From Burkholderiales bacterium (lineage in GTDB: Bacteria > Pseudomonadota > Gammaproteobacteria > Burkholderiales > SG8-39): a stretch of 64,000 nt of DNA. The position numbers were made by a program, and so were the translations under genes. The notes below the pieces were generated by a model. It was not told the origin of the DNA. It did not search any database and was given only the letters and a program-made list of their open reading frames with translations. Shown in pieces: positions 1 through 64,000 of this stretch; position 1 is the first letter of the stretch, and each line of letters begins with the position of its first letter. The stretch lies in assembly GCA_020848075.1 (NCBI GenBank), contig JADLAV010000084.1:4387-68386 (forward strand), given 5' to 3'.

Positions 1-922
1 ACTGCACGCGGTCCCTGGTCTTCTCGAGCATGTCGGGGCGCCCGCCATAGGAGAGGATGTCGAGGCCGCAGGGCGCGAGCACCATCGGGATGCCGGCGTT
101 CACCGCTGCCATGAGCCGGTCGGGTCCCGGGTCGCGGTTACCCTTGAACAGGTGCTCCATCACCCCGCCGATGCAGATGTCGAGCACGCCGTGGAAGGCG
201 CCGTCGCGGATCATCTCCTCCATCGCCTTGTCGCCCTTGCCCTGGGCATGGCAGACGATCGGCGTGAAGCCGGCCTCCTCCAGAAGGCCGAGCGCGGACT
301 GCACCGCCATCTCGCCGAAGCCGAACGACGAAACGGCGACGCAGGGCTTGTCGAAGCGGATATCGGTGCCCTGCGTCATCTCGACCATGCCGCAGATGGC
401 GCCCACCGCGTTCGTGATCTGCGCCTCGAGGAGCGGGTTCATCTTCACGATGTCGAGCACCGTGTGGTGCATGGTGATGTCGCGCGTGCCGACGTACTTG
501 TCGATGTAGGCCGGGTGCGCCGCCATCGGCGAGGCCATCACCTTGGGCATGCCGAAGGGCAGTCGCTGCATGATCGACGTGGCCACCAGCGTCGCGGTGC
601 CGCCGCCGATGCCGATAATGCCGTGCACGCGGCCCTGCTTCACCAGCTCGTCGACGATCGCCGCGGCGCCCTTGATCTGGTTCGCGGTCGCCGTGTCCCG
701 ATCGGAGCGGTACTTCTCGCGCACCACCTCGATCGGGAGCCCGCCCCGCGCGGCCACCTCCTCGGTGCGGATGTCGCCGGGGAAGGGCGGCGGCTCCTCC
801 ATGCTGAAGTCGAGCAGGATGGCCTCGTGCCCGCGGTCGGCGATCAACCGCTTGACGAAGACGATGTCCTCGCCGCGCGTGTCGAGATTGCAGACGACGA
901 CGATGCCTTTCCTGGGGCTCAT
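1..922 (-). CDS. UPF0261 / Tm-1-like ATP-binding domain protein (C-terminal part runs off the window)
   Basis: Hand translation of the minus strand from the ATG at 922 gives MSPRKGIVVVCNLDTRGEDIVFVKRLIADRGHEAILLDFS...HGIIGIGGGTATLVATSIMQRLPFGMPKVMASP..., which is typical of UPF0261. The start overlaps the UbiD stop (ATGA at 919-922). It is absent from the ORF track because there is no stop in the window. Confidence 0.7.
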   Translation of the reverse strand, partial: MSPRKGIVVVCNLDTRGEDIVFVKRLIADRGHEAILLDFSMEEPPPFPGDIRTEEVAARGGLPIEVVREKYRSDRDTATANQIKGAAAIVDELVKQGRVHGIIGIGGGTATLVATSIMQRLPFGMPKVMASPMAAHPAYIDKYVGTRDITMHHTVLDIVKMNPLLEAQITNAVGAICGMVEMTQGTDIRFDKPCVAVSSFGFGEMAVQSALGLLEEAGFTPIVCHAQGKGDKAMEEMIRDGAFHGVLDICIGGVMEHLFKGNRDPGPDRLMAAVNAGIPMVLAPCGLDILSYGGRPDMLEKTRDRVQ

Positions 923-2430
923 TTCGCCTTGGCCTGCTTCGGCGCCTCGGGACGCGTGAGCCGCGGGATCATGTCCGCTACCGGGCTCGAGCCCTTGAAG
1001 CCGTACTCGTTCCAGCGGTCGGACACCTTCTGCAGCACGGCGCGGTCCATGAAGATCTCGCTCGGCTTGTTCTTCCACTCGAACGGCGTGCAGGCGTCGA
1101 GCAGGATGCGGCTCGTGATCTCGCGCGCCTCGATCGGCAGCCCCGGGTCGAGGGGCGTGGAGCGCCCGCGGTCGATGATCTGCGCCGAGCGCTTCGGATC
1201 GAAGCGGGTGGCGAGCGCCCACCAGATGCGGTCCCAATCGTCGGCGGCGATGTCGTGGTCCACCGTGATGACGCCCTTCACGCCGTAGTGCCCGGTCGTG
1301 CTCGCGATCACCGCATTGCCGACGTGGTTCGAGTGGCCGGGATACATCTGCTTCACCGACACCACGACCCAGAACCGGCCGCACGCCTCCGGCGGGATGT
1401 AGACGCTCTGGACGCCCGGCACCTTCATCGTCTCGAGGTCGTACCAGAGCGTCGCCGTGCGGTTGAGCGACTGGATCATGTGGATGTCGTTGATCGGCTT
1501 GCCCACCGTGGTCGCCCAGAACACGGGCTGGTTGCGGTGGAGGATGCGCTTCACGCGCAGCACCGGCTTCGGATAGTCCTTGCCCTTGTTGCCGGAGTAG
1601 TAGCCGGTGTACTCGCCGAACGGGCCTTCGTCCATGAGCTCGTTCGGGTCGATCCAGCCCTCGGCGATGATCTCGGCGTGGGCCGGCAGCGTGAGGCCGG
1701 TGAGATCGGACTTGAACACCGGCACTGGGCGTCCGCGGAGCGAGCCGGCGATGTCGTACTCATCGGTCTGCGCCGACACGAGCGTCGAGCCGGCCAGGAA
1801 GAGCACCGGATCGCAGCCAACCACATAGGCCGCCGGCATGAGCTCGCCGCGCTCGGCGTACTTTTTCATGTGCATGTCGCCGTGCTTGCCCTTGATGATC
1901 TGCGAGCCGAGGATGTTCTTGTCGAGCACCTGCGCGCGGTAGGTGCCGAGGTTCGTCCAGCCCGTGTCCGGGTCCTTGGTGACGAGGTAGCCGGCGGTGA
2001 CGAAGAAGCGGCCGCCGTCGTCGGGGTAGAACCACGGCACCGGGAACGCCTCGAGATCGACCGCGTCGCCCTCGACCACGTTCTCCATCACCTTGGGGTT
2101 GTCGACGAAGCGCGGCTTCACCATCTGCCTGGTCGTCTGCTCCATCCACTTCTTGGAGAGCTGGCTCATCGAGAGCGCCGGATCCTGCTCGAGCGCGAGG
2201 GCGAGCCGCTGCGGCGTGGTGAAGGCGCTCGTGAACACCGGGATCTTGTAGCCCTTCACGTTCTCGTACAGGAGCGCCGGCCCCTTCTGCTCCTCGTTCA
2301 CCTTGGAGACGTGGCAGAGCTCCCACTTCCAGTCGACCTCGGCCGTCACCCGGTGCAGCATGCCGTGGATCTCGCAGGCCTCGATGTAGTCGCGCAGATC
2401 CTCGATCGGCTTCACTTCCAAGCGTTTCAT
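919..2430 (-). CDS. UbiD-family (de)carboxylase, PpcA/PpcB-like
   Basis: 503-aa ORF with UbiD hallmarks: NLGTYR, KGKHGDMH, TDEYDIAG and EGPFGEYTGYY. GAGGAGG RBS lies upstream of the ATG at 2430. Confidence 0.9.
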   Translation of the reverse strand: MKRLEVKPIEDLRDYIEACEIHGMLHRVTAEVDWKWELCHVSKVNEEQKGPALLYENVKGYKIPVFTSAFTTPQRLALALEQDPALSMSQLSKKWMEQTTRQMVKPRFVDNPKVMENVVEGDAVDLEAFPVPWFYPDDGGRFFVTAGYLVTKDPDTGWTNLGTYRAQVLDKNILGSQIIKGKHGDMHMKKYAERGELMPAAYVVGCDPVLFLAGSTLVSAQTDEYDIAGSLRGRPVPVFKSDLTGLTLPAHAEIIAEGWIDPNELMDEGPFGEYTGYYSGNKGKDYPKPVLRVKRILHRNQPVFWATTVGKPINDIHMIQSLNRTATLWYDLETMKVPGVQSVYIPPEACGRFWVVVSVKQMYPGHSNHVGNAVIASTTGHYGVKGVITVDHDIAADDWDRIWWALATRFDPKRSAQIIDRGRSTPLDPGLPIEAREITSRILLDACTPFEWKNKPSEIFMDRAVLQKVSDRWNEYGFKGSSPVADMIPRLTRPEAPKQAKAK

Positions 2431-2516
2431 CGGTCTTCCTCCTCGTTGCGATAGTCTGTGTTCCCTTCCCGCGCCCCGCCTCGGCTGCGCCTCGCTGGCA
2501 GGGAACCCCTTATTCA

Positions 2517-2592
2517 GTCATTCCCGCGCAAGTGGGAATCCAGGAAGTCGCTGATTGCCCACGAGCTGGATTCCCGCTTGCGCGGGAATGAC
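2517..2592. repeat. REP-like inverted pair (two 27-nt GTCATTCCCGCGCAAGTGGGAATCCAG units, one mismatch, 22-nt spacer)
   Basis: 2517-2543 and 2566-2592 are reverse complements with one mismatch. Each unit is itself a small hairpin (ATTCCCGC/GTGGGAAT). The pair lies in the ppsB-like / UbiD intercistronic gap. Confidence 0.7.
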
Positions 2593-2611
2593 GAGGTTCG
2601 TCCAGGCTTTC

Positions 2612-3760
2612 TTACGTCACGCGTTTCCCCTGCAGCATCCCGCTCAGGATGTGGTCGAGCGCCGTCTTTGCGGCGGGCCGGGCCTCGGCCGGCGGCTTGG
2701 TGCTCCACACCGTTTCCGGCCGCGCCTGCAGGATGAAGATGTTGCCGCCGGCGGGCAGGTCCTTGTCGACCGCCCACTCGATGTCCATCGGCCGGCCGTA
2801 ATGGCGCTCGATCGCCTTGCCCATGCGCGCGAGCTCGATCACCTCCTCGTCGATGATCGACTGGACGGTCTGGCGCTCGAACGGCACCTCCTGCGCCCGC
2901 GACTTCTGGGCGCTGAAATCGACCGTGTAGCAGATCTCCTTGCGCGAGATGGTGCGGCCGATGATGTCGAGCGACACCTTGTTCACCACGAAGTGATCGG
3001 GCGTGACCTCGCCGGACACCACCGACTCGCCGAATCCGAAATTCGAGTCGAGCGCGATCACCGAGCGGTCGCCGTTGGCCGGGTCGAGGGTGAACATGAC
3101 ACCCGCGGCGAAGGAGTTCGCCATCTTCTGCACGCCGACGCTGATCGCCACCGCGTCGTGCGCGAAGCCCATCTTCGCGCGGTAGGCGATCGCCCGCGCG
3201 GTGAAAAGGCTCCCCATGCAGCGGCGCGCATGCGTGAGCACGTCGTCGATGCCGCGGATCCAGAGATAGGTGTCCTGCTGCCCGGCGAAGCTCGCGCCTG
3301 GCAGATCCTCGGCGGTGGCGCTCGAGCGCACCGCCACGGGTGTGGCCGGCAGGCAGCAGCGCACGCCGAGCTTGCGGTAGAACTCCGCGACCGAGTCCTC
3401 GAGCGCCATCGAGAACGGCGTCGCCTCGACGAGGGCTCGAAGCTCGCGGCTGCGCGCCTCCAGCGCATCCATGTCGCGGGCATCGATGCCGGTCGTGAGC
3501 TCGCGGATCGCGTCTGCGATGCCGCCTTCGCGCACGAAGCGCCGGTACGCCGCAGTCGTCAGTGCGAAGCCCGGGGGCACGCGCACGCCGGCGTTGATGA
3601 GCTCGCCGAGGGAGGCGCACTTGCCGCCCACGACGGCAACGGCGCCCTTGTCTACCTCCTGGAACCAGAGGAGCTCGGCTGCGCCGTCGGGCGCGGCCTC
3701 GGCCGTGGTCCCCGGAAGGGTTCCAGCCATGAAGCGTTCCATGTCGCTTGGGTCGCGCAC
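2612..3760 (-). CDS. PEP/pyruvate-binding (ATP-grasp) protein, phenylphosphate synthase beta-subunit-like (PpsB-like)
   Basis: 382-aa ORF with ...VVGGKCASLGELINAGVRVPPGFALTTAAY...SSATAEDLPGASFAGQQDTYL..., the N-terminal nucleotide-binding module of the PEP synthase/PPDK family. The GTG start at 3760 is uncertain; in-frame ATGs at 3742 and 3733 are alternatives. Confidence 0.8.
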   Translation of the reverse strand: MRDPSDMERFMAGTLPGTTAEAAPDGAAELLWFQEVDKGAVAVVGGKCASLGELINAGVRVPPGFALTTAAYRRFVREGGIADAIRELTTGIDARDMDALEARSRELRALVEATPFSMALEDSVAEFYRKLGVRCCLPATPVAVRSSATAEDLPGASFAGQQDTYLWIRGIDDVLTHARRCMGSLFTARAIAYRAKMGFAHDAVAISVGVQKMANSFAAGVMFTLDPANGDRSVIALDSNFGFGESVVSGEVTPDHFVVNKVSLDIIGRTISRKEICYTVDFSAQKSRAQEVPFERQTVQSIIDEEVIELARMGKAIERHYGRPMDIEWAVDKDLPAGGNIFILQARPETVWSTKPPAEARPAAKTALDHILSGMLQGKRVT

Positions 3761-3761
3761 G

Positions 3762-3787
3762 CCCCGCGGCGGCTGCCCGCCGCGGGG
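3762..3787 (-). other. Intercistronic GC hairpin (11-bp perfect stem) between the ppsA-like stop and the ppsB-like start
   Basis: CCCCGCGGCGG-CTGC-CCGCCGCGGGG, read directly. It abuts the candidate GTG start at 3760. Confidence 0.4.
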
Positions 3788-3797
3788 CTGGACGTGG

Positions 3798-5630
3798 CTA
3801 CCGGGCGATGTTCACCGCGCCGGTGGAGCCGTCGACCCGGAGCAGCATGCCGGTCTTGATCACCTTCGTCGCGTGCCCGGTGCCGACGACGGCCGGCATG
3901 CCGTACTCGCGGCAGACGATCGCCGCGTGGCTCATCACGCCGCCGACGTCGGTGACGCACGCCTTGATCTTGGCGAACGCCGGCGCCCAGGACGGCGACG
4001 TGGTCGGCGCCACCAGGATCTCGCCCTCCTCGAGCTGGCGCACCTCGTCCACCGTCCGGCACACGCGCGCCCTGCCTTCGATCACGCCGGGGCTGCCGGC
4101 AAAGCCGTTCAGCACGCTGATGGTCGACGGGTCCTTCACCTGCTGCACCGCGGCCCAGTCGGCGAGCGACTTGTTGGTCACGCCCCAGAGCACGATGGTG
4201 AACGGCTCCTGGATGACTTCCGGCGCGGTGCCGATGGCGGGCGGTGCGTGCCACTCGCGGAACTTCTGCATAACGCCTTTGCGCCACGTGATCTCCTTCG
4301 GCCAGGTCTTGGTGCCGCGTGGCGTCGTGCCGGTGGCCCAGGCGGTGACGACGTCCCACAGGGCGGACTTCACCTCGTCACGCCGCAGGTACCAGACGTC
4401 CTCGATATCGGCGATGAGGCCGTGCTCCTTCAGGATCGCCGCGACCTCGCGCACCTTGTTCCAGAAGATCGAGTGGAACCAGTGCTCGACGTAGAAGAGG
4501 TGGTTCTCGACGTACGGGAACACGGTCTTCGCGGTGCCGAGCAGCTCGTCGAAGGTCTTGCGGTCCTCCTCGCGCTCGATGAGCGCGCGGTACTCCTTCA
4601 CGATGCGGTCGCGCTCGGCGCGCACCTGGTCCATCGGCCGCTCGATGTTGGCGCCCTGCTTGAGCTTGCCGATGTAGGTGGCGATGCCGGAGAGCGGCAC
4701 GTTCATCGCATCGTTCCAGCAGCGGTCGTGGTGGTACCAGCCGGTGCCGGTGGAGATGTAGAACCAGGGATCGCGCGCCTTGTCGAGCGCGGCGAGCCAC
4801 TCCTTGCCCTTCGGCAGCTTCTTCAGCGCCGGCTCGACCTCGCTCCACTCCTGGCTGAACGTGACCGCCTGCTCGATGCCGAGCTCGATCGCCTTGCGGG
4901 CGAGCTTCTTCAGCTCCTCGTCCGACTGGTACATGATGACGTCGATGCCGGAGATCATCTGCGTCACGCGCTGCACCGGGATGCTCGGGAACTGCTTCTG
5001 CACGAAGTCGAGGAAGAAGACGTACGCGGCGTAGCCCAGGTTCAGGAACTCGAAGTGGTACTGCCAGCACTTGATGCCGAGATTGATCAGGTCGTCGTAG
5101 GCCTTGATGAGGTGGAAGCCCTTCGACTCGCCGAGGCCTTCGGTCACCACGCGCAGGTCCTCCATCTCGGGCAGCGTCGGGATCGAGAGCCCCTGGAGTT
5201 CCGCGATGGTGTTCTTCATCTTCTGCTTCCACTTCTCTTCCAGCGCGTCCCAGTTCTTGTAGTAGTAGCCGGCGCGCTCCATGAAGTGCGGTGCGCGCGC
5301 CTCGATGTCGGCGGGATTCTTCACCGGGACCGGCGAGATGTAGACGTAGCCGTTGATGATGCGGTGATCGACCCCGCGCACCGGCGGCACCTGGAAGATG
5401 CGGTTGTTGTACTGCGACAGCGCCAGGAACCACGCCTCGTCCCAGATCGTGTCGAACGGATAGAGCGGCTCCGGGTAGTGCAGGCCGTCGTAGAACCAGA
5501 ACGTCTGCTCCTCGTAGGCCTTGCGCTCCGGGTCGTCCGTGACGAACTGGTACTGGTACGGGTACATCCGCTCCCAGCCCTCGGTGCCCGGAATGGCCTT
5601 GATGTCGTGCGGGTTCGGAAATGTCGGCAT
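3798..5630 (-). CDS. Phenylphosphate synthase alpha-subunit-like protein (PpsA-like; PEP-utilising mobile His domain at the C-terminus)
   Basis: The ORF 3798..5711 is trimmed to the ATG at 5630 (MPTFPNPHDIKAIPGTEGWERMYPYQYQFVTDD...), which has an AGGAGG RBS at 5635-5640. The C-terminus ...TTSPSWAPAFAKIKACVTDVGGVMSHAAIVCREYGMPAVVG is the phospho-His swivel domain. Confidence 0.85.
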   Translation of the reverse strand: MPTFPNPHDIKAIPGTEGWERMYPYQYQFVTDDPERKAYEEQTFWFYDGLHYPEPLYPFDTIWDEAWFLALSQYNNRIFQVPPVRGVDHRIINGYVYISPVPVKNPADIEARAPHFMERAGYYYKNWDALEEKWKQKMKNTIAELQGLSIPTLPEMEDLRVVTEGLGESKGFHLIKAYDDLINLGIKCWQYHFEFLNLGYAAYVFFLDFVQKQFPSIPVQRVTQMISGIDVIMYQSDEELKKLARKAIELGIEQAVTFSQEWSEVEPALKKLPKGKEWLAALDKARDPWFYISTGTGWYHHDRCWNDAMNVPLSGIATYIGKLKQGANIERPMDQVRAERDRIVKEYRALIEREEDRKTFDELLGTAKTVFPYVENHLFYVEHWFHSIFWNKVREVAAILKEHGLIADIEDVWYLRRDEVKSALWDVVTAWATGTTPRGTKTWPKEITWRKGVMQKFREWHAPPAIGTAPEVIQEPFTIVLWGVTNKSLADWAAVQQVKDPSTISVLNGFAGSPGVIEGRARVCRTVDEVRQLEEGEILVAPTTSPSWAPAFAKIKACVTDVGGVMSHAAIVCREYGMPAVVGTGHATKVIKTGMLLRVDGSTGAVNIAR

Positions 5631-5682
5631 GGCTCCTCCTCTCGATACCGGCGAGCGCGATGCGCTCGGGTGAGAGGCTGCC

Positions 5683-5698
5683 TGCAATCGCCGTGCCA
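5683..5698 (-). promoter_or_regulatory. Sigma54 (-24/-12) promoter TGGCACGGCGATTGCA
   Basis: The plus strand reads TGCAATCGCCGTGCCA, whose reverse complement is TGGCAC-N5-TTGCA, a perfect consensus. It lies about 55 nt upstream of the ppsA-like ATG and faces a divergent sigma54 activator gene. Confidence 0.8.
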
Positions 5699-5828
5699 CC
5701 GCAGCGCACAACGCCCCGCCGTCATTCTTGTCGACCGAGCCTGCCCGCGGAAAGTGAAGCTTGTCCTGCCGCGCCGCAGCATCATCATTTGGTGAATTGG
5801 CAGCGGCGAAAGCATCCGATACTCATCC

Positions 5829-5864
5829 TTTGATCAAATGGTGAAGTCGTGAGATGGATCAAAA
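5829..5864. promoter_or_regulatory. Candidate activator UAS (TTTGATCAAA palindrome plus a second GATCAAAA)
   Basis: A perfect 10-bp palindrome at 5829-5838 and a related half-site at 5857-5864, in a locally AT-richer tract about 135-165 bp upstream of the -24 element. Confidence 0.3.
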
Positions 5865-5913
5865 TGCGTTGTCCGTTGCGGCGATATAGACATCCATTCG
5901 GACGGAGGGCTCC

Positions 5914-7638
5914 ATGACGCGCTTGAAAAAGGTGGCGCATCGCGATGCCGGCGATCTGCGCTCGCAGGTCCGTTTCTCGGCCGAGAGCGGCCATATCTGG
6001 CTGCACGAGCACCGGATGCTGCTGGTGCATGCCGACGCGCAAGCATCGCTCCGCAAGGAGTTGATCGACACGCTCGGGCTCGCGCGCGCGCGGGGGCTCT
6101 TGACGCGCATGGGCTACGCGTCGGGCGTGCGCGATGCGGAACTGGCGCGAAACCGGATGCAGAGCAAGAGCGACCTCGACGCGTTCATGACCGGGCCGCA
6201 GCTGCACACCCTCGAGGGCATCGTGCTCGTCACGCCGATCAGGCTCGAGGTCGACCGTGCGCGCGGGAAGTTCTACGGCGAATTCCTGTGGGAGAACTCG
6301 TGGGAGGGGCAGACGCACCGGCGCGACTTCGGCATCCACCACGAGCCGGTGTGCTGGACCCAGATCGGCTACGTGTGCGGATACACGTCGGCCTTCATGG
6401 GCCGTCCGATCCTCTACAGGGAGGTCGAGTGCAGCGGCGCGGGCGACAGCCACTGCACGATCGTCGGCAAGCCCGTGGAAGAATGGGACGACGCCGACGC
6501 GGACATGCGGTACTTCAGCCCGGAGTCGATCGCGAATCAGCTGCTCGACCTGCAGACCCAGGTCGCGGAGCTTCGGTCCACGATCGAGGGGAAGGAGCGC
6601 CTGCCGGGCGACATGGTGGGCGACTCGCCGGGTTTCCGGCTCGCCTACGAGCTCCTGCGCAAGGCCGCGGGCACGCACATCACCGTGCTGCTGCTCGGCG
6701 AGACCGGCGTGGGCAAGGAAATGTTCGCGCGCCGGCTGCACGAGATGGGGCCGCGCGCGAGCGAGGCGCTGGTGGCCGTGAACTGCGCTGCGATTCCCCA
6801 GGAGCTCGTCGAGTCCGAGCTTTTCGGCGTCGAGAAAGGCGCCTACACCGGCGCGCAGGCCTCGCGTCCGGGACGGTTCGAGCGCGCGCACGGGGGGACG
6901 CTCTTTCTCGACGAGGTCGGCGACCTGCCGCTCGCGGCGCAGGCGAAGCTCTTGCGCGTGCTCCAGGACGGGGAAGTCGAGCGCCTCGGCGATCATCGCA
7001 CGCGCAAGGTCAACGTCCGGCTCGTCGCGGCGACCAACCGCAACCTGCAGGGGCTGGTGGCGCAGGGCAAGTTCCGCTCCGACCTCTACTATCGGTTGAA
7101 CGCCTACCAGATCCACATCCCGCCGCTCCGCGAGCGCCCGGAGGACACCCGGCTCCTGTTCAAGCGGCTGGTCGAGAAGTACTCGGTGATCCACGGCAAG
7201 AAGATCGCGGGCATCACCGACAAGGCGAAGAAGGCGCTGCTCGCGTACTCCTGGCCGGGAAACATCCGGGAGCTGCAGAACACCGTGGAGCGCGGTGTCA
7301 TCCTGGCCCCGCACGGCGGGCGCATGGAGATCGAGCATCTCTTCACGTCATGGGATGGTGGCAAGGCGGGCGAGATCGGCATCGACCGCTATGGCGCGCT
7401 CGACGTGCACGCCCGCGCGGGCGACGAGTTCTGCGAATCGGTCCTCGCCGGCACGATGACGCTCGACCAGGTCGAGGCCAAGCTGATCGAGATGGCCGTG
7501 AGCCGGGCCGGCGGAAATCTCTCGCTCGCGGCGCGCACGCTCGGGCTCACCCGCCCGCAGCTCGCCTATCGCCTGAAAGGGCTCCAGGCAGAGGCGCAGG
7601 GCGTCGTCGCACCGGCAGGCGAGTCGGCAACCGCATAG
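5914..7638 (+). CDS. Sigma54-dependent transcriptional activator, XylR/DmpR (NtrC) family with XylR_N + V4R sensor
   Basis: 574 aa. The N-terminal ...[36 protein letters not shown] is V4R-like. The AAA+ domain has [23 protein letters not shown] and FLDEVGDL. C-terminal HTH. GGAGGG RBS. Confidence 0.9.
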
Positions 7639-7659
7639 ACGCGACGGCGGCCGCGTTCC

Positions 7660-8721
7660 ATGAGCGAGCAGTTCGACGGCACGATGCCGGTCGCCGAGCG
7701 GCACCGTTTCGATGCTCGCGCGCTCGCGCGCTACCTCGGCGCCAAGGTGGCGGGCTTCGGCGGCGCGCTCGCGGTCGAGCAGTTTCGCGGCGGCCAGTCG
7801 AACCCGACCTACCTCCTGTCGGCGGGCGGCCGCCGCTACGTGATGCGCGCGAAGCCCGCGCCGGCCGCCAAGCTCCTGCCGTCCGCGCACGCGATCGAGC
7901 GTGAGTACCGCGTGATCTCGGCGCTGGGCCGCGCCGGCGTGCCGGTCCCGCGGACGTTCGTCCTGTGCGAGGACGAGAGCGTCATCGGGCGCGCCTTCTT
8001 CGTCATGGAGTACGTCGAAGGGCGCGTCCTCTGGGACCAGTCGCTGCCGGGGATGGGCCGGGACGAGCGGCGTGCGATCTACGACGAGATGAACCGGGTG
8101 ATCGCGGCGCTGCACGCCGTGCCGTATGCCGGCGTCGGGCTCGCGGATTTCGGCAAGCCGGGGAACTATCTCGCGCGCCAGATCGCGCGCTGGTCCAAGC
8201 AGTACCAGGCGTCGCAGACCGAGACGATCGCGGCGATGGACCGCCTGATCGAGTGGCTGCCGTCGCACGTTCCGCCGGGCGACGAGACGTCGGTCGTGCA
8301 CGGAGACTACCGCATGGACAACCTGATCTTCCATCCGAGCGAGCCGCGCATCCTCGCCGTGCTCGACTGGGAGCTCTCGACCCTCGGCCACCCCCTCGCG
8401 GATTTTTCGTACCATTGCATGAGCTGGCACATTCCGCCGGAGCGCTTCCGCGGGATCGGGGGTCTCGATCTCGGCGCGCTCGGCATCCCGAGCGAGCCGG
8501 ACTACGTCGCGCTCTACTGCCGGCGTACCGGGCGCTCGTCGATCGAGCACTGGGACTTCTATCTCGCGTACAACATGTTCCGGCTCGCCGCGATCCTGCA
8601 GGGCATCATGAAGCGGGCACTGGAAGGCACCGCGGCGAGCCAGCGGGCGCTCGACGCCGGCAAGCGCGCCCGCCCGCTCGCCGAGATGGGGTGGCGGCTG
8701 GTGGAGGAGCGTATCTTGTGA
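7660..8721 (+). CDS. Phosphotransferase (APH/ChoK fold), ACAD10/11 N-terminal-like / LvaA-like kinase
   Basis: 353 aa. QFRGGQSNPTYLL, HGDYRMDNLIF (HxDxxxxN) and LDWE motifs. Confidence 0.85.
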   Translation: MSEQFDGTMPVAERHRFDARALARYLGAKVAGFGGALAVEQFRGGQSNPTYLLSAGGRRYVMRAKPAPAAKLLPSAHAIEREYRVISALGRAGVPVPRTFVLCEDESVIGRAFFVMEYVEGRVLWDQSLPGMGRDERRAIYDEMNRVIAALHAVPYAGVGLADFGKPGNYLARQIARWSKQYQASQTETIAAMDRLIEWLPSHVPPGDETSVVHGDYRMDNLIFHPSEPRILAVLDWELSTLGHPLADFSYHCMSWHIPPERFRGIGGLDLGALGIPSEPDYVALYCRRTGRSSIEHWDFYLAYNMFRLAAILQGIMKRALEGTAASQRALDAGKRARPLAEMGWRLVEERIL

Positions 8722-8731
8722 TTCGAAAGGG

Positions 8732-8904
8732 CACCACCCCGGCCGCTTCGCGGCCACCCCTCCTCTCCGAGGCGGGGAAGACATCCTTTATCCCCTCCTT
8801 TTCAAGGGGTGCCGGGCGAAGCCCGGCGGGGTGGTTCGCGCGGACCGCTGGCGAAGCCGGCGGAGTGGTTCGCGCGGAGCGCTGGCGAGGCCGGCGGGGT
8901 GGTT
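8732..8904. repeat. GC-rich double-hairpin repeat cluster (inverted pair plus two extra 34-bp tandem units)
   Basis: CACCACCCCGGCCGCTTCGCGGCCACCCCTCCT... is followed by the opposite-orientation CCCCTCCTTTTCAAGGGGTGCCGGGCGAAGCCCGGCGGGGTGGTT. Tandem units follow at 8837-8870 and 8871-8904 (CGCGCGGAsCGCTGGCGArGCCGGCGGrGTGGTT). Confidence 0.65.
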
Positions 8905-8930
8905 GTGACGAGCGTGAGGAGTAGCGATCG

Positions 8931-10145
8931 ATGGACTTCGAATTCAGCCCGAAGGTGAAGGCACTCCAGGCGAAGCTCGCCGCGTTCATGGAGACCCACG
9001 TCCACCCCAGCGAGAACAGGTACTGGGAGGAGGCCGAGGAGAACCGCGCGCAGGGCAACGCGTGGGTGCCGACGCGAATCGTCGAGGAGCTGAAGCCCAA
9101 GGCGCGCGCTGAGGGTCTGTGGAACCTGTGGCGGCCGAAGGATCACGGCGGCACGCTCACGAACCTCGAATACGCGCCGCTCTGCGAGATCATGGGGCGC
9201 GTGACGTGGGCGCCCGAGGTGTTCAACTGCTCGGCGCCCGACACCGGCAACATGGAAGTGCTGCTGCGCTACGGCACGCCGGAGCAGCAGGACCGCTGGC
9301 TCGCACCGCTCCTCGAGGGAAAGATCCGCTCGGCGTTCCTGATGACCGAGCCGGGCGTCGCCTCGTCGGATGCCACCAACGTGCAGTGCCGCATCGAGCG
9401 GCGCGGCGTCGAGTACGTGATCAACGGCCACAAGTGGTGGTCCTCGGGCGCGGGCGACCCGCGCTGCCGGATCTACATCGTCATGGGCAAAACCGACCCG
9501 GACAATGCGAACCGGCACAAGCAGCAGTCGATGGTCCTCGTGCCGGCCGATGCGCCGGGGGTCAAGATCATGCGCGCACTGCGGGTGTTCGGGTTCGACG
9601 ATGCGCCGCACGGCCACATGGAGATCGCGCTGAAGGACGTGCGCGTGCCCGCGGCCAACATGCTGCTAGGCGACGGGCGCGGCTTCGAGATCGCGCAGGG
9701 CCGTCTCGGCCCGGGCCGGATCCATCACTGCATGCGCGTCATCGGCCAGGCGGAGCGCGCCCTCGAGCTCATGTGCAAGCGCCTGAAGAAGCGCGTCGCC
9801 TTCGGGAAGCCGGTGGCCGAGCACGGCGTCTGGCACGAGCGGATCGCCGAGTCGCGCATCAGGATCGAGCAGGCGCGCCTGCTCACGCTCAAGGCGGCGC
9901 ACATGATGGATACCGTCGGGAACAAGGTCGCGAAGGCGGAGATCGCGATGATCAAGGTGCTCGCGCCGACGATGGCGCAGCAGGTGATCGACTGGGCGAT
10001 CCAGGCGCACGGCGGCGGCGGCGTGTGCCAGGAGTTTCCGCTCGCGTGGATGTACTCTTGGAACCGCTGCCTGCGCCTCGCCGACGGCCCGGACGAGGTG
10101 CACCGGGCGCAGATCGCCAAGATCGAGCTGGGGAAGTATCTGTGA
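8931..10145 (+). CDS. Acyl-CoA dehydrogenase, ACAD10/11 C-terminal-like
   Basis: 404 aa. [26 protein letters not shown]...LWNLW...[12 protein letters not shown]...GGGG.. is a typical ACAD fold sequence. GAGGAG RBS. Confidence 0.9.
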
Positions 10146-10186
10146 GCGGCGAAGTATCCCTGAGCGGGGCGTCAGGCGACGGCTGG

Positions 10187-10292
10187 AACCACTCCGCCGC
10201 TCTCGGCGGCAGCCGTCCTTGAAAAGGCGGGGATCGGTTTTCTCCCCTCCTCCTTGAGGAGGGGTGGGACGCGAAGCGTGACGGGGTGGTGG
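10187..10292. repeat. GC-rich double-hairpin repeat, inverted pair (same family as 8732-8904)
   Basis: AACCACTCCGCCGCTCTCGGCGGCAGCCGTCCTTGAAAAGGCGGGGA followed by TCCCCTCCTCCTTGAGGAGGGGTGGGACGCGAAGCGTGACGGGGTGGTG. Confidence 0.6.
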
Positions 10293-10317
10293 CGGGTACA
10301 GCGACAGGGAGAGGCGG

Positions 10318-10968
10318 ATGGTGAAGCTCTGCGGAATCCGGATCAGCAACTACCACAACAAAGTGCGCCTCGCGGCGCTCGAGAAGGGCATCGCGTTCGA
10401 GGAGAACGACCAGTGCGCGCCCTCGCGCGACGAGGCTCACCTCGAACGCTCGGCGATGGGGAAGGTTCCCTACCTCGAGGTGAACGGCGAGACTCTCACC
10501 GAGTCGCAGGCGATCTGCGAGTATCTCGAGGAGGCGTATCCCGAGAAGCCGCTCTATCCGCGGGATCCGTGGCAGCGCGCCAAGGTGCGTGAGCTGATCA
10601 GCTACCTCGAGCTGCACGTGGAGCTCGTCTCCCGCCGGCTGCACAAGCAGGCGTTCTACGGCGGGGCGGTTTCGGACGAATCGAAGGCGCAGGTCGAGCG
10701 CGAGCTCACCCGGGGGCTCAAGGCGCTCGGCCGGCTGGCGAAATTCGCGCCGATGCTGGCCGGACCGGAGCTCACGCTCGCCGACGTCTGCGCCTTCGTT
10801 CATCTGCCTCTGGTAGCCACCGTGACGCGGCTCGTGCTCGGCCGCGACCTGGTCGAAGAACTGCTCCCGCAGGCGAAGCCGTATCTCAAGGCGCTCGGCG
10901 AGCGGCCGGCATTCCAGCGGGTCGCCGCCGATCGCAAGGCCGCCACGGACGCGCGCCGCAAGAAGTAG
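10318..10968 (+). CDS. Glutathione S-transferase family protein
   Basis: 216 aa with a thioredoxin-like N-domain (KLCGIRISNYHNKVRLAALEKGI...GKVPYLEVNGETLTESQAICEYL) and a helical C-domain. Confidence 0.85.
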   Translation: MVKLCGIRISNYHNKVRLAALEKGIAFEENDQCAPSRDEAHLERSAMGKVPYLEVNGETLTESQAICEYLEEAYPEKPLYPRDPWQRAKVRELISYLELHVELVSRRLHKQAFYGGAVSDESKAQVERELTRGLKALGRLAKFAPMLAGPELTLADVCAFVHLPLVATVTRLVLGRDLVEELLPQAKPYLKALGERPAFQRVAADRKAATDARRKK

Positions 10969-11251
10969 CGGGGGGGCGCGCCGAGCGCCGCTTGCAGCGC
11001 CATCTTCAGGGTATCGAGCTCGGCGGTCACGGGCGTCTGGGCGAGAGTGATGCATCGATGATAGTCGCAAGACCGTGCCGCCGCCCGATGACGAACGCGA
11101 TGAATAGCGCACAGCGACGCCCGCAATGCGCGTCCGGCTGTGACGAATTCGGCATGCGCTTCGGGCGGCCTGCCCGGACAATTTGCCGTGGCGGCGCACG
11201 GTGCGCCGCCACGACCGACCCCCCACAGAGACGGAGCGCGGCATTGGCACG

Positions 11252-11707
11252 ATGGCGGAAAGCGCGAGGACGTTCAACCCCGAGCTGATCGATCGGCTGG
11301 CGGAGATCCTGATGCCCTACGCCGGGGCGTATGCGCTCACGATGGTCCGGCGGGCGACGCGGGCAGCGCAGGATCCGCAGGGGCTCTGCCATGCGGTCGC
11401 GGCGCGTATCAACGACGACGCGAGCCGCCGCGAATTCCTGCGCCGGGCATATGGCGCCGCCAATCTGCCGAAGGCGCCCTTCGACCGGCGCGAATCCGGC
11501 CGCCCGCGTCCGGTCGATCAGACCATCGAGCGGCGCGCGCGCGAGGCGCTGCTCGAAGCCTTCGCGATGTACGCTCGCGGCCTGGTGGTGCTCGAGACCG
11601 GGCGGGCGTCGGGTCCGCGCGACTTCATCCAGCGACTGGCCGAAAAGATCCCGAGCGGCGCGGCGCGCGAGATCTTCCTCAAGAAATTTCGCGCCGACGA
11701 GCGCTGA
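11252..11707 (+). CDS. Hypothetical protein made of two copies of a ~55-aa helical repeat
   Basis: The ORF 11183..11707 is trimmed to the ATG at 11252 (MAESARTFNPELIDRLAEIL...). Third-position GC is high. The two halves align: LIDRLAEILMPYAGAYALTMVRRATRAAQDPQGLCHAVAARINDDASRREFLRRA versus IERRAREALLEAFAMYARGLVVLETGRASGPRDFIQRLAEKIPSGAAREIFLKKF. Confidence 0.55.
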   Translation: MAESARTFNPELIDRLAEILMPYAGAYALTMVRRATRAAQDPQGLCHAVAARINDDASRREFLRRAYGAANLPKAPFDRRESGRPRPVDQTIERRAREALLEAFAMYARGLVVLETGRASGPRDFIQRLAEKIPSGAAREIFLKKFRADER

Positions 11708-11891
11708 GCGCGCCGGCCGCACCCCTCACCGCGCCTCGAGCACCTGCTGCACCGGGCGGTCGACGCGAGGGCCGACGGGTGCCCCTGCGGCTCACGCACG
11801 CGTCGCCCGGGCGCGCCGATAGTGCGACGATGCCGGGGCGCAGCGCTCCGGTCCGATCCGCGGCGCGTCACCGCACTGGAGGACCCGGGCG

Positions 11892-12950
11892 ATGCGGAAG
11901 ATCAAGGAAATGCTGGCGTCGTTTGCGCGGCCGCGCTTCGACTGGCTGCAGATCGAGGTCGCGGGAGTCTGCAACGCCGCCTGTGGCTACTGCACGCTGA
12001 GCTGCTACAAGGGCGCGCGCGAAGGTGGCCTCATGGATATGGGGACCTTCGAACGCATCGAGCCGTATTTTTCGCGCGCGGGGCTGGTGTTCCTGCAAGG
12101 CTGGGGCGAGCCGCTGCTGCACCCGCAATTCTGGGAGATGGCGCGCCGCGCCAAGGCCTCGGGCGCGCGCGTCGGCTTCACGACGAATGGGATGCGGCTG
12201 GATGCAACCCACCTCGCGCGGCTGCTCGATACCTCGATCGACATCATGGGCGTGAGCATCGCCGGCACCACCGCGGCGACCTCGGATCGCTGGCGCCAGG
12301 GGTGCGATTTCACGCGCGTCGGCGCAGTGCTTGCCGAGCTCAAGCGCATGAAGGACACGCGCGTCGGCGAGGGGCCGGACGTGCATATCGCCTACATGCT
12401 GCTCGCCTCGGGCTGGCGGGAGCTCGAGGGGCTGCCAGCGCTGGCCGAGGCCTGGGGCGCGCGCGAAGTGGTGGTCAACAACCTGAGCTTCATCGCCGAT
12501 CCGGCCCAGCAGCAGGAATCGCTCTTCGAGCGCCCCGATCTATGGGCGCCGGTGCTCGAGCAGATCGAGACCGTGCGCGAAGAGGCGGCGAGGCGCGGCA
12601 TCCGGCTGCACTATTACCGTCCCGACCGAACAGAGCCGCATGCCCTGTGCACCGAGAACGTGCTCAACGCGTGTTTCGTGTCCTGGCAGGGCGACGTCGC
12701 GCCCTGCGTGCTGAGCAACCACAGCATCAAGGCGGGGGCCGCCCCGGTCCATTACTTTCGGGGGCAGAGCTACCCGGTCGCGATTTGTGTGTTCGGCAAT
12801 GTGAATGAAACGCCGTTCGAGGCGATCTGGAAGTCGGATGCGGCGCGTGCGTTTCGCGCCGCCTACGTGCGGCGCCAGAAGCGCGAGCATCCCGGCACCG
12901 ACGGCTTGCCCGAGCCCTGCCGGCATTGCTACAAGCTGTACGAGCCGTAG
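11892..12950 (+). CDS. Radical SAM protein with C-terminal SPASM/twitch-like Cys cluster
   Basis: 352 aa. CNAACGYC (CX3CX2C), GWGEPLLHP, and C-terminal cysteines (...CTENVLNACFVSWQGDVAPCVL...PEPCRHC). GGAGG RBS 9 nt upstream. Confidence 0.85.
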   Translation: MRKIKEMLASFARPRFDWLQIEVAGVCNAACGYCTLSCYKGAREGGLMDMGTFERIEPYFSRAGLVFLQGWGEPLLHPQFWEMARRAKASGARVGFTTNGMRLDATHLARLLDTSIDIMGVSIAGTTAATSDRWRQGCDFTRVGAVLAELKRMKDTRVGEGPDVHIAYMLLASGWRELEGLPALAEAWGAREVVVNNLSFIADPAQQQESLFERPDLWAPVLEQIETVREEAARRGIRLHYYRPDRTEPHALCTENVLNACFVSWQGDVAPCVLSNHSIKAGAAPVHYFRGQSYPVAICVFGNVNETPFEAIWKSDAARAFRAAYVRRQKREHPGTDGLPEPCRHCYKLYEP

Positions 12951-12952
12951 GG

Positions 12953-12973
12953 CGTGCGGCAAGGGGCCGCACG
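12953..12973. terminator. Hairpin between convergent genes (CGTGCGGC-AAGGG-GCCGCACG)
   Basis: Perfect 8-bp stem immediately after the radical-SAM stop. No clear U-tract. Confidence 0.35.
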
Positions 12974-13041
12974 GGCGGCTCTCGATCTCCTCGAAGTACT
13001 CGCGGCGGCAGCTGGCCCGTGCAGGTGCGCTCGCCGGCCTC

Positions 13042-13848
13042 CTACGCGGCGCGCATGGAGTTCGTGACCACCTGTGCGCTGAACGCGACGCGATCGGCGA
13101 GCAGTCGCAGCCGGCGCTCGCTCATCCCGGCCTCGGCCACCGTGACGCTCAGGCTGCCGAGGACGCTGCCCTCGCTGTCCATCACGGGCGCGGCGACGCC
13201 GATCACGCCGCGGGTCACCTCGCCGCGCGTGATGCAGTAGCCCCGCTTGCGGATCTCGCGCAGCGACGCTTGCACCTGCTCGATCGTCGTCCCCATCCCG
13301 GTGCGGCGGAACTCGGACGACTGCGTCACATAGAGCGCCTTCAGCTGTGGGGGCTTGAGGTGCGCGAGAATGACGCGCGACGCCGCGCCCCGGGCGAACG
13401 GCATCCCGCGCCCGCGCTCGTAGCCGCTGCGGATGCCAGTCGCGCCCGCCTCCTGGTGCACGCACAGGACGTGGCCCTTGTAGTAACGGCAGAGGAGCCC
13501 GATTCCGGGGACCTCCTGCGCGAGCGCTTGCAGCACAGGGCGGCCGTTGATGATGAGCGGATCGCTCGAGCGCATCGCATAGTCGAGCTCGGCGATGCGC
13601 GGCCCGAGCGTGTAGCCGATGTCGGGCAGCGAGATCACGAGGCCTGCGTCGGCGAGCACGCGCAGGTAGCGGTAGAGCGTGGATCGCGGGCAGCGCAACC
13701 GGGCCATCATCTGCTCGGGCGTCCAGCGCAGGTGGTCTTCTTCGAACAAGTCGAGGATTCCGATCATCTTCTCCAGGCTGCTGCGACGCACAACGGCCAC
13801 TTTGCGCGTGCGCCTGCGCCCGGGACGGGATCCTTGGATTTGTCTCAT
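13042..13848 (-). CDS. IclR-family transcriptional regulator
   Basis: Typical wHTH (TPEQMMARLRCPRSTLYRYLRVLADAGLV) plus an IclR effector domain. The ATG at 13848 is preferred over the GTG at 13866. Confidence 0.85.
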   Translation of the reverse strand: MRQIQGSRPGRRRTRKVAVVRRSSLEKMIGILDLFEEDHLRWTPEQMMARLRCPRSTLYRYLRVLADAGLVISLPDIGYTLGPRIAELDYAMRSSDPLIINGRPVLQALAQEVPGIGLLCRYYKGHVLCVHQEAGATGIRSGYERGRGMPFARGAASRVILAHLKPPQLKALYVTQSSEFRRTGMGTTIEQVQASLREIRKRGYCITRGEVTRGVIGVAAPVMDSEGSVLGSLSVTVAEAGMSERRLRLLADRVAFSAQVVTNSMRAA

Positions 13849-13931
13849 ATCACGAGACTTTAACACCCCGTTGGATCATCGAGCCCTTGGATGTACGATT
13901 CCAGGACTTTCCCGACCTGTTGGACTGCCAC

Positions 13932-15581
13932 ATGGATGCGAGAGCCAAACGAACCAAGCTGTCGTCCAGAGAAGCCGACCGACGGCCGATCCAGGACCTG
14001 CGCGAGTGGCTCGCGCGCGTGGACGCCATGGGTGAGCTCGTCCGCGTCCGCGAGCCGGTCGACCGCGATGAGGAGATGAGCGCCATCAGCTACCTCGTCG
14101 CCAAGCAGCATCCTTCGCCCGCCGTGCTGTTCGAGCGCGCGCGCGGGTTCGAAAAGAGCCCGATCGGCGCGCAACTGCTGTGGAACATTCTCGGCCCGAG
14201 CACCCGCAGGATCGCGCTCACGCTCGAGGAGCCGCCGGACACGCCCACGATCGAGCTCATCCGGCGCGTGAAAGACAAGCTCAAGCGGCGCATCGTGCCG
14301 CGCGAAGTGTCGCGCGCGAAGGCGCCCGTCTACGAGAATACGCTCACCGGGCGCAAGATCGATCTCGACGCGCTGCCGATTCCGCGCCACTGGCCGCGCG
14401 ATGGCGGCCGCTACGCGGGCACGGGCGATGCGGTGATCACGCGCGACCCCGACAGCGGCTACCTGAACGTCGGCACCTATCGGATGATGGTGCAGGGGAA
14501 GGCCGAGGCGGGCCTCTATCTCTCCCCGGGCAAGGACGCGCGCCTGCACATCACGCGTGCGTGGCAGCAGGGCAAGGCCATCGAGGTTGCGGCGGCCTGG
14601 GGCATCGATCCGATCTTCATGCTGGTCGGGTCGCAGACTTTCCCGAAGAACGTCTCGGAGTACGAATACGCGGGTGGCATCAAGGGCGAGCCGATTCCGG
14701 TCGTCCGCGGCGCCACTACGGACCTCCTGATTCCGGCGAACGCCGAGTTCGTCGTCGAAGGCATCATCCGGCCGAACTCGGTGAAATCCGAAGGACCCTT
14801 CGGCGAGTTCCCGGGCTACTACGGGCGGCCGGAGGCGGGCTGCCCGCTGGTGGAGATCACCGCCGTGCACCATCGCACGAAGCCCATCCTGACCAACGCG
14901 TTGATGGCGGATTACCCGTCGTGCGAACAGAGCGGGTTCTTCTCGATCATCCGCTCGGCCAAGATCTGGGACGACCTCGACAAGCTCGGCATCCCAGGCA
15001 TCTGCGGCGTCTACTCGCACCCGGCTGCCGCCGGCGGCTTCGGGATGACGATCATCAGCATCGAGCAGCGTCATGCGGGCCACGCGGCGCAGGCGCTCGC
15101 GCTCGCCGCGCAGGTCCCGGGCGGTGCCTACTACACCAAGTGGATCGTCGCGGTGGACGAGGATGTCGATCCCACCGACATGGACCAGGTGATCTGGGCG
15201 ATGGCGAGCCGCTGCAACCCGATCGACGACATCGACATCCTGCGCAACACCTGGAGCACCTGGCTCGATCCGACGCAGAACCCGCCGGAGAAGCGGCCCT
15301 ACGGCTCCAAGGCGCTGATCAACGCCTGCAAGGAGCATCGCCACCTGCCGGTCTTCTCGAAGCGCACCACGCTGCGCAAGCCCGTGTACGACAAGGTCGC
15401 GCAGCGCTGGAAGACGCTCGGGCTGCCGGGCGCGATTCCGCCCGTGCGCGCGTTCGAGGCCGAGGCCAAGGTCGCTTATCATGAGGTCGGCGGCTTCGAG
15501 CCCGGGCAGCAGCCCGGCGAGAAGAAGAAGGACAAGGGCCAGGGGAAAGACCAGCCCGCGGCGCGGGGCGCCAAATCGTGA
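13932..15581 (+). CDS. UbiD-family (de)carboxylase, paralogue 1 of a tandem pair
   Basis: NVGTYR, VSEYEYAGG and EGPFGEFPGYYGRP motifs. The ATG at 13932 is preferred to the TTG at 13887. C-terminal Lys/Gly/Gln-rich tail (GEKKKDKGQGKDQ). Confidence 0.9.
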   Translation: MDARAKRTKLSSREADRRPIQDLREWLARVDAMGELVRVREPVDRDEEMSAISYLVAKQHPSPAVLFERARGFEKSPIGAQLLWNILGPSTRRIALTLEEPPDTPTIELIRRVKDKLKRRIVPREVSRAKAPVYENTLTGRKIDLDALPIPRHWPRDGGRYAGTGDAVITRDPDSGYLNVGTYRMMVQGKAEAGLYLSPGKDARLHITRAWQQGKAIEVAAAWGIDPIFMLVGSQTFPKNVSEYEYAGGIKGEPIPVVRGATTDLLIPANAEFVVEGIIRPNSVKSEGPFGEFPGYYGRPEAGCPLVEITAVHHRTKPILTNALMADYPSCEQSGFFSIIRSAKIWDDLDKLGIPGICGVYSHPAAAGGFGMTIISIEQRHAGHAAQALALAAQVPGGAYYTKWIVAVDEDVDPTDMDQVIWAMASRCNPIDDIDILRNTWSTWLDPTQNPPEKRPYGSKALINACKEHRHLPVFSKRTTLRKPVYDKVAQRWKTLGLPGAIPPVRAFEAEAKVAYHEVGGFEPGQQPGEKKKDKGQGKDQPAARGAKS

Positions 15582-15619
15582 CCGCGAAGCGCGCGGACAA
15601 CCGGCGAAGGAGGTAGGAC

Positions 15620-17125
15620 ATGGACCGCAGCAGGATGATCGGTATCAGGAGCCTCGGCGACTGGCTGCAGCTGGTCGAGTCGATCGGCGAGCTGAAGCGC
15701 ATCAAGGCGAGCGTCGACTGGGATCTCGAGATGAGCACCATCACGTACATGGCCGGCAAGACCGTCGGCGGTCCGGCCCTCCTCTTCGAGAACATCAAGG
15801 ACCACCCGGGCGGAAGACTCCTCTTCAATCCGTTCGGCAGCAGCCTGAACCGCGTTGCGATCTCGATCCGCGAGGAACCGACCAAGGATTCGCTCGGCCT
15901 CGTGCGCAGCCTGAGCGAGAAGATGAAGAGGCGCGTGGCGCCGGTGGTCGTGGATCCGAAGGCCGCGGAGGTGAACCAGAACATCGAGACCGGCGACAAG
16001 GTCGACGTCACGCGGTTTCCCGCGCCGAAGATGTGGCCCCTCGACGGCGGCCGCTATCTCGGCACCGCCGATGCGGTCATCACCATGAATCCCGAGGACG
16101 GCCGCACCAATCTCGGCACCTACCGGCAGATGGTCCAGGGGCCGAAGCAGGTCGGCTTCTACTCCTCGCCCGGCAAGGACGCCACGCTCGACAAGCAGCG
16201 CTGGTGGGATCGCGGCCAGCCGGCGCCGGTCGCCGCGGTGTACGGCCTCGAGCCGCTCCTTTTCCTCGCCTCGTCGACGTCGTTTCCCAAGGACGTCTCC
16301 GAATACGAGTTCGCCGGCGGCATCAATGGCGCGCCGATCGAGGTGTTCCGGAGCGACATCACCCAGCTCGAGCTCCCCGCGCACGCCGAGATCATCATCG
16401 AGGGCTTCTGTCACCCGGGCAAGACCGCGCCCGAGGGCCCGTTCGGCGAGTTCACCGGGTACTACGGCCGCCCGGGCGGCGCGACGCCTTACATCGACAT
16501 CAAGGCAATCCGCTATCGCAACGATCCGATCGTCACCAGCGCGCTCATGGCCGACGGCTGGTCGAACGAGTGCGGCCTGATGTGGGGGATGGCGAAGGCC
16601 GCCAAGGTGTGGACCGATCTCAACGCGATGGGCATTCCTGGGATCCGGGGCGTCTGGTCGCCGCCCGAGGCCGCGGGCTGGGGCATGACGGTCGTGTCGA
16701 TCAAGCAGCAGTACGCCGGCCACGCCGCGCAGGTGGGCGCGCTTGCCGCGCAGTGCATGGGCGGTGCGTATTTCACCAAGTACATCGTGGTGGTGGACGA
16801 CGACGTCGATCCGACCGATCTCGGCGACGTGGCGTGGGCGATGGTCACGCGCTCGCGGCCGGCGCAGTCGATCGACATCCTGCGCGAGACCTGGAGCACC
16901 TACCTCGATCCGAGCCAGAACCCGCCCGAGATCCGGCCGTGGGGCTCCAAGTGCATCATCAACGCCTGCAAGGAGTACAAGCACATCAAGTCGTTCGCGC
17001 GCCGCAGCCAGTTGAAGCGCGAAGTGTACGAATCGGTCTGCGCGCGCTGGAGTGAGCTCGGCCTCGACGGCGAGCCGCCCCGCATCACCCACTTCGAGGA
17101 CTTCGAGGGCCAGGTCACCAGCTGA
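15620..17125 (+). CDS. UbiD-family (de)carboxylase, paralogue 2 of a tandem pair
   Basis: NLGTYR, VSEYEFAGG and EGPFGEFTGYYGRP motifs. Strong GAAGGAGG RBS. Clearly homologous along its full length to the preceding gene. Confidence 0.9.
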   Translation: MDRSRMIGIRSLGDWLQLVESIGELKRIKASVDWDLEMSTITYMAGKTVGGPALLFENIKDHPGGRLLFNPFGSSLNRVAISIREEPTKDSLGLVRSLSEKMKRRVAPVVVDPKAAEVNQNIETGDKVDVTRFPAPKMWPLDGGRYLGTADAVITMNPEDGRTNLGTYRQMVQGPKQVGFYSSPGKDATLDKQRWWDRGQPAPVAAVYGLEPLLFLASSTSFPKDVSEYEFAGGINGAPIEVFRSDITQLELPAHAEIIIEGFCHPGKTAPEGPFGEFTGYYGRPGGATPYIDIKAIRYRNDPIVTSALMADGWSNECGLMWGMAKAAKVWTDLNAMGIPGIRGVWSPPEAAGWGMTVVSIKQQYAGHAAQVGALAAQCMGGAYFTKYIVVVDDDVDPTDLGDVAWAMVTRSRPAQSIDILRETWSTYLDPSQNPPEIRPWGSKCIINACKEYKHIKSFARRSQLKREVYESVCARWSELGLDGEPPRITHFEDFEGQVTS

Positions 17126-17208
17126 CTCGTCCCCCCCGGGGGCGGCGTGCGCCCGGAGAAAGCCGCCCGCGCAAGAAGGCGGCATCCGCGGAAAGGAGGA
17201 GAAGGGCA

Positions 17209-19131
17209 GTGAGCGAAGGGCAACGCCGGTATTCGGCTTTCCGGCGGTTCGCCGAGAACGCGCTCGGCGTGCTCATCACCGGGCTCGGCCTGGTCGCGAT
17301 CCTCGACCTGCCGATGCAGGTGGCAGGCATTTCGGTGTTCCCGCAGCAGTATCTGGGCGCCTTCTGGGGACTGGTGACCTGCCTCGCGTTCATCACCTGC
17401 CGTGCATCCGCGCAGGGCGAGGGCGGCACACCTGGCCCGACGCCCTGGTACGACTACGTGCTCGCCGCGGTCTCGCTCGTGCTCGGGCTGTACGTCGCCT
17501 TCTGGTATCCGAGCATCATGGATACGATCGGCCTCTTGAGCCCCGATCGGACGCTGCTCGGCGTGCTCGCGATCGCCGTCGTGCTCGAGTCCACGCGGCG
17601 GGTGGCGGGATGGCCGCTGGTGGCGATCGTGGTCGTCTTCGTTCTCTACGGCCGCTTCGGTGACATGTTTCCCGGTCCGCTCGCGACCACCGGCCTATCG
17701 TGGGAGCGGCTGGTCAACCTGCTCTTCCTCGGAACGGACGCACTCTTCGGCTCGGCACTGCGCATCGCGGTCCTGCTGGTGTTCGCGTTCATTCTGTTCG
17801 GGCAGGTGCTCTTCGCGACAGGCGGCGGCGACATCTTTCTCAAGCTCGCCCAGGCCACCATGGGCCGGTACCGCGGCGGTCCGGCCAAGATGGCGGTGGT
17901 GGCGAGCGGCATGTTCGGCAGCATCTCGGGCAGCGCAGTCGCGAACGTCGCCAGCACCGGCGTCATCACCATCCCGCTGATGAAGCGCACCGGCTACAGC
18001 CCGACATTCGCCGGCGCGGTCGAGGCGGTCGCCTCGACGGGCGGGGCGATCATGCCGCCGGTCATGGGCGCCGCCGCTTTCCTGATGACCGAGTTCCTGG
18101 GTATCCCGTACAGTGCCGTCGTTCTCGCGGCCTTCGTGCCGGCGCTGATCTACTATGGGACGCTCCTCGTCCAGATCGATCTCCGCGCGATCCGCGAGCG
18201 GCTGCGGGGCTTGCCAAGGGATGATCTGCCGCCGGTACGCCCGGTGCTGCGCGAGGGCTGGGTGTTCCTCCTCCCGCTCGTCGTCCTGGTGGGAACCATC
18301 TTCTTCCTGAACACCGAGGCCGCGGAGGCGGCGCTGTATGCCGTTGCATCGAACATCGTCCTCGTCCTCCTGCGCCGGCGCGGGTGGCGTGCGCTCACTC
18401 CGCGCCGGCTGCTGGCGCTCTCCGTGGAGCTCGCCCACTCCATGGTGCAGATCACGGTGATCTGCGCCGCGGCCGGCTTCATCGTCGGGCTGGTCGCCTA
18501 CACCGGCCTCGGCGTCTCGCTCGCCGACGTGCTGGTCCAGTTCGCTGGACACAACCTGCTGCTGCTCGCCCTGTGCACCGCGCTCGCGAGCACCGTGCTC
18601 GGGATGGGAATGCCCGCCACCGCGTGTTACATCCTGGTCGCAGTACTGATGGCGCCGGCCCTCGTTTCGGCGGGAGTCCAGCCCCTGCTCGCGCACCTCT
18701 TCGTCTTCTACTTCGGCAACTTCTCCTTCCTCACGCCGCCGGTCGCGCTGGCGGTGACCGCAGCGTGCTCGATCGCGAGCGCGCCGTTCCTCGCGACCTG
18801 CTGGCAGTCGATCCGCCTCGCGCTGGCGGGCTTCATCGCGCCGTTCATGTTTCTCTACAAGCCTGGCATGGCGTTGATGGGGTCGCCCGGCGATGTCGCG
18901 TGGGCGATCTTCGATTCCGCGGTCGCCGTTGTGCTGCTCGCCGTCGCCGTCGAGGGATACTGGTACCGGCGGCTCGCGTGGTGGGCGCGCTGCCTGGTGG
19001 GTGCTGCGGCGCTGCTCATGTTCGTCCCCGGTTGGGAAACGCGGATCGCAGGGCTGGTGCTGGGTCCGTCCATTCTATATTTGGAGTACCGCCGATCGCT
19101 CTCCAGCGCCCGCTACCAGACCGCGCAGTGA
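17209..19131 (+). CDS. TRAP transporter fused (4TM/12TM) permease, TAXI-type
   Basis: 640-aa polytopic membrane protein. GTG start with AAAGGAGGAG RBS. Followed by a TAXI receptor gene. Confidence 0.9.
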   Translation: MSEGQRRYSAFRRFAENALGVLITGLGLVAILDLPMQVAGISVFPQQYLGAFWGLVTCLAFITCRASAQGEGGTPGPTPWYDYVLAAVSLVLGLYVAFWYPSIMDTIGLLSPDRTLLGVLAIAVVLESTRRVAGWPLVAIVVVFVLYGRFGDMFPGPLATTGLSWERLVNLLFLGTDALFGSALRIAVLLVFAFILFGQVLFATGGGDIFLKLAQATMGRYRGGPAKMAVVASGMFGSISGSAVANVASTGVITIPLMKRTGYSPTFAGAVEAVASTGGAIMPPVMGAAAFLMTEFLGIPYSAVVLAAFVPALIYYGTLLVQIDLRAIRERLRGLPRDDLPPVRPVLREGWVFLLPLVVLVGTIFFLNTEAAEAALYAVASNIVLVLLRRRGWRALTPRRLLALSVELAHSMVQITVICAAAGFIVGLVAYTGLGVSLADVLVQFAGHNLLLLALCTALASTVLGMGMPATACYILVAVLMAPALVSAGVQPLLAHLFVFYFGNFSFLTPPVALAVTAACSIASAPFLATCWQSIRLALAGFIAPFMFLYKPGMALMGSPGDVAWAIFDSAVAVVLLAVAVEGYWYRRLAWWARCLVGAAALLMFVPGWETRIAGLVLGPSILYLEYRRSLSSARYQTAQ

Positions 19132-19168
19132 AGGATCGTCAACCGAGATGACAGAGGAGGTGTTGACC

Positions 19169-20215
19169 ATGGGAACCCAACCGCTCGCTCGCCGCCGGAC
19201 GTTGGCGGCGGCCGCAGCCTTCGCTGCGGTGCTCACGATCGTGCCATTTGGTTCTGCCTCGGCGCAGGAGGTGCCGAAGGTGATGAACCTCGCGACGCAT
19301 GGCGTCGGCAGCGTGCTGAACGCCATCGGCATCGGGCTCGGTAAGGTGCTCACCACGAACCTGGACACGCAGGTCAAAGTCATGCCGACCGCCGGGCCGA
19401 CGCAGTGGCTCCCCCAGATCGCGACCGGCGAGATCCAAATGGGGGTCCTGAACAACTACGATGCGCTGCACGGCCGCCACGCCGATGCCGGCTACGAGAA
19501 GGCGTTGGCCGGAAAGGGCGCGCCGATCATGCTGCTCACCTCGGGCTCGCGCAACTGGATGGGGGCCGTGACCAGCACCGATACGGGGATCAAGGGCTGC
19601 GCCGACCTCAAGGGCAAGCGCATCGTGAGCCGCTACACCGGCAGCACGGGCGTCACCGCGCAAGTTGCGGCCATCACCGCCAACTGCGGCCTCGCTCCCG
19701 GCATGTTCAAGGAAGTGGTCGTCGCCGGCGCGCCGGACAAGGGCGTCCAGGCGGTCCTGGACGGCACGGCGGACGTGGCGGGCTCGGCCGCGGTCGGGAT
19801 GGGGATCATCGCCGAGCTCGACGCGCGCAAAGGTGCGCAGTTCGTGTCGCTCGATCCCTCGCCCGAGGCGTGGGCGCGATTCCGCGAGCACTTTCCCGCC
19901 TCGGTGAAGAAGGTCGATCCGGGCAAGGGCCGCGTGGGCGTGCGCGAGCCCGTGTACCTCGCCGAGTATCCGTTCTACCTGGTCGCCGGCGAGAAGCTGA
20001 GCGACGCGGCTGCCTACCGGATCGTCAAGGCGCTGTGGGAGCACAACGCCGAGCTCTTCCCGCTGCACGCGCGCCTCAAGGACTGGGTGAAGGAGAACTT
20101 CGTCGACGCGGAGGCCACGATTCCCTACCACCCGGGCGCCGTGAAGTTCTACAAGGAGATCGGCGCCTGGTCGCCCAAGATGGACGAGGTGCAGGCGAAG
20201 CTGCTCAAGCGGTAG
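19169..20215 (+). CDS. TAXI-family TRAP solute-binding receptor
   Basis: The ORF is trimmed to the ATG at 19169 (MGTQPLARRRTLAAAAAFAAVL signal). C-terminal ...IPYHPGAVKFYKEIG is typical of TAXI receptors. GAGGAGG RBS. Confidence 0.9.
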   Translation: MGTQPLARRRTLAAAAAFAAVLTIVPFGSASAQEVPKVMNLATHGVGSVLNAIGIGLGKVLTTNLDTQVKVMPTAGPTQWLPQIATGEIQMGVLNNYDALHGRHADAGYEKALAGKGAPIMLLTSGSRNWMGAVTSTDTGIKGCADLKGKRIVSRYTGSTGVTAQVAAITANCGLAPGMFKEVVVAGAPDKGVQAVLDGTADVAGSAAVGMGIIAELDARKGAQFVSLDPSPEAWARFREHFPASVKKVDPGKGRVGVREPVYLAEYPFYLVAGEKLSDAAAYRIVKALWEHNAELFPLHARLKDWVKENFVDAEATIPYHPGAVKFYKEIGAWSPKMDEVQAKLLKR

Positions 20216-20236
20216 CCGATCGCGGTCCGGGCCGGT

Positions 20237-20267
20237 CCGTCATCCCCGCGAAGGCAGGGGATGACGG
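20237..20267. repeat. REP-like hairpin CCGTCATCCCC-GCGAAGGCA-GGGGATGACGG between convergent genes
   Basis: Perfect 11-bp stem. Related in sequence to the units at 2517-2592. Confidence 0.6.
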
Positions 20268-20321
20268 CTCGTCCAGCGCGTCGCTCGAAACCCTGGCGCA
20301 TCCTCGATGAGGAGGGGCGAA

Positions 20322-21380
20322 TCAGCGCGTTCGTTGCCCGGCGCCGCGGACGCGCCGCACGCCGCCCGGCAGTTCCGCGTCCCGGTCGGCGCTGCGGCCG
20401 GGCTCCCGCGCCGCTTCCTCGTCGGCCGCTGAAGCACGCTGCACCTCTGGCGCCTCGGCATCGCGCAAGATGCGCACCGGCTTCGCCTCGCGCGCGTCGA
20501 AGTGGACCTGGAACTGCTTCGGCCAGTAGTGCCCCGTCGACTCGTGGATGAAGTAGTGCGGCACGGCCTCGTTCAGATCGATCTCGGCGTAGACGATACC
20601 CTCTTCGGTGGGCGGTAGCGGCCCAGCGACCACGCGACCCGATCCGGCCTCGATGATCGCCGTCCATGCCGACCCGGCGGGCAGCTCGATGCCGAGCCGC
20701 TTCCCGATGCCCGGATCGACCACCGACTGCGAGCACACCACGAAGGTGTTGTAGGCGATCGCGTGGTATCGGGAGCAGATCTCGGTGAGCGAGGTGTCGG
20801 CGAAGGCGAACCCGACCCACGCGCCGACGTGCACCTGCTCGCCCATGGCCGCGAGCGAGTAGCCGGGCAGCACCTGCGCGTGCTCGCCGCAGATGAGCCC
20901 GCCGATGCGCCCGAGCTCGGTCTCGTACACCCGGTGGGTGCTGCCGTCGCCCTCGCCCCAGACGAGCTTCTCCGCGCCGGTGGCCTTCAGCTTGCGCCGC
21001 TTGCCCAGCAGGCGCCCGTCGGGGCCGTAGAAGAGCAGCGTGTTGTAGATCGTCTTGTTGTCGCGCTCGTTGATGCCGATCACGACGTGGCACCCGGCAC
21101 GCTCCGCGGCTGCGCCGATCCGCGTCGTGGCCTCGCTCGGCACCTCGACCGAGTTGAGGAAGAGCTCGCGCGAGAACTGCATGCCCTTGCGCATGCCCAT
21201 GTGCCAGGCCCAATAGACCCCGCCCGGAATGAACACCTCGGGCAGCACGACGAGCTGCGCGCCGCCGGCGGCGGCCTCGGCGATGAGCTTGCACGCCTTC
21301 TCGGCGCTCGCCTCGCGGTCGAGAAACACGGGCGCCGCCTGCACGGCGGCCGCCCGGAACTTCGGCAGTCGATCTCCCAT
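20322..21380 (-). CDS. Nitrilase / carbon-nitrogen hydrolase family protein
   Basis: The real gene is the 3' third of the artefactual ORF 20322..23927 and starts at the ATG at 21380 (MGDRLPKFRAAAVQAAPVFLD...). E-K-C triad contexts: LVVLPE, RRKLK, GGLICGEH. Confidence 0.85.
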   Translation of the reverse strand: MGDRLPKFRAAAVQAAPVFLDREASAEKACKLIAEAAAGGAQLVVLPEVFIPGGVYWAWHMGMRKGMQFSRELFLNSVEVPSEATTRIGAAAERAGCHVVIGINERDNKTIYNTLLFYGPDGRLLGKRRKLKATGAEKLVWGEGDGSTHRVYETELGRIGGLICGEHAQVLPGYSLAAMGEQVHVGAWVGFAFADTSLTEICSRYHAIAYNTFVVCSQSVVDPGIGKRLGIELPAGSAWTAIIEAGSGRVVAGPLPPTEEGIVYAEIDLNEAVPHYFIHESTGHYWPKQFQVHFDAREAKPVRILRDAEAPEVQRASAADEEAAREPGRSADRDAELPGGVRRVRGAGQRTR

Positions 21381-21634
21381 GTTACCCCTCTCCCGCTGCG
21401 CGAGCGTTACGCGATTCCGTGCGCCCGGTAGTTCGATTGCCGCCGCCGTGCCGCTCCCCTTTGGTCGGGCGCGGATCCGGCAGGGCCTGGCGCGCCCACC
21501 TTTCGGCGGAGGGAACGCACGGTCAAAGCATACTCCCTTGTCGGACGATCGAATCCATGCCGTAGATTCATGTGGAGCCTTCGCGGATCGGCCTGCAAGC
21601 GCGATGCGCCCCGCGGGCGCCTGGGCCGCTAGAC

Positions 21635-24502
<2,868 letters not shown>

Positions 24503-24503
24503 G

Positions 24504-24896
24504 TCAGCCTTTCCCGGCCGCCTCGACCGCCTCTCGGTAGGCCGCGGCGTCGAGCAGCTTCGCGAGGTCGCCGGCATCCGCGGGCTTCAGCCGGAAGAGC
24601 CACGTGGCATAGGGATCCTGGTTCACTTTCTCGGGCGCGTCCGCGAGCGCGGTGTTCGACGCCACGACCTCGCCCGCGATCGGCGAAAAGACGTCCGACG
24701 CTGCCTTCACCGACTCCACGACGCAGCATGCGTCGCCCGCATTGAGCTTGCGGCCGACTTCCGGCACCTCGACGAAGACGAGGTCGCCGAGCTGCTCTTG
24801 CGCGTGCTCGGTGATGCCGACGGTCACCGTGCCGTCGCGCTCGGCGCGGACCCACTCGTGATCCGCCGTGTACTTCAGGTTCTCGGGTACGTTCAT
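24504..24896 (-). CDS. gcvH: Glycine cleavage system H protein
   Basis: 130 aa with lipoyl-lysine motif [11 protein letters not shown]. Confidence 0.95.
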
Positions 24897-24923
24897 CTCA
24901 GGCTCCGGGTTGGCAGAATCTCA

Positions 24924-25036
24924 TCCCCTCCTTCTCAAGGAGGGGTGCCGGCGAAGCCGGCGGGGTGGTTGCAGCTTCGACCAAGGCACGGCACCACCCC
25001 GGCGCTGCGCGCCACCCCTCCTCGGAGAGGAGGGGA
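24924..25036. repeat. GC-rich double-hairpin repeat, inverted pair, in the gcvT-gcvH gap
   Basis: CCCCTCCTTCTCAAGGAGGGGTGCCGGCGAAGCCGGCGGGGTGGTT ... CACCACCCCGGCGCTGCGCGCCACCCCTCCTCGGAGAGGAGGGG. Confidence 0.65.
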
Positions 25037-25050
25037 TCGAAAGCGGCGGT

Positions 25051-26151
25051 TCACTCATCCGCACGCACCAGGACCTTGCCATGCCGCACGAACGGCGGCT
25101 TCACGGCGCGCGCGGCGAGCGGCTTGCCGCGCACGTCCGCGCGCACGGTCTCCCCGAGCGCGACGCCCGCGGGCAGGCGCGCGAGTGCGATCGAGCGCTG
25201 CATGGTCGGGGAGAACGTGCCGCTCGTGATTTCGCCGACGCCATGTTCGGTGCGCACGGCCTGGTGCGGGCGCAGCACGCCGCTGCGCTCGAGCGCGACG
25301 AGCCCAAGGAAGGCGCGCGCGGGCTTGCCGGCCGCGACCAGGGCGCTCTTGCCGACGAAGTCGCGCGGGCCCGCGAGATCGACCGTCCATGCAAGTCCCG
25401 ACTCGAGCGGCGTCACCGTCTCGTCCATGTCCTGCCCGTAGAGATTCATGCCGGCCTCCAGCCGCAGCGTGTCGCGGGCGCCAAGCCCGCACGGCCGCAC
25501 GCTGGCGGCGGCGAGGGCGTTCCACGCGGCTTCCGCGCGCGCGGCGGGGACGAGCAGCTCGAAGCCGTCCTCGCCGGTGTAGCCCGTCCGTGCAATGAAG
25601 AGGCCGGCCGCGTCGGCCGCACAGAACGGCGCGAGCGGCTCGCTTGCGGCGCGCGTCTCCGGCAATGCGGCCCAGCACTTCGCGCGCGCGTTCGGGCCCT
25701 GCACGGCGATGATCGCGAGGTCGCGGCGAGGGGCGAGCGAAACCGCGGGTGCGCGCTCGGCGCGCAGCTTTTCGAGCCACGCCAGGTCTTTCCCGGCGGT
25801 GGCGGCGTTGACGATCGCACGGAAGCGGCCGTCGCCGAGAAAGTACACGATCAGGTCGTCGAGGACGCCGCCGTCTTCGCGCAGCATGCACGAGTAGAGC
25901 GCACGGCCGGGCTCGCGCAGCTTCGCGACGTCGTTCGCGAGCGCGTAGCGGAGGAGATCGCGCGCGTCGTCGCCTCGTGCGGCAAGATCGACCGCGAGCA
26001 TGTGCGAGGTGTCGAACATGCCGGCATCGCGCCGCACCGCGTGGTGCTCCTCGAGCTGCGAGCCGTAGTGCAGCGGCATCTCCCAGCCGGCGAAGTCGAC
26101 GAGCTTCGCGCCGGCCCGGCGGTGCGCCGCGGTGAGTGGGGTCTGGTGCAA
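25051..26151 (-). CDS. gcvT: Aminomethyltransferase, glycine cleavage T protein
   Basis: Best start is the TTG at 26151 (M)[28 protein letters not shown], with a GGGAGAG RBS. The longer ORF to 26424 would run through the riboswitch. Confidence 0.9.
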
Positions 26152-26167
26152 GGGCTCTCCCGTCCGC

Positions 26168-26206
26168 AAACGAAAAGGAGCGATGCCGGTCTCCCGGAAT
26201 CGCCCC
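26168..26206 (-). terminator. Riboswitch expression-platform terminator hairpin plus U-tract
   Basis: RNA sense: GGGGCGAT-TCCGGGAGACCGGC-ATCGCTCC followed by UUUUCGUUU. The 5' arm overlaps the 3' end of aptamer 2. Confidence 0.5.
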
Positions 26207-26418
26207 TCTGTCCTTTGACCTGAGAGTTTACGGCGCGCGCAGCCGGTCGGCTCCGTGCGCCGCGTGCCCCTTCGGTGGGCGAGCCCCGGGCTCGCCGCTC
26301 TCCAGAGTTGCGGGGCGATCACGCCGGCCCCGGTCGCGGAGTTCCTGTGCCTGAGCGATTGCGGGCGCTTGCGCCTTCGGCGGCGGCCGTGGAACGCCTC
26401 GGCCGCGCTCTTCCCCGT
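26200..26418 (-). ncRNA. Tandem glycine riboswitch (two aptamers)
   Basis: Reverse complement reads GGGGAAGAGCG...CGCCGAAGGCGCAAGCG...CUCAGGCACAGGAAC (aptamer 1) then CUCUGGAGAGCGG...CCCACCGAAGGGGCA...ACUCUCAGGUCAAAGGACAGAGGGG (aptamer 2). It sits directly upstream of gcvT. Confidence 0.85.
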
Positions 26419-26475
26419 GACCACGCGAGTCTAGCACCGTGAGGACGAACGGGGCAGGCCGCCCGGCGCGGGAAC

Positions 26476-26994
26476 CTACATCGGCTCGTCCTTGAGCACG
26501 CCGCCGTCGAGCCGCACCATGTCGAGCGTGATCTCCTCGAAGCGCAGGACGCGCCCGCCGTGCGCGCGCGCGAAGGCCTGCGCGCCCTCGATCCGCGCGA
26601 AGGCGGCGAGCGTCGGCCCCATGCTCCCTTTCATGCGGCTGCCGTGCACGAAGAACGCGGTCCGCGCGTCGATCCAATGTCCCTGCGGGCTGTTCCAGTC
26701 GGTCTTGCCCATGTCCTGGGTGAACACGCCCACCACGCGCTTTCTCTGCTCCGGCTGCAGGTAGATCGACACGAGCTCCATCGTGTCGCAGAAGAAGTCG
26801 GGCTCGCCGCGGTCGTAGACGATCTGGCCTTTCGGGCCGGGGTAGTCGGCGAGGATCATGCCGTCGAGCGAGCACGCGGTCTGCCGCGTGATCTCCTGCG
26901 GCTGCGCCAGCTGGCGCTCCTCGCCGCAGCCGGCGAAGAAAGCGAAGAGGGCGAGCATCGCGGCGAGCCGCACGCCGTTCGCGGATGCGCTCAT
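26476..26994 (-). CDS. nosL: NosL copper-chaperone lipoprotein
   Basis: Trimmed to the ATG at 26994 (MSASANGVRLAAMLALFAFFAGC lipobox). ATGA overlap with the nosY stop. Confidence 0.85.
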   Translation of the reverse strand: MSASANGVRLAAMLALFAFFAGCGEERQLAQPQEITRQTACSLDGMILADYPGPKGQIVYDRGEPDFFCDTMELVSIYLQPEQRKRVVGVFTQDMGKTDWNSPQGHWIDARTAFFVHGSRMKGSMGPTLAAFARIEGAQAFARAHGGRVLRFEEITLDMVRLDGGVLKDEPM

Positions 26995-27821
26995 TTGAAC
27001 CTCCATGTCGCAATCGCCAGCGGTGCGACGATCCAGGCGAGCATCGCCGCGCCGAGCACCCACGGATCGGCAAGCGCCGGCGGGACCACCGTCGCGAGGC
27101 CGTAGAGGGTCTTCACCCCTTCCATGCCGAAGACGTTGAGGATGCGGAAGACGTCCGCCGGGTTGGCGAGCAGCAGGTAGGGCAAGACGTCGCCGCCCAC
27201 GCGCCCCCCGGTGAAGACGAGCACGCCGAGCAGCCCGAGATCGAAGACCAGGACGAAGAAGAACCAGAGCGCGATCGCCGCGCCGCTCGCGCGCGCCCGG
27301 TCGGCCGCCATCACCGACACCATGACCGCCATGCTGAGGAACGCCATGCCCATGGCGAGCGCGCTCAGGACGAAGCGGGCGTAGTGGTAGAGCGCGGCGG
27401 CATCCGCCTGGTGCGCGATCGCCGCCCCGGCGAGGCCGAAGCCCGCGAGCGTGGAGACGGCGAGCGCAGCCGCGAGCCCGAGGAACTTGCCGAGCAGCAG
27501 CTCGAAGCGCGTCAGCGGAAGCGAGAGCAGCAGATCGAGCGAGCCCCGCTCGCGCTCGCCCGCGACCGCGTCGTAGCCGAGGAGGAGGACGATCACCGGG
27601 ATGAGGTAGATCACGAGGCTCGTCAGGCTGGCGATCGTGACCTCGATCCCGCGGAAGCCGATCGCGCCCTGCTGCGCGGCGCCGAAGTAGGCGATGAGGA
27701 GCGCGAAGGCGGCGAAGACGAGCGCCACCGCGAGGACCCAGAAGTCGCGGATCCGCTCGCGCAGCTCCTTCGCCGCGACGAGCACGATCTGCCTGGGGGA
27801 GATGCGCGCCGGCCGCCTCAC
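26991..27821 (-). CDS. nosY: NosY ABC-type permease
   Basis: Hydrophobic six-TM-like sequence. The GTG at 27821 overlaps the nosF stop (GTGA). No internal Met is available. Confidence 0.8.
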   Translation of the reverse strand: MRRPARISPRQIVLVAAKELRERIRDFWVLAVALVFAAFALLIAYFGAAQQGAIGFRGIEVTIASLTSLVIYLIPVIVLLLGYDAVAGERERGSLDLLLSLPLTRFELLLGKFLGLAAALAVSTLAGFGLAGAAIAHQADAAALYHYARFVLSALAMGMAFLSMAVMVSVMAADRARASGAAIALWFFFVLVFDLGLLGVLVFTGGRVGGDVLPYLLLANPADVFRILNVFGMEGVKTLYGLATVVPPALADPWVLGAAMLAWIVAPLAIATWRFK

Positions 27822-28753
27822 GGCTGCACCCGCGGCGGCTCGGACGCCGCATGGCCGAGGAAGATGTCCTCGAGCGATGGCTCGCGCAGCTGCACGTCCT
27901 CGAGATCGGCCATCAGCGGCGCGAGCGCGCCGAGGAGCGCCATCTTCTCGCGGCGCAGGCACACGATGCGCACCGCGCCGTCCTGCGGTTCGGCGGGCGG
28001 GAAGCCCGCGGCGGCGAGCGCCGACTGCACCGTGGGCGCGGCGCCCGGACGCACGCGGATGTCGGCGCGCAGCCGCAGGTCGATGCCGTCGCGCAGCCCC
28101 GCGAGAGTGCCGACCGCGGCGATGCGCCCGTTGCGCATGATCGCGAGCCGGTCGACGCGCTCCTGCATCTCGGCGAGCACGTGGGAGGTCAACATCATCG
28201 TCACCCCGCGCCCGCGCAGCTCCGCGAGCAGCACGTAGAACTCGCGCCGGCTCTGGGGGTCGAGGCCAGCGGTGGGCTCGTCCAGAAAGAGGAGCGCGGG
28301 GCGCCCCAGCAGCGCCTGCGCGAGGCCGAGCCGCTGGCGCATGCCCTTCGAGTAGCCGTGCACCTTGCGCTGCGCTGCCGCGCGCAGCCCGACGCGGTCG
28401 AGGAGCTCGTCGCATTGCGCGCGGTCGGCGCCCTTCAGCCCGGCGAAGAAGCGCAGCGTCTCGAGCCCGGTCAGGTTGTCCCAGAGGACGACGTTCTCCG
28501 GGAGGTAGCCGATCTGCCGGCGCACCTCGCGAAACGCGGCGCCGTCGACGCGCTTACCCTGGATCTCGATGGTCCCGGCGGTGGGGGGCGCGAGGCCGAG
28601 CATCAGCCGGAACAGGGTCGTCTTGCCCGCGCCGTTGTGGCCGATGAGGCCGAAGATCTCCCCGCGCGCGATCGCCAGGCTCGCGTCCTCCACCGCGCAG
28701 ACCTCGCCGAAGCGCTTGCCGACGCCGCGGAGCTCAATGACGCTGCTTGACAA
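27818..28753 (-). CDS. nosF: NosF ABC ATPase
   Basis: Walker A GHNGAGKTT, signature YSKGMRQRL, Walker B LLFLDEP. TTG start at 28753 overlaps the nosD end. Confidence 0.9.
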   Translation of the reverse strand: MSSSVIELRGVGKRFGEVCAVEDASLAIARGEIFGLIGHNGAGKTTLFRLMLGLAPPTAGTIEIQGKRVDGAAFREVRRQIGYLPENVVLWDNLTGLETLRFFAGLKGADRAQCDELLDRVGLRAAAQRKVHGYSKGMRQRLGLAQALLGRPALLFLDEPTAGLDPQSRREFYVLLAELRGRGVTMMLTSHVLAEMQERVDRLAIMRNGRIAAVGTLAGLRDGIDLRLRADIRVRPGAAPTVQSALAAAGFPPAEPQDGAVRIVCLRREKMALLGALAPLMADLEDVQLREPSLEDIFLGHAASEPPRVQP

Positions 28754-30023
28754 TCCACCTCTCCCAGTCGGCGCGAAACGGTCTCATGCGCGGGTGCGCG
28801 TCGACCACGCTCGGCGCGCGCAGCAGCGGGAACTGCCGCGCCGCGAGCCGCAGCGTCTGGATCGCCGGGCTGTTGAGCAGCAGCTTCAGCAGCGGATAGC
28901 GCCAGACGAGCCGGTCGACGACGTCGCTCGCCTCGTACGGGAGGTCGCCGACCCCGTCGCCGTCGCGGTCCCAGCCGGCGTAGTTGCTCCAGTAGTTGCC
29001 GGTCTTCCCGCCCCAGCGCTCGTCGCGCGAGGCGACGTAGCGGATCTGGTCGCGGTTCTGGATGAAGTCGTTGCCTTCGACGTCGTTGTGGATCGAGCCG
29101 GCCCACAGGTGCACGCCCACGCGGTTGCCGATCACCAGGTTGTCGCGCAGGACGTTGTACTCGGCGTCGTAGATGAAGAAGCCGCGGCTGTTCCCGGCGA
29201 CGACGTTGCCCTCGATCACCGAGTCCTGGATCGTGCGCAGCATGATCCCGTGGTCGGAGTTGCCCCAGGCGCGGTTGTTGCGCACCACCTGGTTGCGCAC
29301 CTCCATCAGCGCGAGGCCGCCGCGGTTCAGGTACGACTCGTTGTCCTCCCACAGGTTGAAGTAGGAGTTCATGTAGTGCGTGCCGTAGCGCAGGTGGTGG
29401 ATACGGTTCCCGCGGAACACCGCGTGGTGCGAGACGTCGACGTAGATACCGTCCCGCGCGAAGCTGATATCGTTGCCGCTGATCCTCGCCCCGGTGGTGT
29501 TGTAGAGCTGGATGCCGTTGCCGCGCTGCGCCGAGGCGAGATCGCGCTTGCCGGTGACGACGTTGCGCTCGACGCGCACGTCGTTCGCCTTCTCGATCCA
29601 GAGGCCGAACAGGTTGTAGACGATGGCGTTGTCGCGCACCACCGCGCGGTGCGCGCCCGGCTCGACGTAGATGCCCGCGTTCTGCGCGCCGAGATCCGCG
29701 CCGCTGTCGCGCACGATGAAGCCTTCGATCACGACGTCCGGCGACTGAACGCGGATGACGTCGCCCGCGCCGCCGGCGCTCAGCGTCGGGCGCTCGACGC
29801 CGATGAGCCGCAGCGGCTTGTCGACGACGAGGTGCTCCTCGTAATGGCCGCGCTCGACGACGACGGTGTCGCCGGCGGCCGCTCTCGCGACCACGGCGGC
29901 GATCGGTTCACCCGCGTGGACCCGCCACTCGCGTGCGTGTGCGGCAAGCGCGGAAGCCGCGAGCAAGACCGCGCAGCCCAGGTCCGCGGCGCGGGCGAGA
30001 ACGAGGCGGCGCCGCGCTCGCAT
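28734..30023 (-). CDS. nosD: NosD periplasmic beta-helix (CASH) accessory protein
   Basis: Trimmed to the ATG at 30023 (MRARRRLVLARAADLG... signal). Repetitive ..N.I..N..G... parallel beta-helix repeats. Confidence 0.9.
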   Translation of the reverse strand: MRARRRLVLARAADLGCAVLLAASALAAHAREWRVHAGEPIAAVVARAAAGDTVVVERGHYEEHLVVDKPLRLIGVERPTLSAGGAGDVIRVQSPDVVIEGFIVRDSGADLGAQNAGIYVEPGAHRAVVRDNAIVYNLFGLWIEKANDVRVERNVVTGKRDLASAQRGNGIQLYNTTGARISGNDISFARDGIYVDVSHHAVFRGNRIHHLRYGTHYMNSYFNLWEDNESYLNRGGLALMEVRNQVVRNNRAWGNSDHGIMLRTIQDSVIEGNVVAGNSRGFFIYDAEYNVLRDNLVIGNRVGVHLWAGSIHNDVEGNDFIQNRDQIRYVASRDERWGGKTGNYWSNYAGWDRDGDGVGDLPYEASDVVDRLVWRYPLLKLLLNSPAIQTLRLAARQFPLLRAPSVVDAHPRMRPFRADWERWIVKQRH

Positions 30024-30028
30024 CGCCG

Positions 30029-30490
30029 CTAGTGGAGCCAGCGCAGCGCCGGGTGGCCACTCAGGAAGCTCAGCACGCCGGCGGTCTGCAGCACGGCGAA
30101 CAGCACCGCGCCGATGATGACGTTCTTGGTCGCGACGTACGCCATGAGGTCCGGCAGCGACGCCGGCCGGAAATGGCGCCGCCACCATGGCCCTTCCTTG
30201 ATCCACGGCCGGTACACGTAGCGGCACGCGACCTCGTAGATGCTCCAGCCGATCCACCACGCCGACACGATCGCGGGCCCCATGTGCCCGGTGCCGGCCA
30301 GCATCCACGCGACGGTGACGAGCACGGCGAGGCCGATCTCGGCGGCGCGCAGCGCCCCCGCCTTGCGGCCGAATCCCGGCCCCCATGGCAACAGGTGGAA
30401 CTTGAGCTCCTCCCACAGCCAGCGCGGCAGCGGGAGCGTCTCGTCGGCCGCGCGCGGCAGCGGCGCGCCGGGCGTCGCATTCGGATTCAT
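30029..30490 (-). CDS. Unassigned integral membrane protein (153 aa) between nosR and nosD
   Basis: The ATG at 30490 overlaps the nosR stop (ATGA). Hydrophobic segments IGLAVLVTVAWMLAG, AIVSAWWIGWSIY and NVIIGAVLFAVLQTAGVLSFL. I recognise no family. Confidence 0.6.
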   Translation of the reverse strand: MNPNATPGAPLPRAADETLPLPRWLWEELKFHLLPWGPGFGRKAGALRAAEIGLAVLVTVAWMLAGTGHMGPAIVSAWWIGWSIYEVACRYVYRPWIKEGPWWRRHFRPASLPDLMAYVATKNVIIGAVLFAVLQTAGVLSFLSGHPALRWLH

Positions 30491-32733
30491 GACTCCGAGA
30501 CCTCCGTGCGGGGAGCATCGCGAGCGCGATCGTCCTTTTCGCGGGCGCGACCGGCGGGCGTCGCGGACCCGGCGTCGCCGGTCGGCCTGATGGGAATGAA
30601 GTAGCCGTCCGCGCCGACCGGCGTCGCCGGCAGGCCGAGCCGCGCGCGCCGCTTGCGCTCCTGGGCGAGCGGCGGGCACGCGTGATCATCGTAATAGAGC
30701 GTCTGGCAGTCGAGGCAGAGGAGGCATTCGCGCTGATCGATGCGGCCGGCGTCGTCGATCGCAAGCGACGAGCAGCCCTTCTGGCACGCATGACAGGCGG
30801 TGCACTCGGCTTTGCGCTTGAGGCCGTAGAACCGGAACGTCGAAGGAATCGCGAGCCCGGCGCCGAGCGGACACAGGTACTTGCAGAACGGCCGTTCCGT
30901 GAAGAGCGCCAGGACGAAGAGCACGCACCAGTAGAGGACGAACGGCCACGCGCGGTTCCAGAAGCCGCCGACGAGGAACGTCGACTTGAACGGCTCCACC
31001 TCCGCCATCCGTTCCGCGAGGCCGATCGAGTAGAACGACACGGCGACGAGCGCTACGAACACGGCGTACTTCAGCCACTTCAGCCGGTCGTGCCAGACGG
31101 GCGGCAGCGCGAACTGGAAGCGGCGCAGGCCGGCGGCGCGCGCGAGGCGGAACGCGAGCTCGGTCATCGAGCCGTACGGACAGAGCCAGCCGCAGAAGAG
31201 CCCGCGCCCCCAGACGAGCACCGTCGTGATGGTGAACCACCAGAAGATGAAGATCAGCGGATCGTAGAGGAAGAGCTCCCATTTCCACTTGAAGAAGATC
31301 GAGTGGAACCAGGTGAGCACCTGCGTGATGCTCGGCTGCGCCATGGCGTAGGCGCCGGCGAAGCCGAGGCTCACCGACCATATCGCGTAGCGCGGAAGCT
31401 CCACCCAGCGCTTGTCCTTGCGCGTCGTGCGGCGCACGAGCCTGTCGCGCAGCGCGTAGACCACGGCGACCGCCGCGAGGAACAGCGCGAATGCGGCGAT
31501 CTCCAGCTTGCGGTCCCTCCACACCCGCAGCCAGGGCGGCGCCGGCCGCTCGACCCGCGGGCGCCCGCCTTCCAAGTAGCGCGCGGGCAGCCAGTACTCG
31601 CGGTCGAAGTTGGCGAATGTCTTGGCGCCGGTCTGCTTGTCGGTCGTGCTCGCCAGGAACACCAGGCTCCAGGGGTAGGCGGCGCTGAAGTTGCTCCCGC
31701 GCACGAGGAAGATCCCCGATTCCTTGTAGGTCGGCGCGCCCGCCGCGCGCACGCCGTACAGGTTGAAGTAGTCGGTGTCGCGGAAGGTGAAGGTGTCGAC
31801 GTCCTGCGCCACCTGGATCCGGTCGTAGATCCCGCCGCGCACGAACCCGGACCCCTTGAACGAGGCCGCACCGCGGCCGATGATGAAGATTGCGTGCTCG
31901 TCCGGCTTGAGGTCGGCCATCAACCGCCGGTAGCCGTCGTCGCCGAGGATGCTGCGGCCGATCGTCGGCACGTTGAGATACCCGAACCACAGGTCGATGT
32001 AGGGCTCGCCCGTGTCGTCGGCGCCGACGTCCTTCGGCCAGACCGTCAGGCGGCCGATGCTGCCTTCCTTGACGAGGGCATTCCAGTCGAGCGACTCCGA
32101 GACCGGAGCGAATACGGCCTGCGGCTTCGGCGTCGCCTTGATGAGCCCGACCTGCCGCGCGATCTCGTAGCCGGAGCGAAGGATCACCTGGTTCTCGGCG
32201 ATCACGGTCACCGTGGCGCCGCTGATCGCGTCGACCCCGACGTAGCCGGCCTCCTCGCGCGCCTTGCCCACCTCGATCTTGTCGCCGACGAACTTGCCGA
32301 CGTACTGCAAGGTGAACCTGGTGAGCTCGGACTCCGGGATCCCCACCAGCAGGATCGGCTCGCTGTGCCGCAGGATCCGCACGCCGGTGATGATCCCTTT
32401 CGCGTCCATGCCGATCAGCGTCACCACCGGCTTGCCGGAGTAGGCCGGGATGTCGACGATGTCGGTGGAGAGGAAGACGTACCCGGCGAGCGACTTGTGG
32501 TCGCCGTCGGTCTTGTAGCCCTCGACGTACGACGGGCGCCCCTTGCGGTGCGAGAAGCTGTCCGCGCCGGGCAGCACGTCGCGGCACGGGGCATAGGCGC
32601 AGAGATCGGGGTCGCGCGAGAGCTCTGCCGGGAGCGGCGCCTCGTAGGAGGTCGTCTTCGCGAAGGTCCCGCCCGGCAGCGCGGCGAGGAGCCCGCAGAG
32701 CGCGAGGCAGAGCAGCGTCCCGAACCGTCTCAT
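30487..32733 (-). CDS. nosR: NosR membrane flavo/iron-sulfur regulator-electron donor
   Basis: Trimmed to the ATG at 32733 (MRRFGTLLCLALCG...). FMN-bind region (VDAISGATVT), CX3CP motifs (CGWLCPYG, CKYLCPLG), and C-terminal ferredoxin motifs (CTACHACQKGC, CLLCLDC). Confidence 0.9.
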   Translation of the reverse strand: MRRFGTLLCLALCGLLAALPGGTFAKTTSYEAPLPAELSRDPDLCAYAPCRDVLPGADSFSHRKGRPSYVEGYKTDGDHKSLAGYVFLSTDIVDIPAYSGKPVVTLIGMDAKGIITGVRILRHSEPILLVGIPESELTRFTLQYVGKFVGDKIEVGKAREEAGYVGVDAISGATVTVIAENQVILRSGYEIARQVGLIKATPKPQAVFAPVSESLDWNALVKEGSIGRLTVWPKDVGADDTGEPYIDLWFGYLNVPTIGRSILGDDGYRRLMADLKPDEHAIFIIGRGAASFKGSGFVRGGIYDRIQVAQDVDTFTFRDTDYFNLYGVRAAGAPTYKESGIFLVRGSNFSAAYPWSLVFLASTTDKQTGAKTFANFDREYWLPARYLEGGRPRVERPAPPWLRVWRDRKLEIAAFALFLAAVAVVYALRDRLVRRTTRKDKRWVELPRYAIWSVSLGFAGAYAMAQPSITQVLTWFHSIFFKWKWELFLYDPLIFIFWWFTITTVLVWGRGLFCGWLCPYGSMTELAFRLARAAGLRRFQFALPPVWHDRLKWLKYAVFVALVAVSFYSIGLAERMAEVEPFKSTFLVGGFWNRAWPFVLYWCVLFVLALFTERPFCKYLCPLGAGLAIPSTFRFYGLKRKAECTACHACQKGCSSLAIDDAGRIDQRECLLCLDCQTLYYDDHACPPLAQERKRRARLGLPATPVGADGYFIPIRPTGDAGSATPAGRAREKDDRARDAPRTEVSES

Positions 32734-32836
32734 CGAATCGCCTCGCGCGCGGACGCTCCGCACGCTTCCGGGGTCCGCCTCGTGCATCGCCGCGTCTTCA
32801 CCTCCGTGTTTGAGTCTTCGTGTGCCGGCCGCGGGC

Positions 32837-33673
32837 TCAGCGGCCCTGCGTCCTCGCCTGCTTCTCGTAGAGCGCCACCAGCCGCTCGGTCGCGGCGAGG
32901 ATCCGCTCGCTCGACTCGATCACCTGCGGTGCGGCACGCCGCAGCGCGGCCGCGTCGTCATGTGCGGCGAGCGCCGCACGATAAGCGATCCACTCCCGGT
33001 CGAGCTCGCCCAGCGCGGCCTTGATGCGCTCGTCATCGCGGGACGCGACGAAGAGCTGGTGCATCGCAGAGGAGAACTCGGCGCGCGCCATGTCGAGCTC
33101 CATCCGCGCCGCTTGAGCGTTCACGTCGAACGCCTTGAAGAGGAAGTATTTCGCCATGCGCTGCGACAGCATCCGCTGCCGGCCGGCGATGTTCACCAGG
33201 CGGTCGGCCGGTTTGCCGGTCACCCGCTCGTAGGACAGGGTCAATCGGTGCGCGGCTTCCTGCACGGCTTCGTTGAGATCGTACACCTCCCTTGCGCTCT
33301 GGGCGGTGGGAGGAGCGGCGAGGACAGGCTTGAATCCGTTCCAACTGCGCTTGAGCGCTGCGAGCGCCCGTCGCACGTCCTCGCTCGGAACGAAACCAGC
33401 GAGCTCGGCGAGCTGCGCCTCGAACAAGGCGACCGACTCGCCGAGGATCGTCCGGCCACGCTCGGGCTGCACGTCCTGCCAGACCATGAGGTAGGCCTTG
33501 GCGAGCCGCTGCGACAGCATGCGCTGGCGGCCCGCCTTGTCGATGGCGGTCGCGGGTGCGAGCACGGCGGCAGCAGGGCCGGCGGCCGTGCCTGCGCCCG
33601 CCGGCGGCTGCGCTCCGGCGAGCCCCGCCCAGGCGAACCAGCAGCAGAGGAACGCGCCCAACCTTGCGCTCAT
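32837..33673 (-). CDS. Secreted PilJ/NarX-N-terminal-type sensor-domain protein with no output domain
   Basis: Signal peptide MSARLGAFLCCWFAWAGLAGA. Two copies of the P-box-like motif (AGRQRMLSQRLAKAYL and AGRQRMLSQRMAKYFLF). 278 aa. An alternative ATG is at 33706. Confidence 0.7.
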   Translation of the reverse strand: MSARLGAFLCCWFAWAGLAGAQPPAGAGTAAGPAAAVLAPATAIDKAGRQRMLSQRLAKAYLMVWQDVQPERGRTILGESVALFEAQLAELAGFVPSEDVRRALAALKRSWNGFKPVLAAPPTAQSAREVYDLNEAVQEAAHRLTLSYERVTGKPADRLVNIAGRQRMLSQRMAKYFLFKAFDVNAQAARMELDMARAEFSSAMHQLFVASRDDERIKAALGELDREWIAYRAALAAHDDAAALRRAAPQVIESSERILAATERLVALYEKQARTQGR

Positions 33674-33756
33674 TCGCGGCTCCGTCCGATCGTCCGCCCG
33701 CGTCATCGTTGCCGCGCGCGCGACGAAACCGGCGCCGCCCGCCGCGCCGCCGGCGC

Positions 33757-35697
33757 TCAAGCCTCCACCAGCAGCACGCTTCGCATCTCGAGGTGCAGGG
33801 CGTGGCAGAAGTGCGTGCAATAGCACCAGAACGCGCCCGGCTGGTCGGCCTTGAAAGTGACCGACTTCGTCTCCTGCGGATTGACGATGAAGTTGATGTC
33901 GTAGTCCGGGATCCCGAAGCCGTGCGTCAAGTCCTCGACCTTGTCGTGGTTGGTGAGGATGATCGTCACCTCGTCGCCCTTTTTCACCGTGAAGTTCGGC
34001 AGGCTGTAGGCAGGCGCCGCCGAGGCGAGGCGGATGGTCACCTGGTGCCCCTTGCGCTCGGGCGGCATCTCCTTGTACTCGCGCACCGCGTTCGGGAAAT
34101 CGTCCATGTTGTAGATCTGGCGCGTCTTCACGATATCGCGCCGGACGATGATGGCGTCGTGCGGCTCCGGATAGGCCGTGTGGTCGTGGACGAGGCGCAT
34201 CTTGTCGCCGCCGATGTCGATCAGCTGCTCGGTCTCGACGTGCAGCGGCCCGACCGGCAGGAAGCGGTCCTTGGAGAACTTGTTGCCGGAGTTGAACCAC
34301 TTGCCGTCGGCCTCCTTCGTCTCGCCCATCGAGGTGTAGCCGTGGCCCGGCTGATAGTGGACGTCGATGCGGTCGAGCACCACCTGCGCGCCCTTGTCGC
34401 CCTTGAACTGCGCGATCGCCTTGTCGAGGTTCCACTTCACGATCTGGCTGTCGAGGAAGAGCGTGGTGTAGGCGTTGCCCCTGTTGTCGAAGCCGGTGTG
34501 CAGCGGCCCGAGTCCGATCTCGGGCTCCGCCACCACCGCGTCGCGCGGCTCCTTCAACCCGCCGTCGAACCACTTCAGCACCAGCGCGTGCTCGATGACG
34601 GTCGCGGTCGGCGAGAGCTTGCCCGAGCAGACGTAGTATTTCCCATCGGGTGAGATGTTGATGCCGTGCGGGTTCTTCGGGACCGGGACATAGCACGTGA
34701 GCGCGGCCTTCGGATCCTGGTTCGCCGCCTTGGTGCCGTCGACCACCGGGACTTTCGATGCGCCGATGGTCGTGAACTTGCCCGCCTTGACCGCCGCCTC
34801 GATGCGTTCGACATGGAAGAAGACCGCCGAATCCCGCTCCGCGGACATCATTTCGGCGTACACGACCCCGCCCTCGGTGTTGTACTGGTTGGCGCCGGCG
34901 AGCTTGCCGTCGTAGGACGTCGCGACCAGGTCCATGTTGCCGTCGATCCGGCACTGCCAGCGCACTTCCATGGAACCCGCGTCGACGCAGGTGAAGAGGC
35001 AACCCCACTTCTTCGGATCCTTGAGGTCGCGCCCGTCGTTCGGCAGCGGGATGTGGAACTCGTTGCCGCAGAAGACGCGCGTCGTATGATCGATCTTCGG
35101 GTCGACCGGGTCGCGCTTGTCGGGGAAGATGCCGTGGAAGCCCTGCACGTTCGGCAGCTTGGTGATGTGATCGCACTCCATGGTGTCCATGCGGATGCGC
35201 GCGAGCCGCGAGTGCAGCTTGTCGTTCACCCACAGATACTTGCCGTCGTAGGTGCCGTCCTTGTACGAGCCGTGGACGTGGTGCGTGTCGCCGGTCTTGA
35301 AGAGCGGGTTGCCGTCCGGCCGGGTGCCGAGGATGGCCTTCGACTCGTTGGTGATGCCCCAGCCGACCATCGGATCGATGTTGAACACCGGGATGCGCTT
35401 GATCGTGCGCCCGGAGGGCAGCCCGTAGATGCGCACTTCGCCCGAGTGCCCGCCGCTCGAGAAGATGTAGTAGTCGTCGAGCTGGCCGGGCGGCACCTCG
35501 ACCTTCGCCGGCGTCGGCGCGGCTGCCGCCTTCGGCTCCGCAGCCTTCTCGGGAGCCTGCTCGCGCTGCTCGCACGCGGCGAGGAGCGACAGTCCTGCAC
35601 CGGCGATGCCGGCCGCCGCCGCCTGGTTGAGGAACTTGCGCCTGCCGCCGTCTTGCGGCTCGGGCGCTTCGGAGGGCGATGGGTTCTCGGTGGTCAT
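33757..35697 (-). CDS. nosZ: Nitrous-oxide reductase, Tat-dependent (clade I type)
   Basis: Trimmed to the ATG at 35697 (MTTENPSPSEAPEPQDGGRRKFLNQAAAAG twin-Arg signal). CuA site CYCTHFCHALHLEM at the C-terminus. Confidence 0.95.
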   Translation of the reverse strand: MTTENPSPSEAPEPQDGGRRKFLNQAAAAGIAGAGLSLLAACEQREQAPEKAAEPKAAAAPTPAKVEVPPGQLDDYYIFSSGGHSGEVRIYGLPSGRTIKRIPVFNIDPMVGWGITNESKAILGTRPDGNPLFKTGDTHHVHGSYKDGTYDGKYLWVNDKLHSRLARIRMDTMECDHITKLPNVQGFHGIFPDKRDPVDPKIDHTTRVFCGNEFHIPLPNDGRDLKDPKKWGCLFTCVDAGSMEVRWQCRIDGNMDLVATSYDGKLAGANQYNTEGGVVYAEMMSAERDSAVFFHVERIEAAVKAGKFTTIGASKVPVVDGTKAANQDPKAALTCYVPVPKNPHGINISPDGKYYVCSGKLSPTATVIEHALVLKWFDGGLKEPRDAVVAEPEIGLGPLHTGFDNRGNAYTTLFLDSQIVKWNLDKAIAQFKGDKGAQVVLDRIDVHYQPGHGYTSMGETKEADGKWFNSGNKFSKDRFLPVGPLHVETEQLIDIGGDKMRLVHDHTAYPEPHDAIIVRRDIVKTRQIYNMDDFPNAVREYKEMPPERKGHQVTIRLASAAPAYSLPNFTVKKGDEVTIILTNHDKVEDLTHGFGIPDYDINFIVNPQETKSVTFKADQPGAFWCYCTHFCHALHLEMRSVLLVEA

Positions 35698-35802
35698 CGG
35701 GTGGCCCCTTTTCCGGATGCAAGGAGAAACGGAAAACGCGCCTGCATGGCGCGAAGCAACGTCACGATGAATCGAAACTACGCCCAGCGAGCGCAGCGCT
35801 TG

Positions 35803-35816
35803 TTGATTTCTGTCAA
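35803..35816. promoter_or_regulatory. FNR/DNR/NnrR-type box TTGATTTCTGTCAA
   Basis: TTGAT-N4-GTCAA, centred about 112 bp upstream of the nosZ ATG. Confidence 0.65.
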
Positions 35817-35848
35817 GCGCGGTCGCGCCGCGGCGTCGGCGAATGCAT

Positions 35849-35862
35849 TTGATCTGTGTCAA
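35849..35862. promoter_or_regulatory. Second FNR/DNR-type box TTGATCTGTGTCAA
   Basis: TTGAT-N4-GTCAA, 46 bp centre-to-centre from the first box, in the nosZ / kinase divergent region. Confidence 0.65.
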
Positions 35863-36051
35863 GCTCGAGCGGACCGAGACGCGCCACAGTTCATTTGACG
35901 GCGCGAGCGCTGGCATCTGACGACACGGGAGGCGGCGCCGGTGTCGCAGGACACCGCGCCCGTGAAGCTCGTGTGGGGCCGTCGCTTCCGAGCTCCCGGT
36001 TGCGGGAGCTTGCGCGTTGCATGTGGAGGCTGCATCCTCCATCCTGTTCGC

Positions 36052-37977
36052 ATGCATACGCTCGTCGTCGCCGCGGCCTACGTCGTCGCATACGTCGCTC
36101 TCGACTGGGTGAGCTACATCCACCCGCTCGGACCGTTCGCGATTACGCCGTGGAATCCGCCGCCGGGCCTCAGTCTCGCGCTGCTGCTCGTGTTCGGTCT
36201 GCGGCTCGCCCCTGCCGTGCCGATCGCCGGGCTCGCCGCGGAGCTCGTTGTGCGGGGCTGGCCCGCGCACCCCGTGCCGGTAGTGATCGCGACGCTGGTC
36301 ATCGCTGCCGGCTACACGGCGACGGCGGCGTTCCTGCACGCGAGAGCGCGTGTCGACCCGGCGCTGGCGACAGTACGTGATGCGGTCTCGTTCATCGGCG
36401 TCGTGGCCATCGCGACGATGGTGATCGCCGTGGCGTACGTCCTCGTTCACGCGGCGTCCGGACAGATCGCCTGGGGGAACTTCGCGGTCTCCGCGCTGCA
36501 GCTGTGGGTGGGCGATGCGATCGGCATCCTCGTCACCACGCCGGTGCTCGTCCATCTCCTCGGTCCCGGGCGCCGCGCGGGGATGCGGCGCGCCGGCCGG
36601 GAAATCGCCGCGCAGGCGGTGGCGGTCGCGCTCGCGCTCTTCGTCGTATTCGGCATCGATGCGGCGAGCGCGGCGAAGTACTTCTACGTCCTCTTCCTAC
36701 CGGTGATCTGGGTGAGCATGCGCCACGGGGCGCCCGGCGCCGCGGTCGTGCTGCTCGCGATCCAGCTCGGGACCATCGTGGCGGTGCAGAGCGGCGCTTA
36801 TGCGTCCGCGACCGTGCTGGAATTCCAACTCTTCATGTCGGCGCTCGCGGTTACCGGCCTCGTCCTCGGGGCGGTGGTGAGCGAGCGGAGCCTTGCCCAG
36901 GATGCGGTCGCGGCCCGCGAGGCGCAACTCACCTCGGTGGTGCAGACCGCGCCGGACGGCATCCTCGTGCTCGACGAGCGCGGCCGCGTCCTGCGCGCCA
37001 ACGAGGCGGCCGGGGTCATGTTCGGCGCGGCTGCGCCGGCACTCGTTGGTCGCGCCGTGGCGGAGCTGATTCCCGGCCTCGCGCTGCACGCGTCGCCTGC
37101 TGCACGAGTCGAGCAGGCGGCGCGGCGCGTCGACGGCACACTGTTCCCGGCGGAGATCGCGATCGGTCGCAGCGCGGGCGGGGCGGAGCCGCTTTGCATC
37201 GCCATCCTGCGCGACGTCTCCGACCGGAAGGAGATGGAGAGTCAGCTGCGCGAGCGGGAGTCCGAGCTCGCGCGCAGCCTGCGCCTCGCCGCGGCCGCCG
37301 AGACGGCCTCCGCGCTCGCGCACGAGCTGAATCAGCCGCTGTCGGCGATCGGCAATTACGTGCGCGCCTGCGCGCTGCTCATGGAGAATCCGGACGCCAA
37401 CCGCGAGCGCCTCGTTTCCACGATACGCGCGGTGGTGGGCGAGGTCGGCCGGGCAGGCGAAGTGATGCGCCGGCTGCGCGAATTCTTCCGCAGCGGCGCC
37501 TCACGCCTGGAGCGTGTCGCGGTGGCCGAGCTCGTGCGCGGCGGCACGGCGCCGCTCGCGCAGCGCCTCGCGCGGCACCGCATCGCACTCGATACCGAGA
37601 TCGAGCTCGGACTCCCGGACCTGCTCGTCGACCGCCTGCAGATCGAAGCCGTGATGCACAATCTGCTGGCGAACGCGATCGAGGCGATCGCGAGCGGTGC
37701 GGGCGCCGGCGGGCGCATCGCGGTCCGCGCGACCCTCGTGGGTACGACGGTGCGCATCACGGTCAGCGACACGGGTCCTGGGCTGTCGGCGGAGCTCGCG
37801 CACCGGATGTTCAAGCCGTTCACCACGACCAAGGCGGAGGGCATGGGTCTCGGACTCGCGATCAGCCGCTCGATCATCGAGAATCACGGCGGCCGCCTGG
37901 TGGCCGAGCCCGCGGCGGCGGGCGCCGCTTTCTCCTTCACCCTGCCAATCGAAACCGCGGCGGAGGCCGCCGCATGA
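36052..37977 (+). CDS. Sensor histidine kinase, MASE1-like membrane domain + PAS + HisKA/HATPase
   Basis: Trimmed to the ATG at 36052 (MHTLVVAAAYVVAYVALDWVSYIHP...). PAS region, H-box SALAHELNQPLSAI, N box HNLLANAIEA, and DTGPGL / GMGLGLAIS. Confidence 0.85.
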   Translation: MHTLVVAAAYVVAYVALDWVSYIHPLGPFAITPWNPPPGLSLALLLVFGLRLAPAVPIAGLAAELVVRGWPAHPVPVVIATLVIAAGYTATAAFLHARARVDPALATVRDAVSFIGVVAIATMVIAVAYVLVHAASGQIAWGNFAVSALQLWVGDAIGILVTTPVLVHLLGPGRRAGMRRAGREIAAQAVAVALALFVVFGIDAASAAKYFYVLFLPVIWVSMRHGAPGAAVVLLAIQLGTIVAVQSGAYASATVLEFQLFMSALAVTGLVLGAVVSERSLAQDAVAAREAQLTSVVQTAPDGILVLDERGRVLRANEAAGVMFGAAAPALVGRAVAELIPGLALHASPAARVEQAARRVDGTLFPAEIAIGRSAGGAEPLCIAILRDVSDRKEMESQLRERESELARSLRLAAAAETASALAHELNQPLSAIGNYVRACALLMENPDANRERLVSTIRAVVGEVGRAGEVMRRLREFFRSGASRLERVAVAELVRGGTAPLAQRLARHRIALDTEIELGLPDLLVDRLQIEAVMHNLLANAIEAIASGAGAGGRIAVRATLVGTTVRITVSDTGPGLSAELAHRMFKPFTTTKAEGMGLGLAISRSIIENHGGRLVAEPAAAGAAFSFTLPIETAAEAAA

Positions 37978-38603
37978 GCGACGCGACGGTGTTCATCGTG
38001 GACGACGACGCGGGAATGCGCGACTCGCTCGCCATGCTGCTCGAGCTGAAGGGGTTCCATACGCGCACCTATCCGTCGGCGGAGGAGTTTCTCGCACGAT
38101 ACCGACCCGAATGGCCCGGGTGCGTCGTCCTCGATCTCCGCATGACCGGCATGAGCGGGCTCGAGCTCCAGGCCGAACTCGCGCGTCGCGGCATGGCCAT
38201 CCCCGTAATCATCGTCTCCGCGCACGGCGACGTACCGACCACGCGGATGGCGCTCAAGGGCGGCGCGGTGGATTTCATCGAGAAGCCGATCGATGACGGC
38301 ACGCTAGTCGCCGCGATCGCTGCTGCGCTCGACCGCGACGCGCGCGAGCGCCGGCAAGCGGCGGCGCGCACGCTCGCTATCGAGGGGCTCGCGCGTCTCA
38401 CGGCGCGCGAGCGCGAGGTCCTCGACCTCGTCGCCGACGGCAAGCACAATCGTGAGATCGCCGCGCTCCTCGGGATCAGCCCACGCACGGTCGAGGTGTA
38501 CAAGGCGCGATTGATGGACAAGCTGCAGGCGCGCCGCGTGACGGAGCTCCTCCGGCTGGTTCTCGCGGAAAAGCAGCCGCCGGAGGGCGATCTGCCCCGC
38601 TGA
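37974..38603 (+). CDS. FixJ/NarL-type response regulator (REC + LuxR HTH)
   Basis: MSDATVFIVDDDAGMRDSL...VLDLRMTGMSG...LTAREREVLDLVADGKHNREIA. The ATG overlaps the kinase stop (ATGA). Confidence 0.9.
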   Translation: MSDATVFIVDDDAGMRDSLAMLLELKGFHTRTYPSAEEFLARYRPEWPGCVVLDLRMTGMSGLELQAELARRGMAIPVIIVSAHGDVPTTRMALKGGAVDFIEKPIDDGTLVAAIAAALDRDARERRQAAARTLAIEGLARLTAREREVLDLVADGKHNREIAALLGISPRTVEVYKARLMDKLQARRVTELLRLVLAEKQPPEGDLPR

Positions 38604-38667
38604 TCGAAGGAGACGTCGGGCGCCTGCGCCTCCGGCGTAGCGGTCTGGTGGCTCTCGTGAGCCGCAA

Positions 38668-38686
38668 CGTAAGGGCAGCCCTTACG
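38668..38686 (+). terminator. Hairpin CGTAAGGG-CAG-CCCTTACG downstream of the response regulator
   Basis: Perfect 8-bp stem. Only a weak T-rich tail. Confidence 0.35.
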
Positions 38687-38785
38687 CGTAGTTCCGGATT
38701 TCGCCTTGCCGGCCCGTGCCTATGATCGGCCGGGTGGCGATTGCCCGTCCGCGGAACACGGTGCGATCGCGTTCCGGGAGCGACC

Positions 38786-38977
38786 ATGGGCATCATCGCG
38801 GACCTCGTACTCTGGATCACCGAACTCGACGCGTCATTCGCGTTCCTGCTCGCACTCCCGTTCGTCGTCGCGGCCGTCGGCTTGCTGGCGTCGCACCAGG
38901 AGTCGCGCGGCGGGCGCCGCGAAGCGCGCGCCGGCGCGGCCGACCGCGCACCGGGCCACCCGGCTCACGTGCGATAA
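38786..38977 (+). CDS. Possible small single-TM protein (63 aa)
   Basis: MGIIADLVLWITELDASFAFLLALPFVVAAVGLLASHQ.... GGGAG lies upstream of the ATG. The Arg/Ala-rich tail may be noise. Confidence 0.3.
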   Translation: MGIIADLVLWITELDASFAFLLALPFVVAAVGLLASHQESRGGRREARAGAADRAPGHPAHVR

Positions 38978-38999
38978 GCGTCTGCTGGTGGCGGACCCG

Positions 39000-40400
39000 A
39001 TGCGCAGAGCCGCACCCCGCGCTTCGTCGGCGCTCGTCGCGTGCGCCGCGCTGGCGGCGGTCCTCTTCAGCAGCGACGCCTGGGCGGCCGGATCGGACGC
39101 GAGCGCGCGCAGCTTCCTCTGGATCGCGGTGATCATCGTCGCCGCAAAACTCGGTGCGCTCGTCGAGCGCGTGCGTCAGCCGGTCGTCCTCGGCGAGATC
39201 GTCGTCGGCGTCCTTCTGGGCGGCCTCGCGCTCGCGGGGTTCGGATTTGTCGACGAGATCCGCAGCGACGCGGTCGTGCGGTTCCTCGGCGAACTCGGTG
39301 CGGTCGTCCTCCTCTTCCAGATCGGACTCGAGTCGAACGTACGCAGCATGCGCCGCGTCGGTCCGCGCGCTCTCTCGGTGGCGGCGATCGGCGTCGCCGC
39401 GCCGTTCGTCCTCGGCACGTACCTGGTCGGCCCGGTTCTGCTGCCCGGCATGAGCTTTGCGACGTACCTGTTCCTTGGTGCAGCGCTGACCGCGACGTCG
39501 GTCGGCATCACCGGCAGGGTGTTCCGCGATGCCGGGATGCTGCAGCGCCCGGAGGCGCAGATCGTGCTCGGTGCAGCCGTCATCGACGACGTCCTCGGCC
39601 TGGTGATCCTCGCGGTCGTCTCGTCCATCGCCTCGAAGGGCGCGGTCGACGCGGCGGGTCTGGGAATCACGGTCCTGCAGGCCCTCGGGTTCCTCGCGGG
39701 GGCGCTTGCCCTCGGACAGGCCGGTGCGCCGTGGCTCAACCGCGGCTTCGCCGCGATCAACCGCGGCGCCGGAATGAAGTTCACGGTCGCAATCGCGCTC
39801 TGCCTTGCGTTTGCCTACGTCGCCCACCTGATCGGGCTCGCGCCGATCGTCGGTGCGTTCGCCGCGGGCCTGATCCTCGATGAAGTGCATTTCCGGAACT
39901 TCGATGCGCCGCACATCCGCGACGAGCTCATCGCTGCGGTCGGCGAGGCCGACGCGCGTACGCGCGACCGGGTAATGCGGGTCGTCGAGCGCCACCGGGT
40001 CCGCCACCTCGAGGATCTGGTCGAGCCCGTGGGTCACTTCCTCGTCCCGATCTTCTTCGTGCTCGCCGGCATGCAGGTGAACCTCGAGGTGCTCGACGAC
40101 CCGTCCACCGTGGCCTTGGCTGCCGCGCTGACGGCGGTGGCGATCGCGGGCAAGCTCGTCTCCGGGCTCGCGGCGGGGAGTGTGAACCGCTGGATCGTCG
40201 GCTGGGGCATGGTCCCGCGCGGCGAGGTCGGGCTGATCTTCGCGTTCGTCGGCAAGGATCTCGGGGTGCTCGACGACCAGCTCTTCTCGACCATCGTCAT
40301 GATGGTCATCGGGACCACGCTGATCACCCCGCCGCTGCTGGCGCTGCTGCTGCGCCGGGTGCCGAAGGAAGCGCGCGCGCTCGATGCCGCGCGCGCCTGA
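39000..40400 (+). CDS. Cation:proton antiporter (CPA2 / Kef-type Na+/H+ exchanger family)
   Basis: Trimmed to the ATG at 39000. Polytopic; ...LGEIVVGVLLGG...LLFQIGLES...GAALTATSVGIT...VIDDVLGLVILA.... Confidence 0.85.
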   Translation: MRRAAPRASSALVACAALAAVLFSSDAWAAGSDASARSFLWIAVIIVAAKLGALVERVRQPVVLGEIVVGVLLGGLALAGFGFVDEIRSDAVVRFLGELGAVVLLFQIGLESNVRSMRRVGPRALSVAAIGVAAPFVLGTYLVGPVLLPGMSFATYLFLGAALTATSVGITGRVFRDAGMLQRPEAQIVLGAAVIDDVLGLVILAVVSSIASKGAVDAAGLGITVLQALGFLAGALALGQAGAPWLNRGFAAINRGAGMKFTVAIALCLAFAYVAHLIGLAPIVGAFAAGLILDEVHFRNFDAPHIRDELIAAVGEADARTRDRVMRVVERHRVRHLEDLVEPVGHFLVPIFFVLAGMQVNLEVLDDPSTVALAAALTAVAIAGKLVSGLAAGSVNRWIVGWGMVPRGEVGLIFAFVGKDLGVLDDQLFSTIVMMVIGTTLITPPLLALLLRRVPKEARALDAARA

Positions 40401-40444
40401 TTCCCGCGTCGCGTTCCTGCGCTCTGACCCGCCTCCCGCTCGCC

Positions 40445-40535
40445 GTGGCCGCCATGCGAGCGCCTTGGCTGCGACGACGGTGGGGCCTTTCGACAGTCCC
40501 TCGGTGGCGCGCACGCGGTCGGGCGTGATGCACGT
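40445..40535 (-). repeat. Diverged extra copy (ghost 3) of the pepN 3' terminus
   Basis: The minus-strand reading ..DRVRATEGLSKGPTVVAAKALAW compares with the true pepN C-terminus ..ERVRDTEGLSKDTTEVVTKAMA*. About 40 of 47 core nucleotides are identical by hand alignment. TGG sits where pepN has TAG. Confidence 0.6.
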
Positions 40536-40685
40536 GCAGCGACGGTCGCGCGAGGCGACGCAGATCAAAGACTGCGACGCGCGAATGTCGGAGAGTCGAC
40601 TTTCTTGCTGCGGCGGGGAAGGCGTGATCACAGATTTCCCGGTGGACGAGCGCTTCGGGGCGCCGCGAGCGCGCGATCCCGGCCA

Positions 40686-40883
40686 ATGAGCGCCTGGAGC
40701 TGCCCTCACCTCGAACACGACGGCACTTGTTCGCGCGTGCTTGGACGCCCGTGCGAGCTCGGCATGAAGGGTTGTGTGCTCGCCGGGCGCTTCGTGTTCG
40801 CCGACGAGAGCAAGAATGTCCGGCGCCGCAAGGAGGCGTCGTCGGATCCGCCGCCTGAGTGCAAGGAGCAAGAAGAGCACTGA
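40686..40883 (+). CDS. Small cysteine-rich protein (65 aa; C-x8-C-x7-C-x6-C)
   Basis: MSAWSCPHLEHDGTCSRVLGRPCELGMKGCVLAGRFVFADESKN.... Third-position GC is visibly lower than in neighbouring genes. No obvious RBS. Confidence 0.45.
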   Translation: MSAWSCPHLEHDGTCSRVLGRPCELGMKGCVLAGRFVFADESKNVRRRKEASSDPPPECKEQEEH

Positions 40884-40952
40884 GGCGCCCCGCGCCGGTG
40901 GCGTGCGAGGCTCGCGCGGGTGCGCCGGACGATGGCGAGAGCACTCTGGCGG

Positions 40953-41024
40953 GGCCTTCGCCGCTACCTCGGTGGTATCCTTCGAACACCCCTCGGTACC
41001 ACGCACGCGTTCGAGCGCGGCGCG
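40953..41024 (-). repeat. Diverged extra copy (ghost 2) of the pepN 3' terminus
   Basis: The minus-strand reading is ..[23 protein letters not shown]. About 59 of 73 nucleotides are identical to 42411-42483 by hand alignment. Confidence 0.6.
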
Positions 41025-41042
41025 ATCGGCGGGAGGCGACCG

Positions 41043-42371
41043 ATGGAACGACTCGCAGACAAGCACTTCACGCTCCCGCCGGCGCGGCTCGCGGCGATGG
41101 TCGAGGAGGCGCACGCGCGCACGGTCGCCTGTGTCGCGGACCTCCACGACGCGCAGCTCGAGGTGCCGCTGCTCGAGGTGGTGAACCCGTTCCGCTGGGA
41201 GCTCGGCCACTGCGCGTTCTTCTACGACGTGTTCGTGCTGCGCGTGCTGGAGCCGCGGCGCGCGCCGGTGATGGCGCGCGGCGACGACCTGTACGATTCG
41301 TTCAGCGTCGATCACGACGAGCGCTGGCGGCTCGACCTGCCCGATCGGCGCGGCACGCTCGATTACATGGAGCAGGTGAAGGATGCGGTGCTCGAGCGCC
41401 TGGTGCACGCCGCCGAGGACCCGGGCGAGACTTACCTGCACCTCCTCGCGCTCACGCACTCCGACATGCACTGCGAGGCGTTCACCTACATGCGGCAGAC
41501 GCTCGGCTACCCGCCGCCGCGCTTCCGCGCCGGGGGCAGCGCGGCGCCGGCGAAGGAGGCTGGGCTCTTGCGCGGCGACGCGACGATTGCCGGCGGCACT
41601 TTCGCGCTCGGCGCCGGTCCGGATGCGCCGTTCGTGTTCGATAACGAGAAGTGGGCGCACCCGGTCGCGGTCGCGCCCTTCCGGATCGCGCGCGCACCGG
41701 TCACCAATGCCGAGTTCGCCGCATTCGTCGCCGACGGCGGCTACCTCGCGCGCGCGCTCTGGAGCCGTCAGGGCTGGGGATGGCGCGCGCGGACCGGGGC
41801 GCTGCATCCGGCGTACTGGCAGCGCACCGACGGCGGCTGGCTGCGCCGCGATTTCGATCGCATGGTGGCGCTCGAGCCGCATGCTCCGGTGATGCACGTC
41901 ACCTGGTACGAGGCCGAGGCCTACTGCAAGTGGGCCGGACGGCGACTGCCGACCGAGGCCGAGTGGGAATTCGCCGCGAGCGCAGCGGCGAACGGGGCGG
42001 GCGACGCGGCGGCCAAGCAGAGATACCCCTGGGGCGGCGCCGATCCGAATGCAGAGCGGGCGAACCTGGACGCGGCGGCGATGGGCTGCACCGATGTCGC
42101 CGCGTTCCCGGCCGGCGACAGCGCGCACGGCTGCCGCCAGATGATCGGCAATGTCTGGGAGTGGACCGCGACGCCCTTCTATCCGCACCCCGGATTCGTG
42201 ATCGATTTCCCGTACAAGGACTATTCGGCGCCGTGGTTCGGCTACCGCAAGGTGCTGAAGGGCGGCGCGTGGGCGACGCGGCCGCGCTTCGCCTACACGA
42301 CGCTGCGCAACTTCTTTCCGCCGCACCGCAACGACGTGTACGCGGGCTTCCGGACCTGCGCGCTCGCGTAG
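41043..42371 (+). CDS. egtB: EgtB-type sulfoxide synthase (DinB-like + FGE-sulfatase domains)
   Basis: Trimmed to the ATG at 41043 (GGGAGG RBS). [10 protein letters not shown] and HSDMH iron-ligand contexts. C-terminal ...[18 protein letters not shown]...GNVWEWT.... Confidence 0.8.
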
Positions 42372-42402
42372 GGCGCCGGCGGGGCGCCGCGCCCGGCCTC
42401 GG

Positions 42403-45141
42403 CTACGCCATGGCTTTCGTCACCACTTCGGTGGTGTCCTTCGACAGCCCCTCGGTGTCGCGCACGCGCTCGAGCGCGGCGCGGGCATGCGCCTGCCGGC
42501 CGGCGTCGAATTTTCTCCAGCGATCGAATGCGCGCGCCATGCGGGCGGCGACCTGCGGGTTGAGCCGGTCGAGCGTGACCACCTGGTCGGCGAGGAACGC
42601 GTAGCCGGCCCCGTCCGCGGCGTGAAAGCGCACGTGGTTCGCCAGCGTGAAGCCACCGATCAGCGCATAGACTTTGTTCGGGTTCTTGAGCGAAAACGCA
42701 GGATGCGCAAGGAGGCGTCGCACTTCGGCGAGCGTGGCGGGCAGGCGGGAGGTCGCCTGCACGCGCAGCCACTTGTCCACGACGAGCGGCTCGCCCTGCC
42801 AGCGCGCGTAGAACGCATCGAGCGCTCCGGGCCGCTCGGGGCAGTCGCAGTTCGCCAGGATGCCGAGCGCGGCGATGCCGTCGGTCATGTTGCCGGCACG
42901 CTCGAGCTGCGTCACGGCGGTGGCACGCACCTCGTCGTCGGCGAGCTCCATCAGATAGGCGAGGCACAGATTGCGCAGCGCGCGCTTGCCGGCGCTCGCC
43001 GCGTCCGGGCTGTAGGGCCCGTGCACGGCGTGTGTCCGGTAGGCGGCAACGAGCTCCGGCCGCATGGCCCGCGCGAGATGCGCCGCGAGCGCGTTGCGCA
43101 CGGCGTGGATCGCGTCGGGATCGACGACGTCCATCTGCTCGGCGAGATGGATCTCCGAGGGCAGCGTGAGCGCCTCGGCCGCGAACGCCGGGTCCCGCGG
43201 CGCGTCGGCGAGCACGCGCGCGAACGCCGACACGAACGCGTCCGGAACGTCGAGCGCGCGCCCGGCGCGATGCGCCGCGACGCCCTGCATCAGCAGCCCC
43301 GTCGCGAGGCGCTGGCCCGCTTCCCAGCGATTGAACGGGTCCGCGTCGTGCGCCATCAGGTGCGCGAGCGCGGCGTCGCTGTAGCCGTGCTTCAGGATCA
43401 CCGGTGCCGAGAAGCCGCGGAGCAGCGACGGCACCGGCGCGGCCGGCACGTTCACGAAGGTGAAGCGCTCGGTTTCGCCCTTCACCGAGAGCACGCGCGT
43501 GGTTCCCGCAGCCCGCGTTTCCCCCTCGATCTGGAGCGGGGCGTCGCGCCCATCCGGGCCGACCAGACCCAGCGCCACCGGGATGTGGAACGGCAGCTTC
43601 GTCGCCTGTCCGGGCGTCGGCGGGCAGTGCTGCCTAAACGAGAGCGTATAGCGCTGGGCGGCTGCGTCGTAGGCGCCCTCGGCTTCCAGCACCGGCGTGC
43701 CCGCCTGGTCGTACCACCGCTTGAACTGGCCGAGGTCGATGCCGGAGGCGTCCGCCATCGCCTGCACGAAGTCGTCGCAGGTCACCGCCTGCCCGTCGTG
43801 CCGCTGGAAGTAGAGATCCATGCCGCGCCGGAACGCGTCTTTGCCGAGGAGCGTGTGGATCATGCGCACCACCTCGGCCCCCTTCTCGTACACCGTGGCA
43901 GTGTAGAAGTTCGTCACCTCGATGTACGACTGCGGGCGCACCGGGTGCGCCATCGGCCCCGCGTCCTCCGGAAACTGCGCGAGCCGGAGCCCGCGCACCT
44001 CGCGGATCCGCTGCACCGGTCGCGAGTACATGTCCGCGCCGAACTCCTGGTCGCGGAATACGGTGAGCCCCTCCTTGAGCGAGAGCTGGAACCAGTCGCG
44101 GCAGGTGACGCGGTTGCCGGTCCAGTTGTGGAAGTACTCGTGCGCGACCACGCGGTCGATATTCTGGTAGTCGAGATCGGTCGCGATATCCGGCCGCGCG
44201 AGCACGTACTTGGTGTTGAAGATGTTGAGCCCCTTGTTCTCCATCGCGCCCATGTTGAAGTCGCCGACCGCGACGATCATGTAGCGGTCGAGGTCGAGCT
44301 CGAGCCCGAACACCTCCTCGTCCCACTTCATCGCGCGCTTGAGCGCGCTCATCGCGAAGCGCGCTTCCTCGAGCTTGCCGGGCTCGACGTAGATTGCGAG
44401 CTGCGCGCGCTTGCCCGACATGGTGACGAAGTCCTCCTCGAGGCGATCGAGCCTTGCGGCGACCGCGGCGAAGAGGTACGAAGGTTTCGGGAACGGATCC
44501 TCCCACCGCACCCAGTGCCGGACACCCCCCTCCTTTTCAAGGAGGGGTGGCCGCGAAGCGGCCGGGGTGGTTTCGTCGTCTCCTTTGGAAGGAGGGGTGC
44601 CCTGCGCAGCAGGCCGGGGTGGTTCGAATCCGCACGCCACCCGATTCCCGTTCGAGAGTAGGTGCGGGCAGCGCTCGCGATCGGCACGGATGGTGCACGT
44701 GTAGCGCGCCATGACGTCCGGCCGGTCGATGAAGTACGTGATGCGCCGGAAGCCCTGCGCCTCCGACTGCGTGAAGTAGCCGTCCTTGGAGGCGTAGAGC
44801 CCCATCAGCTTCGTGTTCTTCTGCGGCTCGATGCGCACTGCGGTGGCGAGGCGGAACGCGTCGGGCACCGAGGTGATCGTGAGGCGCTCCGCGTCGACGG
44901 CGTACTCGGGCGGCTCGAGCCGCCGCCCGTCGAGCGCTACCGAGACGAGGGTAAGCTCGTCACCGTCCAGCACGAGCGGCGCCCGCGCGTCGCGCGCAGC
45001 CGGGTTGCGGCGAACCGTGAGCGTCGCGCGGACGAGGGCATGGTCGTCGTGGAGCGCGATGTCGAGCTCGACCGCCGGGATCAGGAACGCGGGCGGCGCG
45101 TAGTCCTTGAGGAGAATTGCAGTCGGTGCCGGGTCGCGCAC
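42403..45141 (-). CDS. pepN: Aminopeptidase N (M1 family)
   Basis: GAMENKG and HEYFHNWTGNRVTCRDWFQLSLKEGLTVF (HEXXH-18-E). A GTG start at 45141 with an AAGGAG RBS fits the conserved N-terminus (..ILLKDYAPPAF). Confidence 0.9.
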   Translation of the reverse strand: MRDPAPTAILLKDYAPPAFLIPAVELDIALHDDHALVRATLTVRRNPAARDARAPLVLDGDELTLVSVALDGRRLEPPEYAVDAERLTITSVPDAFRLATAVRIEPQKNTKLMGLYASKDGYFTQSEAQGFRRITYFIDRPDVMARYTCTIRADRERCPHLLSNGNRVACGFEPPRPAAQGTPPSKGDDETTPAASRPPLLEKEGGVRHWVRWEDPFPKPSYLFAAVAARLDRLEEDFVTMSGKRAQLAIYVEPGKLEEARFAMSALKRAMKWDEEVFGLELDLDRYMIVAVGDFNMGAMENKGLNIFNTKYVLARPDIATDLDYQNIDRVVAHEYFHNWTGNRVTCRDWFQLSLKEGLTVFRDQEFGADMYSRPVQRIREVRGLRLAQFPEDAGPMAHPVRPQSYIEVTNFYTATVYEKGAEVVRMIHTLLGKDAFRRGMDLYFQRHDGQAVTCDDFVQAMADASGIDLGQFKRWYDQAGTPVLEAEGAYDAAAQRYTLSFRQHCPPTPGQATKLPFHIPVALGLVGPDGRDAPLQIEGETRAAGTTRVLSVKGETERFTFVNVPAAPVPSLLRGFSAPVILKHGYSDAALAHLMAHDADPFNRWEAGQRLATGLLMQGVAAHRAGRALDVPDAFVSAFARVLADAPRDPAFAAEALTLPSEIHLAEQMDVVDPDAIHAVRNALAAHLARAMRPELVAAYRTHAVHGPYSPDAASAGKRALRNLCLAYLMELADDEVRATAVTQLERAGNMTDGIAALGILANCDCPERPGALDAFYARWQGEPLVVDKWLRVQATSRLPATLAEVRRLLAHPAFSLKNPNKVYALIGGFTLANHVRFHAADGAGYAFLADQVVTLDRLNPQVAARMARAFDRWRKFDAGRQAHARAALERVRDTEGLSKDTTEVVTKAMA
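44525..44624. repeat. Two tandem double-hairpin repeat units inserted in frame inside pepN
   Basis: CCCCCCTCCTTTTCAAGGAGGGGTGGCCGCGAAGCGGCCGGGGTGGTT, then TCGTCG, then TCTCCTTTGGAAGGAGGGGTGCCCTGCGCAGCAGGCCGGGGTGGTT. Translated within PepN as ..PPRPAAQGTPPSKGDDETTPAASRPPLLEKEGG... Confidence 0.7.
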
Positions 45142-45356
45142 GGGTCGAGGCTCCTTGGTGCCGGTGATTTCGGGGCGTCGCGGCGCGCGCCGGCCACATG
45201 ACAATGCACACCATCGGGACCGCGGCGGTTCGCTCCGCCCGAATGTTGGCACGATCTCGCGCCGCGCGGGCAGCAGCGCGCGGGACTCCGGTCCGTTGCT
45301 GCCGCAGGATGCTGCGCGTATGCTCGGCCTGACACGGTCTTACGCCTCGCACGCCA

Positions 45357-46829
45357 ATGCTCCGGACTGGGCGATTTGCATGGATGCTTCGCGCGGCGCG
45401 CGCTTGGCCGCTGCTGCTCGTCCTGCTGAGCGCGGGCCTCCTCGCGCCGCAGCGCTTGCCCGCTGCGGAGGACCGGGCGAAGCCGCCGCCGAAGGTCGTC
45501 GTGCTGACCGTCGATGGGGCGATCACGCCGGCCACCTCCGACTACCTGGTGCGCGGCATGCGCCGCGCGGCGGAAGGCGGCGCGGCGCTCATCGTCGTCC
45601 AGATGGACACGCCCGGCGGGCTCGACACGTCGATGCGCGACATCATCAAGCAGATCCTCGCCTCGACGGTGCCCGTGGCCGTCTTCGTCGGGCCGAGCGG
45701 CGCCCGGGCGGCGAGCGCCGGGACGTACATTCTTTATGCGAGCCACGTGGCGGCGATGGCGCCTGCCACCAATCTCGGCGCCGCGACGCCGATCGCGATC
45801 GGCATCGGCGGCGAGCGCCCGTCCGGCGGTAACGGTGAGGCGCCCGAGAGGGCGGACGAGCGAAGCGCGAAGAAGGAGGGCGCAAGGCAGAAGACCGCCA
45901 AGGAGAAGGCGCCCGTGCCGCAGGACACGCTCTCGCGCAAGCAGATCCACGACGCCGCGGCGTATATCCGCGGGCTCGCGCAGCTGCGTGGCCGCAACGC
46001 CGACTGGGCCGAGCGCGCGGTGCGCGAGGCGGTGAGTCTCTCGGCGAAAGAGGCGCTCGAGCTCAAGGTGATCGATCTCGTCGCGAACGACGTTCCCGAC
46101 CTCGTTGCGAAGCTGGACGGGCGCAAGGTCACGGTGCAGGGCGTCGCGCGCAAGCTCGAGCTCGGCGGCGCGGTCACAGAGTTCGTGCGGCCGGACTGGC
46201 GCACCGAGCTTCTCGCCGTGATCACCAACCCGAGCGTCGCGCTGATCCTGATGATGATCGGCGTCTACGGGCTCTTCTTCGAGTTCTCGAACCCGGGCTT
46301 CGTGCTGCCGGGGGTGGTGGGTGCGATCTCGCTGCTGCTCGGCCTCTTCGCGCTGCAACTGCTCCCGGTGAACTACGCGGGGCTCGCGCTCATGCTGCTC
46401 GGCCTCGCGTTCATGGTGGCCGAGGCGTTCCTGCCGAGCTTCGGCGCGCTCGGCATCGGGGGCGTGGTCGCGTTCGTGTTCGGCGGGCTGATGCTCGTCG
46501 AGACCGACGTCCCCGGATTCGGCATCCCCGCGTCGCTCGTCGTCTCGATCGGTATCGTGAGCGCGCTGCTGATCTTCATGATCGCGGCGCTTGCCATCCG
46601 TGCACGCCGCCGGCCCGTCCTGGGCGGACGCGAGGAGCTCGCCGGCAGCTCGGGCGAGGTCGTAGACGATTTCACCGGCGAAGGCTGGGTGCAGACGCGC
46701 GGCGAGCTGTGGCGCGCGACTTCGGCGGTGCCGCTCGTCAAGGGCGCGCGCGTGCGCGTCAAGGCCGCCAAGGGGCTCGTGCTCGAGGTCGAGCCGGAGC
46801 CGGCCCAAACCAGAGGAGAGAGGACATGA
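45357..46829 (+). CDS. NfeD-family membrane-bound ClpP-class serine protease
   Basis: Signal sequence, protease domain ([16 protein letters not shown]...MDTPGGL...AASAGTYI), TM block, and C-terminal OB-like tail. An alternative ATG is at 45384. Confidence 0.85.
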
Positions 46830-47602
46830 CCGAATGGAACATCGGCTACGCGGGGCTCGCGGTGTTCATCGTCATCGCGATCGCGGCGTCGCTGCGCATC
46901 CTGCGCGAGTACGAGCGTGCCGTGGTCTTCCTGCTGGGACGCTTCTGGCGGGTGAAGGGCCCGGGCCTGGTCGTCATCATCCCCGGGGTCCAGCAGATGG
47001 TGCGGGTCGATCTGCGCACGCTCGTGCTCGACGTGCCGAGCCAGGACGTGATCTCGCGCGACAACGTCTCGGTGAAGGTGAACGCGGTGGTGTACTTCCG
47101 CGTGGTCGATCCCGAGAAGGCGATCATCCAGGTCGAGAACTACCTCGCCGCGACCAGCCAATTCGCGCAGACGACGCTGCGCTCGGTGCTCGGCAAGCAC
47201 GAGCTCGACGAGATGCTCGCCGAGCGCGAGAAGCTCAACCTCGACATCCAGCGGGTGCTCGATGCGCAGACCGACGCCTGGGGCATCAAGGTCTCGAACG
47301 TCGAGATCAAGCACGTGGACATCAACGAGTCGATGGTGCGCGCGATCGCGAAGCAGGCCGAGGCCGAGCGCGAGCGGCGGGCGAAGGTGATCCACGCGGA
47401 GGGCGAGTTGCAGGCGGCCGAACGGCTCCTGCAGGCCGCGCAGCAGCTCGCCAAGCAGCCCGAGGCGATGCAGCTGCGATACATGCAGACCCTCGGCCTG
47501 ATCGCGACCGACAAGTCGAACACCATCGTCTTCCCGATGCCCGTCGACATCATGGGCGCGCTCGGGCGCACGCTGGGCGGGAGCCGCGGCGCGGGGTCCT
47601 AG
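46826..47602 (+). CDS. SPFH/band-7 (stomatin-like) protein
   Basis: The ATG at 46826 overlaps the NfeD stop (ATGA). ...[16 protein letters not shown]...[23 protein letters not shown].... Confidence 0.9.
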
Positions 47603-47617
47603 GCCGAGTCGGAGCGT

Positions 47618-49114
47618 TCAGCGTGCGCGGTCCGCGGCGGCGCCGGCCGCGATCCGCTCCCGGATCACGGCGAAGAACGGATTGCTGCGCAGGCGCTCGA
47701 GCGTGCTCGCCGGGACCACCAGCGCGCCGGGCTCGCCGCGTGTCGCGAGGTTGCCGAGGCTGAAGCCGAGCGGACCGGCCGCGGTCGGCGCGATGCCGTA
47801 CAGCGGATCGTCCGGCGGAAAGGGCACCGCGACGTGCCCGAGCGAGAAGACGCCGAGCGGCCACGCGAGTCCGAGCTCCTCGACGTCGACCTCCTTGTGC
47901 TTCGCCTCGCGCGTGAACGTCGCGACCGCTGTCGAGTCCGGCCCGGTGCTTCCCACCAGCGTGAGGCGGAACGGCAGCGCGGGCGCCGCGACGATCCGAC
48001 CGAACGCCTCGCGCGGACCGCTTGCGATCAGGGCGTCCCAGCCCTTCCCGTGATTCACGTCGAACACGACGAGCTCGCTCCGGTCGGACGCGATCGGCAT
48101 GAAGAGGCGGCCGGCCACGTCGGCCGCGGTCACCGTCGCGTCGACGAGCGACTGGAAGGCGAGCATCGGCGGCATGCGCGCCAGGCTGCCGCCGGCCTGC
48201 GCCCGCGCGAGCTCCACTTGCAGCGTCTGGGTCAGGCCGTAGATCTGGTTCGCGGCGTTGACCGGGAAGGAGTTGTACTTGTAGGGGTCGTACTCGGGCA
48301 GCACGTCGAGCCACTTCGCCTTCTCGAAGTACGGCAGGAACGACAGGCCGGCGACCACGTTCGTCAGTACCGCGAAGCGCGAGATGCCGATCGCGGGCGA
48401 AAAGAGCAGCAGCCGGTCCGGCGCCCGTACGGACGGGTCCTTGAGCGAGCGCAGCGCGTACAGGACCATGAGCGCGCCGCCGGTCGAGTAGCCGCCGGCG
48501 TAGAACGGCTGCCCCGCGCCGGCGCGTGCTGCGGCGTGCCGCGCCGCGAGAGTGACCGCCGCCGACCAGTCCTCCCATTGGACGTCGCGCAGGGCGGCGG
48601 GCACGGTGCCGTGGCCGGGCAGGCGCAGCACGAGCACGTAGAACCCCTCGTCGCGCAGGAGCTCCGCTACCGCCCGCATGCTGTAGGGCGAGTCCGAGAG
48701 GCCGTGCACCAGCAGGGCGGCGCCGCGGATCTCCGGCGGGACGAGCTCGTAGGAGCGGTTGTAGGGGGTCTCGAGCGCGAGGCGCGCAGTGGGGCTGCGC
48801 GGGTTGTAGCGGCCGAGCGCGTAGGTGTCCGCGGCGGCGGGGTCGTCGAGCACGCGCCTGCGCAAGTCCGAGAAGAGCCGGTCCTCGAGCTTGCGGTAGT
48901 CGTCGAAGCTCATCGACGGCCCGTCGCGCCGCGCGCTGAACTCCTCCGCGAGCGCCATCGTATGCCAGGCATGCAGCTCCGGCAGCCGCACCCGCGCCTG
49001 GACCGCGAAGACGAGCACGATCGTCGCGAGCACGGCGAGCACAAGGACGCCGGCGTATGCCGCCCAGCGCACAAGGTGCATGCCGCCGGAGGTCAAGGTC
49101 GGTACGAGTTTCAC
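47618..49114 (-). CDS. Membrane-anchored alpha/beta hydrolase
   Basis: N-terminal TM (AAYAGVLVLAVLATIVLVFAV), LLVHGLSDSP, and nucleophile elbow GGYSTGG. Confidence 0.7.
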   Translation of the reverse strand: MKLVPTLTSGGMHLVRWAAYAGVLVLAVLATIVLVFAVQARVRLPELHAWHTMALAEEFSARRDGPSMSFDDYRKLEDRLFSDLRRRVLDDPAAADTYALGRYNPRSPTARLALETPYNRSYELVPPEIRGAALLVHGLSDSPYSMRAVAELLRDEGFYVLVLRLPGHGTVPAALRDVQWEDWSAAVTLAARHAAARAGAGQPFYAGGYSTGGALMVLYALRSLKDPSVRAPDRLLLFSPAIGISRFAVLTNVVAGLSFLPYFEKAKWLDVLPEYDPYKYNSFPVNAANQIYGLTQTLQVELARAQAGGSLARMPPMLAFQSLVDATVTAADVAGRLFMPIASDRSELVVFDVNHGKGWDALIASGPREAFGRIVAAPALPFRLTLVGSTGPDSTAVATFTREAKHKEVDVEELGLAWPLGVFSLGHVAVPFPPDDPLYGIAPTAAGPLGFSLGNLATRGEPGALVVPASTLERLRSNPFFAVIRERIAAGAAADRAR

Positions 49115-49282
49115 GGCCGCCTCTGCATCGCGTCATCGACGCGAAAGATCGTCACGCCCGAGCGCTCTCAACCGGTGCGAGGATTCGCTGCGTATCGCAA
49201 TGACCTCGGACTGGATTCCCGCTCCCGATGACTACACTCGGGGGCAAGCTTCGCGGCAATGACGGCATTCTTCGCGGATGCG

Positions 49283-49687
49283 CTAGCCGCCCGCCGCCGG
49301 CGGCACCGGCCGCGGCCGGCGGTTCTCGTCGGTCGCGACATAGGTGAGCGTCGCCTCGGTCACCTTCACCACCTCGACGTCGACGGGGCTGCGCTGCGCG
49401 TACACCTCGACCCTGATCGTGAGCGAGGTGTTGCCGACCCGCACCACGTCCGCGTAGAAGGAGAGGACGTCCCCCATGTACACGGGCTGCTTGAACTGGA
49501 ATGCGTTTACGGCGACGGTCGCGACGCGCCCGCGCGCGCGCTGCATCGCCGCCACGCCGCCGGCGAGGTCGACCTGCGCCATGATCCAGCCGCCGAACAC
49601 GTCGCCGTGGACGTTCACGTCGGCGGGCATCGGCACGACACGCAGCACGGGCTCCTTGCCCCGCGGGAGGCGTACGGGATCGCTCAT
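49283..49687 (-). CDS. Acyl-CoA thioesterase (hotdog fold, YciA-like)
   Basis: 134 aa. ...MPADVNVHGDVFGGWIMAQVDLAGG.... Confidence 0.85.
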   Translation of the reverse strand: MSDPVRLPRGKEPVLRVVPMPADVNVHGDVFGGWIMAQVDLAGGVAAMQRARGRVATVAVNAFQFKQPVYMGDVLSFYADVVRVGNTSLTIRVEVYAQRSPVDVEVVKVTEATLTYVATDENRRPRPVPPAAGG

Positions 49688-49732
49688 CGCGACGGCATTG
49701 TATAGCGCCGCGCCGGCGGGACGCGGCCGGAG

Positions 49733-51661
49733 CTAGGCGCCGCGCTGGGCGATGTAATGCAACGGCCCGCCGCGGAATGGCGCGAATCCCGTCCCGAAGA
49801 TGAGTCCCGCGTCGGCGAGGTCCGCATCGGCGACGATGCCTTCCTCGACCACCTTCTTCGCTTCGGCGAGGTAGGGCGCCATCAGGCGATCGATCAGATC
49901 CTCGCTCGGCTCGCCGCCGGGGCCCTTCTCCGGCTTGTCTCGGACCCAGCGGTAGAAGCCCTCGCCGGTCTTCTTTCCGAGCTTGCCCGCGTCGATCAGC
50001 GTCGAGAGGCTCGCCGGCATCGCGGCGCCCTCGCCGACGAGGGATTTGCCGGCCGCCGCGCAGATGTCGAGCCCGACCGTATCGGCGAGCTCGATCGGTC
50101 CCATCGGCATGCCGAACCGGGTCGCGGCGGCATCGACGGTCTCCTTCGCGACGCCCTCGTCGACGAGCCGGAACGCCTGCAGCAGGTAGGGGCCGAGCAC
50201 GCGGTTCACCAGGAAGCCGGGCGCATCCTTCACCGGCAGCGGCAACTTGTCGATCTGGCGCACGAATGCCGCGCCCTCCCGCGCCCACCGCGGATCGGTG
50301 CGCTCGCCGCGCACCACCTCGACGAGCTGCATCTGCGGGACCGGGTTGAAGAAATGCAGCCCGACGAGGCGAGCGGGGTTCGCGAGCGCGGTGCCGATAT
50401 CGGCGAGCTTCAGGCTCGAGGTGTTGGTGGCGAGGATCGCCGTCGGCTTGGCGACCTGCTCCAGGCGCGCGAAGAGCTCCCGCTTCGCCTCGAGGTTCTC
50501 GAAGATCGCCTCGATGATCACGTCGGCGTGGCGTGCGCCGTCGCCCGCCACGTCGGGAATCAGGCGATCCATCGCGTCGCGTGCGCGCAGCTTGTCGCGC
50601 ACTCGCTTGCGGAAGAGCTCGGCCGCGCGCTTCATCGCCGGCGCCAGCCGCTCGGGGCTCTGGTCCTGCAGCGTGACGGCGAGGCCGCGCATCGCGCATA
50701 CCGCGGCGATGTCGCCGCCCATCGTCCCGGCGCCGACCACGTGCACGCGCAGCGCGGTGAAATCGCTCTCCTTGCCGAGGGACTTCATGCGCTCCTGGAG
50801 CCCGAAGATCCGGACCAGGCTGCGGGTGGTCGGGTGCTGCGCGAGATAAGCGATGGACGCCGGGTCGTCCTTGCCCGGCCCGAACGGATCGCCGTCGTGC
50901 TTCAGCCACAGCTCGAGGATCGCGTAGGGCGCGGGATACTGCTCGCGGCGCGCCTTCTTCTCGAGCTGGCGCAGCGCGAGCCTGGCAACGACGGGCTTCA
51001 GCGGACCGTTCATCAGCCGGTCCTTGAGCGGCAGCTCGCGCGGCGCTGGGGCTTCGAGCACCATGATGCGCGCGGTGTTGTCCATCACGCGCGACGGGAC
51101 GCTTGCGTCGGCGAGGCCGATCCGCTTCGCGCGGCGCGCGTCGACCGGCCGGCCGGTCATCATCATGTCGAGCGCGGCGCTCGGGCCGACGACCCGCGGC
51201 AGCCGCATCACGCCGCCCCATCCGGGCAGGATGCCGAGCATCACCTCGGGCAGCGCGAAGCGCGTGCCGGGCTCGTCGACCGCAATGCGGTAGCGGCAGG
51301 CGAGGGCGAGCTCGAGCCCGCCGCCCATGCAGAATCCGCGCACCAGCGCCGCGGTCGGAAACGGCATCGCGGCGAGCTTGTTGAACGTGTCCCAGCCGCG
51401 CCGCACGATCGCGAGGGCTTCTTCGGTGGACGCGATCCGCGTGAACTCCTCGATGTCGGCGCCCGCGATGAACCCCGAGGCCTTGCCGGAACGGATGACG
51501 AGGCCGCGTGGCCTGCGCACGGCGAGCTCGTCCAGGACCGCGTTCAGTTCCTGCATGACCTCGGTCGAGAAGGTGTTGGTCGAGCTTCCGGCGCGATCGA
51601 AGGTGAGCCAGACGATGCCGTCGCGATCGGTCTCGAGGCCGAAGTGTTTGTACTCCCCCAT
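49733..51661 (-). CDS. fadB: Multifunctional enoyl-CoA hydratase / 3-hydroxyacyl-CoA dehydrogenase (FadB/FadJ-like)
   Basis: Trimmed to the ATG at 51661 (MGEYKHFGLETDRDGIVWLTF). Crotonase N-domain and NAD-binding VVGAGTMGGDIA. Confidence 0.9.
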   Translation of the reverse strand: MGEYKHFGLETDRDGIVWLTFDRAGSSTNTFSTEVMQELNAVLDELAVRRPRGLVIRSGKASGFIAGADIEEFTRIASTEEALAIVRRGWDTFNKLAAMPFPTAALVRGFCMGGGLELALACRYRIAVDEPGTRFALPEVMLGILPGWGGVMRLPRVVGPSAALDMMMTGRPVDARRAKRIGLADASVPSRVMDNTARIMVLEAPAPRELPLKDRLMNGPLKPVVARLALRQLEKKARREQYPAPYAILELWLKHDGDPFGPGKDDPASIAYLAQHPTTRSLVRIFGLQERMKSLGKESDFTALRVHVVGAGTMGGDIAAVCAMRGLAVTLQDQSPERLAPAMKRAAELFRKRVRDKLRARDAMDRLIPDVAGDGARHADVIIEAIFENLEAKRELFARLEQVAKPTAILATNTSSLKLADIGTALANPARLVGLHFFNPVPQMQLVEVVRGERTDPRWAREGAAFVRQIDKLPLPVKDAPGFLVNRVLGPYLLQAFRLVDEGVAKETVDAAATRFGMPMGPIELADTVGLDICAAAGKSLVGEGAAMPASLSTLIDAGKLGKKTGEGFYRWVRDKPEKGPGGEPSEDLIDRLMAPYLAEAKKVVEEGIVADADLADAGLIFGTGFAPFRGGPLHYIAQRGA

Positions 51662-51711
51662 CGCCCGTTCTCCCCGGAAGGCGCTGTCTGCAGGCTTCAT
51701 CGTCCTGCCCC

Positions 51712-53022
51712 TCAGACCGTTTCGACGAGCATCGCGCCGCCCTGCCCGCCGCCGATGCAGATCGACGCGATGCCGCGTCTGCCCCCGGTGCGCTTCAGCG
51801 CATGCACGAGATGGAGGACGATGCGCGCACCCGAAGCGCCGACCGGGTGGCCGAGCGCGACCGCACCGCCATCGATGTTGAGCTTCTCCATGTCGAGCTC
51901 GCCCGCGGCCGTTTCCAGCCCGAGTTCGGTCGTGCAGTACTCCGCGCTCTTCCATGCCTCGAGGCACGCGAGCACCTGCGCGGCGAACGCCTCGTTGATC
52001 TCCCACAAGTCGAGGTCGTTCAGCCCGAGGCCGTGCCGCTGCATGATGGGGGTGGCCGCGTGCACCGGGCCGAGTCCCATCTGCGCGGGGTCGAGCGCCG
52101 CCCACTGCGAGTCGACGATCCGGGCCATGGGCGCAAGGCCGTGGCGCGTCATCGCCTCCTCGGTGGCGAGGATCAGCCACGCCCCGCCGTCGGTGACCTG
52201 TGAGCTGTTGCCCGCGGTGACCGTGCCGTACTTGCGGTCGAAGAACGGCTTCAGCTTGGCGAGGTTCTGCAACGAGGAGTCGCGGCGCAGGCCGTCGTCG
52301 TCCTGGTAGAGCGTCCCCCGGTCGTCGAAGACCGGAGCGATCTCGGCCGGAAGACCTTGCGCGCGGTCTCCCGCGAACCATCCTGCGTCCTGCGCGCGCG
52401 CGACGCGCTGATGGCTGCGAACCGCGTACTCGTCCTGCTGCTCGCGCGTGATGCCGAAGCGGTAGGCGAGGTTCTCGGCGGTCTGGCCCATGATCAGCCC
52501 GACGTTCGGGTCGGTCAGTCCCTTCATGATTCCGAGCACCGGGGCGAGGTAGCCGAGCCGCAGCTTCGCGACCGCCGCAGCCTTCCGCGGCAGCGTCTTC
52601 GCCGCGTAGAAGTCGGACAGCCAGTTGACCATGGCCTCCGAGAAAAGGAGCGGCGCGCGCGAGAGCGCGTCCACGCCGCCGGCGAGGACGAGCTCCGAGC
52701 GGCCGATCATCATGTTCGCGATCGCCGAATCGAGCGCCTGCATCCCCGATGCGCAGTTGCGCATCACCGTCCAGCCGGGCACTTTCTGCCCGCAACCCAT
52801 CCGGAGCGCCACCACGCGCCCGATGTTGACCTCGTCCACCGAGGGCGCGGCGCAGCCGAGGATCACCTCGTCGAGCTCGTCCGGAGCGAACGGCTGGCGG
52901 GCGAGCAGCTGCTTCCCCGCCTGGGTGGCCAGGTCGCTCGCCGCGAACGGACCGGGCCGGTTGCGCGCCTTGAGGAACGGCGTGCGCGCGCCGTCCACGA
53001 CGAAAATGCTCTTGCGTGTCAT
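51712..53022 (-). CDS. fadA: 3-ketoacyl-CoA thiolase
   Basis: 436 aa. Active-site contexts VMRNCASGMQAL and ...NIDGGAVALGHP...CIGGGQGGA. Confidence 0.9.
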   Translation of the reverse strand: MTRKSIFVVDGARTPFLKARNRPGPFAASDLATQAGKQLLARQPFAPDELDEVILGCAAPSVDEVNIGRVVALRMGCGQKVPGWTVMRNCASGMQALDSAIANMMIGRSELVLAGGVDALSRAPLLFSEAMVNWLSDFYAAKTLPRKAAAVAKLRLGYLAPVLGIMKGLTDPNVGLIMGQTAENLAYRFGITREQQDEYAVRSHQRVARAQDAGWFAGDRAQGLPAEIAPVFDDRGTLYQDDDGLRRDSSLQNLAKLKPFFDRKYGTVTAGNSSQVTDGGAWLILATEEAMTRHGLAPMARIVDSQWAALDPAQMGLGPVHAATPIMQRHGLGLNDLDLWEINEAFAAQVLACLEAWKSAEYCTTELGLETAAGELDMEKLNIDGGAVALGHPVGASGARIVLHLVHALKRTGGRRGIASICIGGGQGGAMLVETV

Positions 53023-53118
53023 CGATGCTCTCCTCGCGTATCCCGTGCCGCCATCGGCGGCGCGTCGTCACGGGCACGGGTGTCGAGCCATCCGGCGTGA
53101 TGCCCGCCGCGCCGCGCC

Positions 53119-53364
53119 TCAGTTGCAGGCCCGCTGATAGTCCCATCCGGCGTTCAGACACCGGCCGCTGTAGAACTGGTCGCTGACCGGGATGGGCCTG
53201 CCGCACCAGAAGCTCGCGCGCCTCGCCGCGGCCACGCACTCGGGGGTCGCATTCGGGCGCACCTCGAAGCGCGGAATGATCTCCACGTTGTCGTAATCGG
53301 GCATCATCGAGCATGCGGCTGCCAGCGCGAGCGGCAGGAGCAGCGCGAATCGCGCGCGCCTCAT
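53119..53364 (-). CDS. Small lipoprotein (81 aa), Cys-containing mature part
   Basis: MRRARFALLLPLALAAAC lipobox. The ATG overlaps the fadE stop (ATGA). The mature part has further cysteines (..PECVAAARRASFWCGRP..GRCLNAGWDYQRACN). Confidence 0.5.
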   Translation of the reverse strand: MRRARFALLLPLALAAACSMMPDYDNVEIIPRFEVRPNATPECVAAARRASFWCGRPIPVSDQFYSGRCLNAGWDYQRACN

Positions 53365-55835
53365 GCCGCCGCCTTCCTGAGCGCGGGCTGCTTGACAAAC
53401 TCCGAGAGCCCGAAGTCCTGCGGAAAGTCGTCGACCCGGATCACGCGCTCGCGCAGCGCCTGCGCCCGCACGAGCTCGGCGTGCTCGCCGCTGCTGATGA
53501 TGCCTCGGTCGAGCGCGGTCCGCGCGAGCGCCTCGGGCGTCGCGCCAGCGATCTCGCCGGCCTTCTGCGCGGCGCGGATGCGCACCTCGATGCCTTCGGC
53601 GCGGATCGCGGCCACGAGCGCGACCTCGAGGCAGCCGACCGGGTCCTGCTCGTCGTGCGGCAGGTACATCCCGGAGGTCAGCCGGTCGCGCGTCGTCGAC
53701 GGTTCGATGAGCAGCGCCGCCACCTCGTGCCCGAGGCGGTCCGACGGCACGACATACGGCCGCCCGAGCGGGAAGATGCAGCGCGCGAGCATCCACCGCA
53801 CCGGCTTCGACGGGAAGTTCGCGATCACGCCCTCGAACGCATTCTGCGCGCTGAACATCGCGTCCCAGATCGCCCAGTGCATGAGGGGCGCGTCCGCCGC
53901 CTGCCGGCCCTCGTCCTCGAAGCGCTTGAGCGTCGCCGAGCAGAGATACATCAGCGAGAGGATGTCGCCGAGGCGCGCCGAGAGCTTCTCGCGGCGTTTG
54001 AGCGCGCCCCCGATCACCAGCATCGAGACATCGGCGAGAAACGCGAAGGCGCTCGAGAACCGGGTGAGCTGCTGGTAGTAGCGGCGCGTGCCCGGGGCGA
54101 CGTTCGCCGGCGCGCGCACCCAGTGCGAGCCGGTGATGCCCATCACGAACGTGCGCACCGCGTTCGAGAGCATGAAGCGGACGTGCCCGAAGAGCGCCCG
54201 GTCGAACTGCACCGATGCCTTGCCGCGATCGGGCTCGCGCGCGGCCTCCATCTCCTTCAGCACGTACGGATGACAGCGGATCGCGCCCTGGCCGAAGATG
54301 ATCATGCTGCGGGTCAGGATGTTCGCGCCCTCGACCGTGATCGACACCGGCACCTGCTGGTAGGCGCGACCGAGGAAGTTCGACGGGCCGAGGCAGATGC
54401 CCTTGCCCCCGATCACGTCCATCGCGTCATTGACGTTCCGGCGGGCGCGCTCGGTGACGTGGTACTTGACGATCGCGGAGAGCACCGATGGCTTCTCGCC
54501 GAGGTCGACCGCGCCGGCGGTCATGACGCGCGCCGCGTCCATCATGTACAGGTTGGCGCCGATCCGGGTGAGCGGCTCCTCGATCCCGTCGAACTTGCCG
54601 ATCGGCGTCTTGAACTGGACGCGCACCCGGGCATACGCGCCGGTCGCGCGCGCGGCGAGCTTCGACATGCCGACGTTGGAGGAGGGGAGCGAGATGGAGC
54701 GTCCGGCCGCGAGCGATTCCATCAGCATGCGCCAGCCGCTGCCGGCCATCTTCGGCCCGCCGATGATCCAGTCGAGCGGCATGAACACGTCCTTGCCCCA
54801 GTTCGGTCCGTTCTGGAACACGGCGTTCAACGGCATGTGCCGCCGGCCGATGTTCACGCCGGGCGTGTCGGTCGGCACGAGCGCGCAGGTGATGCCGAGG
54901 TCGTCTACCGGCCCGAGCAGGTGCTCGGGATCGTACAGGCGGAACGCGAGGCCGAGGAGCGTCGCCACCGGGCCGAGCGTGATGTAGCGCTTGTCCCAGC
55001 TGACGCGCATCCCGACGATCTCTTTCCCCTGCCACGTGCCCTTGCAGACGACGCCCCGGTCGGGAATCGCGGCGGCGTCCGAGCCGGCGTGCGGATTGGT
55101 GAGCGCGAACGCGGGGATCTCGAGGCCCTGCGCGAGGCGCGGCAGGTAGTGGTTCTTCTGCTCGTCGGTGCCGTAGTGCAGCAGGAGCTCGGCCGGGCCG
55201 AGCGAGTTCGGCACCATCACCGTCACCGCGGCCGCGCTGCAGCGCGAGGAGAGCTTCATCACGACCTGCGAATGCGCGTAGGCGGAGAATTCCTTCCCGC
55301 CGTAGCGCTTCGGGATGATCATGCCGAGGAAGCCCTTGTCCTTGATGAACTGCCACGCCTCGGGCGGCATGTCGTAGTTGTGGTGCGTCTGCTCCCAGTC
55401 GTTCGACATCGCGCAGAGCTCTTCGCACTCGCCGTCGAGGAACGCCTGCTCCTCGGCGGTGAGCGCCGGCCGCGGGAACGCGAGCAGCTTCGCCCAGTCC
55501 GGCCGGCCCGAGAAGAGCTCGCCGTCCCACCACACCGTGCCGGCGTTGAGCGCCTCCGATTCGGTCTGCGACATCGGCGGCGCGATCGCCCGGAACGCGG
55601 CGAGCAGCCGGTTGCTGATCAGCCTGCGGCGGAGCGGCGTGAAGTTGAGCGCGGCGGCGGCGAGCCCGAGGGCCACGAGCAGGAGCACGGTCGCGAGCGG
55701 CGGCAACCCGGTCGCCGCGGCGATTCCGAGCACGAACACGCCCGCGGCCGCGGCCCAGAGCCAGCCGGGTGCCATCGCGTAGGCGGCCGCGGCTGCAACC
55801 GCGACGAATCCGACGATCCAAAGTGCTGCCGTCAT
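53361..55835 (-). CDS. fadE: Large membrane-associated acyl-CoA dehydrogenase (FadE-type)
   Basis: Trimmed to the ATG at 55835 (GAGGAG RBS). N-terminal TM helices followed by the ACAD core (..IIPKRYGGKEFSAYAHS..TNPHAGSDAAAI..). Confidence 0.9.
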   Translation of the reverse strand: MTAALWIVGFVAVAAAAAYAMAPGWLWAAAAGVFVLGIAAATGLPPLATVLLLVALGLAAAALNFTPLRRRLISNRLLAAFRAIAPPMSQTESEALNAGTVWWDGELFSGRPDWAKLLAFPRPALTAEEQAFLDGECEELCAMSNDWEQTHHNYDMPPEAWQFIKDKGFLGMIIPKRYGGKEFSAYAHSQVVMKLSSRCSAAAVTVMVPNSLGPAELLLHYGTDEQKNHYLPRLAQGLEIPAFALTNPHAGSDAAAIPDRGVVCKGTWQGKEIVGMRVSWDKRYITLGPVATLLGLAFRLYDPEHLLGPVDDLGITCALVPTDTPGVNIGRRHMPLNAVFQNGPNWGKDVFMPLDWIIGGPKMAGSGWRMLMESLAAGRSISLPSSNVGMSKLAARATGAYARVRVQFKTPIGKFDGIEEPLTRIGANLYMMDAARVMTAGAVDLGEKPSVLSAIVKYHVTERARRNVNDAMDVIGGKGICLGPSNFLGRAYQQVPVSITVEGANILTRSMIIFGQGAIRCHPYVLKEMEAAREPDRGKASVQFDRALFGHVRFMLSNAVRTFVMGITGSHWVRAPANVAPGTRRYYQQLTRFSSAFAFLADVSMLVIGGALKRREKLSARLGDILSLMYLCSATLKRFEDEGRQAADAPLMHWAIWDAMFSAQNAFEGVIANFPSKPVRWMLARCIFPLGRPYVVPSDRLGHEVAALLIEPSTTRDRLTSGMYLPHDEQDPVGCLEVALVAAIRAEGIEVRIRAAQKAGEIAGATPEALARTALDRGIISSGEHAELVRAQALRERVIRVDDFPQDFGLSEFVKQPALRKAAA

Positions 55836-55884
55836 GACATTGCTCCTCGTACGCTCGCGCGTGCAGCGGGCTCGCAACCGCGGC

Positions 55885-56229
55885 TCACGCGGTCCCCACC
55901 GAGGGACGCGTCGTCGCAAACGGTGGACTCTGCTGCGCTGCGTGCACCGGTTTCTGGTCGTCGAATTCCGGAAGCGGCGCCTTCAGCCCGGCGATCAGGA
56001 ACGGGGCGAGCCGGCGCAGCAGCCGCTCGTCGTTGTCGGTCTCGACGGGATTGAGCGCCGCGATGAGCCGCCACGCGTCGGCGCCGGCGAGCGTGTACGC
56101 GAGCGCCCCCATCGTGAAGTGCAGGCGCCACGCGAGCTCGCGCCGCGGGCGCCCTGCCGGCGCTCGCAGGTGTCCTGTCCCTGCCCCGCCTCCGGCGCGC
56201 CGTTCCGGTGCATGCGGTTCCTCGTTCAA
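55885..56229 (-). pseudogene. Apparent 3' remnant of a TetR-family regulator (C-terminal ligand domain only, no HTH)
   Basis: ..RRELAWRLHFTMGALAYTLAGADAWRLIAALNPVETDNDERLLRRLAPFLIAGLKAPLP resembles TetR C-terminal domains. The frame closes at a TGA at 56239-56241. No HTH-coding frame lies upstream before the ABC gene. Confidence 0.4.
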
Positions 56230-56242
56230 ACGATCGTTTCAA
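56225..56242. promoter_or_regulatory. Palindromic operator candidate TTCAAACGATCGTTTCAA (PsrA/FadR-TetR-like AAAC-N4-GTTT)
   Basis: Perfect 12-bp core palindrome AAACGATCGTTT at 56228-56239 with symmetric TT/AA flanks. Confidence 0.45.
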
Positions 56243-56447
56243 GCATACGTTGGGATCCCTCCCTGTCAACCCTTCGCTGCGCTGGCGCTGCCGCGATTGC
56301 CTCACTCCCGCGTGCCGGGGCGCGTTCTAAATCCTTGGGTAAGCTTGATTTCCACGGGAGCGACGCAACCTTTAGAATCGTCCGCCTAACCATGACGCGC
56401 GCGGCAAGTTGCAGCGCGCCAATCGGCGATCCTGCCCCCCAGCACGC

Positions 56448-58271
56448 GTGAGACGCTCCACCCCTAGCGACGCCTTGCCCCTCCCGCCACCCGGGTCCGG
56501 CCGGCCGCGCAGCGACTGGCATGCCCTGGGGACCCTGCTCCCCTACCTGTGGGAGTTCCGGGGACGCGTGCTCCTCGCGCTCGTCTTCATGGTGGCGGCC
56601 AAGGGCGCCAACGTCGCGGTCCCGCTCGTCCTCAAGCAGATCATCGACTCGCTCACCGCGGAGCGCGCGCTGCTCGCGGTGCCGGCGGCGCTGCTCGTCG
56701 CATACGGGATCCTCAGGCTGTCGAGCACGCTCTTCACCGAGCTGCGCGAGCTCGCCTTCGCCAAGGTCACGCACCGGGCGGTGCGCCGCGTCGCGCTCGC
56801 GGTGTTCCGCCACCTGCACTCGCTCAGCCTGCGCTTCCACCTCGAGCGCAAGACCGGCGGTGTCTCGCGGGACATCGAGCGGGGCGCGCGCGGCATCAGC
56901 ACCCTGCTCGGGTACACGCTCTACAGCATCCTGCCGACGCTCGTCGAGATCTCGCTCGTGATCGGCATCCTGATCGCGAAGTACGAGCCGGCGTTCGCCC
57001 TGATCGCGGCCGGGGCGCTGCTCGCCTACATTGGCTACAGCGTTTCGATCACCGAATGGCGCACGAAGTTCAGGCGCGAGATGAACGAGCAGGATTCGCG
57101 CGCCAACACCCGCGCGATCGACTCGCTCCTCAACTACGAGACCGTCAAGTATTTCGGCAACGAGGAGCACGAGGCGCGGCGCTACGACGAGAATCTTCAG
57201 CGCTACGAGCGCGCCGCGGTCAAGAGCCAGACGTCGCTCTCGGCCCTGAACGCCGGGCAGAGCGCGATCATCGCCGTGGGCGTGGTGCTCATCATGTGGC
57301 GGGCGACCGCGGGCGTGATCGCGGGGACCATGACGATCGGCGACCTGGTGCTGGTGAACGCGTTCCTCGTCCAGCTCTACGTGCCGCTCAACTTCCTCGG
57401 CGTGCTCTACCGGGAGATTAAGCAGGCGCTCGCCGACATGGAGCGCATGTTCTCGCTGCTCGGCGAGCACCGCGAGGTCGAGGACAAGCCGGACGCCCCC
57501 GCGCTCGCGGCGGTCAACCCGGCGATCCGCTTCGAGCGCGTGAGCTTCGCCTACGAGCCGCGCCGCACGATCCTGCACGACGTGGACTTCGAGATCGGCG
57601 CCGGGAGGACGGTCGCGGTGGTCGGACATTCCGGCTCGGGGAAATCCACGCTCGCCCGCCTGCTCTTCCGCTTCTACGACGTGACGGCGGGGCGCATCAC
57701 CGTGAACGGGGTCGACATCCGCGACGTGGGCCAGGCGAGCCTGCGCCGGGCGATCGGCATCGTTCCGCAGGACACCGTCCTCTTCAACGACACCATCCGG
57801 TACAACATCCTGTACGGCCGCCCGGAGGCCACGCCCGATGAGGTGATCGAGGCCGCCCGCGCGGCGCACATCCACGACTTCATCGTGTCGCTGCCGGACG
57901 GCTACGACACGATGGTGGGCGAGCGCGGCCTGAAGCTCTCGGGCGGCGAGAAGCAGCGCGTGGCGATCGCGCGGGCGCTGCTCAAGCGCCCGCAGATCCT
58001 GATCTTCGACGAGGCGACCAGCGCGCTCGACTCGCGGGCGGAGCAGGCGATCCAGGCCGAGCTCGACCGCATCGCCAGGGGCCGCACGACGCTCATGATC
58101 GCCCACCGACTCTCGACCATCATGGCGGCCGACATGATCCTGGTCATGGAGCAGGGGCGCATCGTCGAGCGGGGGACGCACCGCGAGCTGCTCGAGCACG
58201 GCGGGCACTACGCGCAGATGTGGGCGCTGCAGCAGCGCGAGGCGGCCGAGCGCGAGGCGCTGGCGGCTTAG
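56448..58271 (+). CDS. ABC exporter, fused TMD-NBD, Atm1/HMT-type
   Basis: ..LLPYLWEFRGRVLLALVFMVAAKGANVAVPLVLKQIID... Walker A GHSGSGKST, signature LSGGEKQR, Walker B ILIFDEATSALD. The start is uncertain (TTG at 56409 or GTG at 56448). Confidence 0.85.
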   Translation: MRRSTPSDALPLPPPGSGRPRSDWHALGTLLPYLWEFRGRVLLALVFMVAAKGANVAVPLVLKQIIDSLTAERALLAVPAALLVAYGILRLSSTLFTELRELAFAKVTHRAVRRVALAVFRHLHSLSLRFHLERKTGGVSRDIERGARGISTLLGYTLYSILPTLVEISLVIGILIAKYEPAFALIAAGALLAYIGYSVSITEWRTKFRREMNEQDSRANTRAIDSLLNYETVKYFGNEEHEARRYDENLQRYERAAVKSQTSLSALNAGQSAIIAVGVVLIMWRATAGVIAGTMTIGDLVLVNAFLVQLYVPLNFLGVLYREIKQALADMERMFSLLGEHREVEDKPDAPALAAVNPAIRFERVSFAYEPRRTILHDVDFEIGAGRTVAVVGHSGSGKSTLARLLFRFYDVTAGRITVNGVDIRDVGQASLRRAIGIVPQDTVLFNDTIRYNILYGRPEATPDEVIEAARAAHIHDFIVSLPDGYDTMVGERGLKLSGGEKQRVAIARALLKRPQILIFDEATSALDSRAEQAIQAELDRIARGRTTLMIAHRLSTIMAADMILVMEQGRIVERGTHRELLEHGGHYAQMWALQQREAAEREALAA

Positions 58272-58509
58272 CCGGCGGGAACGCCCGCGCCGAAGCGCCG
58301 GGCGGTCGGTCCATGCGAGACAGTCCTCGCGGCGGCCTGTGGCACCGTGCGCGTTGGTATGCCATATGCATATCGCCGCGCCGGCGCCCGGTGTCGGAGT
58401 CCTGTCAAAACCTAGCCTTGGCGTGAGGTTGTTCACGTATCCTCTTATTTCCGTTGTCGATCGTGGCGAACGTCGCTACACTGACCCTAATTCCAAAGGG
58501 GGTAGCGAG

Positions 58510-59493
58510 ATGAGCGCGTGGATTGGACGCGTCACGGCGGCGCTCTTGTGCAGCGTCATGATCGGACCCGTCGCGGCCGGACCGAAGGCACGGGCCTCGG
58601 ATGCCGACGAGCCGAAGGTCCGCTCCGCGGCCGTGCTCGTGATGGACCAGGAAACCCGCGAGATCCTGTACAGCAAGAACGAGACGGCCATCGCCCCGAT
58701 CGCCTCGATCACCAAGCTGATGACCGCGCTGGTGACGCTGGAGGCCGGCCTGCCGCTCGACCAGGAAATCACGATCGGCAAGGAGGACTTCGCCGCCATC
58801 ACGGGTTCCCGCGCCTACACCCGGCTGCGGGTCGGCACGCGGCTCACCCGCAGCGAACTCCTCAAGCTCGCCTTGATGGCCTCCGAGAACCTGGCGGCGG
58901 TGACCCTTGGCCGGACCTATCCCGGCGGCCTCGATGCCTTCGTCGACGCCATGAATGCCAAGGCGCGGCAGATCGGCATGAGCGACTCGCGCTTCGTCGA
59001 GCCCTCCGGGCTCTCGGCCGAAAACGTCTCGAGCCCCGGCGACCTCGTGAAGCTGGTCGAGGCAGCCGAGCACCAGCCCCTCATCCGCGAGTACTCCACC
59101 GCGAGCTCGCACGAGATCACCATCGGCAAGCGCAAGGTTGCGTTCCACAACACGAACCGCCTGGTCGAGAATCCCAGCTGGGAGATCGGCCTGCAGAAGA
59201 CCGGCTTCATCCGGGCTGCCGGGCGCTGCCTAGTGATGCAGGCGAACGTCGCGGCGCGGCCACTGGTCATCGTGCTGCTCGACTCGGTCGGCAAGTACAC
59301 GCGAATCGGCGACGCCAACCGGCTGCGGAAGTGGCTGGAGGACTCGATCGGACTCGCCGATGGCGGCACCGACGTGCGACGGTCGGCCCCCGCCGGCGCG
59401 TTCACGGCCGGCTCGCGCACGGCGTACGATAGCGGCTCCGCGAACGCGAGCCGCGTCCATGCCCGGTACCCGTCTACGACAAGCTACTGGTAA
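58510..59493 (+). CDS. pbpG: D-alanyl-D-alanine endopeptidase (PBP7/PbpG-like, S11)
   Basis: Trimmed to the ATG at 58510. Signal peptide plus SITK, SEN and KTG motifs. Confidence 0.85.
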   Translation: MSAWIGRVTAALLCSVMIGPVAAGPKARASDADEPKVRSAAVLVMDQETREILYSKNETAIAPIASITKLMTALVTLEAGLPLDQEITIGKEDFAAITGSRAYTRLRVGTRLTRSELLKLALMASENLAAVTLGRTYPGGLDAFVDAMNAKARQIGMSDSRFVEPSGLSAENVSSPGDLVKLVEAAEHQPLIREYSTASSHEITIGKRKVAFHNTNRLVENPSWEIGLQKTGFIRAAGRCLVMQANVAARPLVIVLLDSVGKYTRIGDANRLRKWLEDSIGLADGGTDVRRSAPAGAFTAGSRTAYDSGSANASRVHARYPSTTSYW

Positions 59494-60490
59494 GACCATC
59501 GCCGCCGTCGGCGCGCCGCACGCCGCGCGCGCCGGCATCGTACGTTTCTACGACTGCCTCACGGGCGGCGCCTCCTTCCTCGACGACTGCGTCCGGGGGC
59601 TGTCCCTGCCGCGGAAGTCGCTCGCGCCGAAGTACTTCTACGACGAGATCGGCTCGCAGCTCTTCGAGGAGATCTGCGACCTGCCGGAGTACTACCCGAC
59701 GCGCACCGAGATGGCGATCATGGAGGCGAACGCCGCCGAGATCGCGCGGCTCATCGGGCCGGACGTCGAGCTGATCGAGCTCGGCTCCGGGGCGAGCGTG
59801 AAGACCCGCCTGGTGATCGGCCACGCGCGTCCGGCGCTCTACGTCCCGATCGACATCGCCGAGGGCCAGCTCAGATCCGCATCGGACGCGCTCGCCGCGC
59901 ACTTCCCGTGGCTGAATATCTGCGCCGTGCGCGCCGACTTCGCGCGGCCGCTCCGGCTGCCGAGCTTCATCGGCGCCCCGGTGAAGCTGAAGGTCGTCTA
60001 TTTCCCGGGATCGACGATCGGCAACTTCACGCCCGCCGAGTCGATCGCGCTCCTGCGTGGCGTACGCGACATGGCCGGCACCGGCGCGCGGCTCCTCATC
60101 GGCGTGGATCTGAAGAAGGACAAGCGGACGCTGGAGGCGGCCTACGACGACGCGCAGGGAGTGACCGCGCGGTTCAACCTGAATCTCCTGGCGCGCATCA
60201 ACCGCGAGCTCCGGGGCGACTTTCAGCTCTCGCGCTTCCGGCACAAGGCGTTCTACGACGAGGACCTCGGTCGCATCGAGATGCACCTCGAGAGCCGCTG
60301 CGCGCAGTTTGCGCACGTCGCCGGCAGGCGCTTCGACTTCGCGCCTGGCGAGACCATCCACACCGAGATCTCGTGCAAGTACACGGTCGAGGAGTTCCAG
60401 GCGCTCGCGCGGCGCGCGCGCTTCGAGCCGCAGCGGGTCTGGACCGACCCGGACGGGCTGTTCTCCGTCCACCTGCTGATCGCGATCTGA
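59459..60490 (+). CDS. egtD: L-histidine N-alpha-methyltransferase (EgtD-type)
   Basis: ..PKYFYDEIGSQLFEEICDLPEYYPTRTE..ELGSGAS..YFPGSTIGNF... The ATG at 59459 is the only plausible in-frame Met and overlaps the pbpG end by 35 nt. Confidence 0.8.
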   Translation: MPGTRLRQATGKTIAAVGAPHAARAGIVRFYDCLTGGASFLDDCVRGLSLPRKSLAPKYFYDEIGSQLFEEICDLPEYYPTRTEMAIMEANAAEIARLIGPDVELIELGSGASVKTRLVIGHARPALYVPIDIAEGQLRSASDALAAHFPWLNICAVRADFARPLRLPSFIGAPVKLKVVYFPGSTIGNFTPAESIALLRGVRDMAGTGARLLIGVDLKKDKRTLEAAYDDAQGVTARFNLNLLARINRELRGDFQLSRFRHKAFYDEDLGRIEMHLESRCAQFAHVAGRRFDFAPGETIHTEISCKYTVEEFQALARRARFEPQRVWTDPDGLFSVHLLIAI

Positions 60491-60522
60491 CCGGCAGGGC
60501 CGGCCCGGCACCCCAGTGCCGG

Positions 60523-60894
60523 CTATCGACCGAGCCAGGCGAGCGCCGCGGCCGGGTCGGTGAACGGCTGGAACTCGAAGCCGTGCGCGGCGGTGAAGAC
60601 TTCGAAGTAGCGGCCGAGATTGAGCTCGTCCGTGCTCGGGTGCAGCGAAGCGATCTTCTGGTCGCTGGTCACTTCGGGCACGTCGAGGTCGGCCGCGAGT
60701 TCGAACAGATCCGAGAGCGAGAGCGTGGCGCCGCCCACCTGCCGCCAGTCGATCAGCACGTGATGGCGCGGGCGTCCGGCACAGCCGCGGATGACCTCCG
60801 CCAGCGCGCGCCGACTCGGCTCGACGTCGAGGTTGCCTTTCAGGTCGGTGCGGAGGAAATCCGCGACTGTGACGATGCGGACGTCAAACAGCAC
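60523..60894 (-). CDS. Hypothetical protein (123 aa)
   Basis: GTG start. Non-repetitive, coding-like sequence (VLFDVRIVTVADFLRTDLKGNLDVEPSRRALAEVIRG...). I recognise no family. Confidence 0.5.
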   Translation of the reverse strand: MLFDVRIVTVADFLRTDLKGNLDVEPSRRALAEVIRGCAGRPRHHVLIDWRQVGGATLSLSDLFELAADLDVPEVTSDQKIASLHPSTDELNLGRYFEVFTAAHGFEFQPFTDPAAALAWLGR

Positions 60895-60949
60895 CGGCCG
60901 GCCCGATCGCGTGGGTGCTCTTCATAGCCTCATTCTAACGCGGGCCCGA

Positions 60950-61735
60950 TCAGGCGCGTGCGCGCTGCGCGCCGATCGCCCACGAGATCTTCTCCGCGGT
61001 CTCGCACACGAGCCCGGCCCACTGCGGCTTCATGCGCTCGGCAGGCGCCGAGAGCGAGAGGCCTGCGACCAGCTGCCCGGCATCGTCGCGGATGCCGGCG
61101 GCGATGCAGCGTACGCCCACTTCGGCCTCCTCGTTGTCGGTGGCGTAACCCTGCTTGCGCACCTTCTCGAGCTCCTTCTCGAGGGCCGGCAGCGCGTGCA
61201 GCGTGTTGCGCGTGTAGGCAACCAGGCCGGTCCGGGTCGCGTACGCGTCGACGCCACCCGACGGCTCCTCCGCGAGAAAGAGCTTGCCCACCGCGGTGAC
61301 GTGAAGCGGCGCGCGCGCGCCGATGATGTTCACCACCCGCATCAGCGAGCGGCCGCTCGAAGTGCGCTCCACATACACGATCTCGTCGTCGCGGCGCACC
61401 GAGAGGTTCACCGCTTCGCCGGTGGCGGCGTGCAGCTCGCGCATGAGCGGCAGCGCGTGCTCGCGCACGCTGATGCGCGACTTCACGAGGTTGCCGAGCT
61501 CGAGCAGGCGCAGTCCGAGACGATAGCTGCCCTGGTCGACGCGCTCGACCAGGCGGGCGTTCACGAGCGCGGTCAGAATGCGGTGGGCGGTGGAAGGGTG
61601 CAGGCCGGCCGCGGCCGCGAGCTGCTTCAGACCGACGGCGTTCGCCGATTCGCCGAGCACGTCGACGAGCCGCGTCATGCGCTCGATGACCTGGATCGAG
61701 CTCTTGGACTCCTTGGTCGCAATTCTGGGTGCCAC
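60950..61735 (-). CDS. IclR-family transcriptional regulator
   Basis: wHTH LKQLAAAAGLHPSTAHRILTALVNARLV plus an IclR effector domain. GTG start. Confidence 0.85.
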   Translation of the reverse strand: MAPRIATKESKSSIQVIERMTRLVDVLGESANAVGLKQLAAAAGLHPSTAHRILTALVNARLVERVDQGSYRLGLRLLELGNLVKSRISVREHALPLMRELHAATGEAVNLSVRRDDEIVYVERTSSGRSLMRVVNIIGARAPLHVTAVGKLFLAEEPSGGVDAYATRTGLVAYTRNTLHALPALEKELEKVRKQGYATDNEEAEVGVRCIAAGIRDDAGQLVAGLSLSAPAERMKPQWAGLVCETAEKISWAIGAQRARA

Positions 61736-61880
61736 TGTCGTCCGAGTTGACCCTTGGCAGGCTGCGCGATTGTAACCTGTGATCCGGAATCTGACGGCAC
61801 CCTCCGGCGGGCCCGGGGCGGGCGCGTGCTACCATCGTGCGACGGCCGCTGCGGCCGTCGCGACGAGAGCGAGAAGACCC

Positions 61881-62612
61881 ATGCGCGTCGGTCTGTTCGT
61901 CACTTGCCTGGTCGACCTCATGCGCCCGAGCATCGGTTTCGCGGCGCTTCGCCTGCTCGAAGCAGCCGGGTGCGAGGTGGTCGTGCCGCCGGCTCAGACC
62001 TGCTGCGGCCAGCCGGGCTACAACTCCGGCGACCGCGCCTCGGCGCGCGCGCTCGCGTGCAAGGTGCTGGACGAGTTCGAGCGCTTCGAGTACGTGGTCG
62101 CGCCGTCGGGCTCCTGCAGCGGCATGATCCGCACGCACTACCCGGACCTCTTCCGAGACGAACCGGTTGCGCTCGAGCGCGTCCGCGCGCTTTGCGCCAA
62201 GACCTACGAGCTCACGGATTTTCTCGTGAACGTCGCCGGGCTCCAGGAAGCGCCCGGCACATTCGACGGGAGGGTGACCTATCACGACAGCTGCTCAGGG
62301 CTGCGCGAGATGGGGGTGCGCGCGCAGCCGCGCGCGCTGCTTGCCAAGGTGGCGGGCCTGGAGCTCCTCGAAATGAAGGACAGCACGACGTGCTGCGGTT
62401 TCGGCGGCACCTTCGCGGTCAAGTTCGGCGACGTCTCCGCCGCCATGGTCGAGAAGAAGTGCGAGAACATCGCGGCGAGCGGGGCGGACGCCGTGGTGCT
62501 CGGCGACCTCGGCTGCATGCTCAACATCGAAGGCCGGCTCCGCCGGCGGGGCGACGACCGCACCCGGGTGCTGCACGTGGCGGAAGTGCTGGCCGGCGAG
62601 CGGCACGATTGA
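61881..62612 (+). CDS. lutA: LutA-type (Fe-S)-binding CCG-domain protein (lactate utilisation A)
   Basis: Trimmed to the ATG at 61881 (MRVGLFVTCLVDLMRP...QTCCGQP...TTCCGFGG). Confidence 0.85.
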   Translation: MRVGLFVTCLVDLMRPSIGFAALRLLEAAGCEVVVPPAQTCCGQPGYNSGDRASARALACKVLDEFERFEYVVAPSGSCSGMIRTHYPDLFRDEPVALERVRALCAKTYELTDFLVNVAGLQEAPGTFDGRVTYHDSCSGLREMGVRAQPRALLAKVAGLELLEMKDSTTCCGFGGTFAVKFGDVSAAMVEKKCENIAASGADAVVLGDLGCMLNIEGRLRRRGDDRTRVLHVAEVLAGERHD

Positions 62613-62617
62613 CCGGC

Positions 62618-64000
62618 GTGCAGCCCCAATCGCTCCACTTCAAGGAACGCGCGGCGGCCGAGCTCGCCAACACGCAGCTCCAGTCGAACATGCGCCGCTT
62701 CGGCGGGCGCTTCGTCGCGGCGCGGGCGAAGGTCCTCCACGAGCTCGGCGATTTCGAGGGCATGCGCACCGCGGCGGCGGCGGCGCGCGACCGGGCGCTT
62801 GCCGATCTCGACGTGTGGATCGAGCGGTTCGAGCGCGAGGCAACCCGCCGCGGCGCCACCGTGCTCTTCGCGGAGACCGGCGCGGAGGTCGCCGACCTCG
62901 TGCTCGAGCTTTGCCGCCGGCACGGCGTCCGGAAGGTCGCGAAGTCGAAGTCGATGCTCTCCGAAGAGGCTTCGCTCAACCAGCGCCTCGCGTCCGCCGG
63001 CGTGCAGCCGGTCGAAACCGATCTCGGCGAATACATTCTCCAGCTCGCGCACGAGCCGCCCTCGCACATCATCGCGCCCGCCATCCACAAGAGCACCGAG
63101 CAGATCGCCGATCTCTTCGTGAAAGCGCACGGCCGGGCGCGCACGCTCGACATTCCCCAGTTGACGCGCGAGGCGCGCGAGGTGCTGCGCGGGCACTTCC
63201 TCACCGCCGACATGGGGATCTCGGGCGGCAACTTCCTGATCGCCGAGACCGGTTCGCTCGCGCTCGTCACGAACGAGGGCAACGGCCGCATGGTCACCAC
63301 CTTGCCGCGGGTGCACGTGTGCATCACCGGGATCGAGAAGGTGTTGCCGACGCTCGAGGATCTCTCGCTCCTCATGCGCCTGCTCCCGCGGTCGGCGACC
63401 GGCCAGTCGATCTCGAACTACTTCACCATGGTCACGGGGACCCGCCAGCCCGGCGACCGCGACGGTCCGGACCACATGTACTTCATCCTGGTGGACAACG
63501 GCCGCACCAACCTGGTGGGCGGCGACATGCAGGAGATGCTGCGCTGCATCCGCTGTGGTGCCTGCATGAACCATTGTCCCGTCTACCAGACCATCGGCGG
63601 GCACGCCTACGGCTGGGTGTACCCGGGGCCGATGGGCTCGGTGCTGACGCCGACTTTCATCGGGCTGGAGAACGCGCTCGACCTTCCGCACGCCTCGACG
63701 CTCTGCGGCGAGTGCGGCGTGGTCTGCCCGGTGAAGATCCCGCTGCCGGAGCTCCTGCGGAAGCTCCGCGAGCAGCAGGTCGACCGCGGTCTGCGCCCGA
63801 AGAGCGAGATGCTCGGCATCCGCGTCTGGTCGTGGCTCGCCTTGCGTCCGCGGCTCTACGCGCTTGCGACGCGCATCGCGGCGCGCTATCTGCGCTTCCA
63901 GGGCGGCGGGCGACGGATGATCCGCCACCTCCCGTTCGGCGCCGCCTGGACCAGAGGGCGCGACATGCCGGCTCCCGCCGGCAAGACGTTCCGCGAGCTC
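62618..64000 (+). CDS. lutB: LutB-type iron-sulfur lactate utilisation protein (3' end beyond window)
   Basis: Hand translation: ..QPQSLHFKERAAAELANTQLQ...HIIAPAIHKS...CIRCGACMNHCPVY...CGECGVVCPVKIP... Start is the GTG at 62618 or the TTG at 62609. The frame is open to the window end. Confidence 0.85.
   Translation, partial: MQPQSLHFKERAAAELANTQLQSNMRRFGGRFVAARAKVLHELGDFEGMRTAAAAARDRALADLDVWIERFEREATRRGATVLFAETGAEVADLVLELCRRHGVRKVAKSKSMLSEEASLNQRLASAGVQPVETDLGEYILQLAHEPPSHIIAPAIHKSTEQIADLFVKAHGRARTLDIPQLTREAREVLRGHFLTADMGISGGNFLIAETGSLALVTNEGNGRMVTTLPRVHVCITGIEKVLPTLEDLSLLMRLLPRSATGQSISNYFTMVTGTRQPGDRDGPDHMYFILVDNGRTNLVGGDMQEMLRCIRCGACMNHCPVYQTIGGHAYGWVYPGPMGSVLTPTFIGLENALDLPHASTLCGECGVVCPVKIPLPELLRKLREQQVDRGLRPKSEMLGIRVWSWLALRPRLYALATRIAARYLRFQGGGRRMIRHLPFGAAWTRGRDMPAPAGKTFREL

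What the first reader, a model, noticed from the sequence alone, without database searches (positions are those of the whole stretch)
1..7638. Sigma54/XylR-controlled PpsA/PpsB-like + single UbiD + UPF0261 operon: a non-canonical phenylphosphate-type module
The characterised anaerobic phenol route (Thauera/Aromatoleum) uses phenylphosphate synthase PpsABC plus a four-subunit carboxylase. That carboxylase has two UbiD paralogues, a small subunit and a HAD-like phosphatase subunit. This operon has a different composition:
- It sits behind a perfect TGGCAC-N5-TTGCA promoter and a divergent XylR_N/V4R activator.
- It carries only PpsA-like and PpsB-like genes.
- An 11-bp-stem hairpin lies between those two genes.
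- A REP pair follows, then a single UbiD enzyme.
- A UPF0261 (Tm-1-like ATP-binding) gene is translationally coupled to the UbiD stop through an ATGA overlap.

No bacterial function is established for UPF0261. Its tight coupling to a UbiD enzyme and an ATP-dependent phosphorylating system suggests either a new accessory or activation partner, or a different phenolic or aniline-like substrate. The operon continues past the left edge of the window.
Basis: partly seen in the sequence, partly recalled or inferred. Interest (0 to 1): 0.75.

Follow-up and report, generated by a model that had tools for sequence, protein, structure and literature searches.

The report
Geobacter-type phenol-activation operon with UPF0261
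This is an oxygen-independent phenol-activation operon of the already described "single-carboxylase" (Geobacter/Desulfatiglans) type, and its one overlooked part is a conserved UPF0261 gene, from a family recently shown to include a phenol-group kinase, which may be the missing component of this poorly understood carboxylase.

Summary
The described features are all present. They are a regulator with XylR_N, V4R and sigma-54 domains, an exact TGGCAC-N5-TTGCA promoter, ppsA, a hairpin, ppsB, an inverted repeat pair, one PpcB-type UbiD, and an ATGA-overlapped UPF0261 gene cut by the window edge.

PpsA, PpsB and the regulator are 76%, 67% and 69% identical to those of a canonical ppsABC-ppcBDAG cluster (Azoarcus sp. 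KH32C). The UbiD is 55% identical to PpcB. No PpcA, PpcG or PpcD homologue occurs in the window or in about 170 related loci.

The order regulator / ppsA-ppsB-ubiD-UPF0261-CBS(ppsC)-ubiX is conserved:
- UPF0261 follows the UbiD in 71 of 76 genome loci.
- The UbiD precedes UPF0261 in 63 of 64 metagenome loci.

The layout is not new. Geobacter metallireducens Gmet_2099-2105 has the same order, and Desulfatiglans anilini has UPF0261 genes in its phenol and aniline clusters. Published proteome tables show these as phenol- and aniline/4-aminobenzoate-specific, but the authors do not discuss them.

The claim that UPF0261 has no bacterial function is outdated, because MarK (2025) is an ADP-forming aromatic kinase.

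Verdict: a new member of a known operon type, most likely converting phenol to phenylphosphate and then 4-hydroxybenzoate. The role of UPF0261 is an unreported and testable lead, either as phosphoryl-handling partner of the lone UbiD or as a second phenol kinase.

The parts
1..922 (-). 5' three-quarters of a UPF0261 (Tm-1-like / MarK-family) gene. The ATG is at 922-920 and the gene is cut by the window edge.
   Evidence: Pfam UPF0261 N-terminal domain (2e-49) and C-terminal domain (3e-35). Best NCBIfam model NF002676. PDB 9MPY (MarK) 6.5e-37. 85-90% identical to the full-length gene in syntenic loci.
919..2430 (-). PpcB-type UbiD (prFMN-dependent carboxylase), 503 aa. Its stop codon overlaps the UPF0261 start (ATGA).
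   Evidence: Three UbiD Pfam domains. TIGR02724 phenyl_P_beta scores 580 bits against a cutoff of 469; the alpha model scores 200 against 565. 55% identical to Azoarcus sp. KH32C PpcB and 29% to PpcA and PpcX. R165 and E268/E273 motifs are conserved.
2519..2590 (.). Inverted pair of 25-nt elements (2519-2543 and 2566-2590) in the ppsB-ubiD spacer. It forms a long hairpin in the transcript.
   Evidence: No other copy in the window or in 168 loci. The spacer is 181 nt against a median of 44 nt in homologous loci. No U-tract.
2612..3742 (-). ppsB-like gene (ATP-binding subunit of phenylphosphate synthase).
   Evidence: Pfam PPDK_N 1e-113. 67% identical to PpsB of the canonical KH32C cluster.
3761..3788 (-). 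GC-rich hairpin (12-bp stem, GCAG loop) between ppsA and ppsB. It has no U-tract, so it is more likely an mRNA stabilising or processing element than a terminator.
   Evidence: -41.3 kcal/mol for the surrounding 66 nt, z = -3.5. (no terminator-like site). The feature is not conserved: in L001 the ppsA-ppsB spacer is only 14 nt (8800-8813).
3798..5630 (-). ppsA-like gene (phosphohistidine subunit of phenylphosphate synthase), 610 aa.
   Evidence: PEP-utilizers mobile domain. NF006152 scores 1223 bits. 76% identical to KH32C PpsA. The catalytic His motif GGVMSHAAIVCREYGMP is identical to KH32C and corresponds to His569.
5683..5698 (-). Sigma-54 (-24/-12) promoter TGGCAC-N5-TTGCA, 53 nt upstream of ppsA.
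   Evidence: A -24/-12 element occurs at the equivalent position in most homologous loci.
5782..5845 (.). Two to three copies of a TTGATCAAATGGTGA-like repeat, about 85-160 nt upstream of the promoter. These are candidate activator binding sites (UAS).
   Evidence: direct and inverted repeats D1, I3, I5. The resemblance to the XylR/DmpR UAS half-site TTGANCAAATC is recalled from memory and was not tested.
5914..7638 (+). Divergent sigma-54-dependent one-component activator of the XylR/DmpR/PheR type.
   Evidence: XylR_N, V4R, Sigma54_activat, AAA_lid and HTH_8 domains. Best NCBIfam model is MobR, a phenol regulator. 69% identical to the regulator beside the canonical KH32C pps-ppc cluster. Divergent upstream position in 53 of 57 loci.

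Best explanation
The region is the promoter-proximal part of an oxygen-independent phenol-activation operon of the 'beta-only' (Geobacter/Desulfatiglans) type.

**Proposed pathway**
1. A PheR-like XylR/V4R activator senses phenol and switches on a sigma-54 promoter.
2. PpsA and PpsB phosphorylate phenol to phenylphosphate (ATP to AMP + Pi) through a phosphohistidine on PpsA. By synteny, a CBS protein (PpsC) encoded just beyond the window edge assists.
3. A single PpcB-type UbiD enzyme then makes 4-hydroxybenzoate from phenylphosphate and CO2. Its prenylated-flavin cofactor would come from a UbiX that is also just beyond the edge.

**Shown.** Gene identities, the promoter, the absence of alpha, gamma and delta subunits, and conservation of the six-gene module.

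**Inferred.** The substrate and the reaction.

**UPF0261.** The protein encoded right after the UbiD belongs to the family of MarK, an ATP-dependent kinase of phenolic hydroxyl groups. My preferred reading, held at about 0.4, is that it handles the phosphoryl group at the carboxylation step. It would bind phenylphosphate and remove or transfer the phosphate so that phenolate is delivered to the UbiD. That would do the job of the HAD-type delta subunit (and perhaps alpha and gamma) of the Thauera enzyme.
For: **Identity to a canonical cluster (Azoarcus sp. KH32C pAZKH)**
- PpsA 76%, PpsB 67%, regulator 69%, UbiD against PpcB 55%.
- For the syntenic locus L001: CBS against PpsC 60%, UbiX 53%, PNPOx 49%.
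- The catalytic His motif of PpsA is identical.
- The UbiD passes the PpcB model and fails the PpcA model.
- No PpcD, PpcG or PpcA homologue occurs in the window or in the 85 loci held at that point.

**Conservation of the module**
- Genome loci: PpsAB 64 of 64, UPF0261 directly after the UbiD 71 of 76, CBS 64 of 65, UbiX 56 of 60, divergent regulator 53 of 57.
- Reverse test with UPF0261 as the query: UbiD directly upstream in 63 of 64.

**Evidence that the product is 4-hydroxybenzoate**
- In Georgfuchsia (L002) and a Desulfotomaculaceae MAG (L085), the module sits beside genes with the domain make-up of 4-hydroxybenzoyl-CoA reductase and aromatic-acid CoA ligase (AMP-binding; Fer2 and aldehyde/xanthine-dehydrogenase molybdopterin domains, plus an FAD-binding subunit in L085).

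**Experimental anchors in other organisms**
- G. metallireducens Gmet_2099-2105 has the same gene order, and this cluster is described as the phenol-induced pps-ppc cluster.
- D. anilini UPF0261 protein 02057, encoded next to the ligase and ppcB genes, gives peak areas of 2.5e9 in phenol-grown cells and 5e7 in benzoate-grown cells.

**For the UPF0261 role**
- MarK is an aryl-OH kinase that forms ADP.
- The ATP-site residues D-T-(K to R), plus Gly195 and His219 that bind the phenolic oxygen, are kept.
- UPF0261 occupies the slot that ppcD holds after ppcB in KH32C.
- All six loci lacking UPF0261 carry a Metallophos phosphoesterase gene. Only 13 of 56 loci with UPF0261 do.
- 39 of 56 loci with UPF0261 have no recognisable phosphatase gene nearby.
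- UPF0261 also accompanies a distant Pps-like pair in a cluster without a UbiD (L111). This ties it to aryl-phosphate chemistry rather than to UbiD maturation.
Against: - No enzyme assay exists for any beta-only carboxylase. Phenylphosphate carboxylase activity could not be shown in D. anilini extracts.
- The window stops inside UPF0261, so ppsC and ubiX are inferred only from synteny.
- Against the delta-analogue role: L088 carries UPF0261 together with a HAD hydrolase and an LpdD chaperone.
- 13 loci have both UPF0261 and Metallophos.
- Five Burkholderiales loci replace UPF0261 with a CoA ligase and keep everything else, so UPF0261 is not indispensable.
- Its position varies: before ppsA in L088 and after the ligase in L084.
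- The ATGA overlap occurs in only about 10% of loci.
- The UPF0261 proteins of the Desulfobacterota and Firmicutes clusters are only about 35% identical to this one and have Ser in place of His219.
- The apparent mutual exclusion with alpha, gamma and delta subunits rests on a single canonical lineage.
- The only known activity in the family is the forward kinase reaction.
Confidence: 0.7

Rival explanations
1. UPF0261 is a second, cheaper phenol kinase. Like MarK, it would make phenylphosphate from phenol with ATP going to ADP, at a cost of one ATP equivalent. It would work in parallel with PpsAB, which spends two equivalents (ATP to AMP + Pi). One could serve at high phenol concentrations and the other at low, or they could cover different phenols. 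The lone UbiD would then carboxylate and dephosphorylate phenylphosphate without help.
For: - The only characterised family member is exactly such a kinase.
- The ATP-site D-T-(K/R) motif and the residues that contact the phenolic oxygen (Gly195, His219) are conserved in the window type.
- About 25% of genomes that carry an aromatic kinase have both MarK-type and AcvAB/HpeHI-type kinases.
- Dispensability fits an auxiliary enzyme, since five loci replace it with a ligase.
- It would address the energy-budget problem raised for sulfate reducers.
Against: - It does not explain why two kinases for one substrate are kept in one operon in more than 130 loci and in three contexts: phenol, aniline and L111.
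- It does not explain why UPF0261 is absent from the canonical cluster.
- The MarK pocket residues His304 and His348 are replaced by Gln/Asp and Leu.
- The cluster-linked UPF0261 of Desulfobacterota and Firmicutes lacks His219.
Confidence: 0.3
2. The operon acts on a different substrate from phenol, such as aniline, catechol, hydroquinone or a cresol. UPF0261 would be part of that altered specificity.
For: - D. anilini has a paralogous aniline cluster with pasA, pasB, a PpcB-like UbiD and its own UPF0261.
- The UbiD is only 55% identical to canonical PpcB.
- T. aromatica enzymes are known to be promiscuous towards catechol (own knowledge, not tested here).
Against: - PpsA (76%), PpsB (67%) and the sensor-regulator (69%) are far closer to the canonical phenol proteins than the aniline enzymes are (28% and 41% to T. 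aromatica).
- Related loci sit beside genes with the domain make-up of 4-hydroxybenzoyl-CoA reductase and CoA ligase.
- PheR-type sensors are highly phenol-selective in A. aromaticum.
- The same architecture is the phenol-induced cluster in Geobacter and D. anilini.
Confidence: 0.1
3. UPF0261 has no catalytic role in the pathway. It could be an ATP-dependent maturation or assembly factor for the UbiD-prFMN enzyme, a regulator, or a passenger gene.
For: - Tm-1 acts by ATP-bridged protein binding rather than catalysis.
- The locus lacking UPF0261 in a deltaproteobacterial MAG carries an LpdD prFMN chaperone.
- Some loci do without UPF0261.
Against: - L088 has both LpdD and UPF0261.
- L111 has UPF0261 with a Pps-like pair but no UbiD.
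- Linkage across Burkholderiales, Desulfobacterota and Firmicutes, together with substrate-specific expression in D. anilini, argues against a passenger gene.
- The residues that bind the aromatic substrate in MarK are partly conserved.
Confidence: 0.12

Closest known systems
Geobacter metallireducens GS-15 pps-ppc cluster, Gmet_2099-Gmet_2105 (Butler et al. 2007; Schleinitz et al. 2009)
   Same: The gene order is the same: Fis/sigma-54 regulator, ppsA, ppsB, one UbiD ('ppcB'), a 418-aa 'hypothetical protein' (Gmet_2103), a CBS protein and ubiX. It is described as the phenol-induced cluster that contains only a ppcB homologue.
   Different: - That Gmet_2103 is a UPF0261 protein is inferred from its size and position only, because its sequence could not be fetched.
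- The host is an iron-reducing Desulfuromonadota, whereas this window is from a denitrifying Burkholderiales.
- The REP-like insertion and the ATGA overlap are specific to this window's lineage.
Desulfatiglans anilini phe (phenol) and ani (aniline) clusters (Xie & Muller 2018; Xie et al. 2020)
   Same: - Beta-only UbiD with ppsA/ppsB (or pasA/pasB), ubiX, and a UPF0261 gene in each cluster.
- The UPF0261 proteins are made specifically on phenol (02057) or on aniline/4-aminobenzoate (03869).
   Different: [quoted passage not shown]
- UPF0261 is not adjacent to the UbiD.
- An alpha-like UbiD encoded elsewhere is phenol-induced.
- The related Thermodesulfobacteriota UPF0261 (L084) is only about 35% identical to the window protein and lacks His219.
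Thauera / Aromatoleum / Azoarcus phenylphosphate synthase PpsABC plus phenylphosphate carboxylase PpcABCD (reference used here: Azoarcus sp. KH32C pAZKH)
   Same: - Same scaffold: a PNPOx gene and a divergent sigma-54 regulator, then ppsA, ppsB, a CBS ppsC, ppcB and ubiX.
- Identities are 76%, 67%, 69%, 55%, 60% and 53% (PpsA, PpsB, regulator, UbiD vs PpcB; and, from the syntenic locus L001 because the window is cut, CBS vs PpsC and UbiX).
- The regulatory logic is the same.
   Different: - No alpha (second UbiD), gamma (small subunit) or delta (HAD phosphatase) subunit.
- No ppcX, DUF120 or NUDIX genes.
- UPF0261 sits where ppcD follows ppcB.
- ppsC comes after the carboxylase gene instead of before it.
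MarK (Saro_1862, PDB 9MPY), the UPF0261 aromatic kinase of Novosphingobium aromaticivorans (Hall et al. 2025)
   Same: - Same two-domain fold family (E = 8e-49 for the full-length orthologue).
- D14-T15 and a basic residue at position 16, together with Gly195 and His219, are conserved.
- It acts on phenolic OH groups, in a pathway where phosphorylation precedes a carboxylation.
   Different: - About 30% identity.
- Lys16 is Arg; His304 is Gln/Asp; His348 is Leu; Thr196 is Phe.
- MarK is clustered with a biotin-type carboxylase (acvCDEF-like) and replaces the AcvAB/HpeHI dikinase. Here UPF0261 coexists with the dikinase and a UbiD carboxylase.
AcvAB/HpeHI-AcvCDE-AcvF acetovanillone / 4-hydroxyacetophenone pathway
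   Same: The logic is the same: a Pps-like dikinase phosphorylates the phenolic OH, the phosphorylated intermediate is carboxylated, and the phosphate is then removed.
   Different: The carboxylase is not a UbiD, carboxylation is on the side chain, and a dedicated phosphatase is known.

Membership tests
Phenylphosphate synthase (PpsABC) | PpsA carries a C-terminal PEP-utilizer mobile domain with the catalytic histidine (His569 in T. aromatica). | tested here: met
   Pfam PF00391 at residues 534-605. The motif GGVMSHAAIVCREYGMP is identical to KH32C PpsA at His569. 76% overall identity.
Phenylphosphate synthase (PpsABC) | PpsB is a separate ATP-binding PPDK_N subunit encoded next to ppsA. | tested here: met
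   PF01326 at 1e-113. 67% identical to KH32C PpsB. Adjacent in 64 of 64 loci.
Phenylphosphate synthase (PpsABC) | PpsC is a CBS-domain stimulatory subunit. | tested here: inconclusive
   It is not in the window. A CBS gene 60% identical to KH32C PpsC follows UPF0261 in 64 of 65 syntenic loci, so it is expected just left of position 1.
Phenylphosphate synthase (PpsABC) | Catalyses phenol + ATP + H2O to phenylphosphate + AMP + Pi. | not testable with these tools
   This needs an enzyme assay.
Four-subunit phenylphosphate carboxylase (PpcABCD, Thauera type) | Beta subunit (UbiD paralogue, TIGR02724). | tested here: met
   580 bits against a cutoff of 469. 55% identical to KH32C PpcB. KH32C PpcB nests inside the same clade in an NJ tree without support values.
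Four-subunit phenylphosphate carboxylase (PpcABCD, Thauera type) | Alpha subunit (second UbiD paralogue, TIGR02723). | tested here: not met
   There is none in the operon or in syntenic loci. The two other UbiDs in the window score 172 and 212 bits against a cutoff of 565 and lie in a separate IclR-linked operon.
Four-subunit phenylphosphate carboxylase (PpcABCD, Thauera type) | Gamma (small subunit) and delta (KdsC-like HAD phosphatase) subunits. | tested here: not met
   tblastn with KH32C PpcG and PpcD finds nothing in the window or in the 85 loci held at that point.
Beta-only pps-ppc cluster (Geobacter / Desulfatiglans type) | ppsA and ppsB with a single PpcB-like UbiD, ubiX and a CBS gene, and no alpha, gamma or delta subunit in the cluster. 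| tested here: met
   Window genes plus synteny. Same order as Gmet_2099-2105. ubiX and CBS are inferred for this genome.
Beta-only pps-ppc cluster (Geobacter / Desulfatiglans type) | Induced during anaerobic growth on phenol. | not testable with these tools
   This is shown only for homologous clusters in other organisms.
UbiD family (prFMN-dependent (de)carboxylases) | Three UbiD domains and the conserved Arg / Glu-x4-Glu catalytic motif. | tested here: met
   PF20695, PF01977 and PF20696. GTYR165 and E268-GPFG-E273 are conserved across the clade. Assigning these residues to catalysis is from memory of Fdc1/UbiD studies.
UbiD family (prFMN-dependent (de)carboxylases) | A UbiX flavin prenyltransferase is available. 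| tested here: inconclusive
   There is no UbiX in the 64 kb window. One is present downstream in 56 of 60 syntenic loci.
UPF0261 / MarK family of aromatic kinases | Two-domain UPF0261 fold (PF06792 plus PF23189). | tested here: met
   (C-terminal domain truncated by the window edge). The full-length orthologue matches 9MPY at 8e-49 and Tm-1 at 1e-43.
UPF0261 / MarK family of aromatic kinases | ATP-site D14-T15-K16. | tested here: inconclusive
   The window protein and its type-A relatives have D-T-R. Arg may substitute for Lys. The natural E16 form of MarK is 1600-fold less active.
UPF0261 / MarK family of aromatic kinases | Aromatic pocket: Gly195 and His219 (phenolic oxygen), His304 (stacking), His348 (ketone oxygen). 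| tested here: inconclusive
   Gly195 and His219 are kept. His304 becomes Gln or Asp depending on the alignment, His348 becomes Leu, Thr196 becomes Phe, and Phe283 becomes Ile. This suggests a phenol-binding site with a different substrate pocket.
UPF0261 / MarK family of aromatic kinases | ATP-dependent phosphorylation of a phenolic OH with ADP as product. | not testable with these tools
   This needs an enzyme assay.
Sigma-54-dependent XylR/DmpR/PheR one-component phenol sensors | XylR_N plus V4R sensor, AAA+ sigma-54 activation domain, HTH_8, and a cognate -24/-12 promoter. | tested here: met
   Domains. MobR is the best NCBIfam model but scores below its exception-level cutoff (589 against 999). 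69% identical to the KH32C regulator. The promoter is present and conserved.

The most novel reading that the evidence does not exclude
UPF0261 would be the missing catalytic partner of 'beta-only' aryl-phosphate and aryl-phosphoamidate carboxylases. It would be a MarK-family phosphotransferase that takes the phosphoryl group off phenylphosphate at the carboxylation step and hands phenolate to a single UbiD. The phosphoryl group might go onto ADP, recovering one ATP. If so, the widespread form of anaerobic phenol carboxylation works with a different subunit logic from the Thauera textbook enzyme. That would explain why the activity could not be shown in D. anilini extracts and how energy-limited anaerobes afford the pathway.
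Probability: 0.3. Interest if true: 0.75.

Novelty: new member of a known kind. Interest (0 to 1): 0.5.

Why it matters
Anaerobic phenol degradation is taught from the Thauera model: PpsABC plus a four-subunit carboxylase. The survey here suggests that this model is the exception.

- 213 stretches in the GTDB species-genome set encode relatives of this single UbiD, and the 80 examined share its architecture.
- In an unsupported NJ tree, canonical PpcB nests inside that clade.

For the beta-only type, nobody has shown how phenylphosphate is dephosphorylated and carboxylated. Authors working on Desulfatiglans state explicitly that the mechanism and the energy budget are unresolved.

A conserved, substrate-induced gene from a family just shown to phosphorylate phenolic hydroxyl groups is a concrete candidate. 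It has not been discussed in the searchable literature, and it can be tested with a few enzyme assays or one gene deletion. The module is also a compact, O2-independent route from phenol to 4-hydroxybenzoate with possible biocatalytic use.

The operon itself, its regulation and its probable substrate are ordinary.

Tried and rejected
**Searches that led nowhere**
- An exact look-up of the UbiD protein in the assembly collection found nothing.
- The key subscription papers are not held, so statements about them come from citing papers or memory: Schleinitz 2009, Breinig 2000, Schuhle & Fuchs 2004.
- A literature search combining 'phenylphosphate' with Burkholderiales genus names returned only irrelevant ecology papers.
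- Searching for Gmet_2103-2105 in main texts found nothing. The gene table was found in a supplement instead.
- Homologue searches with the two UPF0261 types returned only close, unnamed relatives. They did not reveal named model organisms.
- Rfam gave no match in 1-20000.
- No intrinsic terminator lies in the intergenic spacers.

**Hypotheses considered and rejected**
- The two extra UbiD genes at 13.9-17.1 kb are not the missing alpha subunit. They score below the model cutoff, lie in a separate IclR/TRAP operon, and are not syntenic in other loci.
- Metallophos or HAD phosphatases are not strictly complementary to UPF0261. All six loci lacking UPF0261 have Metallophos, but 13 loci have both, and L088 has HAD as well as UPF0261.
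- UPF0261 is probably not a UbiD-only maturation factor. L111 has it without a UbiD, and L088 has it alongside LpdD.
- Translational coupling is not a conserved feature. The ATGA overlap occurs in about 12 of 121 loci, and my start-codon picking was noisy for about 20 loci.

**Not attempted**

Full report

Yes. Six-frame ORFs and profile searches give the following on the minus strand:
- a UPF0261 gene, 1-922, cut by the window edge;
- a 503-aa UbiD, 919-2430;
- a PPDK_N-only gene (ppsB-like), 2612-3742;
- a 610-aa gene ending in a PEP-utilizer mobile domain (ppsA-like), 3798-5630.

Divergently on the plus strand lies a regulator with XylR_N, V4R, Sigma54_activat and HTH_8 domains (5914-7638).

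The UbiD stop and the UPF0261 start share ATGA.

TGGCACGGCGATTGCA sits at 5683-5698 (-), 53 nt before the ppsA ATG. One such match in 64 kb is not significant on its own, because 0.6 are expected with one mismatch allowed. The element is, however, conserved in position: 42 of 68 homologous loci fit a -24/-12 pattern, and most of the rest show TGGCAC-N5-ATGC or TGGCCC-N5-TTGCG variants by eye.

The ppsA-ppsB hairpin has a 12-bp stem (3761-3788; z = -3.5).

The 'REP pair' is two inverted 25-nt copies, at 2519-2543 and 2566-2590.
- They are the only copies in the window and are absent from all related loci.
- They account for a 181-nt spacer where relatives have about 44 nt.

Neither structure has a U-tract, and nothing matches Rfam. 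Both therefore look like intra-operon RNA structures rather than terminators.

**2. What the genes are**

A tblastn search of plasmids found a fully annotated canonical cluster on Azoarcus sp. KH32C pAZKH. Its layout is a PNPOx gene and a sigma-54 regulator on one strand, then divergently ppsA-ppsB-ppsC(CBS)-ppcB-ppcD-ppcA-ppcG-ubiD(ppcX)-ubiX-DUF120-NUDIX-ligase.

Identities to that cluster:

| Protein | Identity |
|---|---|
| Window PpsA | 76% |
| Window PpsB | 67% |
| Window regulator | 69% |
| Window UbiD vs PpcB | 55% |
| Window UbiD vs PpcA, PpcX | 29% |

- The phosphohistidine motif of PpsA is identical.
- The UbiD passes NCBI's PpcB model (580 against 469 bits) and fails the PpcA model (200 against 565).
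- It keeps the Arg and Glu-x4-Glu motif of the family.
- No homologue of PpcD, PpcG, PpcA, DUF120, UbiX, PpsC or PNPOx exists elsewhere in the 64 kb.
- Two further UbiD genes (13887-15581 and 15620-17125) lie behind an IclR gene and before a fused TRAP permease. They fail both Ppc models and are not syntenic in relatives.

**3. Conservation**

The best 80 are 84-93% identical and are almost all Burkholderiales MAGs. They include Rubrivivax, Rhodoferax, Sulfuritalea and Ideonella, plus the cultured Ramlibacter lithotrophicus RBP-1.

Among loci long enough to judge:

| Feature | Loci |
|---|---|
| ppsA-ppsB before the UbiD | 64 of 64 |
| UPF0261 directly after the UbiD | 71 of 76 |
| AMP-forming ligase in that slot instead | 5 of 76 |
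| CBS gene downstream | 64 of 65 |
| ubiX downstream | 56 of 60 |
| Divergent regulator upstream | 53 of 57 |

The CBS protein is 60% identical to KH32C PpsC.

For the reverse test I used the window's UPF0261 as the query against metagenome contigs:
- the PpcB-type UbiD is immediately upstream in 63 of 64;
- CBS is downstream in 63 of 65;
- ppsB is upstream in 43 of 43.

Beyond Burkholderiales, the same parts occur in:
- Georgfuchsia;
- a Thermodesulfobacteriota MAG, L084: ubiX-PNPOx-ppsA-ppsB-ubiD-ligase-UPF0261-CBS;
- a Desulfotomaculaceae MAG, L085: ppsA-ppsB-ubiD-LMWPc-UPF0261-ligase, then genes with the domain make-up of 4-hydroxybenzoyl-CoA reductase, then ubiX;
- another MAG, L088: UPF0261-ppsA-ppsB-ubiD-CBS-LpdD-ubiX-HAD.

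One deltaproteobacterial MAG (L083) and the five ligase-variant loci lack UPF0261.

**4. This architecture is already on record**

The supplementary gene table of Butler et al. 2007 lists, for G. metallireducens:
- Gmet_2099, Fis-family regulator;
- Gmet_2100 and Gmet_2101, ppsA and ppsB;
- Gmet_2102, 'carboxylyase-related';
- Gmet_2103, 'hypothetical', 1257 bp or 418 aa, best outside hit in a haloarchaeon;
- Gmet_2104, CBS protein;
- Gmet_2105, phenylacrylic acid decarboxylase (UbiX).

This is the window's order, gene for gene. That Gmet_2103 is a UPF0261 protein is my inference from its size and position.

Xie & Muller 2018 describe the Geobacter and D. anilini clusters as containing only a ppcB homologue. 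They note that carboxylase activity could not be demonstrated in D. anilini extracts. They conclude that the mechanism must differ and that the energy cost is unexplained.

Ju & Zhang 2018 call PpsAB plus PpcB and PpcY the shared core across nitrate-reducing, sulfate-reducing and iron-reducing bacteria and syntrophs.

Regulation by a sigma-54 promoter and a XylR/V4R sensor (PheR) is also the canonical arrangement.

**5. The overlooked part**

In the proteome spreadsheet of Xie et al. 2020 (replicate 1 peak areas, in the order 4-aminobenzoate / aniline / benzoate / phenol):

| Protein | Location | Areas |
|---|---|---|
| H567DRAFT_02057, 'UPF0261 family' | between ubiX (02056) and ligase (02058) / ppcB2 (02059) | 0 / 5.0e7 / 5.3e7 / 2.5e9 |
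| H567DRAFT_03869, second UPF0261 | between pasB (03868) and ligase (03870) / pasA (03871) / ppcB (03872) | 5.4e9 / 6.5e8 / 0 / 0 |

The first follows the pattern of the phenol enzymes. The second follows the aniline/4-aminobenzoate pattern. The papers draw these genes as uncharacterised and do not discuss them.

A full-text search for 'UPF0261' returns eight papers, and none is about phenylphosphate. The one that matters is Hall et al. 2025.
- MarK, a UPF0261 protein, phosphorylates phenolic hydroxyl groups with ATP and gives ADP.
- Its 1.57 A structure (9MPY) has the aromatic substrate bound by Gly195 and His219 (phenolic oxygen), His304 (stacking) and His348 (ketone).
- That paper does not mention phenylphosphate, UbiD or anaerobes.

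**6. Comparison with MarK**

The window protein and its full-length orthologues align with MarK over the whole length at about 30% identity.
- Kept: D14, T15, Gly195 and His219.
- Changed: Lys16 to Arg, Thr196 to Phe, Phe283 to Ile, His304 to Gln/Asp, His348 to Leu.

So the nucleotide site and the contact to the phenolic oxygen look intact, while the rest of the pocket is different.

The cluster-linked UPF0261 proteins fall into at least two types:
- Type A: the window, Georgfuchsia and L088. These have D-T-R and keep His219.
- Type B: L084 and L085. These have D-T-K and Ser at position 219.

The two types are about 35% identical to each other. That is as far apart as either is from MarK, even though the neighbouring UbiDs are 63-65% identical. 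This points either to repeated recruitment or to fast divergence.

**7. How it most likely works**

The steps up to phenylphosphate rest on strong homology. [quoted passage not shown]

For UPF0261 I weigh three readings.

*(a) Phosphoryl-handling partner of the lone UbiD (about 0.4).*
- For: it sits where ppcD follows ppcB.
- For: alpha, gamma and delta subunits are absent wherever it is present.
- For: 39 of 56 loci with UPF0261 have no phosphatase-like gene nearby.
- For: all six loci lacking it carry a Metallophos phosphoesterase, against 13 of 56 that have it.
- For: it also accompanies a distant Pps-like pair in a UbiD-free cluster with ALDH, SDR and HD-domain genes (L111). This links it to aryl phosphates rather than to UbiD maturation.

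*(b) Second, ADP-forming phenol kinase (about 0.3).*
- For: it is the default from homology and is attractive energetically.
- Against: it does not explain why two kinases are kept together in three different pathway contexts.

*(c) Non-catalytic or maturation role (about 0.1).*

Evidence against (a):
- L088 has HAD, LpdD and UPF0261 together.
- UPF0261 is dispensable in the ligase variants.
- Its position in the operon varies.
- The ATGA overlap occurs in only about 10% of loci.
- The exclusion argument rests on a single canonical lineage.

From my own knowledge, aryl phosphates are high-energy esters, since tyrosine kinases are reversible. Transfer to ADP is therefore thermodynamically conceivable. 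It would, however, remove the driving force for carboxylation unless the two steps were tightly coupled. I give that version low weight.

**8. Phylogeny and physiology**

In a neighbour-joining tree without support values, KH32C PpcB nests inside the broad clade of single UbiDs, next to the Firmicutes and Desulfobacterota sequences. A more basal clade (L087) is a stand-alone UbiD among housekeeping genes. This suggests that the four-subunit enzyme is a derived form, but one reference sequence is thin support.

The window's host is a high-GC Burkholderiales with nosZ and a nosR-like gene. That is consistent with phenol use under denitrifying conditions.

**9. Verdict**

The operon is non-canonical relative to Thauera and the UPF0261 linkage is real, but the claims of novelty and of 'no known function' do not hold. 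It is a new member of the Geobacter-type phenol operon.

Its value is as a lead. A conserved, substrate-induced MarK-family gene in beta-only aryl-phosphate carboxylation clusters has not been discussed in the literature I could search, and it makes an acknowledged open question directly testable.

Noticed in passing
window 13042-19131: A separate operon: an IclR regulator (13042-13866, -), two tandem UbiD paralogues (13887-15581, 564 aa; 15620-17125, 501 aa) and a fused TRAP permease (17209-19131). Both UbiDs score below the PpcA, PpcB and VdcC cutoffs. This may be a heteromeric aromatic-acid (de)carboxylase with its own uptake system. No UbiX gene occurs anywhere in the window.
   Followed up: partly
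L111 (metagenome contig Ga0307377_10000445), 85-8806: A type-A UPF0261 (82% identical) in a different cluster. The order is a distant PpsA-like gene (28%) and PpsB-like gene (39%), an unknown 235-aa ORF, an aldehyde dehydrogenase, an HD-domain protein, an SDR, UPF0261 and an AMP-ligase. There is no UbiD. It may be a phosphorylation-dependent side-chain oxidation pathway for an alkylphenol.
   Followed up: partly
L084 11294-12520 and L085 10102-11346, compared with window 1-922: The UPF0261 proteins in Desulfobacterota and Firmicutes phenol clusters ('type B') have Ser where MarK His219 binds the phenolic oxygen. They are only about 35% identical to the window type, although the adjacent UbiDs are 63-65% identical. 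L084 also has a second UPF0261 gene beside a LysR regulator (741-1976).
   Followed up: partly
L035, L044, L049, L073, L079, L083 (and 13 further loci): A Metallophos (calcineurin-like) phosphoesterase gene follows ubiX in 20 loci, including every locus that lacks UPF0261. In the five Burkholderiales variants, a 552-aa AMP-forming ligase takes the UPF0261 slot. A HAD_2 hydrolase follows ubiX in L004, L006, L008, L011 and L088. An LMW phosphotyrosine-phosphatase gene follows the UbiD in L085.
   Followed up: partly
window 7660-10145: An APH-family phosphotransferase gene (7660-8721) and an acyl-CoA dehydrogenase gene (8931-10145) directly follow the regulator. In nearly all relatives, and in the canonical KH32C cluster, a PNPOx-family gene sits at that position. 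No PNPOx homologue is found in the window.
   Followed up: partly
window 2519-2590: The inverted 25-nt pair CATTCCCGCGCAAG(C/T)GGGAATCCAG is unique in the 64 kb window. It is absent even from the 93%-identical loci, so it looks like a recent insertion of a small palindromic element into the ppsB-ubiD spacer.
   Followed up: yes
window 11892-12950: A radical SAM/SPASM protein whose best NCBIfam matches, both below cutoff, are metalloenzyme and tungsten-cofactor oxidoreductase maturases. It lies between a GST gene (10318-10968) and the IclR/UbiD operon.
   Followed up: no
window 21635-26424 and 30487-36555: Glycine-cleavage P protein (21635-24577) and T protein (25051-26424) genes. Also a 932-aa NosZ with nos_propeller and cupredoxin domains (33757-36555), next to an FMN_bind/Fer4_5 protein of NosR type (30487-32787). 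The host is at least an N2O reducer.
   Followed up: no
L087 (Logan contig ERR13063745_3780574), 5962-7431: A UbiD 62% identical to the window enzyme stands alone among molybdopterin and tryptophan biosynthesis genes. It has no pps, ubiX or UPF0261 neighbours. This marks the outer limit of the phenol-linked clade and shows that NCBI's PpcB naming may over-reach.
   Followed up: no

Follow-up and report, generated by a model that had tools for sequence, protein, structure and literature searches.

A probable IclR-controlled catabolic cassette encoding two UbiD-family enzymes and a TAXI-TRAP importer from the genome of an uncultured Burkholderiales bacterium

UbiD enzymes are sought as catalysts of reversible (de)carboxylation; substrates are known for few subfamilies. 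In a 64 kb stretch of Burkholderiales DNA (the window), two adjacent UbiD genes, referred to here as UbiD1 and UbiD2, are found together with a regulator and a transporter, and both encode Asp at the position of a metal-binding His. Does this locus specify a special heteromeric enzyme with a modified metal site, or a catabolic operon of the ordinary kind? Our analysis indicates the latter. The locus is an ordinary catabolic operon, probably controlled by an IclR regulator, in the genome of an uncultured member of the Burkholderiales, because Asp in place of the metal-binding His is a common variant in the UbiD family. The explanation that we favor, with some reserve, is a catabolic cassette with TAXI-TRAP uptake, two separate UbiD decarboxylases dependent on prenylated flavin (prFMN), and UbiX encoded elsewhere.

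The cassette consists of five genes: a divergent IclR gene, followed by UbiD1, UbiD2, a fused TAXI-TRAP permease, and a TAXI receptor (Table 1). As the original prediction had it, the UbiD genes are arranged head-to-tail, with 38 nt between the UbiD1 stop (15581) and the UbiD2 ATG (15620), and the second gene has a ribosome-binding site; its sequence is AAGGAGG, located 7 nt upstream of the ATG. PGAP predicts identical products for UbiD1 (549 aa) and the TAXI receptor (348 aa), and this agreement settles 13932 and 19169 as the start positions. The cassette products are already named in the public annotation, in generic terms. The same five-gene cassette was found again at 93-94% identity with other flanking genes, and it is kept as a unit in loci L171-L173.

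Table 1. Coordinates of the genes, codons and candidate regulatory elements of the cassette (positions in the window).
Feature	Position	Strand	Basis or remark
IclR-family regulator	13042..13848	-	Pfam HTH_IclR + IclR_C; divergent from operon
TTGGAT hexamers, three (13834, 13871, 13887)	13834..13892	+	3/6 window copies in 59 bp
Candidate operator box 1, TCTCATATCACGAGA	13843..13857		9/9 orthologous IclR/UbiD1 intergenic regions
Candidate operator box 2, TCCCGACCTGTTGGA	13910..13924		TCYC-N7-GRGA; closely 5' of UbiD1 ATG
UbiD1, 549 aa	13932..15581	+	Pfam + TIGR00148; PGAP protein MCC6611563.1
D202 codon, UbiD1	14535..14537	+	Canonical His metal-ligand position
UbiD2, 501 aa	15620..17125	+	Pfam + TIGR00148
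D187 codon, UbiD2	16178..16180	+	Canonical His metal-ligand position
Fused TAXI-TRAP membrane permease (DctQM-type)	17209..19131	+	TIGR02123 + Pfam DctM; GTG start
TAXI periplasmic solute-binding protein, 348 aa	19169..20215	+	TIGR02122 + Pfam NMT1_3

The regulator possesses an N-terminal HTH_IclR domain and a C-terminal IclR effector domain (Pfam), as is characteristic of the IclR family. Assignment to the PcaR/PcaU/PobR subfamily was rejected (TIGR02431, 77 bits; cut-off 285). Coding conservation among orthologues extends 5' of an internal Met, through RSSLEKM, and the ATG at 13848 is therefore favored as the start; the gap to the UbiD1 ATG at 13932 is then 83 bp, as had been proposed. The GTCTC-N7-GAGAC inverted repeat described for this region is present at 13842-13858, where it overlaps the IclR start codon, and its core forms candidate operator box 1. 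Candidate operator box 2 is found 67 bp from box 1, and in most of the nine orthologous regions a second TCYC-N7-GRGA box occurs 65-95 bp from the first (background rate of the pattern, 1.17 per kb). The regulator is thus predicted to bind two 15-bp palindromic boxes of this form in the divergent promoter, one of which would overlap its own start codon. Three TTGGAT repeats had also been placed within the 83 bp. Three copies are indeed clustered, out of six in the whole window; the first of them (13834), however, falls inside the first IclR codons. The hexamers are not conserved in the orthologous promoters, which makes their function doubtful.

The permease gene has a GTG start with an AAGGAGG ribosome-binding site, and its product scored 581 bits with the TRAP_fused model (TIGR02123; cut-off 321). 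The receptor scored 136 bits with TRAP_TAXI (TIGR02122; cut-off 84) and begins with a hydrophobic signal peptide (MGTQPLARRRTLAAAAAF...ASAQE). A fused QM permease together with a TAXI solute-binding protein carrying a signal peptide identifies the pair as a TAXI-TRAP system, located downstream of the UbiD genes as anticipated. The PDB relatives of the receptor are distant (E about 1e-14), too far for ligand inference. By family membership, the secreted receptor would capture an organic acid and pass it to the fused permease; for the imported acid, a mono- or polycarboxylate of aromatic or heteroaromatic type is most likely.

UbiD1 and UbiD2 (51% identity) both contain the UbiD_N, UbiD, and UbiD_C domains (Pfam) and scored 284 and 290 bits with TIGR00148, above the family cut-off of 244.85. 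The AF2 model of UbiD2 (pLDDT 82.7, pTM 0.82) has the three-domain fold of the family, with Foldseek TM scores of 0.76-0.81 to PhdA, E. coli UbiD, and HudA, and of 0.76-0.82 when Fdc1 is included. The best PDB match for both proteins is PhdA (7PDA; E 8.5e-73 for UbiD1, 6e-78 for UbiD2). The catalytic Arg-Glu-Glu/Asp network (N-x-G-x-Y-R, E-x4-E) is present in each, with R184 and E287/E292 in UbiD1 and R169 and E272/E277 in UbiD2. The full set of key residues is N179, R184, D202, E243, and E287-x4-E292 in UbiD1, and N164, R169, D187, E228, and E272-x4-E277 in UbiD2. The EGPFGE and SEYE motifs are likewise retained in both, in agreement with the original prediction. The C-terminal tail of UbiD1 is rich in Lys. 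With these residues in place, two separate prFMN-dependent enzymes in the cytoplasm would remove carboxyl groups non-oxidatively, using the conserved Arg-Glu-Glu network and a divalent-metal site, with Asn and Glu ligands kept, that is expected to anchor the prFMN phosphate. Homologue and context data bear out the proposal that UbiD1 and UbiD2 represent a divergent UbiD clade and are encoded alongside an IclR regulator and a TAXI-TRAP importer dedicated to them; we found no characterized member that could be placed in this clade.

No UbiX or PhdC-like gene was detected in the 64 kb window by tblastn, and Pfam scans revealed no CoA-transferase among its major ORFs. The earlier statement that the window contains no CoA-transferase or UbiX gene agrees with these scans; the significance of the UbiX gap had been overstated. 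In relatives that fall into the same 90% cluster, the order ppcB-UPF0261-CBS is followed by UbiX. This synteny places UbiX probably just past the left end of the window, and its absence is probably an edge effect. The prFMN would accordingly be supplied by a UbiX whose gene lies outside the window; its probable site is the end of the pps/ppcB operon, beyond that edge.

At least 220 species-level genomes contain members of the clade, and the best 80 of these genomes are all metagenome-assembled. UbiD1-type proteins from Proteobacteria, Binatia, Chloroflexota, and Verrucomicrobiota share about 80% identity; they are known mostly from metagenome-assembled genomes and are accompanied by an IclR gene, an aldolase-II gene, or other UbiDs. 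IclR and UbiD1 occur without UbiD2 in L012, L015, L032, L040, and L063. The companions of UbiD2-type genes are GntR together with TctC or TAXI transporters: 18 loci have GntR/FCD genes 5' and TctC or TAXI/TRAP genes 3' of the UbiD2-type gene, and UbiD2-type genes at 87-90% identity commonly occur singly beside GntR and TctC genes. Aromatic CoA-ligase-like genes (ligase family confirmed by Pfam) are found in some of the UbiD2-type contexts, as are a Rieske oxygenase, an FAD monooxygenase, and an extradiol dioxygenase (recognized by sequence motifs only). This comparative context suggests that IclR-UbiD1 and GntR-UbiD2-transporter were originally separate modules, which came together in this lineage as GntR was lost. 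UbiD1-type genes are also found in housekeeping neighborhoods (ileS-lspA, glnBA-amtB), where they are paired with an aldolase-II gene. These contexts do not look like aromatic catabolism and count against our main explanation.

Tandem UbiD genes had been taken as the signature of a heteromeric enzyme, and on that view UbiD1 would be the alpha and UbiD2 the beta subunit of a (de)carboxylase that is an obligate heteromer like PpcA/PpcB. We regard this as unlikely. The head-to-tail pair with its 38-39 nt spacer is kept in at least four independent contigs, UbiD1-type and UbiD2-type genes adjoin each other in three different orders (with ORFs overlapping by 8 nt in L046 and L109), and they have the clade-specific SPGKD motif in common. 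However, a UbiD2-type gene within 10 kb is lacking at 75 of 80 UbiD1-type loci (5/80 have one), and the 80 loci that a search with UbiD2 retrieved include just three with a UbiD1-type neighbor (at least 78% identity, within 10 kb). The UbiD partner beside UbiD1-type genes varies (HmfF-like, 27% identity; PpcB-like, 36-39%), and in the closest species-level genome (L011) a GntR gene lies between the pair. Each paralogue has a complete set of catalytic residues, and the cassette has no genes for gamma (small) or delta (phosphatase) subunits. Homo-oligomers are reported in the family: XCDC as a homo-hexamer, PA0254 as a homo-dimer, and E. coli UbiD as a homo-hexamer. The phenylphosphate carboxylase alpha/beta models (TIGR02723/TIGR02724) likewise exclude UbiD1 and UbiD2, which scored 172 and 212 bits as PpcA (equivalog cut-off 565) and 237 and 269 bits as PpcB (cut-off 469); the gene at 919-2430 passes the beta model with 580 bits. 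Given the rare pairing, the missed cut-offs, and the interposed GntR gene, a heteromer reading of the tandem arrangement is not supported. Because genes of the two types adjoin in three arrangements, some functional coupling, or even a complex, is conceivable. Comparative context makes it most likely that UbiD1 and UbiD2 are independent homo-oligomers acting on successive or related substrates, rather than an obligate alpha/beta complex.

The His-to-Asp change itself was confirmed. The Asp residues are located exactly 18 residues after the Arg (D202 = R184+18; D187 = R169+18), within SPGKDARLH of UbiD1 (14523-14549) and SPGKDATLD of UbiD2 (16166-16192). The Mn/Mg-ligand His has the same spacing in Fdc1 (R173/H191) and PA0254 (R170/H188). 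It also does so, as had been noted, in the PpcB-like UbiD encoded at 919-2430 (H183 = R165+18), which BLASTP aligns over the metal loop without gaps. The canonical Asn/His/Glu site for the prFMN-phosphate metal is thus represented by Asn, Asp, and Glu. SPGKD appears without exception in the homologue clusters (240/240), and LSPGKDARLH occurs in all 120 UbiD1 clusters; the nearest sister sequences have SPGKH. The change is less notable than had been implied, since Asp recurs as a minority state in the family. In an alignment of 117 UbiD sequences (most of them representatives of 50%-identity clusters, with about 10 of the 28 Asp sequences added from the clade itself), the ligand column contains H in 74, D in 28, Q in 7, G in 4, and N in 3, and the N, R, E, and E-x4-E columns are near-invariant. 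In ShVdcC, a characterized vanillate decarboxylase, an ungapped alignment shows +17 to be H and +18 to be D. Judged from these alignments, Asp is a family-internal variant that is common among UbiDs, and it appears to be a conservative ligand swap preserving a functional metal site rather than a loss of function.

Asp might instead alter the chemistry of the site, through another metal (e.g., Mg2+ or Fe2+ for Mn2+) and a change in cofactor handling or oxygen sensitivity; alternatively, one paralogue might be a non-catalytic partner or chaperone. The invariance of Asp within the clade would fit, as would the unusual conservation of UbiD1-type genes (77-90% identity across phyla) and their location next to varying UbiDs, UbiX, and PhdC-like genes; Pcd is reported to use Fe(II), so metal choice varies within the family. 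Yet a carboxylate is a normal Mn2+/Mg2+ ligand, the ligand column is variable family-wide with all other residues conserved, and neither paralogue has lost R, E-x4-E, or the Asn and Glu ligands. We therefore consider altered chemistry quite improbable. The chance is similarly slim that in this Burkholderiales lineage the two SPGKD paralogues have evolved into a dedicated two-enzyme or heteromeric prFMN system, in which the Asp site shifts metal preference, for an unrecognized, environmentally widespread (hetero)aromatic polycarboxylate imported by TAXI-TRAP; if true, the UbiD1-type enzyme would define a new and abundant decarboxylation reaction in soil and groundwater. That the enzymes instead carboxylate a neutral aromatic compound, within the adjacent anaerobic phenol-type pathway and with the transporter unrelated, is very improbable: UbiD reactions are reversible, ppsA-like, ppsB-like, and ppcB-like genes are located 8-13 kb upstream in the window, and the host has nos genes and should thus be able to denitrify, but seven unrelated genes separate the two clusters, a separate regulator and an importer of anionic solutes belong to the cassette, and in L171 it occurs without pps/ppc genes.

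As a probable IclR-controlled uptake and decarboxylation cassette, the locus provides a compact, testable entry to a large and abundant UbiD clade, offering a receptor for ligand screening, a regulator with a predicted operator, and a pair of enzymes whose metal site naturally carries Asp. In other respects it is a routine catabolic operon.

Several known systems resemble parts of the cassette. PpcA/PpcB of Thauera/Aromatoleum are also UbiD-family paralogues encoded together, and the PpcB-like protein of the window is 36% identical to UbiD2 with no gaps across the metal loop; PpcB has His, however, and the cassette differs in its sub-cut-off scores, its lack of gamma/delta genes, and its unconserved pairing. 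[quoted passage not shown] It shares with the cassette an aromatic-acid TAXI-TRAP importer adjoining a UbiD decarboxylase, whereas the cassette has no CoA-transferase or ligase. A phthaloyl-CoA decarboxylase system was rejected, as the cassette contains no CoA_transf_3 or AMP-binding gene and the match to Pcd is weak (E about 1e-18); a free acid is therefore a likelier substrate than a CoA ester. Xanthine-8-carboxylate decarboxylase (XCDC, LA1_0150) of Cupriavidus sp. LA-1, compared by description only, is a recently characterized UbiD acting on a heteroaromatic acid, and its assays contained UbiX, Mn2+, and K+. A UbiD2-type homologue (P0118, 63% identity) adjoins a Mo-hydroxylase and two Amidohydro_2 genes in a layout resembling the lumazine cluster; the window cassette is without Mo-hydroxylase or amidohydrolase genes. 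PA0254/HudA (R170, H188, E229, E273, E278) corresponds residue by residue to UbiD2 (R169, D187, E228, E272, E277), and the numbering of A. niger Fdc1 (N168, R173, H191, E233) is near-identical; both have His at Arg+18 rather than the Asp of UbiD1 and UbiD2, at an identity of about 23-26%. PhdA, the phenazine-1-carboxylate decarboxylase of Mycolicibacterium fortuitum, differs in its identity of about 34% (Foldseek), its His ligand (LGNRH), and its genomic context; it shares the three-domain fold (Foldseek TM 0.76-0.80) and the Arg+18 ligand spacing, and its substrate is a free heteroaromatic acid.

UbiD1 and UbiD2 lie in a cassette with a divergent IclR gene, a fused TAXI-TRAP permease and a TAXI receptor, mapped from ORFs filtered by GC3 and then scanned with Pfam and NCBIfam models (see the table). 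Gene content and layout were as given in the original prediction, nearly every observed detail of which was confirmed. The two UbiD genes are separated by 38 nt, and AAGGAGG is found 7 nt 5' of the UbiD2 ATG; the same ribosome-binding site precedes the permease gene. PGAP products and lengths agree ("UbiD family decarboxylase" twice, "TAXI family TRAP transporter solute-binding subunit"). The source contig is 71.9 kb long and belongs to a Burkholderiales MAG. Between UbiD2 and the permease gene, the 83-nt spacer (17126-17208) contains a G+C-rich palindrome (CCCCCCCGGGGG...) without a T-run, a candidate mRNA stem-loop that could set the enzyme-to-transporter expression ratio. The C-terminus of UbiD1 is a low-complexity tail rich in Lys, Gly and Gln (GQQPGEKKKDKGQGKDQPAARGAKS; 15459-15581) that UbiD2 does not have; alignments of UbiD1 orthologues mostly end at residues 530-545.

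Features of the UbiD cassette, its predicted operators and the phenol-type cluster (window positions)
Feature	Position	Strand	Evidence
PpcB equivalog	919-2430	-	TIGR02724, 580 bits
ppsB-like gene	2612-3760	-	
ppsA-like gene	3798-5711	-	
XylR-like sigma54 activator	5914-7638	+	
IclR regulator	13042-13848	-	Pfam/NCBIfam scan
TCYC-N7-GRGA box 1 (predicted operator)	13843-13857		conserved
TCYC-N7-GRGA box 2 (predicted operator)	13910-13924		conserved
UbiD1, 549 aa	13932-15581	+	Pfam/NCBIfam scan
UbiD2, 501 aa	15620-17125	+	Pfam/NCBIfam scan
Fused TRAP permease	17209-19131	+	TIGR02123, 581 bits
TAXI solute-binding protein, with signal peptide	19169-20215	+	TIGR02122, 136 bits

Both UbiD proteins passed the generic UbiD subfamily model, and neither reached the equivalog models for PpcA, PpcB, VdcC, menaquinone decarboxylase or E. 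coli UbiD. An AlphaFold model of UbiD2 (pLDDT 82.7) gave TM-scores of 0.76-0.82 against PhdA, E. coli UbiD, HudA and Fdc1. A PLSDB search for cultured or plasmid-borne close relatives returned nothing above 37% identity. UbiD1 and UbiD2 are UbiD-family decarboxylases of an uncharacterised clade. The original interpretation is only partly supported: its proposal of a divergent clade linked to its own importer and regulator stands.

A. niger Fdc1 coordinates Mn2+ through N168, H191 and E233, adjoining R173; in PA0254 (HudA) the metal ligands H188 and E229 adjoin R170, E273 and E278. Both paralogues of the window carry the motif SPGKD, in which Asp (D202 in UbiD1, D187 in UbiD2) occupies Arg+18 of N-x-G-x-Y-R. 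UbiD2 residues R169, D187, E228, E272 and E277 keep the PA0254 spacing throughout, with an offset of one residue. The PpcB-like UbiD of the window (H183 = R165+18) was aligned with UbiD2 without gaps across the ligand stretch, LGNRH of PhdA (7PDA), the top PDB match, was aligned to SPGKD, and the closest His-bearing representatives read CSPGKHGxLDREAWW, with H replacing D in an otherwise identical motif. Because the spacing relative to Fdc1 and PA0254 and all further alignments agree, the equivalence of D202 and D187 to the His ligand is secure, and the predicted replacement holds for both paralogues. We also checked whether a proper alignment places the later UbiD1 His (DARLH) at the ligand position, which it does not; this His was ruled out as an alternative ligand, since UbiD2 and most UbiD2-type sequences have Asp there.

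The ligand-position Asp shows no variation across all 240 homologue clusters. The ligand column was further inspected in 117 UbiD sequences, comprising 50%-identity cluster representatives together with the three proteins from the window and eight close relatives: H was found in 74, D in 28 (about 10 of them added clade members), Q in 7, G in 4 and N in 3, while N, R, the ligand Glu and E-x4-E were near-invariant. Thus the His-to-Asp change is real but not unusual, Asp being a common variant in the family. ShVdcC, a characterised vanillate decarboxylase, has His at +17 and Asp at +18 in an ungapped alignment, and in E. coli UbiD and similar distant members the His is shifted by two residues. 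Judged from the aligned sequences, the His/Asp column varies most among the three ligand positions. The Asp is a conservative carboxylate swap, predicted still to bind a hard divalent cation. In the literature searched, we found no account of Asp as a variant ligand, of a sequence-similarity network for UbiD or of a UbiD linked to GntR/TctC.

It had been suggested that the tandem genes encode an alpha/beta heteromer. UbiD1 and UbiD2 share 51% identity, and far closer orthologues of each exist elsewhere. At least 220 species-level genomes encode UbiD1-type proteins (77-94% identity). The 80 best of these are all MAGs (Burkholderiales, Alphaproteobacteria, Binatia, Deltaproteobacteria, Chloroflexota and Udaeobacter). 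Pairing was surveyed within 10 kb at the UbiD1-type loci of these 80 genomes, and at 80 metagenome loci encoding UbiD2-type proteins down to 60% identity. A UbiD2-type neighbour was present at 5/80 of the former, and a UbiD1-type neighbour of at least 78% identity at 3/80 of the latter; UbiD2 copies 87-90% identical to that of the window occurred without UbiD1. Conserved pairing was therefore rejected as an argument for a heteromer, and the evidence favours two independent enzymes. Where UbiD1-type and UbiD2-type genes do adjoin, they recur in three different orders, in one of which the ORFs overlap by 8 nt (loci L046 and L109). This argues for a functional link rather than obligate subunits; the enzymes could act on one substrate or on successive ones. 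PA0254 has been reported as a homo-dimer, and XCDC and E. coli UbiD as homo-hexamers. XCDC (LA1_0150) is a characterised enzyme and a possible member of the clade.

The usual context of UbiD2-type genes includes a GntR/FCD gene upstream (18 loci), often a CoA ligase, and, on the 3' side, one or two TctC receptors or a TAXI/TRAP pair. L011, which is the closest genome at species level (89-92% identity), has IclR, UbiD1, GntR, UbiD2, then TRAP and TAXI in that order; its GntR/FCD gene (L011:11700-12473) is of the same family as in the 18 metagenome loci. The window arrangement recurs at three loci of 93-94% identity with other flanks (L171-L173). Since L011 has GntR between the paralogues and the window order recurs elsewhere, the most plausible reading of the tandem is that two modules were fused and GntR was lost, which would have produced the 38-nt junction.

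UbiD1-type genes were found in other settings as well. The alphaproteobacterial order is UbiX-IclR-UbiD1-(HmfF-like UbiD)-TctC-Amidohydro_2-CoA ligase-OYE-PhdC-like, in which the HmfF-like UbiD has His and is 27% identical to UbiD2. In Binatia and Deltaproteobacteria an aldolase-II gene lies immediately 5' of the UbiD1-type gene in housekeeping surroundings. This class II aldolase/adducin-family gene (about 248 aa) was found on the same strand directly upstream of UbiD1-type genes at 27 loci (L056-L085 and others; example L032:3756-4502), many of them between ileS-lspA and glnB-glnA-amtB. The two genes are a conserved module; the aldolase-II partner is absent from the window. Marine Rhodospirillaceae-like contigs (L086:6952-11569, L061, L140) carry IclR, two or three consecutive UbiDs (UbiD2-like 65%, PpcB-like 36%, UbiD1-type 77-78%) and then an SDR.

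The proposed GTCTC-N7-GAGAC repeat proved real and conserved. A TCYC-N7-GRGA box was detected at the IclR start in 9/9 orthologous IclR/UbiD1 intergenic regions (background, 1.2 per kb), and all nine contain at least one further box downstream, commonly 65-95 bp from the first. The three TTGGAT repeats noted originally are locally enriched (3/6 copies of the 64-kb window fall within 59 bp), but one copy lies inside the IclR coding sequence and none is conserved in orthologous promoters; they were rejected as an operator, the conserved element being the TCYC-N7-GRGA pair.

No PhdC-like gene was found in the 64-kb window and, as had been stated, no UbiX gene; the absence of UbiX is probably an edge effect. 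The UPF0261 gene 3' of the PpcB equivalog is cut off by the left end of the window, and in relatives (same 90% cluster; L174, L175) the ppcB operon runs on as UPF0261-CBS-UbiX-DUF2390. By comparison with these operons, UbiX probably lies 1.5-2.5 kb outside the left edge. Positions 1-7638 hold an anaerobic phenol-type cluster, in which ppcA, ppcC and ppcD were not seen. A PNPOx_N/split-barrel gene (about 155 aa) is repeatedly found beside UbiX near UbiD1-type genes (e.g., L008:18510-18977; also L014, L019, L020, L022, L026-L028, L030, L033, L035, L041 and L042), probably encoding a PhdC-like prFMN maturase (PMC13040415).

Just upstream of the IclR gene, a radical SAM/SPASM protein (11892-12950) resembles a tungsten-cofactor oxidoreductase maturase (TIGR04317, 127 bits against a cut-off of 380); it does not belong to the cassette in L171. 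The remaining window is ordinary chromosome with beta-oxidation genes; regions 21635-36555, 40920-42371, 59360-60490 and 60950-61735 include gcvP/H/T, nosD/nosR/nosZ-like genes, EgtB-like and EgtD-like ergothioneine genes, and a second IclR regulator adjoining a CCG-domain protein.

The cassette offers a clean entry point for substrate assignment in an abundant clade whose known members come mostly from MAGs. It contains no CoA-activating enzyme, and a free acid is therefore favoured as substrate. Solved structures gave only distant matches to the TAXI receptor (E ~1e-14), from which no ligand could be inferred. Neighbouring genes did not yield one pathway, the contexts being heterogeneous (aromatic oxygenases, CoA ligases, a Mo enzyme, HmfF-like UbiD, phthalate-type CoA-transferases, housekeeping genes). 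What hints there are favour an aromatic or heteroaromatic carboxylate. One contig of Gram-positive appearance reads IclR-UbiD2type-BenE-UbiX-CoA ligase; some UbiD2-type loci include a Rieske oxygenase, FAD monooxygenase and extradiol dioxygenase, recognised by sequence motifs only; and phthalate-type CoA-transferase clusters adjoin both UbiD1-type and UbiD2-type genes. There is a precedent for TAXI-TRAP import of o-phthalate. At locus L005 (4097-11512) a UbiD2-type gene (P0118, 63% identity) adjoins genes for the large subunit of a molybdenum hydroxylase, two Amidohydro_2 proteins and an MFS transporter, a layout resembling that of the Cupriavidus sp. LA-1 cluster for conversion of lumazine via xanthine-8-carboxylate to xanthine.

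Follow-up and report, generated by a model that had tools for sequence, protein, structure and literature searches.

Three copies of the pepN 3' end bracket two single-gene modules in a Burkholderiales bacterium: putative scars of old insertions

The features of the locus are listed in Table 1. In the window, by which we mean the whole 64-kb stretch of DNA analysed, pepN encodes a product that matches the NCBIfam model TIGR02414 (pepN_proteo) at 1246 bits and the Pfam domains Peptidase_M1, DUF3458 and DUF3458_C; the protein is 86% identical in amino acids to P0454. Between the pepN stop codon and the gcvT promoter lies a segment of about 16 kb. Its minus strand carries nosZ-R-D-F-(Y)-L and its plus strand a MASE1/PAS sensor kinase, a FixJ-type response regulator, an antiporter, a small ORF and senA, which is convergent with pepN (stop codons 31 nt apart). 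The antiporter is the last gene of a block composed of sensor kinase, response regulator, small ORF and antiporter. At the far end of the segment, the tandem glycine riboswitch of the gcvT leader is recognised by two matches to Rfam RF00504 (50.1 and 48.7 bits).

Table 1. Coordinates of the features at the pepN locus
Feature	Position in window	Strand	Remark
Native gcvT leader	26198..26439	-	promoter-like GGTGCTAGACT plus tandem glycine riboswitch
Lineage-specific segment, about 16 kb, pepN stop to gcvT promoter	26440..42386		absent from all five closest-relative contigs
CPA2-type cation:proton antiporter	38706..40400	+	Pfam Na_H_Exchanger
Ghost 3	40436..40525	-	decayed copy of pepN positions about -73..0; TGG where the stop was
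65-aa four-Cys ORF	40686..40883	+	MSGWGCPHE..C..PCDPGMKGCVLAGRF
Ghost 2	40944..41024	-	decayed copy of pepN positions -80..0; GAG where the stop was
senA, EgtB/SenA/OvsA-family sulfoxide/selenoxide synthase ('egtB' in the earlier note)	41043..42371	+	Pfam DinB_2 plus FGE-sulfatase
Live pepN terminal unit	42403..42483	-	last 81 nt including TAG stop; reference copy of the repeat
pepN (aminopeptidase N)	42403..45252	-	longest ORF from 45252; start codon uncertain (45252, 45204 or 45141)
14-nt perfect palindrome CGCGCTCGAGCGCG	42465..42478		pepN positions -76..-63

We found that the 3' end of pepN is present three times in one orientation, as an earlier note on this DNA had claimed, and that the copies are ungapped and in register, with offsets of +492 and +1459 nt. 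By blastn within the window, positions 42412-42483 of the live copy and 40953-41024 of ghost 2 are identical at 59 of 72 nt (82%, E = 2.5e-16), close to the earlier count by hand, and positions 42429-42476 of the live copy and 40478-40525 of ghost 3 at 41 of 48 nt (85%, E = 1.2e-10). When the second match is extended (42387-42476 against 40436-40525), 63 of 90 nt are identical (70%); a possible extension of ghost 3 by about 16 nt beyond the stop is not significant (P about 0.05 for similarity of the spacers). Translated on the minus strand, the live end reads ..ALERVRDTEGLSKDTTEVVTKAMA* and ghost 3 reads ..DRVRATEGLSKGPTVVAAKALAW, with TGG replacing the stop codon, and the translation of ghost 2, with GAG at that point, is likewise as first reported. 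Between the antiporter stop codon and the pseudo-stop of ghost 3 there are 51 nt. No further copy of the pepN end was found in the 64 kb, where the next best match has an E value of about 1e-3.

Outside the window, the best matches of the ghosts are the pepN tails of the nearest relatives, that is, of the window's own clade, and the terminal unit matches pepN tails only. These alignments support the identification of the two extra copies as true pepN tails. A dispersed repeat, which the earlier note had considered as an alternative, is ruled out, also as one of REP or MITE type, as only three copies are present in 64 kb and all are at pepN. The window does contain a true REP-like family, which is unrelated to the pepN unit. 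Chance similarity or faulty assembly might be suspected in a metagenome-assembled genome (MAG) of 69% G+C, but we reject this explanation as almost certainly wrong: the two E values stand against a background of 1e-3, and both reading frame and peptide are conserved in the copies. An assembly artefact is further unlikely because the longest exact run common to any two copies is 14 nt and because the same arrangement is found, at 99.6-100% identity, in three further assemblies (Logan SRR11294019, Logan SRR24928198 and GCA_009612915.1), so that four independent assemblies agree.

In all five contigs of the closest relatives (L166, L172, L173, L174 and L086, whose pepN products are 76-89% identical in amino acids to that of the window), pepN is followed directly by gcvT of the gcvTHP operon. 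Alignments to L166 and L172 place the gcvT leader 16-19 nt after the pepN stop, and L172 and the window are collinear to either side of the pepN-gcvT site. This bears out the view that the copies mark an addition of DNA, and it sets aside the contrary case, foreseen in the earlier note, of relatives that share the triplication with its intervening genes. The relatives' empty site shows the absence of the whole 16 kb only, senA and the four-Cys ORF being missing from it together with the rest; in relatives, the kinase-regulator-antiporter block lies beside an alpha/beta hydrolase gene and not beside pepN. The proposal of serial insertion at a gene end stands in part: the tails are genuine and the site is empty in relatives, but the two modules make up only the pepN-proximal 2 kb of an insert of about 16 kb. 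To these 2 kb the ghosts are confined. We found none at the far end of the remaining 14-kb block (nos cluster, two-component system and antiporter), beside the gcv promoter, and the outermost ghost adjoins this block, not the ancestral downstream sequence. The search for empty sites and single-insert intermediates proposed in the earlier note thus yielded the former but not the latter; among the relatives compared and the four assemblies, which are identical in arrangement, we found no single-insert intermediate, presence/absence polymorphism or circular junction. The G+C content of the 16 kb is 69.6%, versus 68-70% in the flanks, and no compositional anomaly or foreign composition was detected in the insert.

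The spacers between the copies measure 417 nt and 1378 nt, and each is filled almost exactly by one unrelated gene; these cargo genes are real, single and tightly packed. This arrangement bears on the idea that the pepN end and the DNA downstream of it were duplicated locally in tandem, by unequal crossing-over or slippage, and that new genes later replaced the content of the spacers. Such a duplication would account for the shared register and orientation of the copies and for their affinity to the window's own clade. We nevertheless regard it as highly improbable, as no residual homology was found between spacers 40526-40943 and 41025-42402, as each holds almost exactly one unrelated gene, and as two extra events of precise replacement would be required.

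The larger module carries the gene that had been labelled egtB. Its product scores 483.9 bits against the NCBIfam SenA model NF041186 (cut-off 420) versus 312.6 bits against the EgtB model TIGR03440 (cut-off 360), and we have corrected the label to senA, a putative assignment at the level of the family. Among solved structures the closest is OvsA, a selenoxide synthase (8ux5, 318 bits), followed by EgtB (251) and Variovorax SenA (225). The selenoneine synthase SenA is clustered with senB (Se-glycosyltransferase) and senC (selenophosphate synthetase) (bioRxiv 10.1101/2022.04.13.486033); in the 64 kb, the ORFs scanned included neither senB nor senC. That the gene arrived here by insertion, as the earlier note implied, is upheld because it is absent from the site in relatives, because its closest homologues lie in four unrelated contexts, and because egtD is unlinked, 17 kb away. 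The comparison of GC3 and codon usage that had been proposed as a check gave no sign of foreign origin: the composition of senA is native (GC3 0.91, CAI-like value 0.70), the same as that of the flanking genes. The smaller module holds the 65-aa four-Cys ORF, which matched no Pfam or NCBIfam model. Judging from 90 representative clusters at E <= 1e-3, all of them small proteins aligned over residues 1-50, it is a member of a real, conserved small-protein family.

Both ghosts are 18-30% diverged from the live copy; the events are old, and do not represent recent mobility. The substitutions are spread across all codon positions, as neutral decay would give. The ghost and live sites are no longer functional, because the copies are only 70-82% alike. 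Over 75 nt, ghost 2 shows 18 differences from the live copy and ghost 3 shows 21, and ghost 2 has two states in common with the live copy, at -45 and -15. Ghost 2 is thus the nearer of the two, which agrees with ageing in the outward direction. The live tail and the L166 pepN tail are identical at 72 of 84 nt (86%), the same level as in the rest of pepN. The suggestion that incoming DNA supplied a replacement gene end is not borne out by this value, nor by the own-clade affinity of the ghosts; nothing shows incoming DNA as the source, and a local or conspecific duplication would fit these similarities equally well.

Whatever their origin, the copies might have been retained for a function, either in the expression of senA and the small ORF, as their leader or promoter, or as the source of a plus-strand antisense RNA to the end of the pepN mRNA. 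Ghost 2 ends 18 nt upstream of the senA ATG (with GGGAGG at 41031-41036), about 160 nt separate ghost 3 from the four-Cys ORF downstream of it, and these 80-nt relics have survived for about as long as the time since the split from the nearest relatives. However, we found no promoter-like site, Rfam match or stable hairpin in the ghosts, their single-strand folds are no better than those of shuffled sequences (z-scores +1 to +2.6), and the spread of substitutions over the codon positions is that of neutral decay. We give retention for function little credence; ghost 2 is today simply the 5' leader region of senA.

Both ghost homologies start at, or no more than 5 nt from, the pepN-body side of the 14-nt palindrome. 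The inner boundaries, at -80 in ghost 2 and at about -73 in ghost 3, are some 7 nt apart, and the boundary sequences read GCGCG/ATCGG and GGGCG/TGATG. Perfect palindromes of at least 14 nt number only 17 in the 64 kb. To find a site of dyad symmetry where the repeat begins on its inner side is suggestive, although such palindromes also arise in GC-rich coding DNA.

On balance, we consider it somewhat probable that the additional pepN ends are inert relics of two long-past insertions, one after the other, at the pepN 3' end, within a lineage-specific hotspot of about 16 kb between pepN and gcvT, that they were made by a site-specific recombinase that acted in trans or has since been lost, and that the locus is a decayed accretion array resembling those of cis-mobilizable elements (CIMEs). 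Each event would have involved a small DNA with one gene and a copy of the last 75-80 nt or so of pepN, integrated by a single reciprocal crossover of Campbell type inside the terminal unit. The unit would then be left on both sides of the insert; the intact end would stay with pepN, and the redundant, distal copy would decay and lose its stop codon. As new inserts would enter beside pepN, the outermost ghost would be the oldest, and we infer that the four-Cys ORF came first and the SenA-type gene later, presumably by way of a circular intermediate. A site-specific recombinase seems the most likely agent because both boundaries abut the palindrome and because a comparable scar in contig L082 (see below) ends exactly at a tRNA anticodon loop. 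Several results speak against this reading: the copies have diverged too far to be functional sites and their boundaries differ by about 7 nt, no intermediate, polymorphism or circular junction was found, the outermost ghost adjoins the 14-kb block, nearly all other pepN loci show nothing of the kind, the ghosts form no stable hairpins, and neither the live tail, at 86% identity to L166, nor the composition of senA gives a sign of foreign origin. The earlier remark that no integrase is visible is confirmed: none of the ORFs of 26440-42386, and none of about 40 others in the window, has a recombinase, transposase or phage domain, and a scan of about 50 window ORFs brought to light no recombinase, transposase or tRNA.

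The same architecture could also have arisen with no dedicated recombinase, if DNA of a conspecific or close relative, in which a short pepN end lay beside a new gene, entered by RecA-dependent insertion-duplication, in which a circularised fragment integrates through one crossover, or by homology-facilitated illegitimate recombination with its anchor in pepN. This would suit the lack of a recombinase throughout the window, the own-clade affinity of the live tail and both ghosts, and the native composition of senA. A related case is found in contig L129, where the live pepN tail is followed, 2.2 kb downstream, by a second one. This second tail is 87-90% identical to the tails of L088, L098, L101, L103 and L127 versus 70% to its own, with differences biased to third codon positions (13/14/35); it clearly comes from another pepN lineage, which means that imported pepN-bearing DNA does land near pepN. 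However, RecA works poorly on homology as short as about 80 nt, fragment ends produced at random would not be expected to fall twice within about 7 nt of each other at a palindrome, and the L129 boundary is a different one (-206, plus an internal fragment). We therefore judge an origin with no dedicated recombinase to be possible but unlikely.

In the L129 ghost, the final 215 nt of pepN are joined to a 47-nt piece from inside the gene, so that about 0.9 kb must have been deleted between them. This ghost is thus exactly the kind of relic expected if the window's ghosts were remnants of longer foreign or duplicated pepN fragments, later trimmed by deletion to about 80 nt, with boundaries that are deletion end-points, perhaps favoured by the palindrome. 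We hold this to be improbable for the window: two independent trimmings would have to end no more than 7 nt apart, comparison of the window with itself revealed three tails only and no other pepN-internal fragment beside ghost 2 or ghost 3, and the senA start codon lies very close to the ghost 2 boundary.

Further scars were found in related DNA. In L082, a 102-nt repeat (positions 1-38 of tRNA-Val and the region upstream of it) brackets yceI-senA, and in L083 a 139-nt repeat of convergent gene ends (glcD/cobO) brackets one DUF1016 gene. Like the scar in L129, these are integrase-less and analogous to those of the window, and in all four or five integrase-less, repeat-bracketed one-gene modules are present in 2.2 Mb of related DNA. 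Among other pepN loci, 159 of 160 show nothing similar, and no pepN end was found on viral contigs; pepN is thus not a common attachment site. It is conceivable, though we think it very doubtful, that single genes are added at gene ends by an integrase-independent process in which small circles, each made up of a gene and about 80-140 nt from the end of a host gene, are captured at sites of dyad symmetry (the palindrome in pepN, the tRNA anticodon loop, overlapping convergent ends) by a host enzyme or an unrecognised trans-acting recombinase. Its arrays would be cassette-like, would grow at the gene-proximal end and would leave both neighbours intact, and the two events in the window, L082 and L083 would all stem from a single process that is common in these Burkholderiales-like genomes.

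At this locus, the growth of an accessory region between the conserved operons pepN and gcvTHP can be read cleanly and dated. It took place through at least three additions, two of which left measurable scars, and the locus shows an orphan EgtB/SenA/OvsA-type gene travelling as a one-gene module. If integrase-less one-gene modules prove common, they would represent an under-appreciated route of gene gain, possibly through decay of integrative elements to cargo and att scars or through recombinase-free insertion-duplication. As it stands, this is an ordinary though tidy case of known genome plasticity.

Several known systems invite comparison. As in integron cassette arrays, the single-gene units of the locus are promoterless and point the same way, a repeat resembling a recombination site comes after each of them, and units are added at one end; unlike such arrays, the locus is without intI, attI, an attC hairpin or a GTTRRRY core, and its repeat is a piece of a housekeeping gene. 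We reject an integron array on the absence of an integrase from the window and of a GTT core from the ghost boundaries, and on folds no better than shuffles. Campbell-type insertion-duplication and homology-facilitated illegitimate recombination in natural transformation are known mainly from laboratory constructs. As could hold for the pepN locus, these processes need only a short homologous anchor for the addition of foreign DNA, leave a copy of it on either side of the insert after one crossover, and require no element-encoded enzyme, but neither would lead one to expect two events whose boundaries almost coincide at a palindrome.

In E. coli icd, the elements e14 and phage 21 supply an alternative icd 3' end, and the displaced end persists as a pseudogene. 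As at pepN, a stretch of about 100-165 nt from the 3' end of a protein-coding gene exists in a second copy that differs by substitutions, the gene stays functional and the displaced copy decays; the icd prophages differ in being complete or defective elements of many kb with an integrase beside att, whereas the pepN locus has no phage gene. Of the marks of integrase-type elements in general, direct repeats of the target end flank the pepN modules, but a recombinase gene inside them, excision, circular form or presence/absence variation, and atypical composition were not observed.

The closest parallels are integrated elements that decay to the att-flanked, integrase-less forms known as CIMEs, for which tandem accretion at a gene 3' end is documented (PMC5704250; PMC3146451). 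The pepN locus has kept repeats on both sides and has no mobility genes, as CIMEs do; recombinable att copies with a cognate integrase are not found, since the copies are 70-82% identical, the ghosts have lost their stops and the window has no integrase. Accretion arrays of ICESt1-related elements in fda of Streptococcus thermophilus (PMC5704250) resemble it in having several direct copies of the target-gene end in the same orientation, with integrase-less modules between them, an intact gene, and entry of newer elements at an att site of which the gene end is part. The pepN locus differs from these arrays in its single-gene modules of 0.5 and 1.46 kb, in repeats that are 18-30% diverged and no longer usable, in having no visible integrase-bearing partner and no gene for conjugation or mobilisation, and in showing no variation between the strains sampled. 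In the ssrA islands of Dehalococcoides (PMC3146451), a single gene is likewise followed by several tandem islands, a direct repeat of its 3' end borders each island, and some islands lack integration genes and are thought to be fixed; there, however, the repeat is 20 bp of the tmRNA gene, most islands have a serine-recombinase module, and strains vary in island content. The type of scar at pepN is thus already known, and it is unusual only in that its inserts are tiny and carry no recombinase.

We found that the last ~80 nt of pepN recur in two further copies downstream of the gene, here called ghost 2 and ghost 3, which share the orientation of the live pepN end and align with it in register, without gaps. 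The triplication described in the earlier note is therefore real: both ghosts are strong blastn matches to the live copy (see table), the runner-up match to the pepN end within the window, which has 69% G+C, reaches an E-value of only about 1e-3, and re-translation of the copies returned the minus-strand peptides given in the earlier note, with the TAG stop of live pepN replaced by GAG in ghost 2 and by TGG in ghost 3. A ≤3-mismatch search, sensitive blastn with the unit and the whole-window self-comparison yielded these three copies and no further one in the 64 kb, and the idea of a dispersed repeat was dropped for this reason. An assembly artefact is ruled out, as the longest exact run common to any two copies is 14 nt and three other assemblies (Logan SRR11294019, Logan SRR24928198 and GCA_009612915.1) carry the identical arrangement at 99.6-100% identity; the window itself comes from a MAG annotated 'Burkholderiales bacterium'. 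The observation thus stands in full, and its interpretation as serial insertion is partly supported.

Coordinates of the pepN end, its ghosts and other features of the window
Feature	Positions	Strand	Remarks
pepN	42403 to about 45141-45252	-	NCBIfam pepN_proteo 1246 bits
14-nt perfect palindrome CGCGCTCGAGCGCG	42465-42478		positions -76..-63 of pepN
senA	41043-42371	+	DinB_2 plus FGE-sulfatase protein
Ghost 2	40944-41024	-	59/72 identical to live copy; blastn within window E 2.5e-16
Small ORF	40686-40883	+	65 aa, four conserved Cys; without Pfam or NCBIfam model
Ghost 3	40452-40525	-	41/48 identical to live copy, E 1.2e-10; weaker match extends to 63/90 across 40436-40525
nos cluster	26440-36555	-	nosZ, nosR, nosD, nosF, (nosY), nosL
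gcv leader	26198-26439	-	promoter-like GGTGCTAGACT plus tandem glycine riboswitch
Tandem glycine riboswitch	26198-26425	-	two RF00504 aptamers, 50 and 49 bits, upstream of gcvT
EgtD-type histidine methyltransferase	59360-60490	+	Methyltransf_33 E 1e-106
REP-like element in pepN	44521-44644		in-frame insertion
Relatives of REP-like element	8732-8853, 10170-10291, 24925-25036		
UbiD-family decarboxylase paralogues	919-2430, 13887-15581, 15620-17125		57-63% nt identity
Inverted repeat	2517-2592		76 nt, near-perfect, 79% self-complementary

Homology to the live copy starts at position -80 in ghost 2 and at about -73 in ghost 3, in both cases at the pepN-body edge of a perfect 14-nt palindrome; palindromes of that size number just 17 in 64 kb. 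It would be rare for two random fragment ends, or two deletion end-points, to meet at the palindrome in this way, and the shared boundary is better explained by a fixed recombination site, or by propagation of one founding unit, than by random end-points. A scan of about 50 ORFs detected no domain of a recombinase, transposase, phage or conjugation system, which bears out the earlier remark that no integrase is visible, and the window has no tRNA gene. Integron-type cores are likewise absent from the ghost boundaries, and the ghosts contain no promoter, terminator, Rfam family, or attC-like or other secondary structure, folding no better than shuffled sequence. No viral contigs with the pepN end were found. 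We also considered the ~16-nt post-stop spacer as part of the unit, with a 'native' live spacer, and dropped it when an empirical test gave no significant similarity; the orthologous post-stop spacers of two close relatives (L166 and L172) match at 7/16 positions only.

Outside the window, the best match of both ghosts is the pepN tail of the nearest relative, L166 (77%), at a level slightly below their match to the live copy, so that the ghosts are tails of pepN as it occurs in the clade of the window. Between the live tail and that of L166, 72/84 positions are identical, a level matched by the remainder of the gene (87-89% nt), and the live tail thus bears no mark of import. The present pepN end may either have been supplied by incoming DNA, which was the version of the earlier note, or have been copied locally. 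One alternative reading is that DNA from close relatives entered by RecA-dependent insertion-duplication or by homology-facilitated illegitimate recombination. Another, less likely, is a local tandem duplication in which new genes later took the place of the spacer content.

Differences by codon position amount to 4/5/10 between ghost 2 and the live copy and 7/6/12 between ghost 3 and the live copy, and to 2/0/10 between the live copy and L166. After allowing for synonymous change in the live lineage, this spectrum is uninformative as a test of foreign origin for the window ghosts. The divergence at first and second positions (17% for ghost 2 and 24% for ghost 3) is comparable to third-position divergence between the window and L166, so that the duplications are roughly as old as that split. 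Over 75 nt, ghost 2 differs from the live copy at 18 positions and ghost 3 at 21; this fits, weakly and with partly conflicting signal, a greatest age for the outermost copy. Placing the ghosts phylogenetically on these 75 sites gave a weak, conflicting signal (at position -17 the live copy groups with L166, and at -19 and -3 both ghosts have a common state) and was dropped, shared states being no commoner than chance.

The copies bracket two one-gene modules, each convergent with pepN and tightly packed: 31 nt separate the senA stop from the pepN stop, and 18 nt the ghost 2 boundary from the senA ATG. The EgtB/SenA-like gene here called senA had been labelled egtB; its product scores 312.6 bits against NCBIfam EgtB, below the cut-off of 360, and 483.9 bits against SenA, above the cut-off of 420. 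Among solved structures, OvsA, an ovoselenol selenoxide synthase (8ux5, 318 bits), comes nearest, followed by EgtB (251) and Variovorax SenA (225). A three-gene sen cluster has been described (bioRxiv 10.1101/2022.04.13.486033); the ORFs scanned across the 64 kb include no gene resembling senB or senC and no ovsS/ovsP partner. At 17 kb from senA, and unlinked to it, is a gene for an EgtD-type histidine methyltransferase; the usual pairing of egtB with egtD is broken in the window. The small ORF belongs to a real family with 90 representative clusters, all of them small proteins. A comparison of GC3 and a CAI-like value, as suggested in the earlier note, revealed no anomaly of composition or codon usage in the modules, and senA is native in both (0.91 and 0.70, respectively). 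The closest SenA homologues (77-80% aa) occur in four different contexts, none with pepN nearby.

The modules occupy only the pepN-proximal 2 kb of a larger addition, which the earlier note had not seen. In all five closest relatives found (L166, L172, L173, L174 and L086; 76-89% aa identity in pepN), pepN is followed directly by gcvT-gcvH-gcvP. In one of these, L172, the gene order agrees with that of the window to either side of the site, running acyl-CoA dehydrogenase, thiolase, enoyl-CoA hydratase, thioesterase, hydrolase, Band 7, NfeD, pepN, gcvT, gcvH, gcvP, and the glycine riboswitch pair is conserved with L166 and L172. Given this arrangement and the position of the gcv leader, ~16 kb (26440-42386) has been added in the window, from the pepN stop to the gcv promoter. 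The insert carries the nos genes on the minus strand and, on the plus strand, a MASE1/PAS histidine kinase, a FixJ-type regulator, a CPA2 antiporter, the small ORF and senA. The kinase-regulator-antiporter block is found in other relatives beside an alpha/beta hydrolase, away from pepN. The empty site in relatives, together with the other contexts of these blocks and of senA, marks the pepN-gcvT gap as a lineage-specific accretion hotspot. There is no pepN ghost at the far, gcv-promoter end of the 16 kb, and exact-protein look-up (senA, small ORF, antiporter, pepN relatives) returned no intermediates, only identical arrangements or unrelated contexts.

The nitrous-oxide reductase cluster within the insert looks complete. 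Since the closest relatives lack it at the pepN-gcvT junction, N2O reduction appears to have been acquired here in a lineage-specific manner.

Scars of this kind are rare elsewhere. Among 160 other pepN loci (80 genomes and 80 metagenome contigs), a second pepN tail was found in one, L129, at 2.2 kb downstream of the live end (8290-8498 and 10617-10880). Small stress genes (ArsC-like, hemerythrin, CMD) and no integrase lie between its tails. In the L129 ghost, the last 215 nt of pepN are joined to a 47-nt piece from the interior of the gene. This ghost has 87-90% identity with the live tails of a different clade (L088, L098, L101, L103, L127), as against 70% with its own, and its differences by codon position (13/14/35) show a third-position bias, the spectrum being informative here. 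We therefore regard it as a trimmed relic of imported pepN DNA. It is a precedent for an alternative reading of the window ghosts, as longer imported pepN fragments that were later trimmed; on that reading, the near-common start of the two ghosts at the palindrome would be a rare coincidence of deletion end-points.

Two more two-copy scars emerged when the whole set of 171 loci (2.2 Mb) was scanned. Searches for flanking repeats within 600 nt on either side of other senA homologues had been negative; the wider scan then revealed, in L082, a 102-nt direct repeat (82% identical; 9105-9239 and 11514-11614) bracketing yceI and a senA homologue (79% aa to that of the window). This repeat is made up of about 60 nt of upstream sequence and tRNA-Val(CAC) positions 1-38, stopping exactly at the anticodon loop; the intact tRNA is on one side, and the ghost lies just upstream of gltX. 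In L083, a 139-nt direct repeat (87% identical; 17642-17780 and 19816-19952) covers the ends of convergent cob(I)alamin adenosyltransferase and GlcD-like FAD oxidase genes, each left with one intact and one ghost end, and brackets one DUF1016/YhcG nuclease-like gene. Neither the 2.3-kb L082 module nor the L083 module contains an integrase. Gene gain in these genomes thus leaves such scars as a by-product at low frequency, but repeatedly. The boundary lies at a dyad-symmetric site in two of the scar cases; such sites are a classical preference of tyrosine integrases.

Repeats of other kinds were also seen. On the metagenomic contig L074, a 113-nt repeat (99% identity; 9674-9786 and 12668-12780) flanks the whole of pepN; as the locus has a third copy, a MITE or REP-type element is more likely than a gene-end scar. 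The pepN gene of the window carries a palindromic element of REP-like type (CCCCTCC..GGAGGGG with a GGCCGCGAAGCGGCC hairpin), which lengthens the protein by 31 aa (FEPPRPAAQGTPPSKGDDETTPAASRPPLLEK) missing from the closest relative (86% aa); the family also occurs in intergenic spacers (e.g. gcvT/gcvH) and in L166. Two of the three UbiD-family paralogues are in tandem, and the inverted repeat at 2517-2592 lies in the spacer between a UbiD gene and a PEP-utilising enzyme gene.

On the best-supported interpretation, two insertions took place at the pepN end, one after the other, and ghosts 2 and 3 are the ancient scars that they left. Each insertion would have been a single crossover inside the terminal ~80-nt unit, duplicating the unit and keeping pepN intact while the redundant copy decayed; we favour a site-specific recombinase, later lost or acting in trans, as the agent of the crossover. 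On this favoured reading, the locus would be a decayed accretion array resembling those of cis-mobilizable elements (CIMEs; reviewed in PMC5704250); an array of this kind is seen at ssrA in Dehalococcoides (PMC3146451). The pepN ghosts are a fresh example of an already known scar type; they are unusual in that each module is a single gene with no mobility gene beside it, and they lie within a larger accretion of 16 kb.
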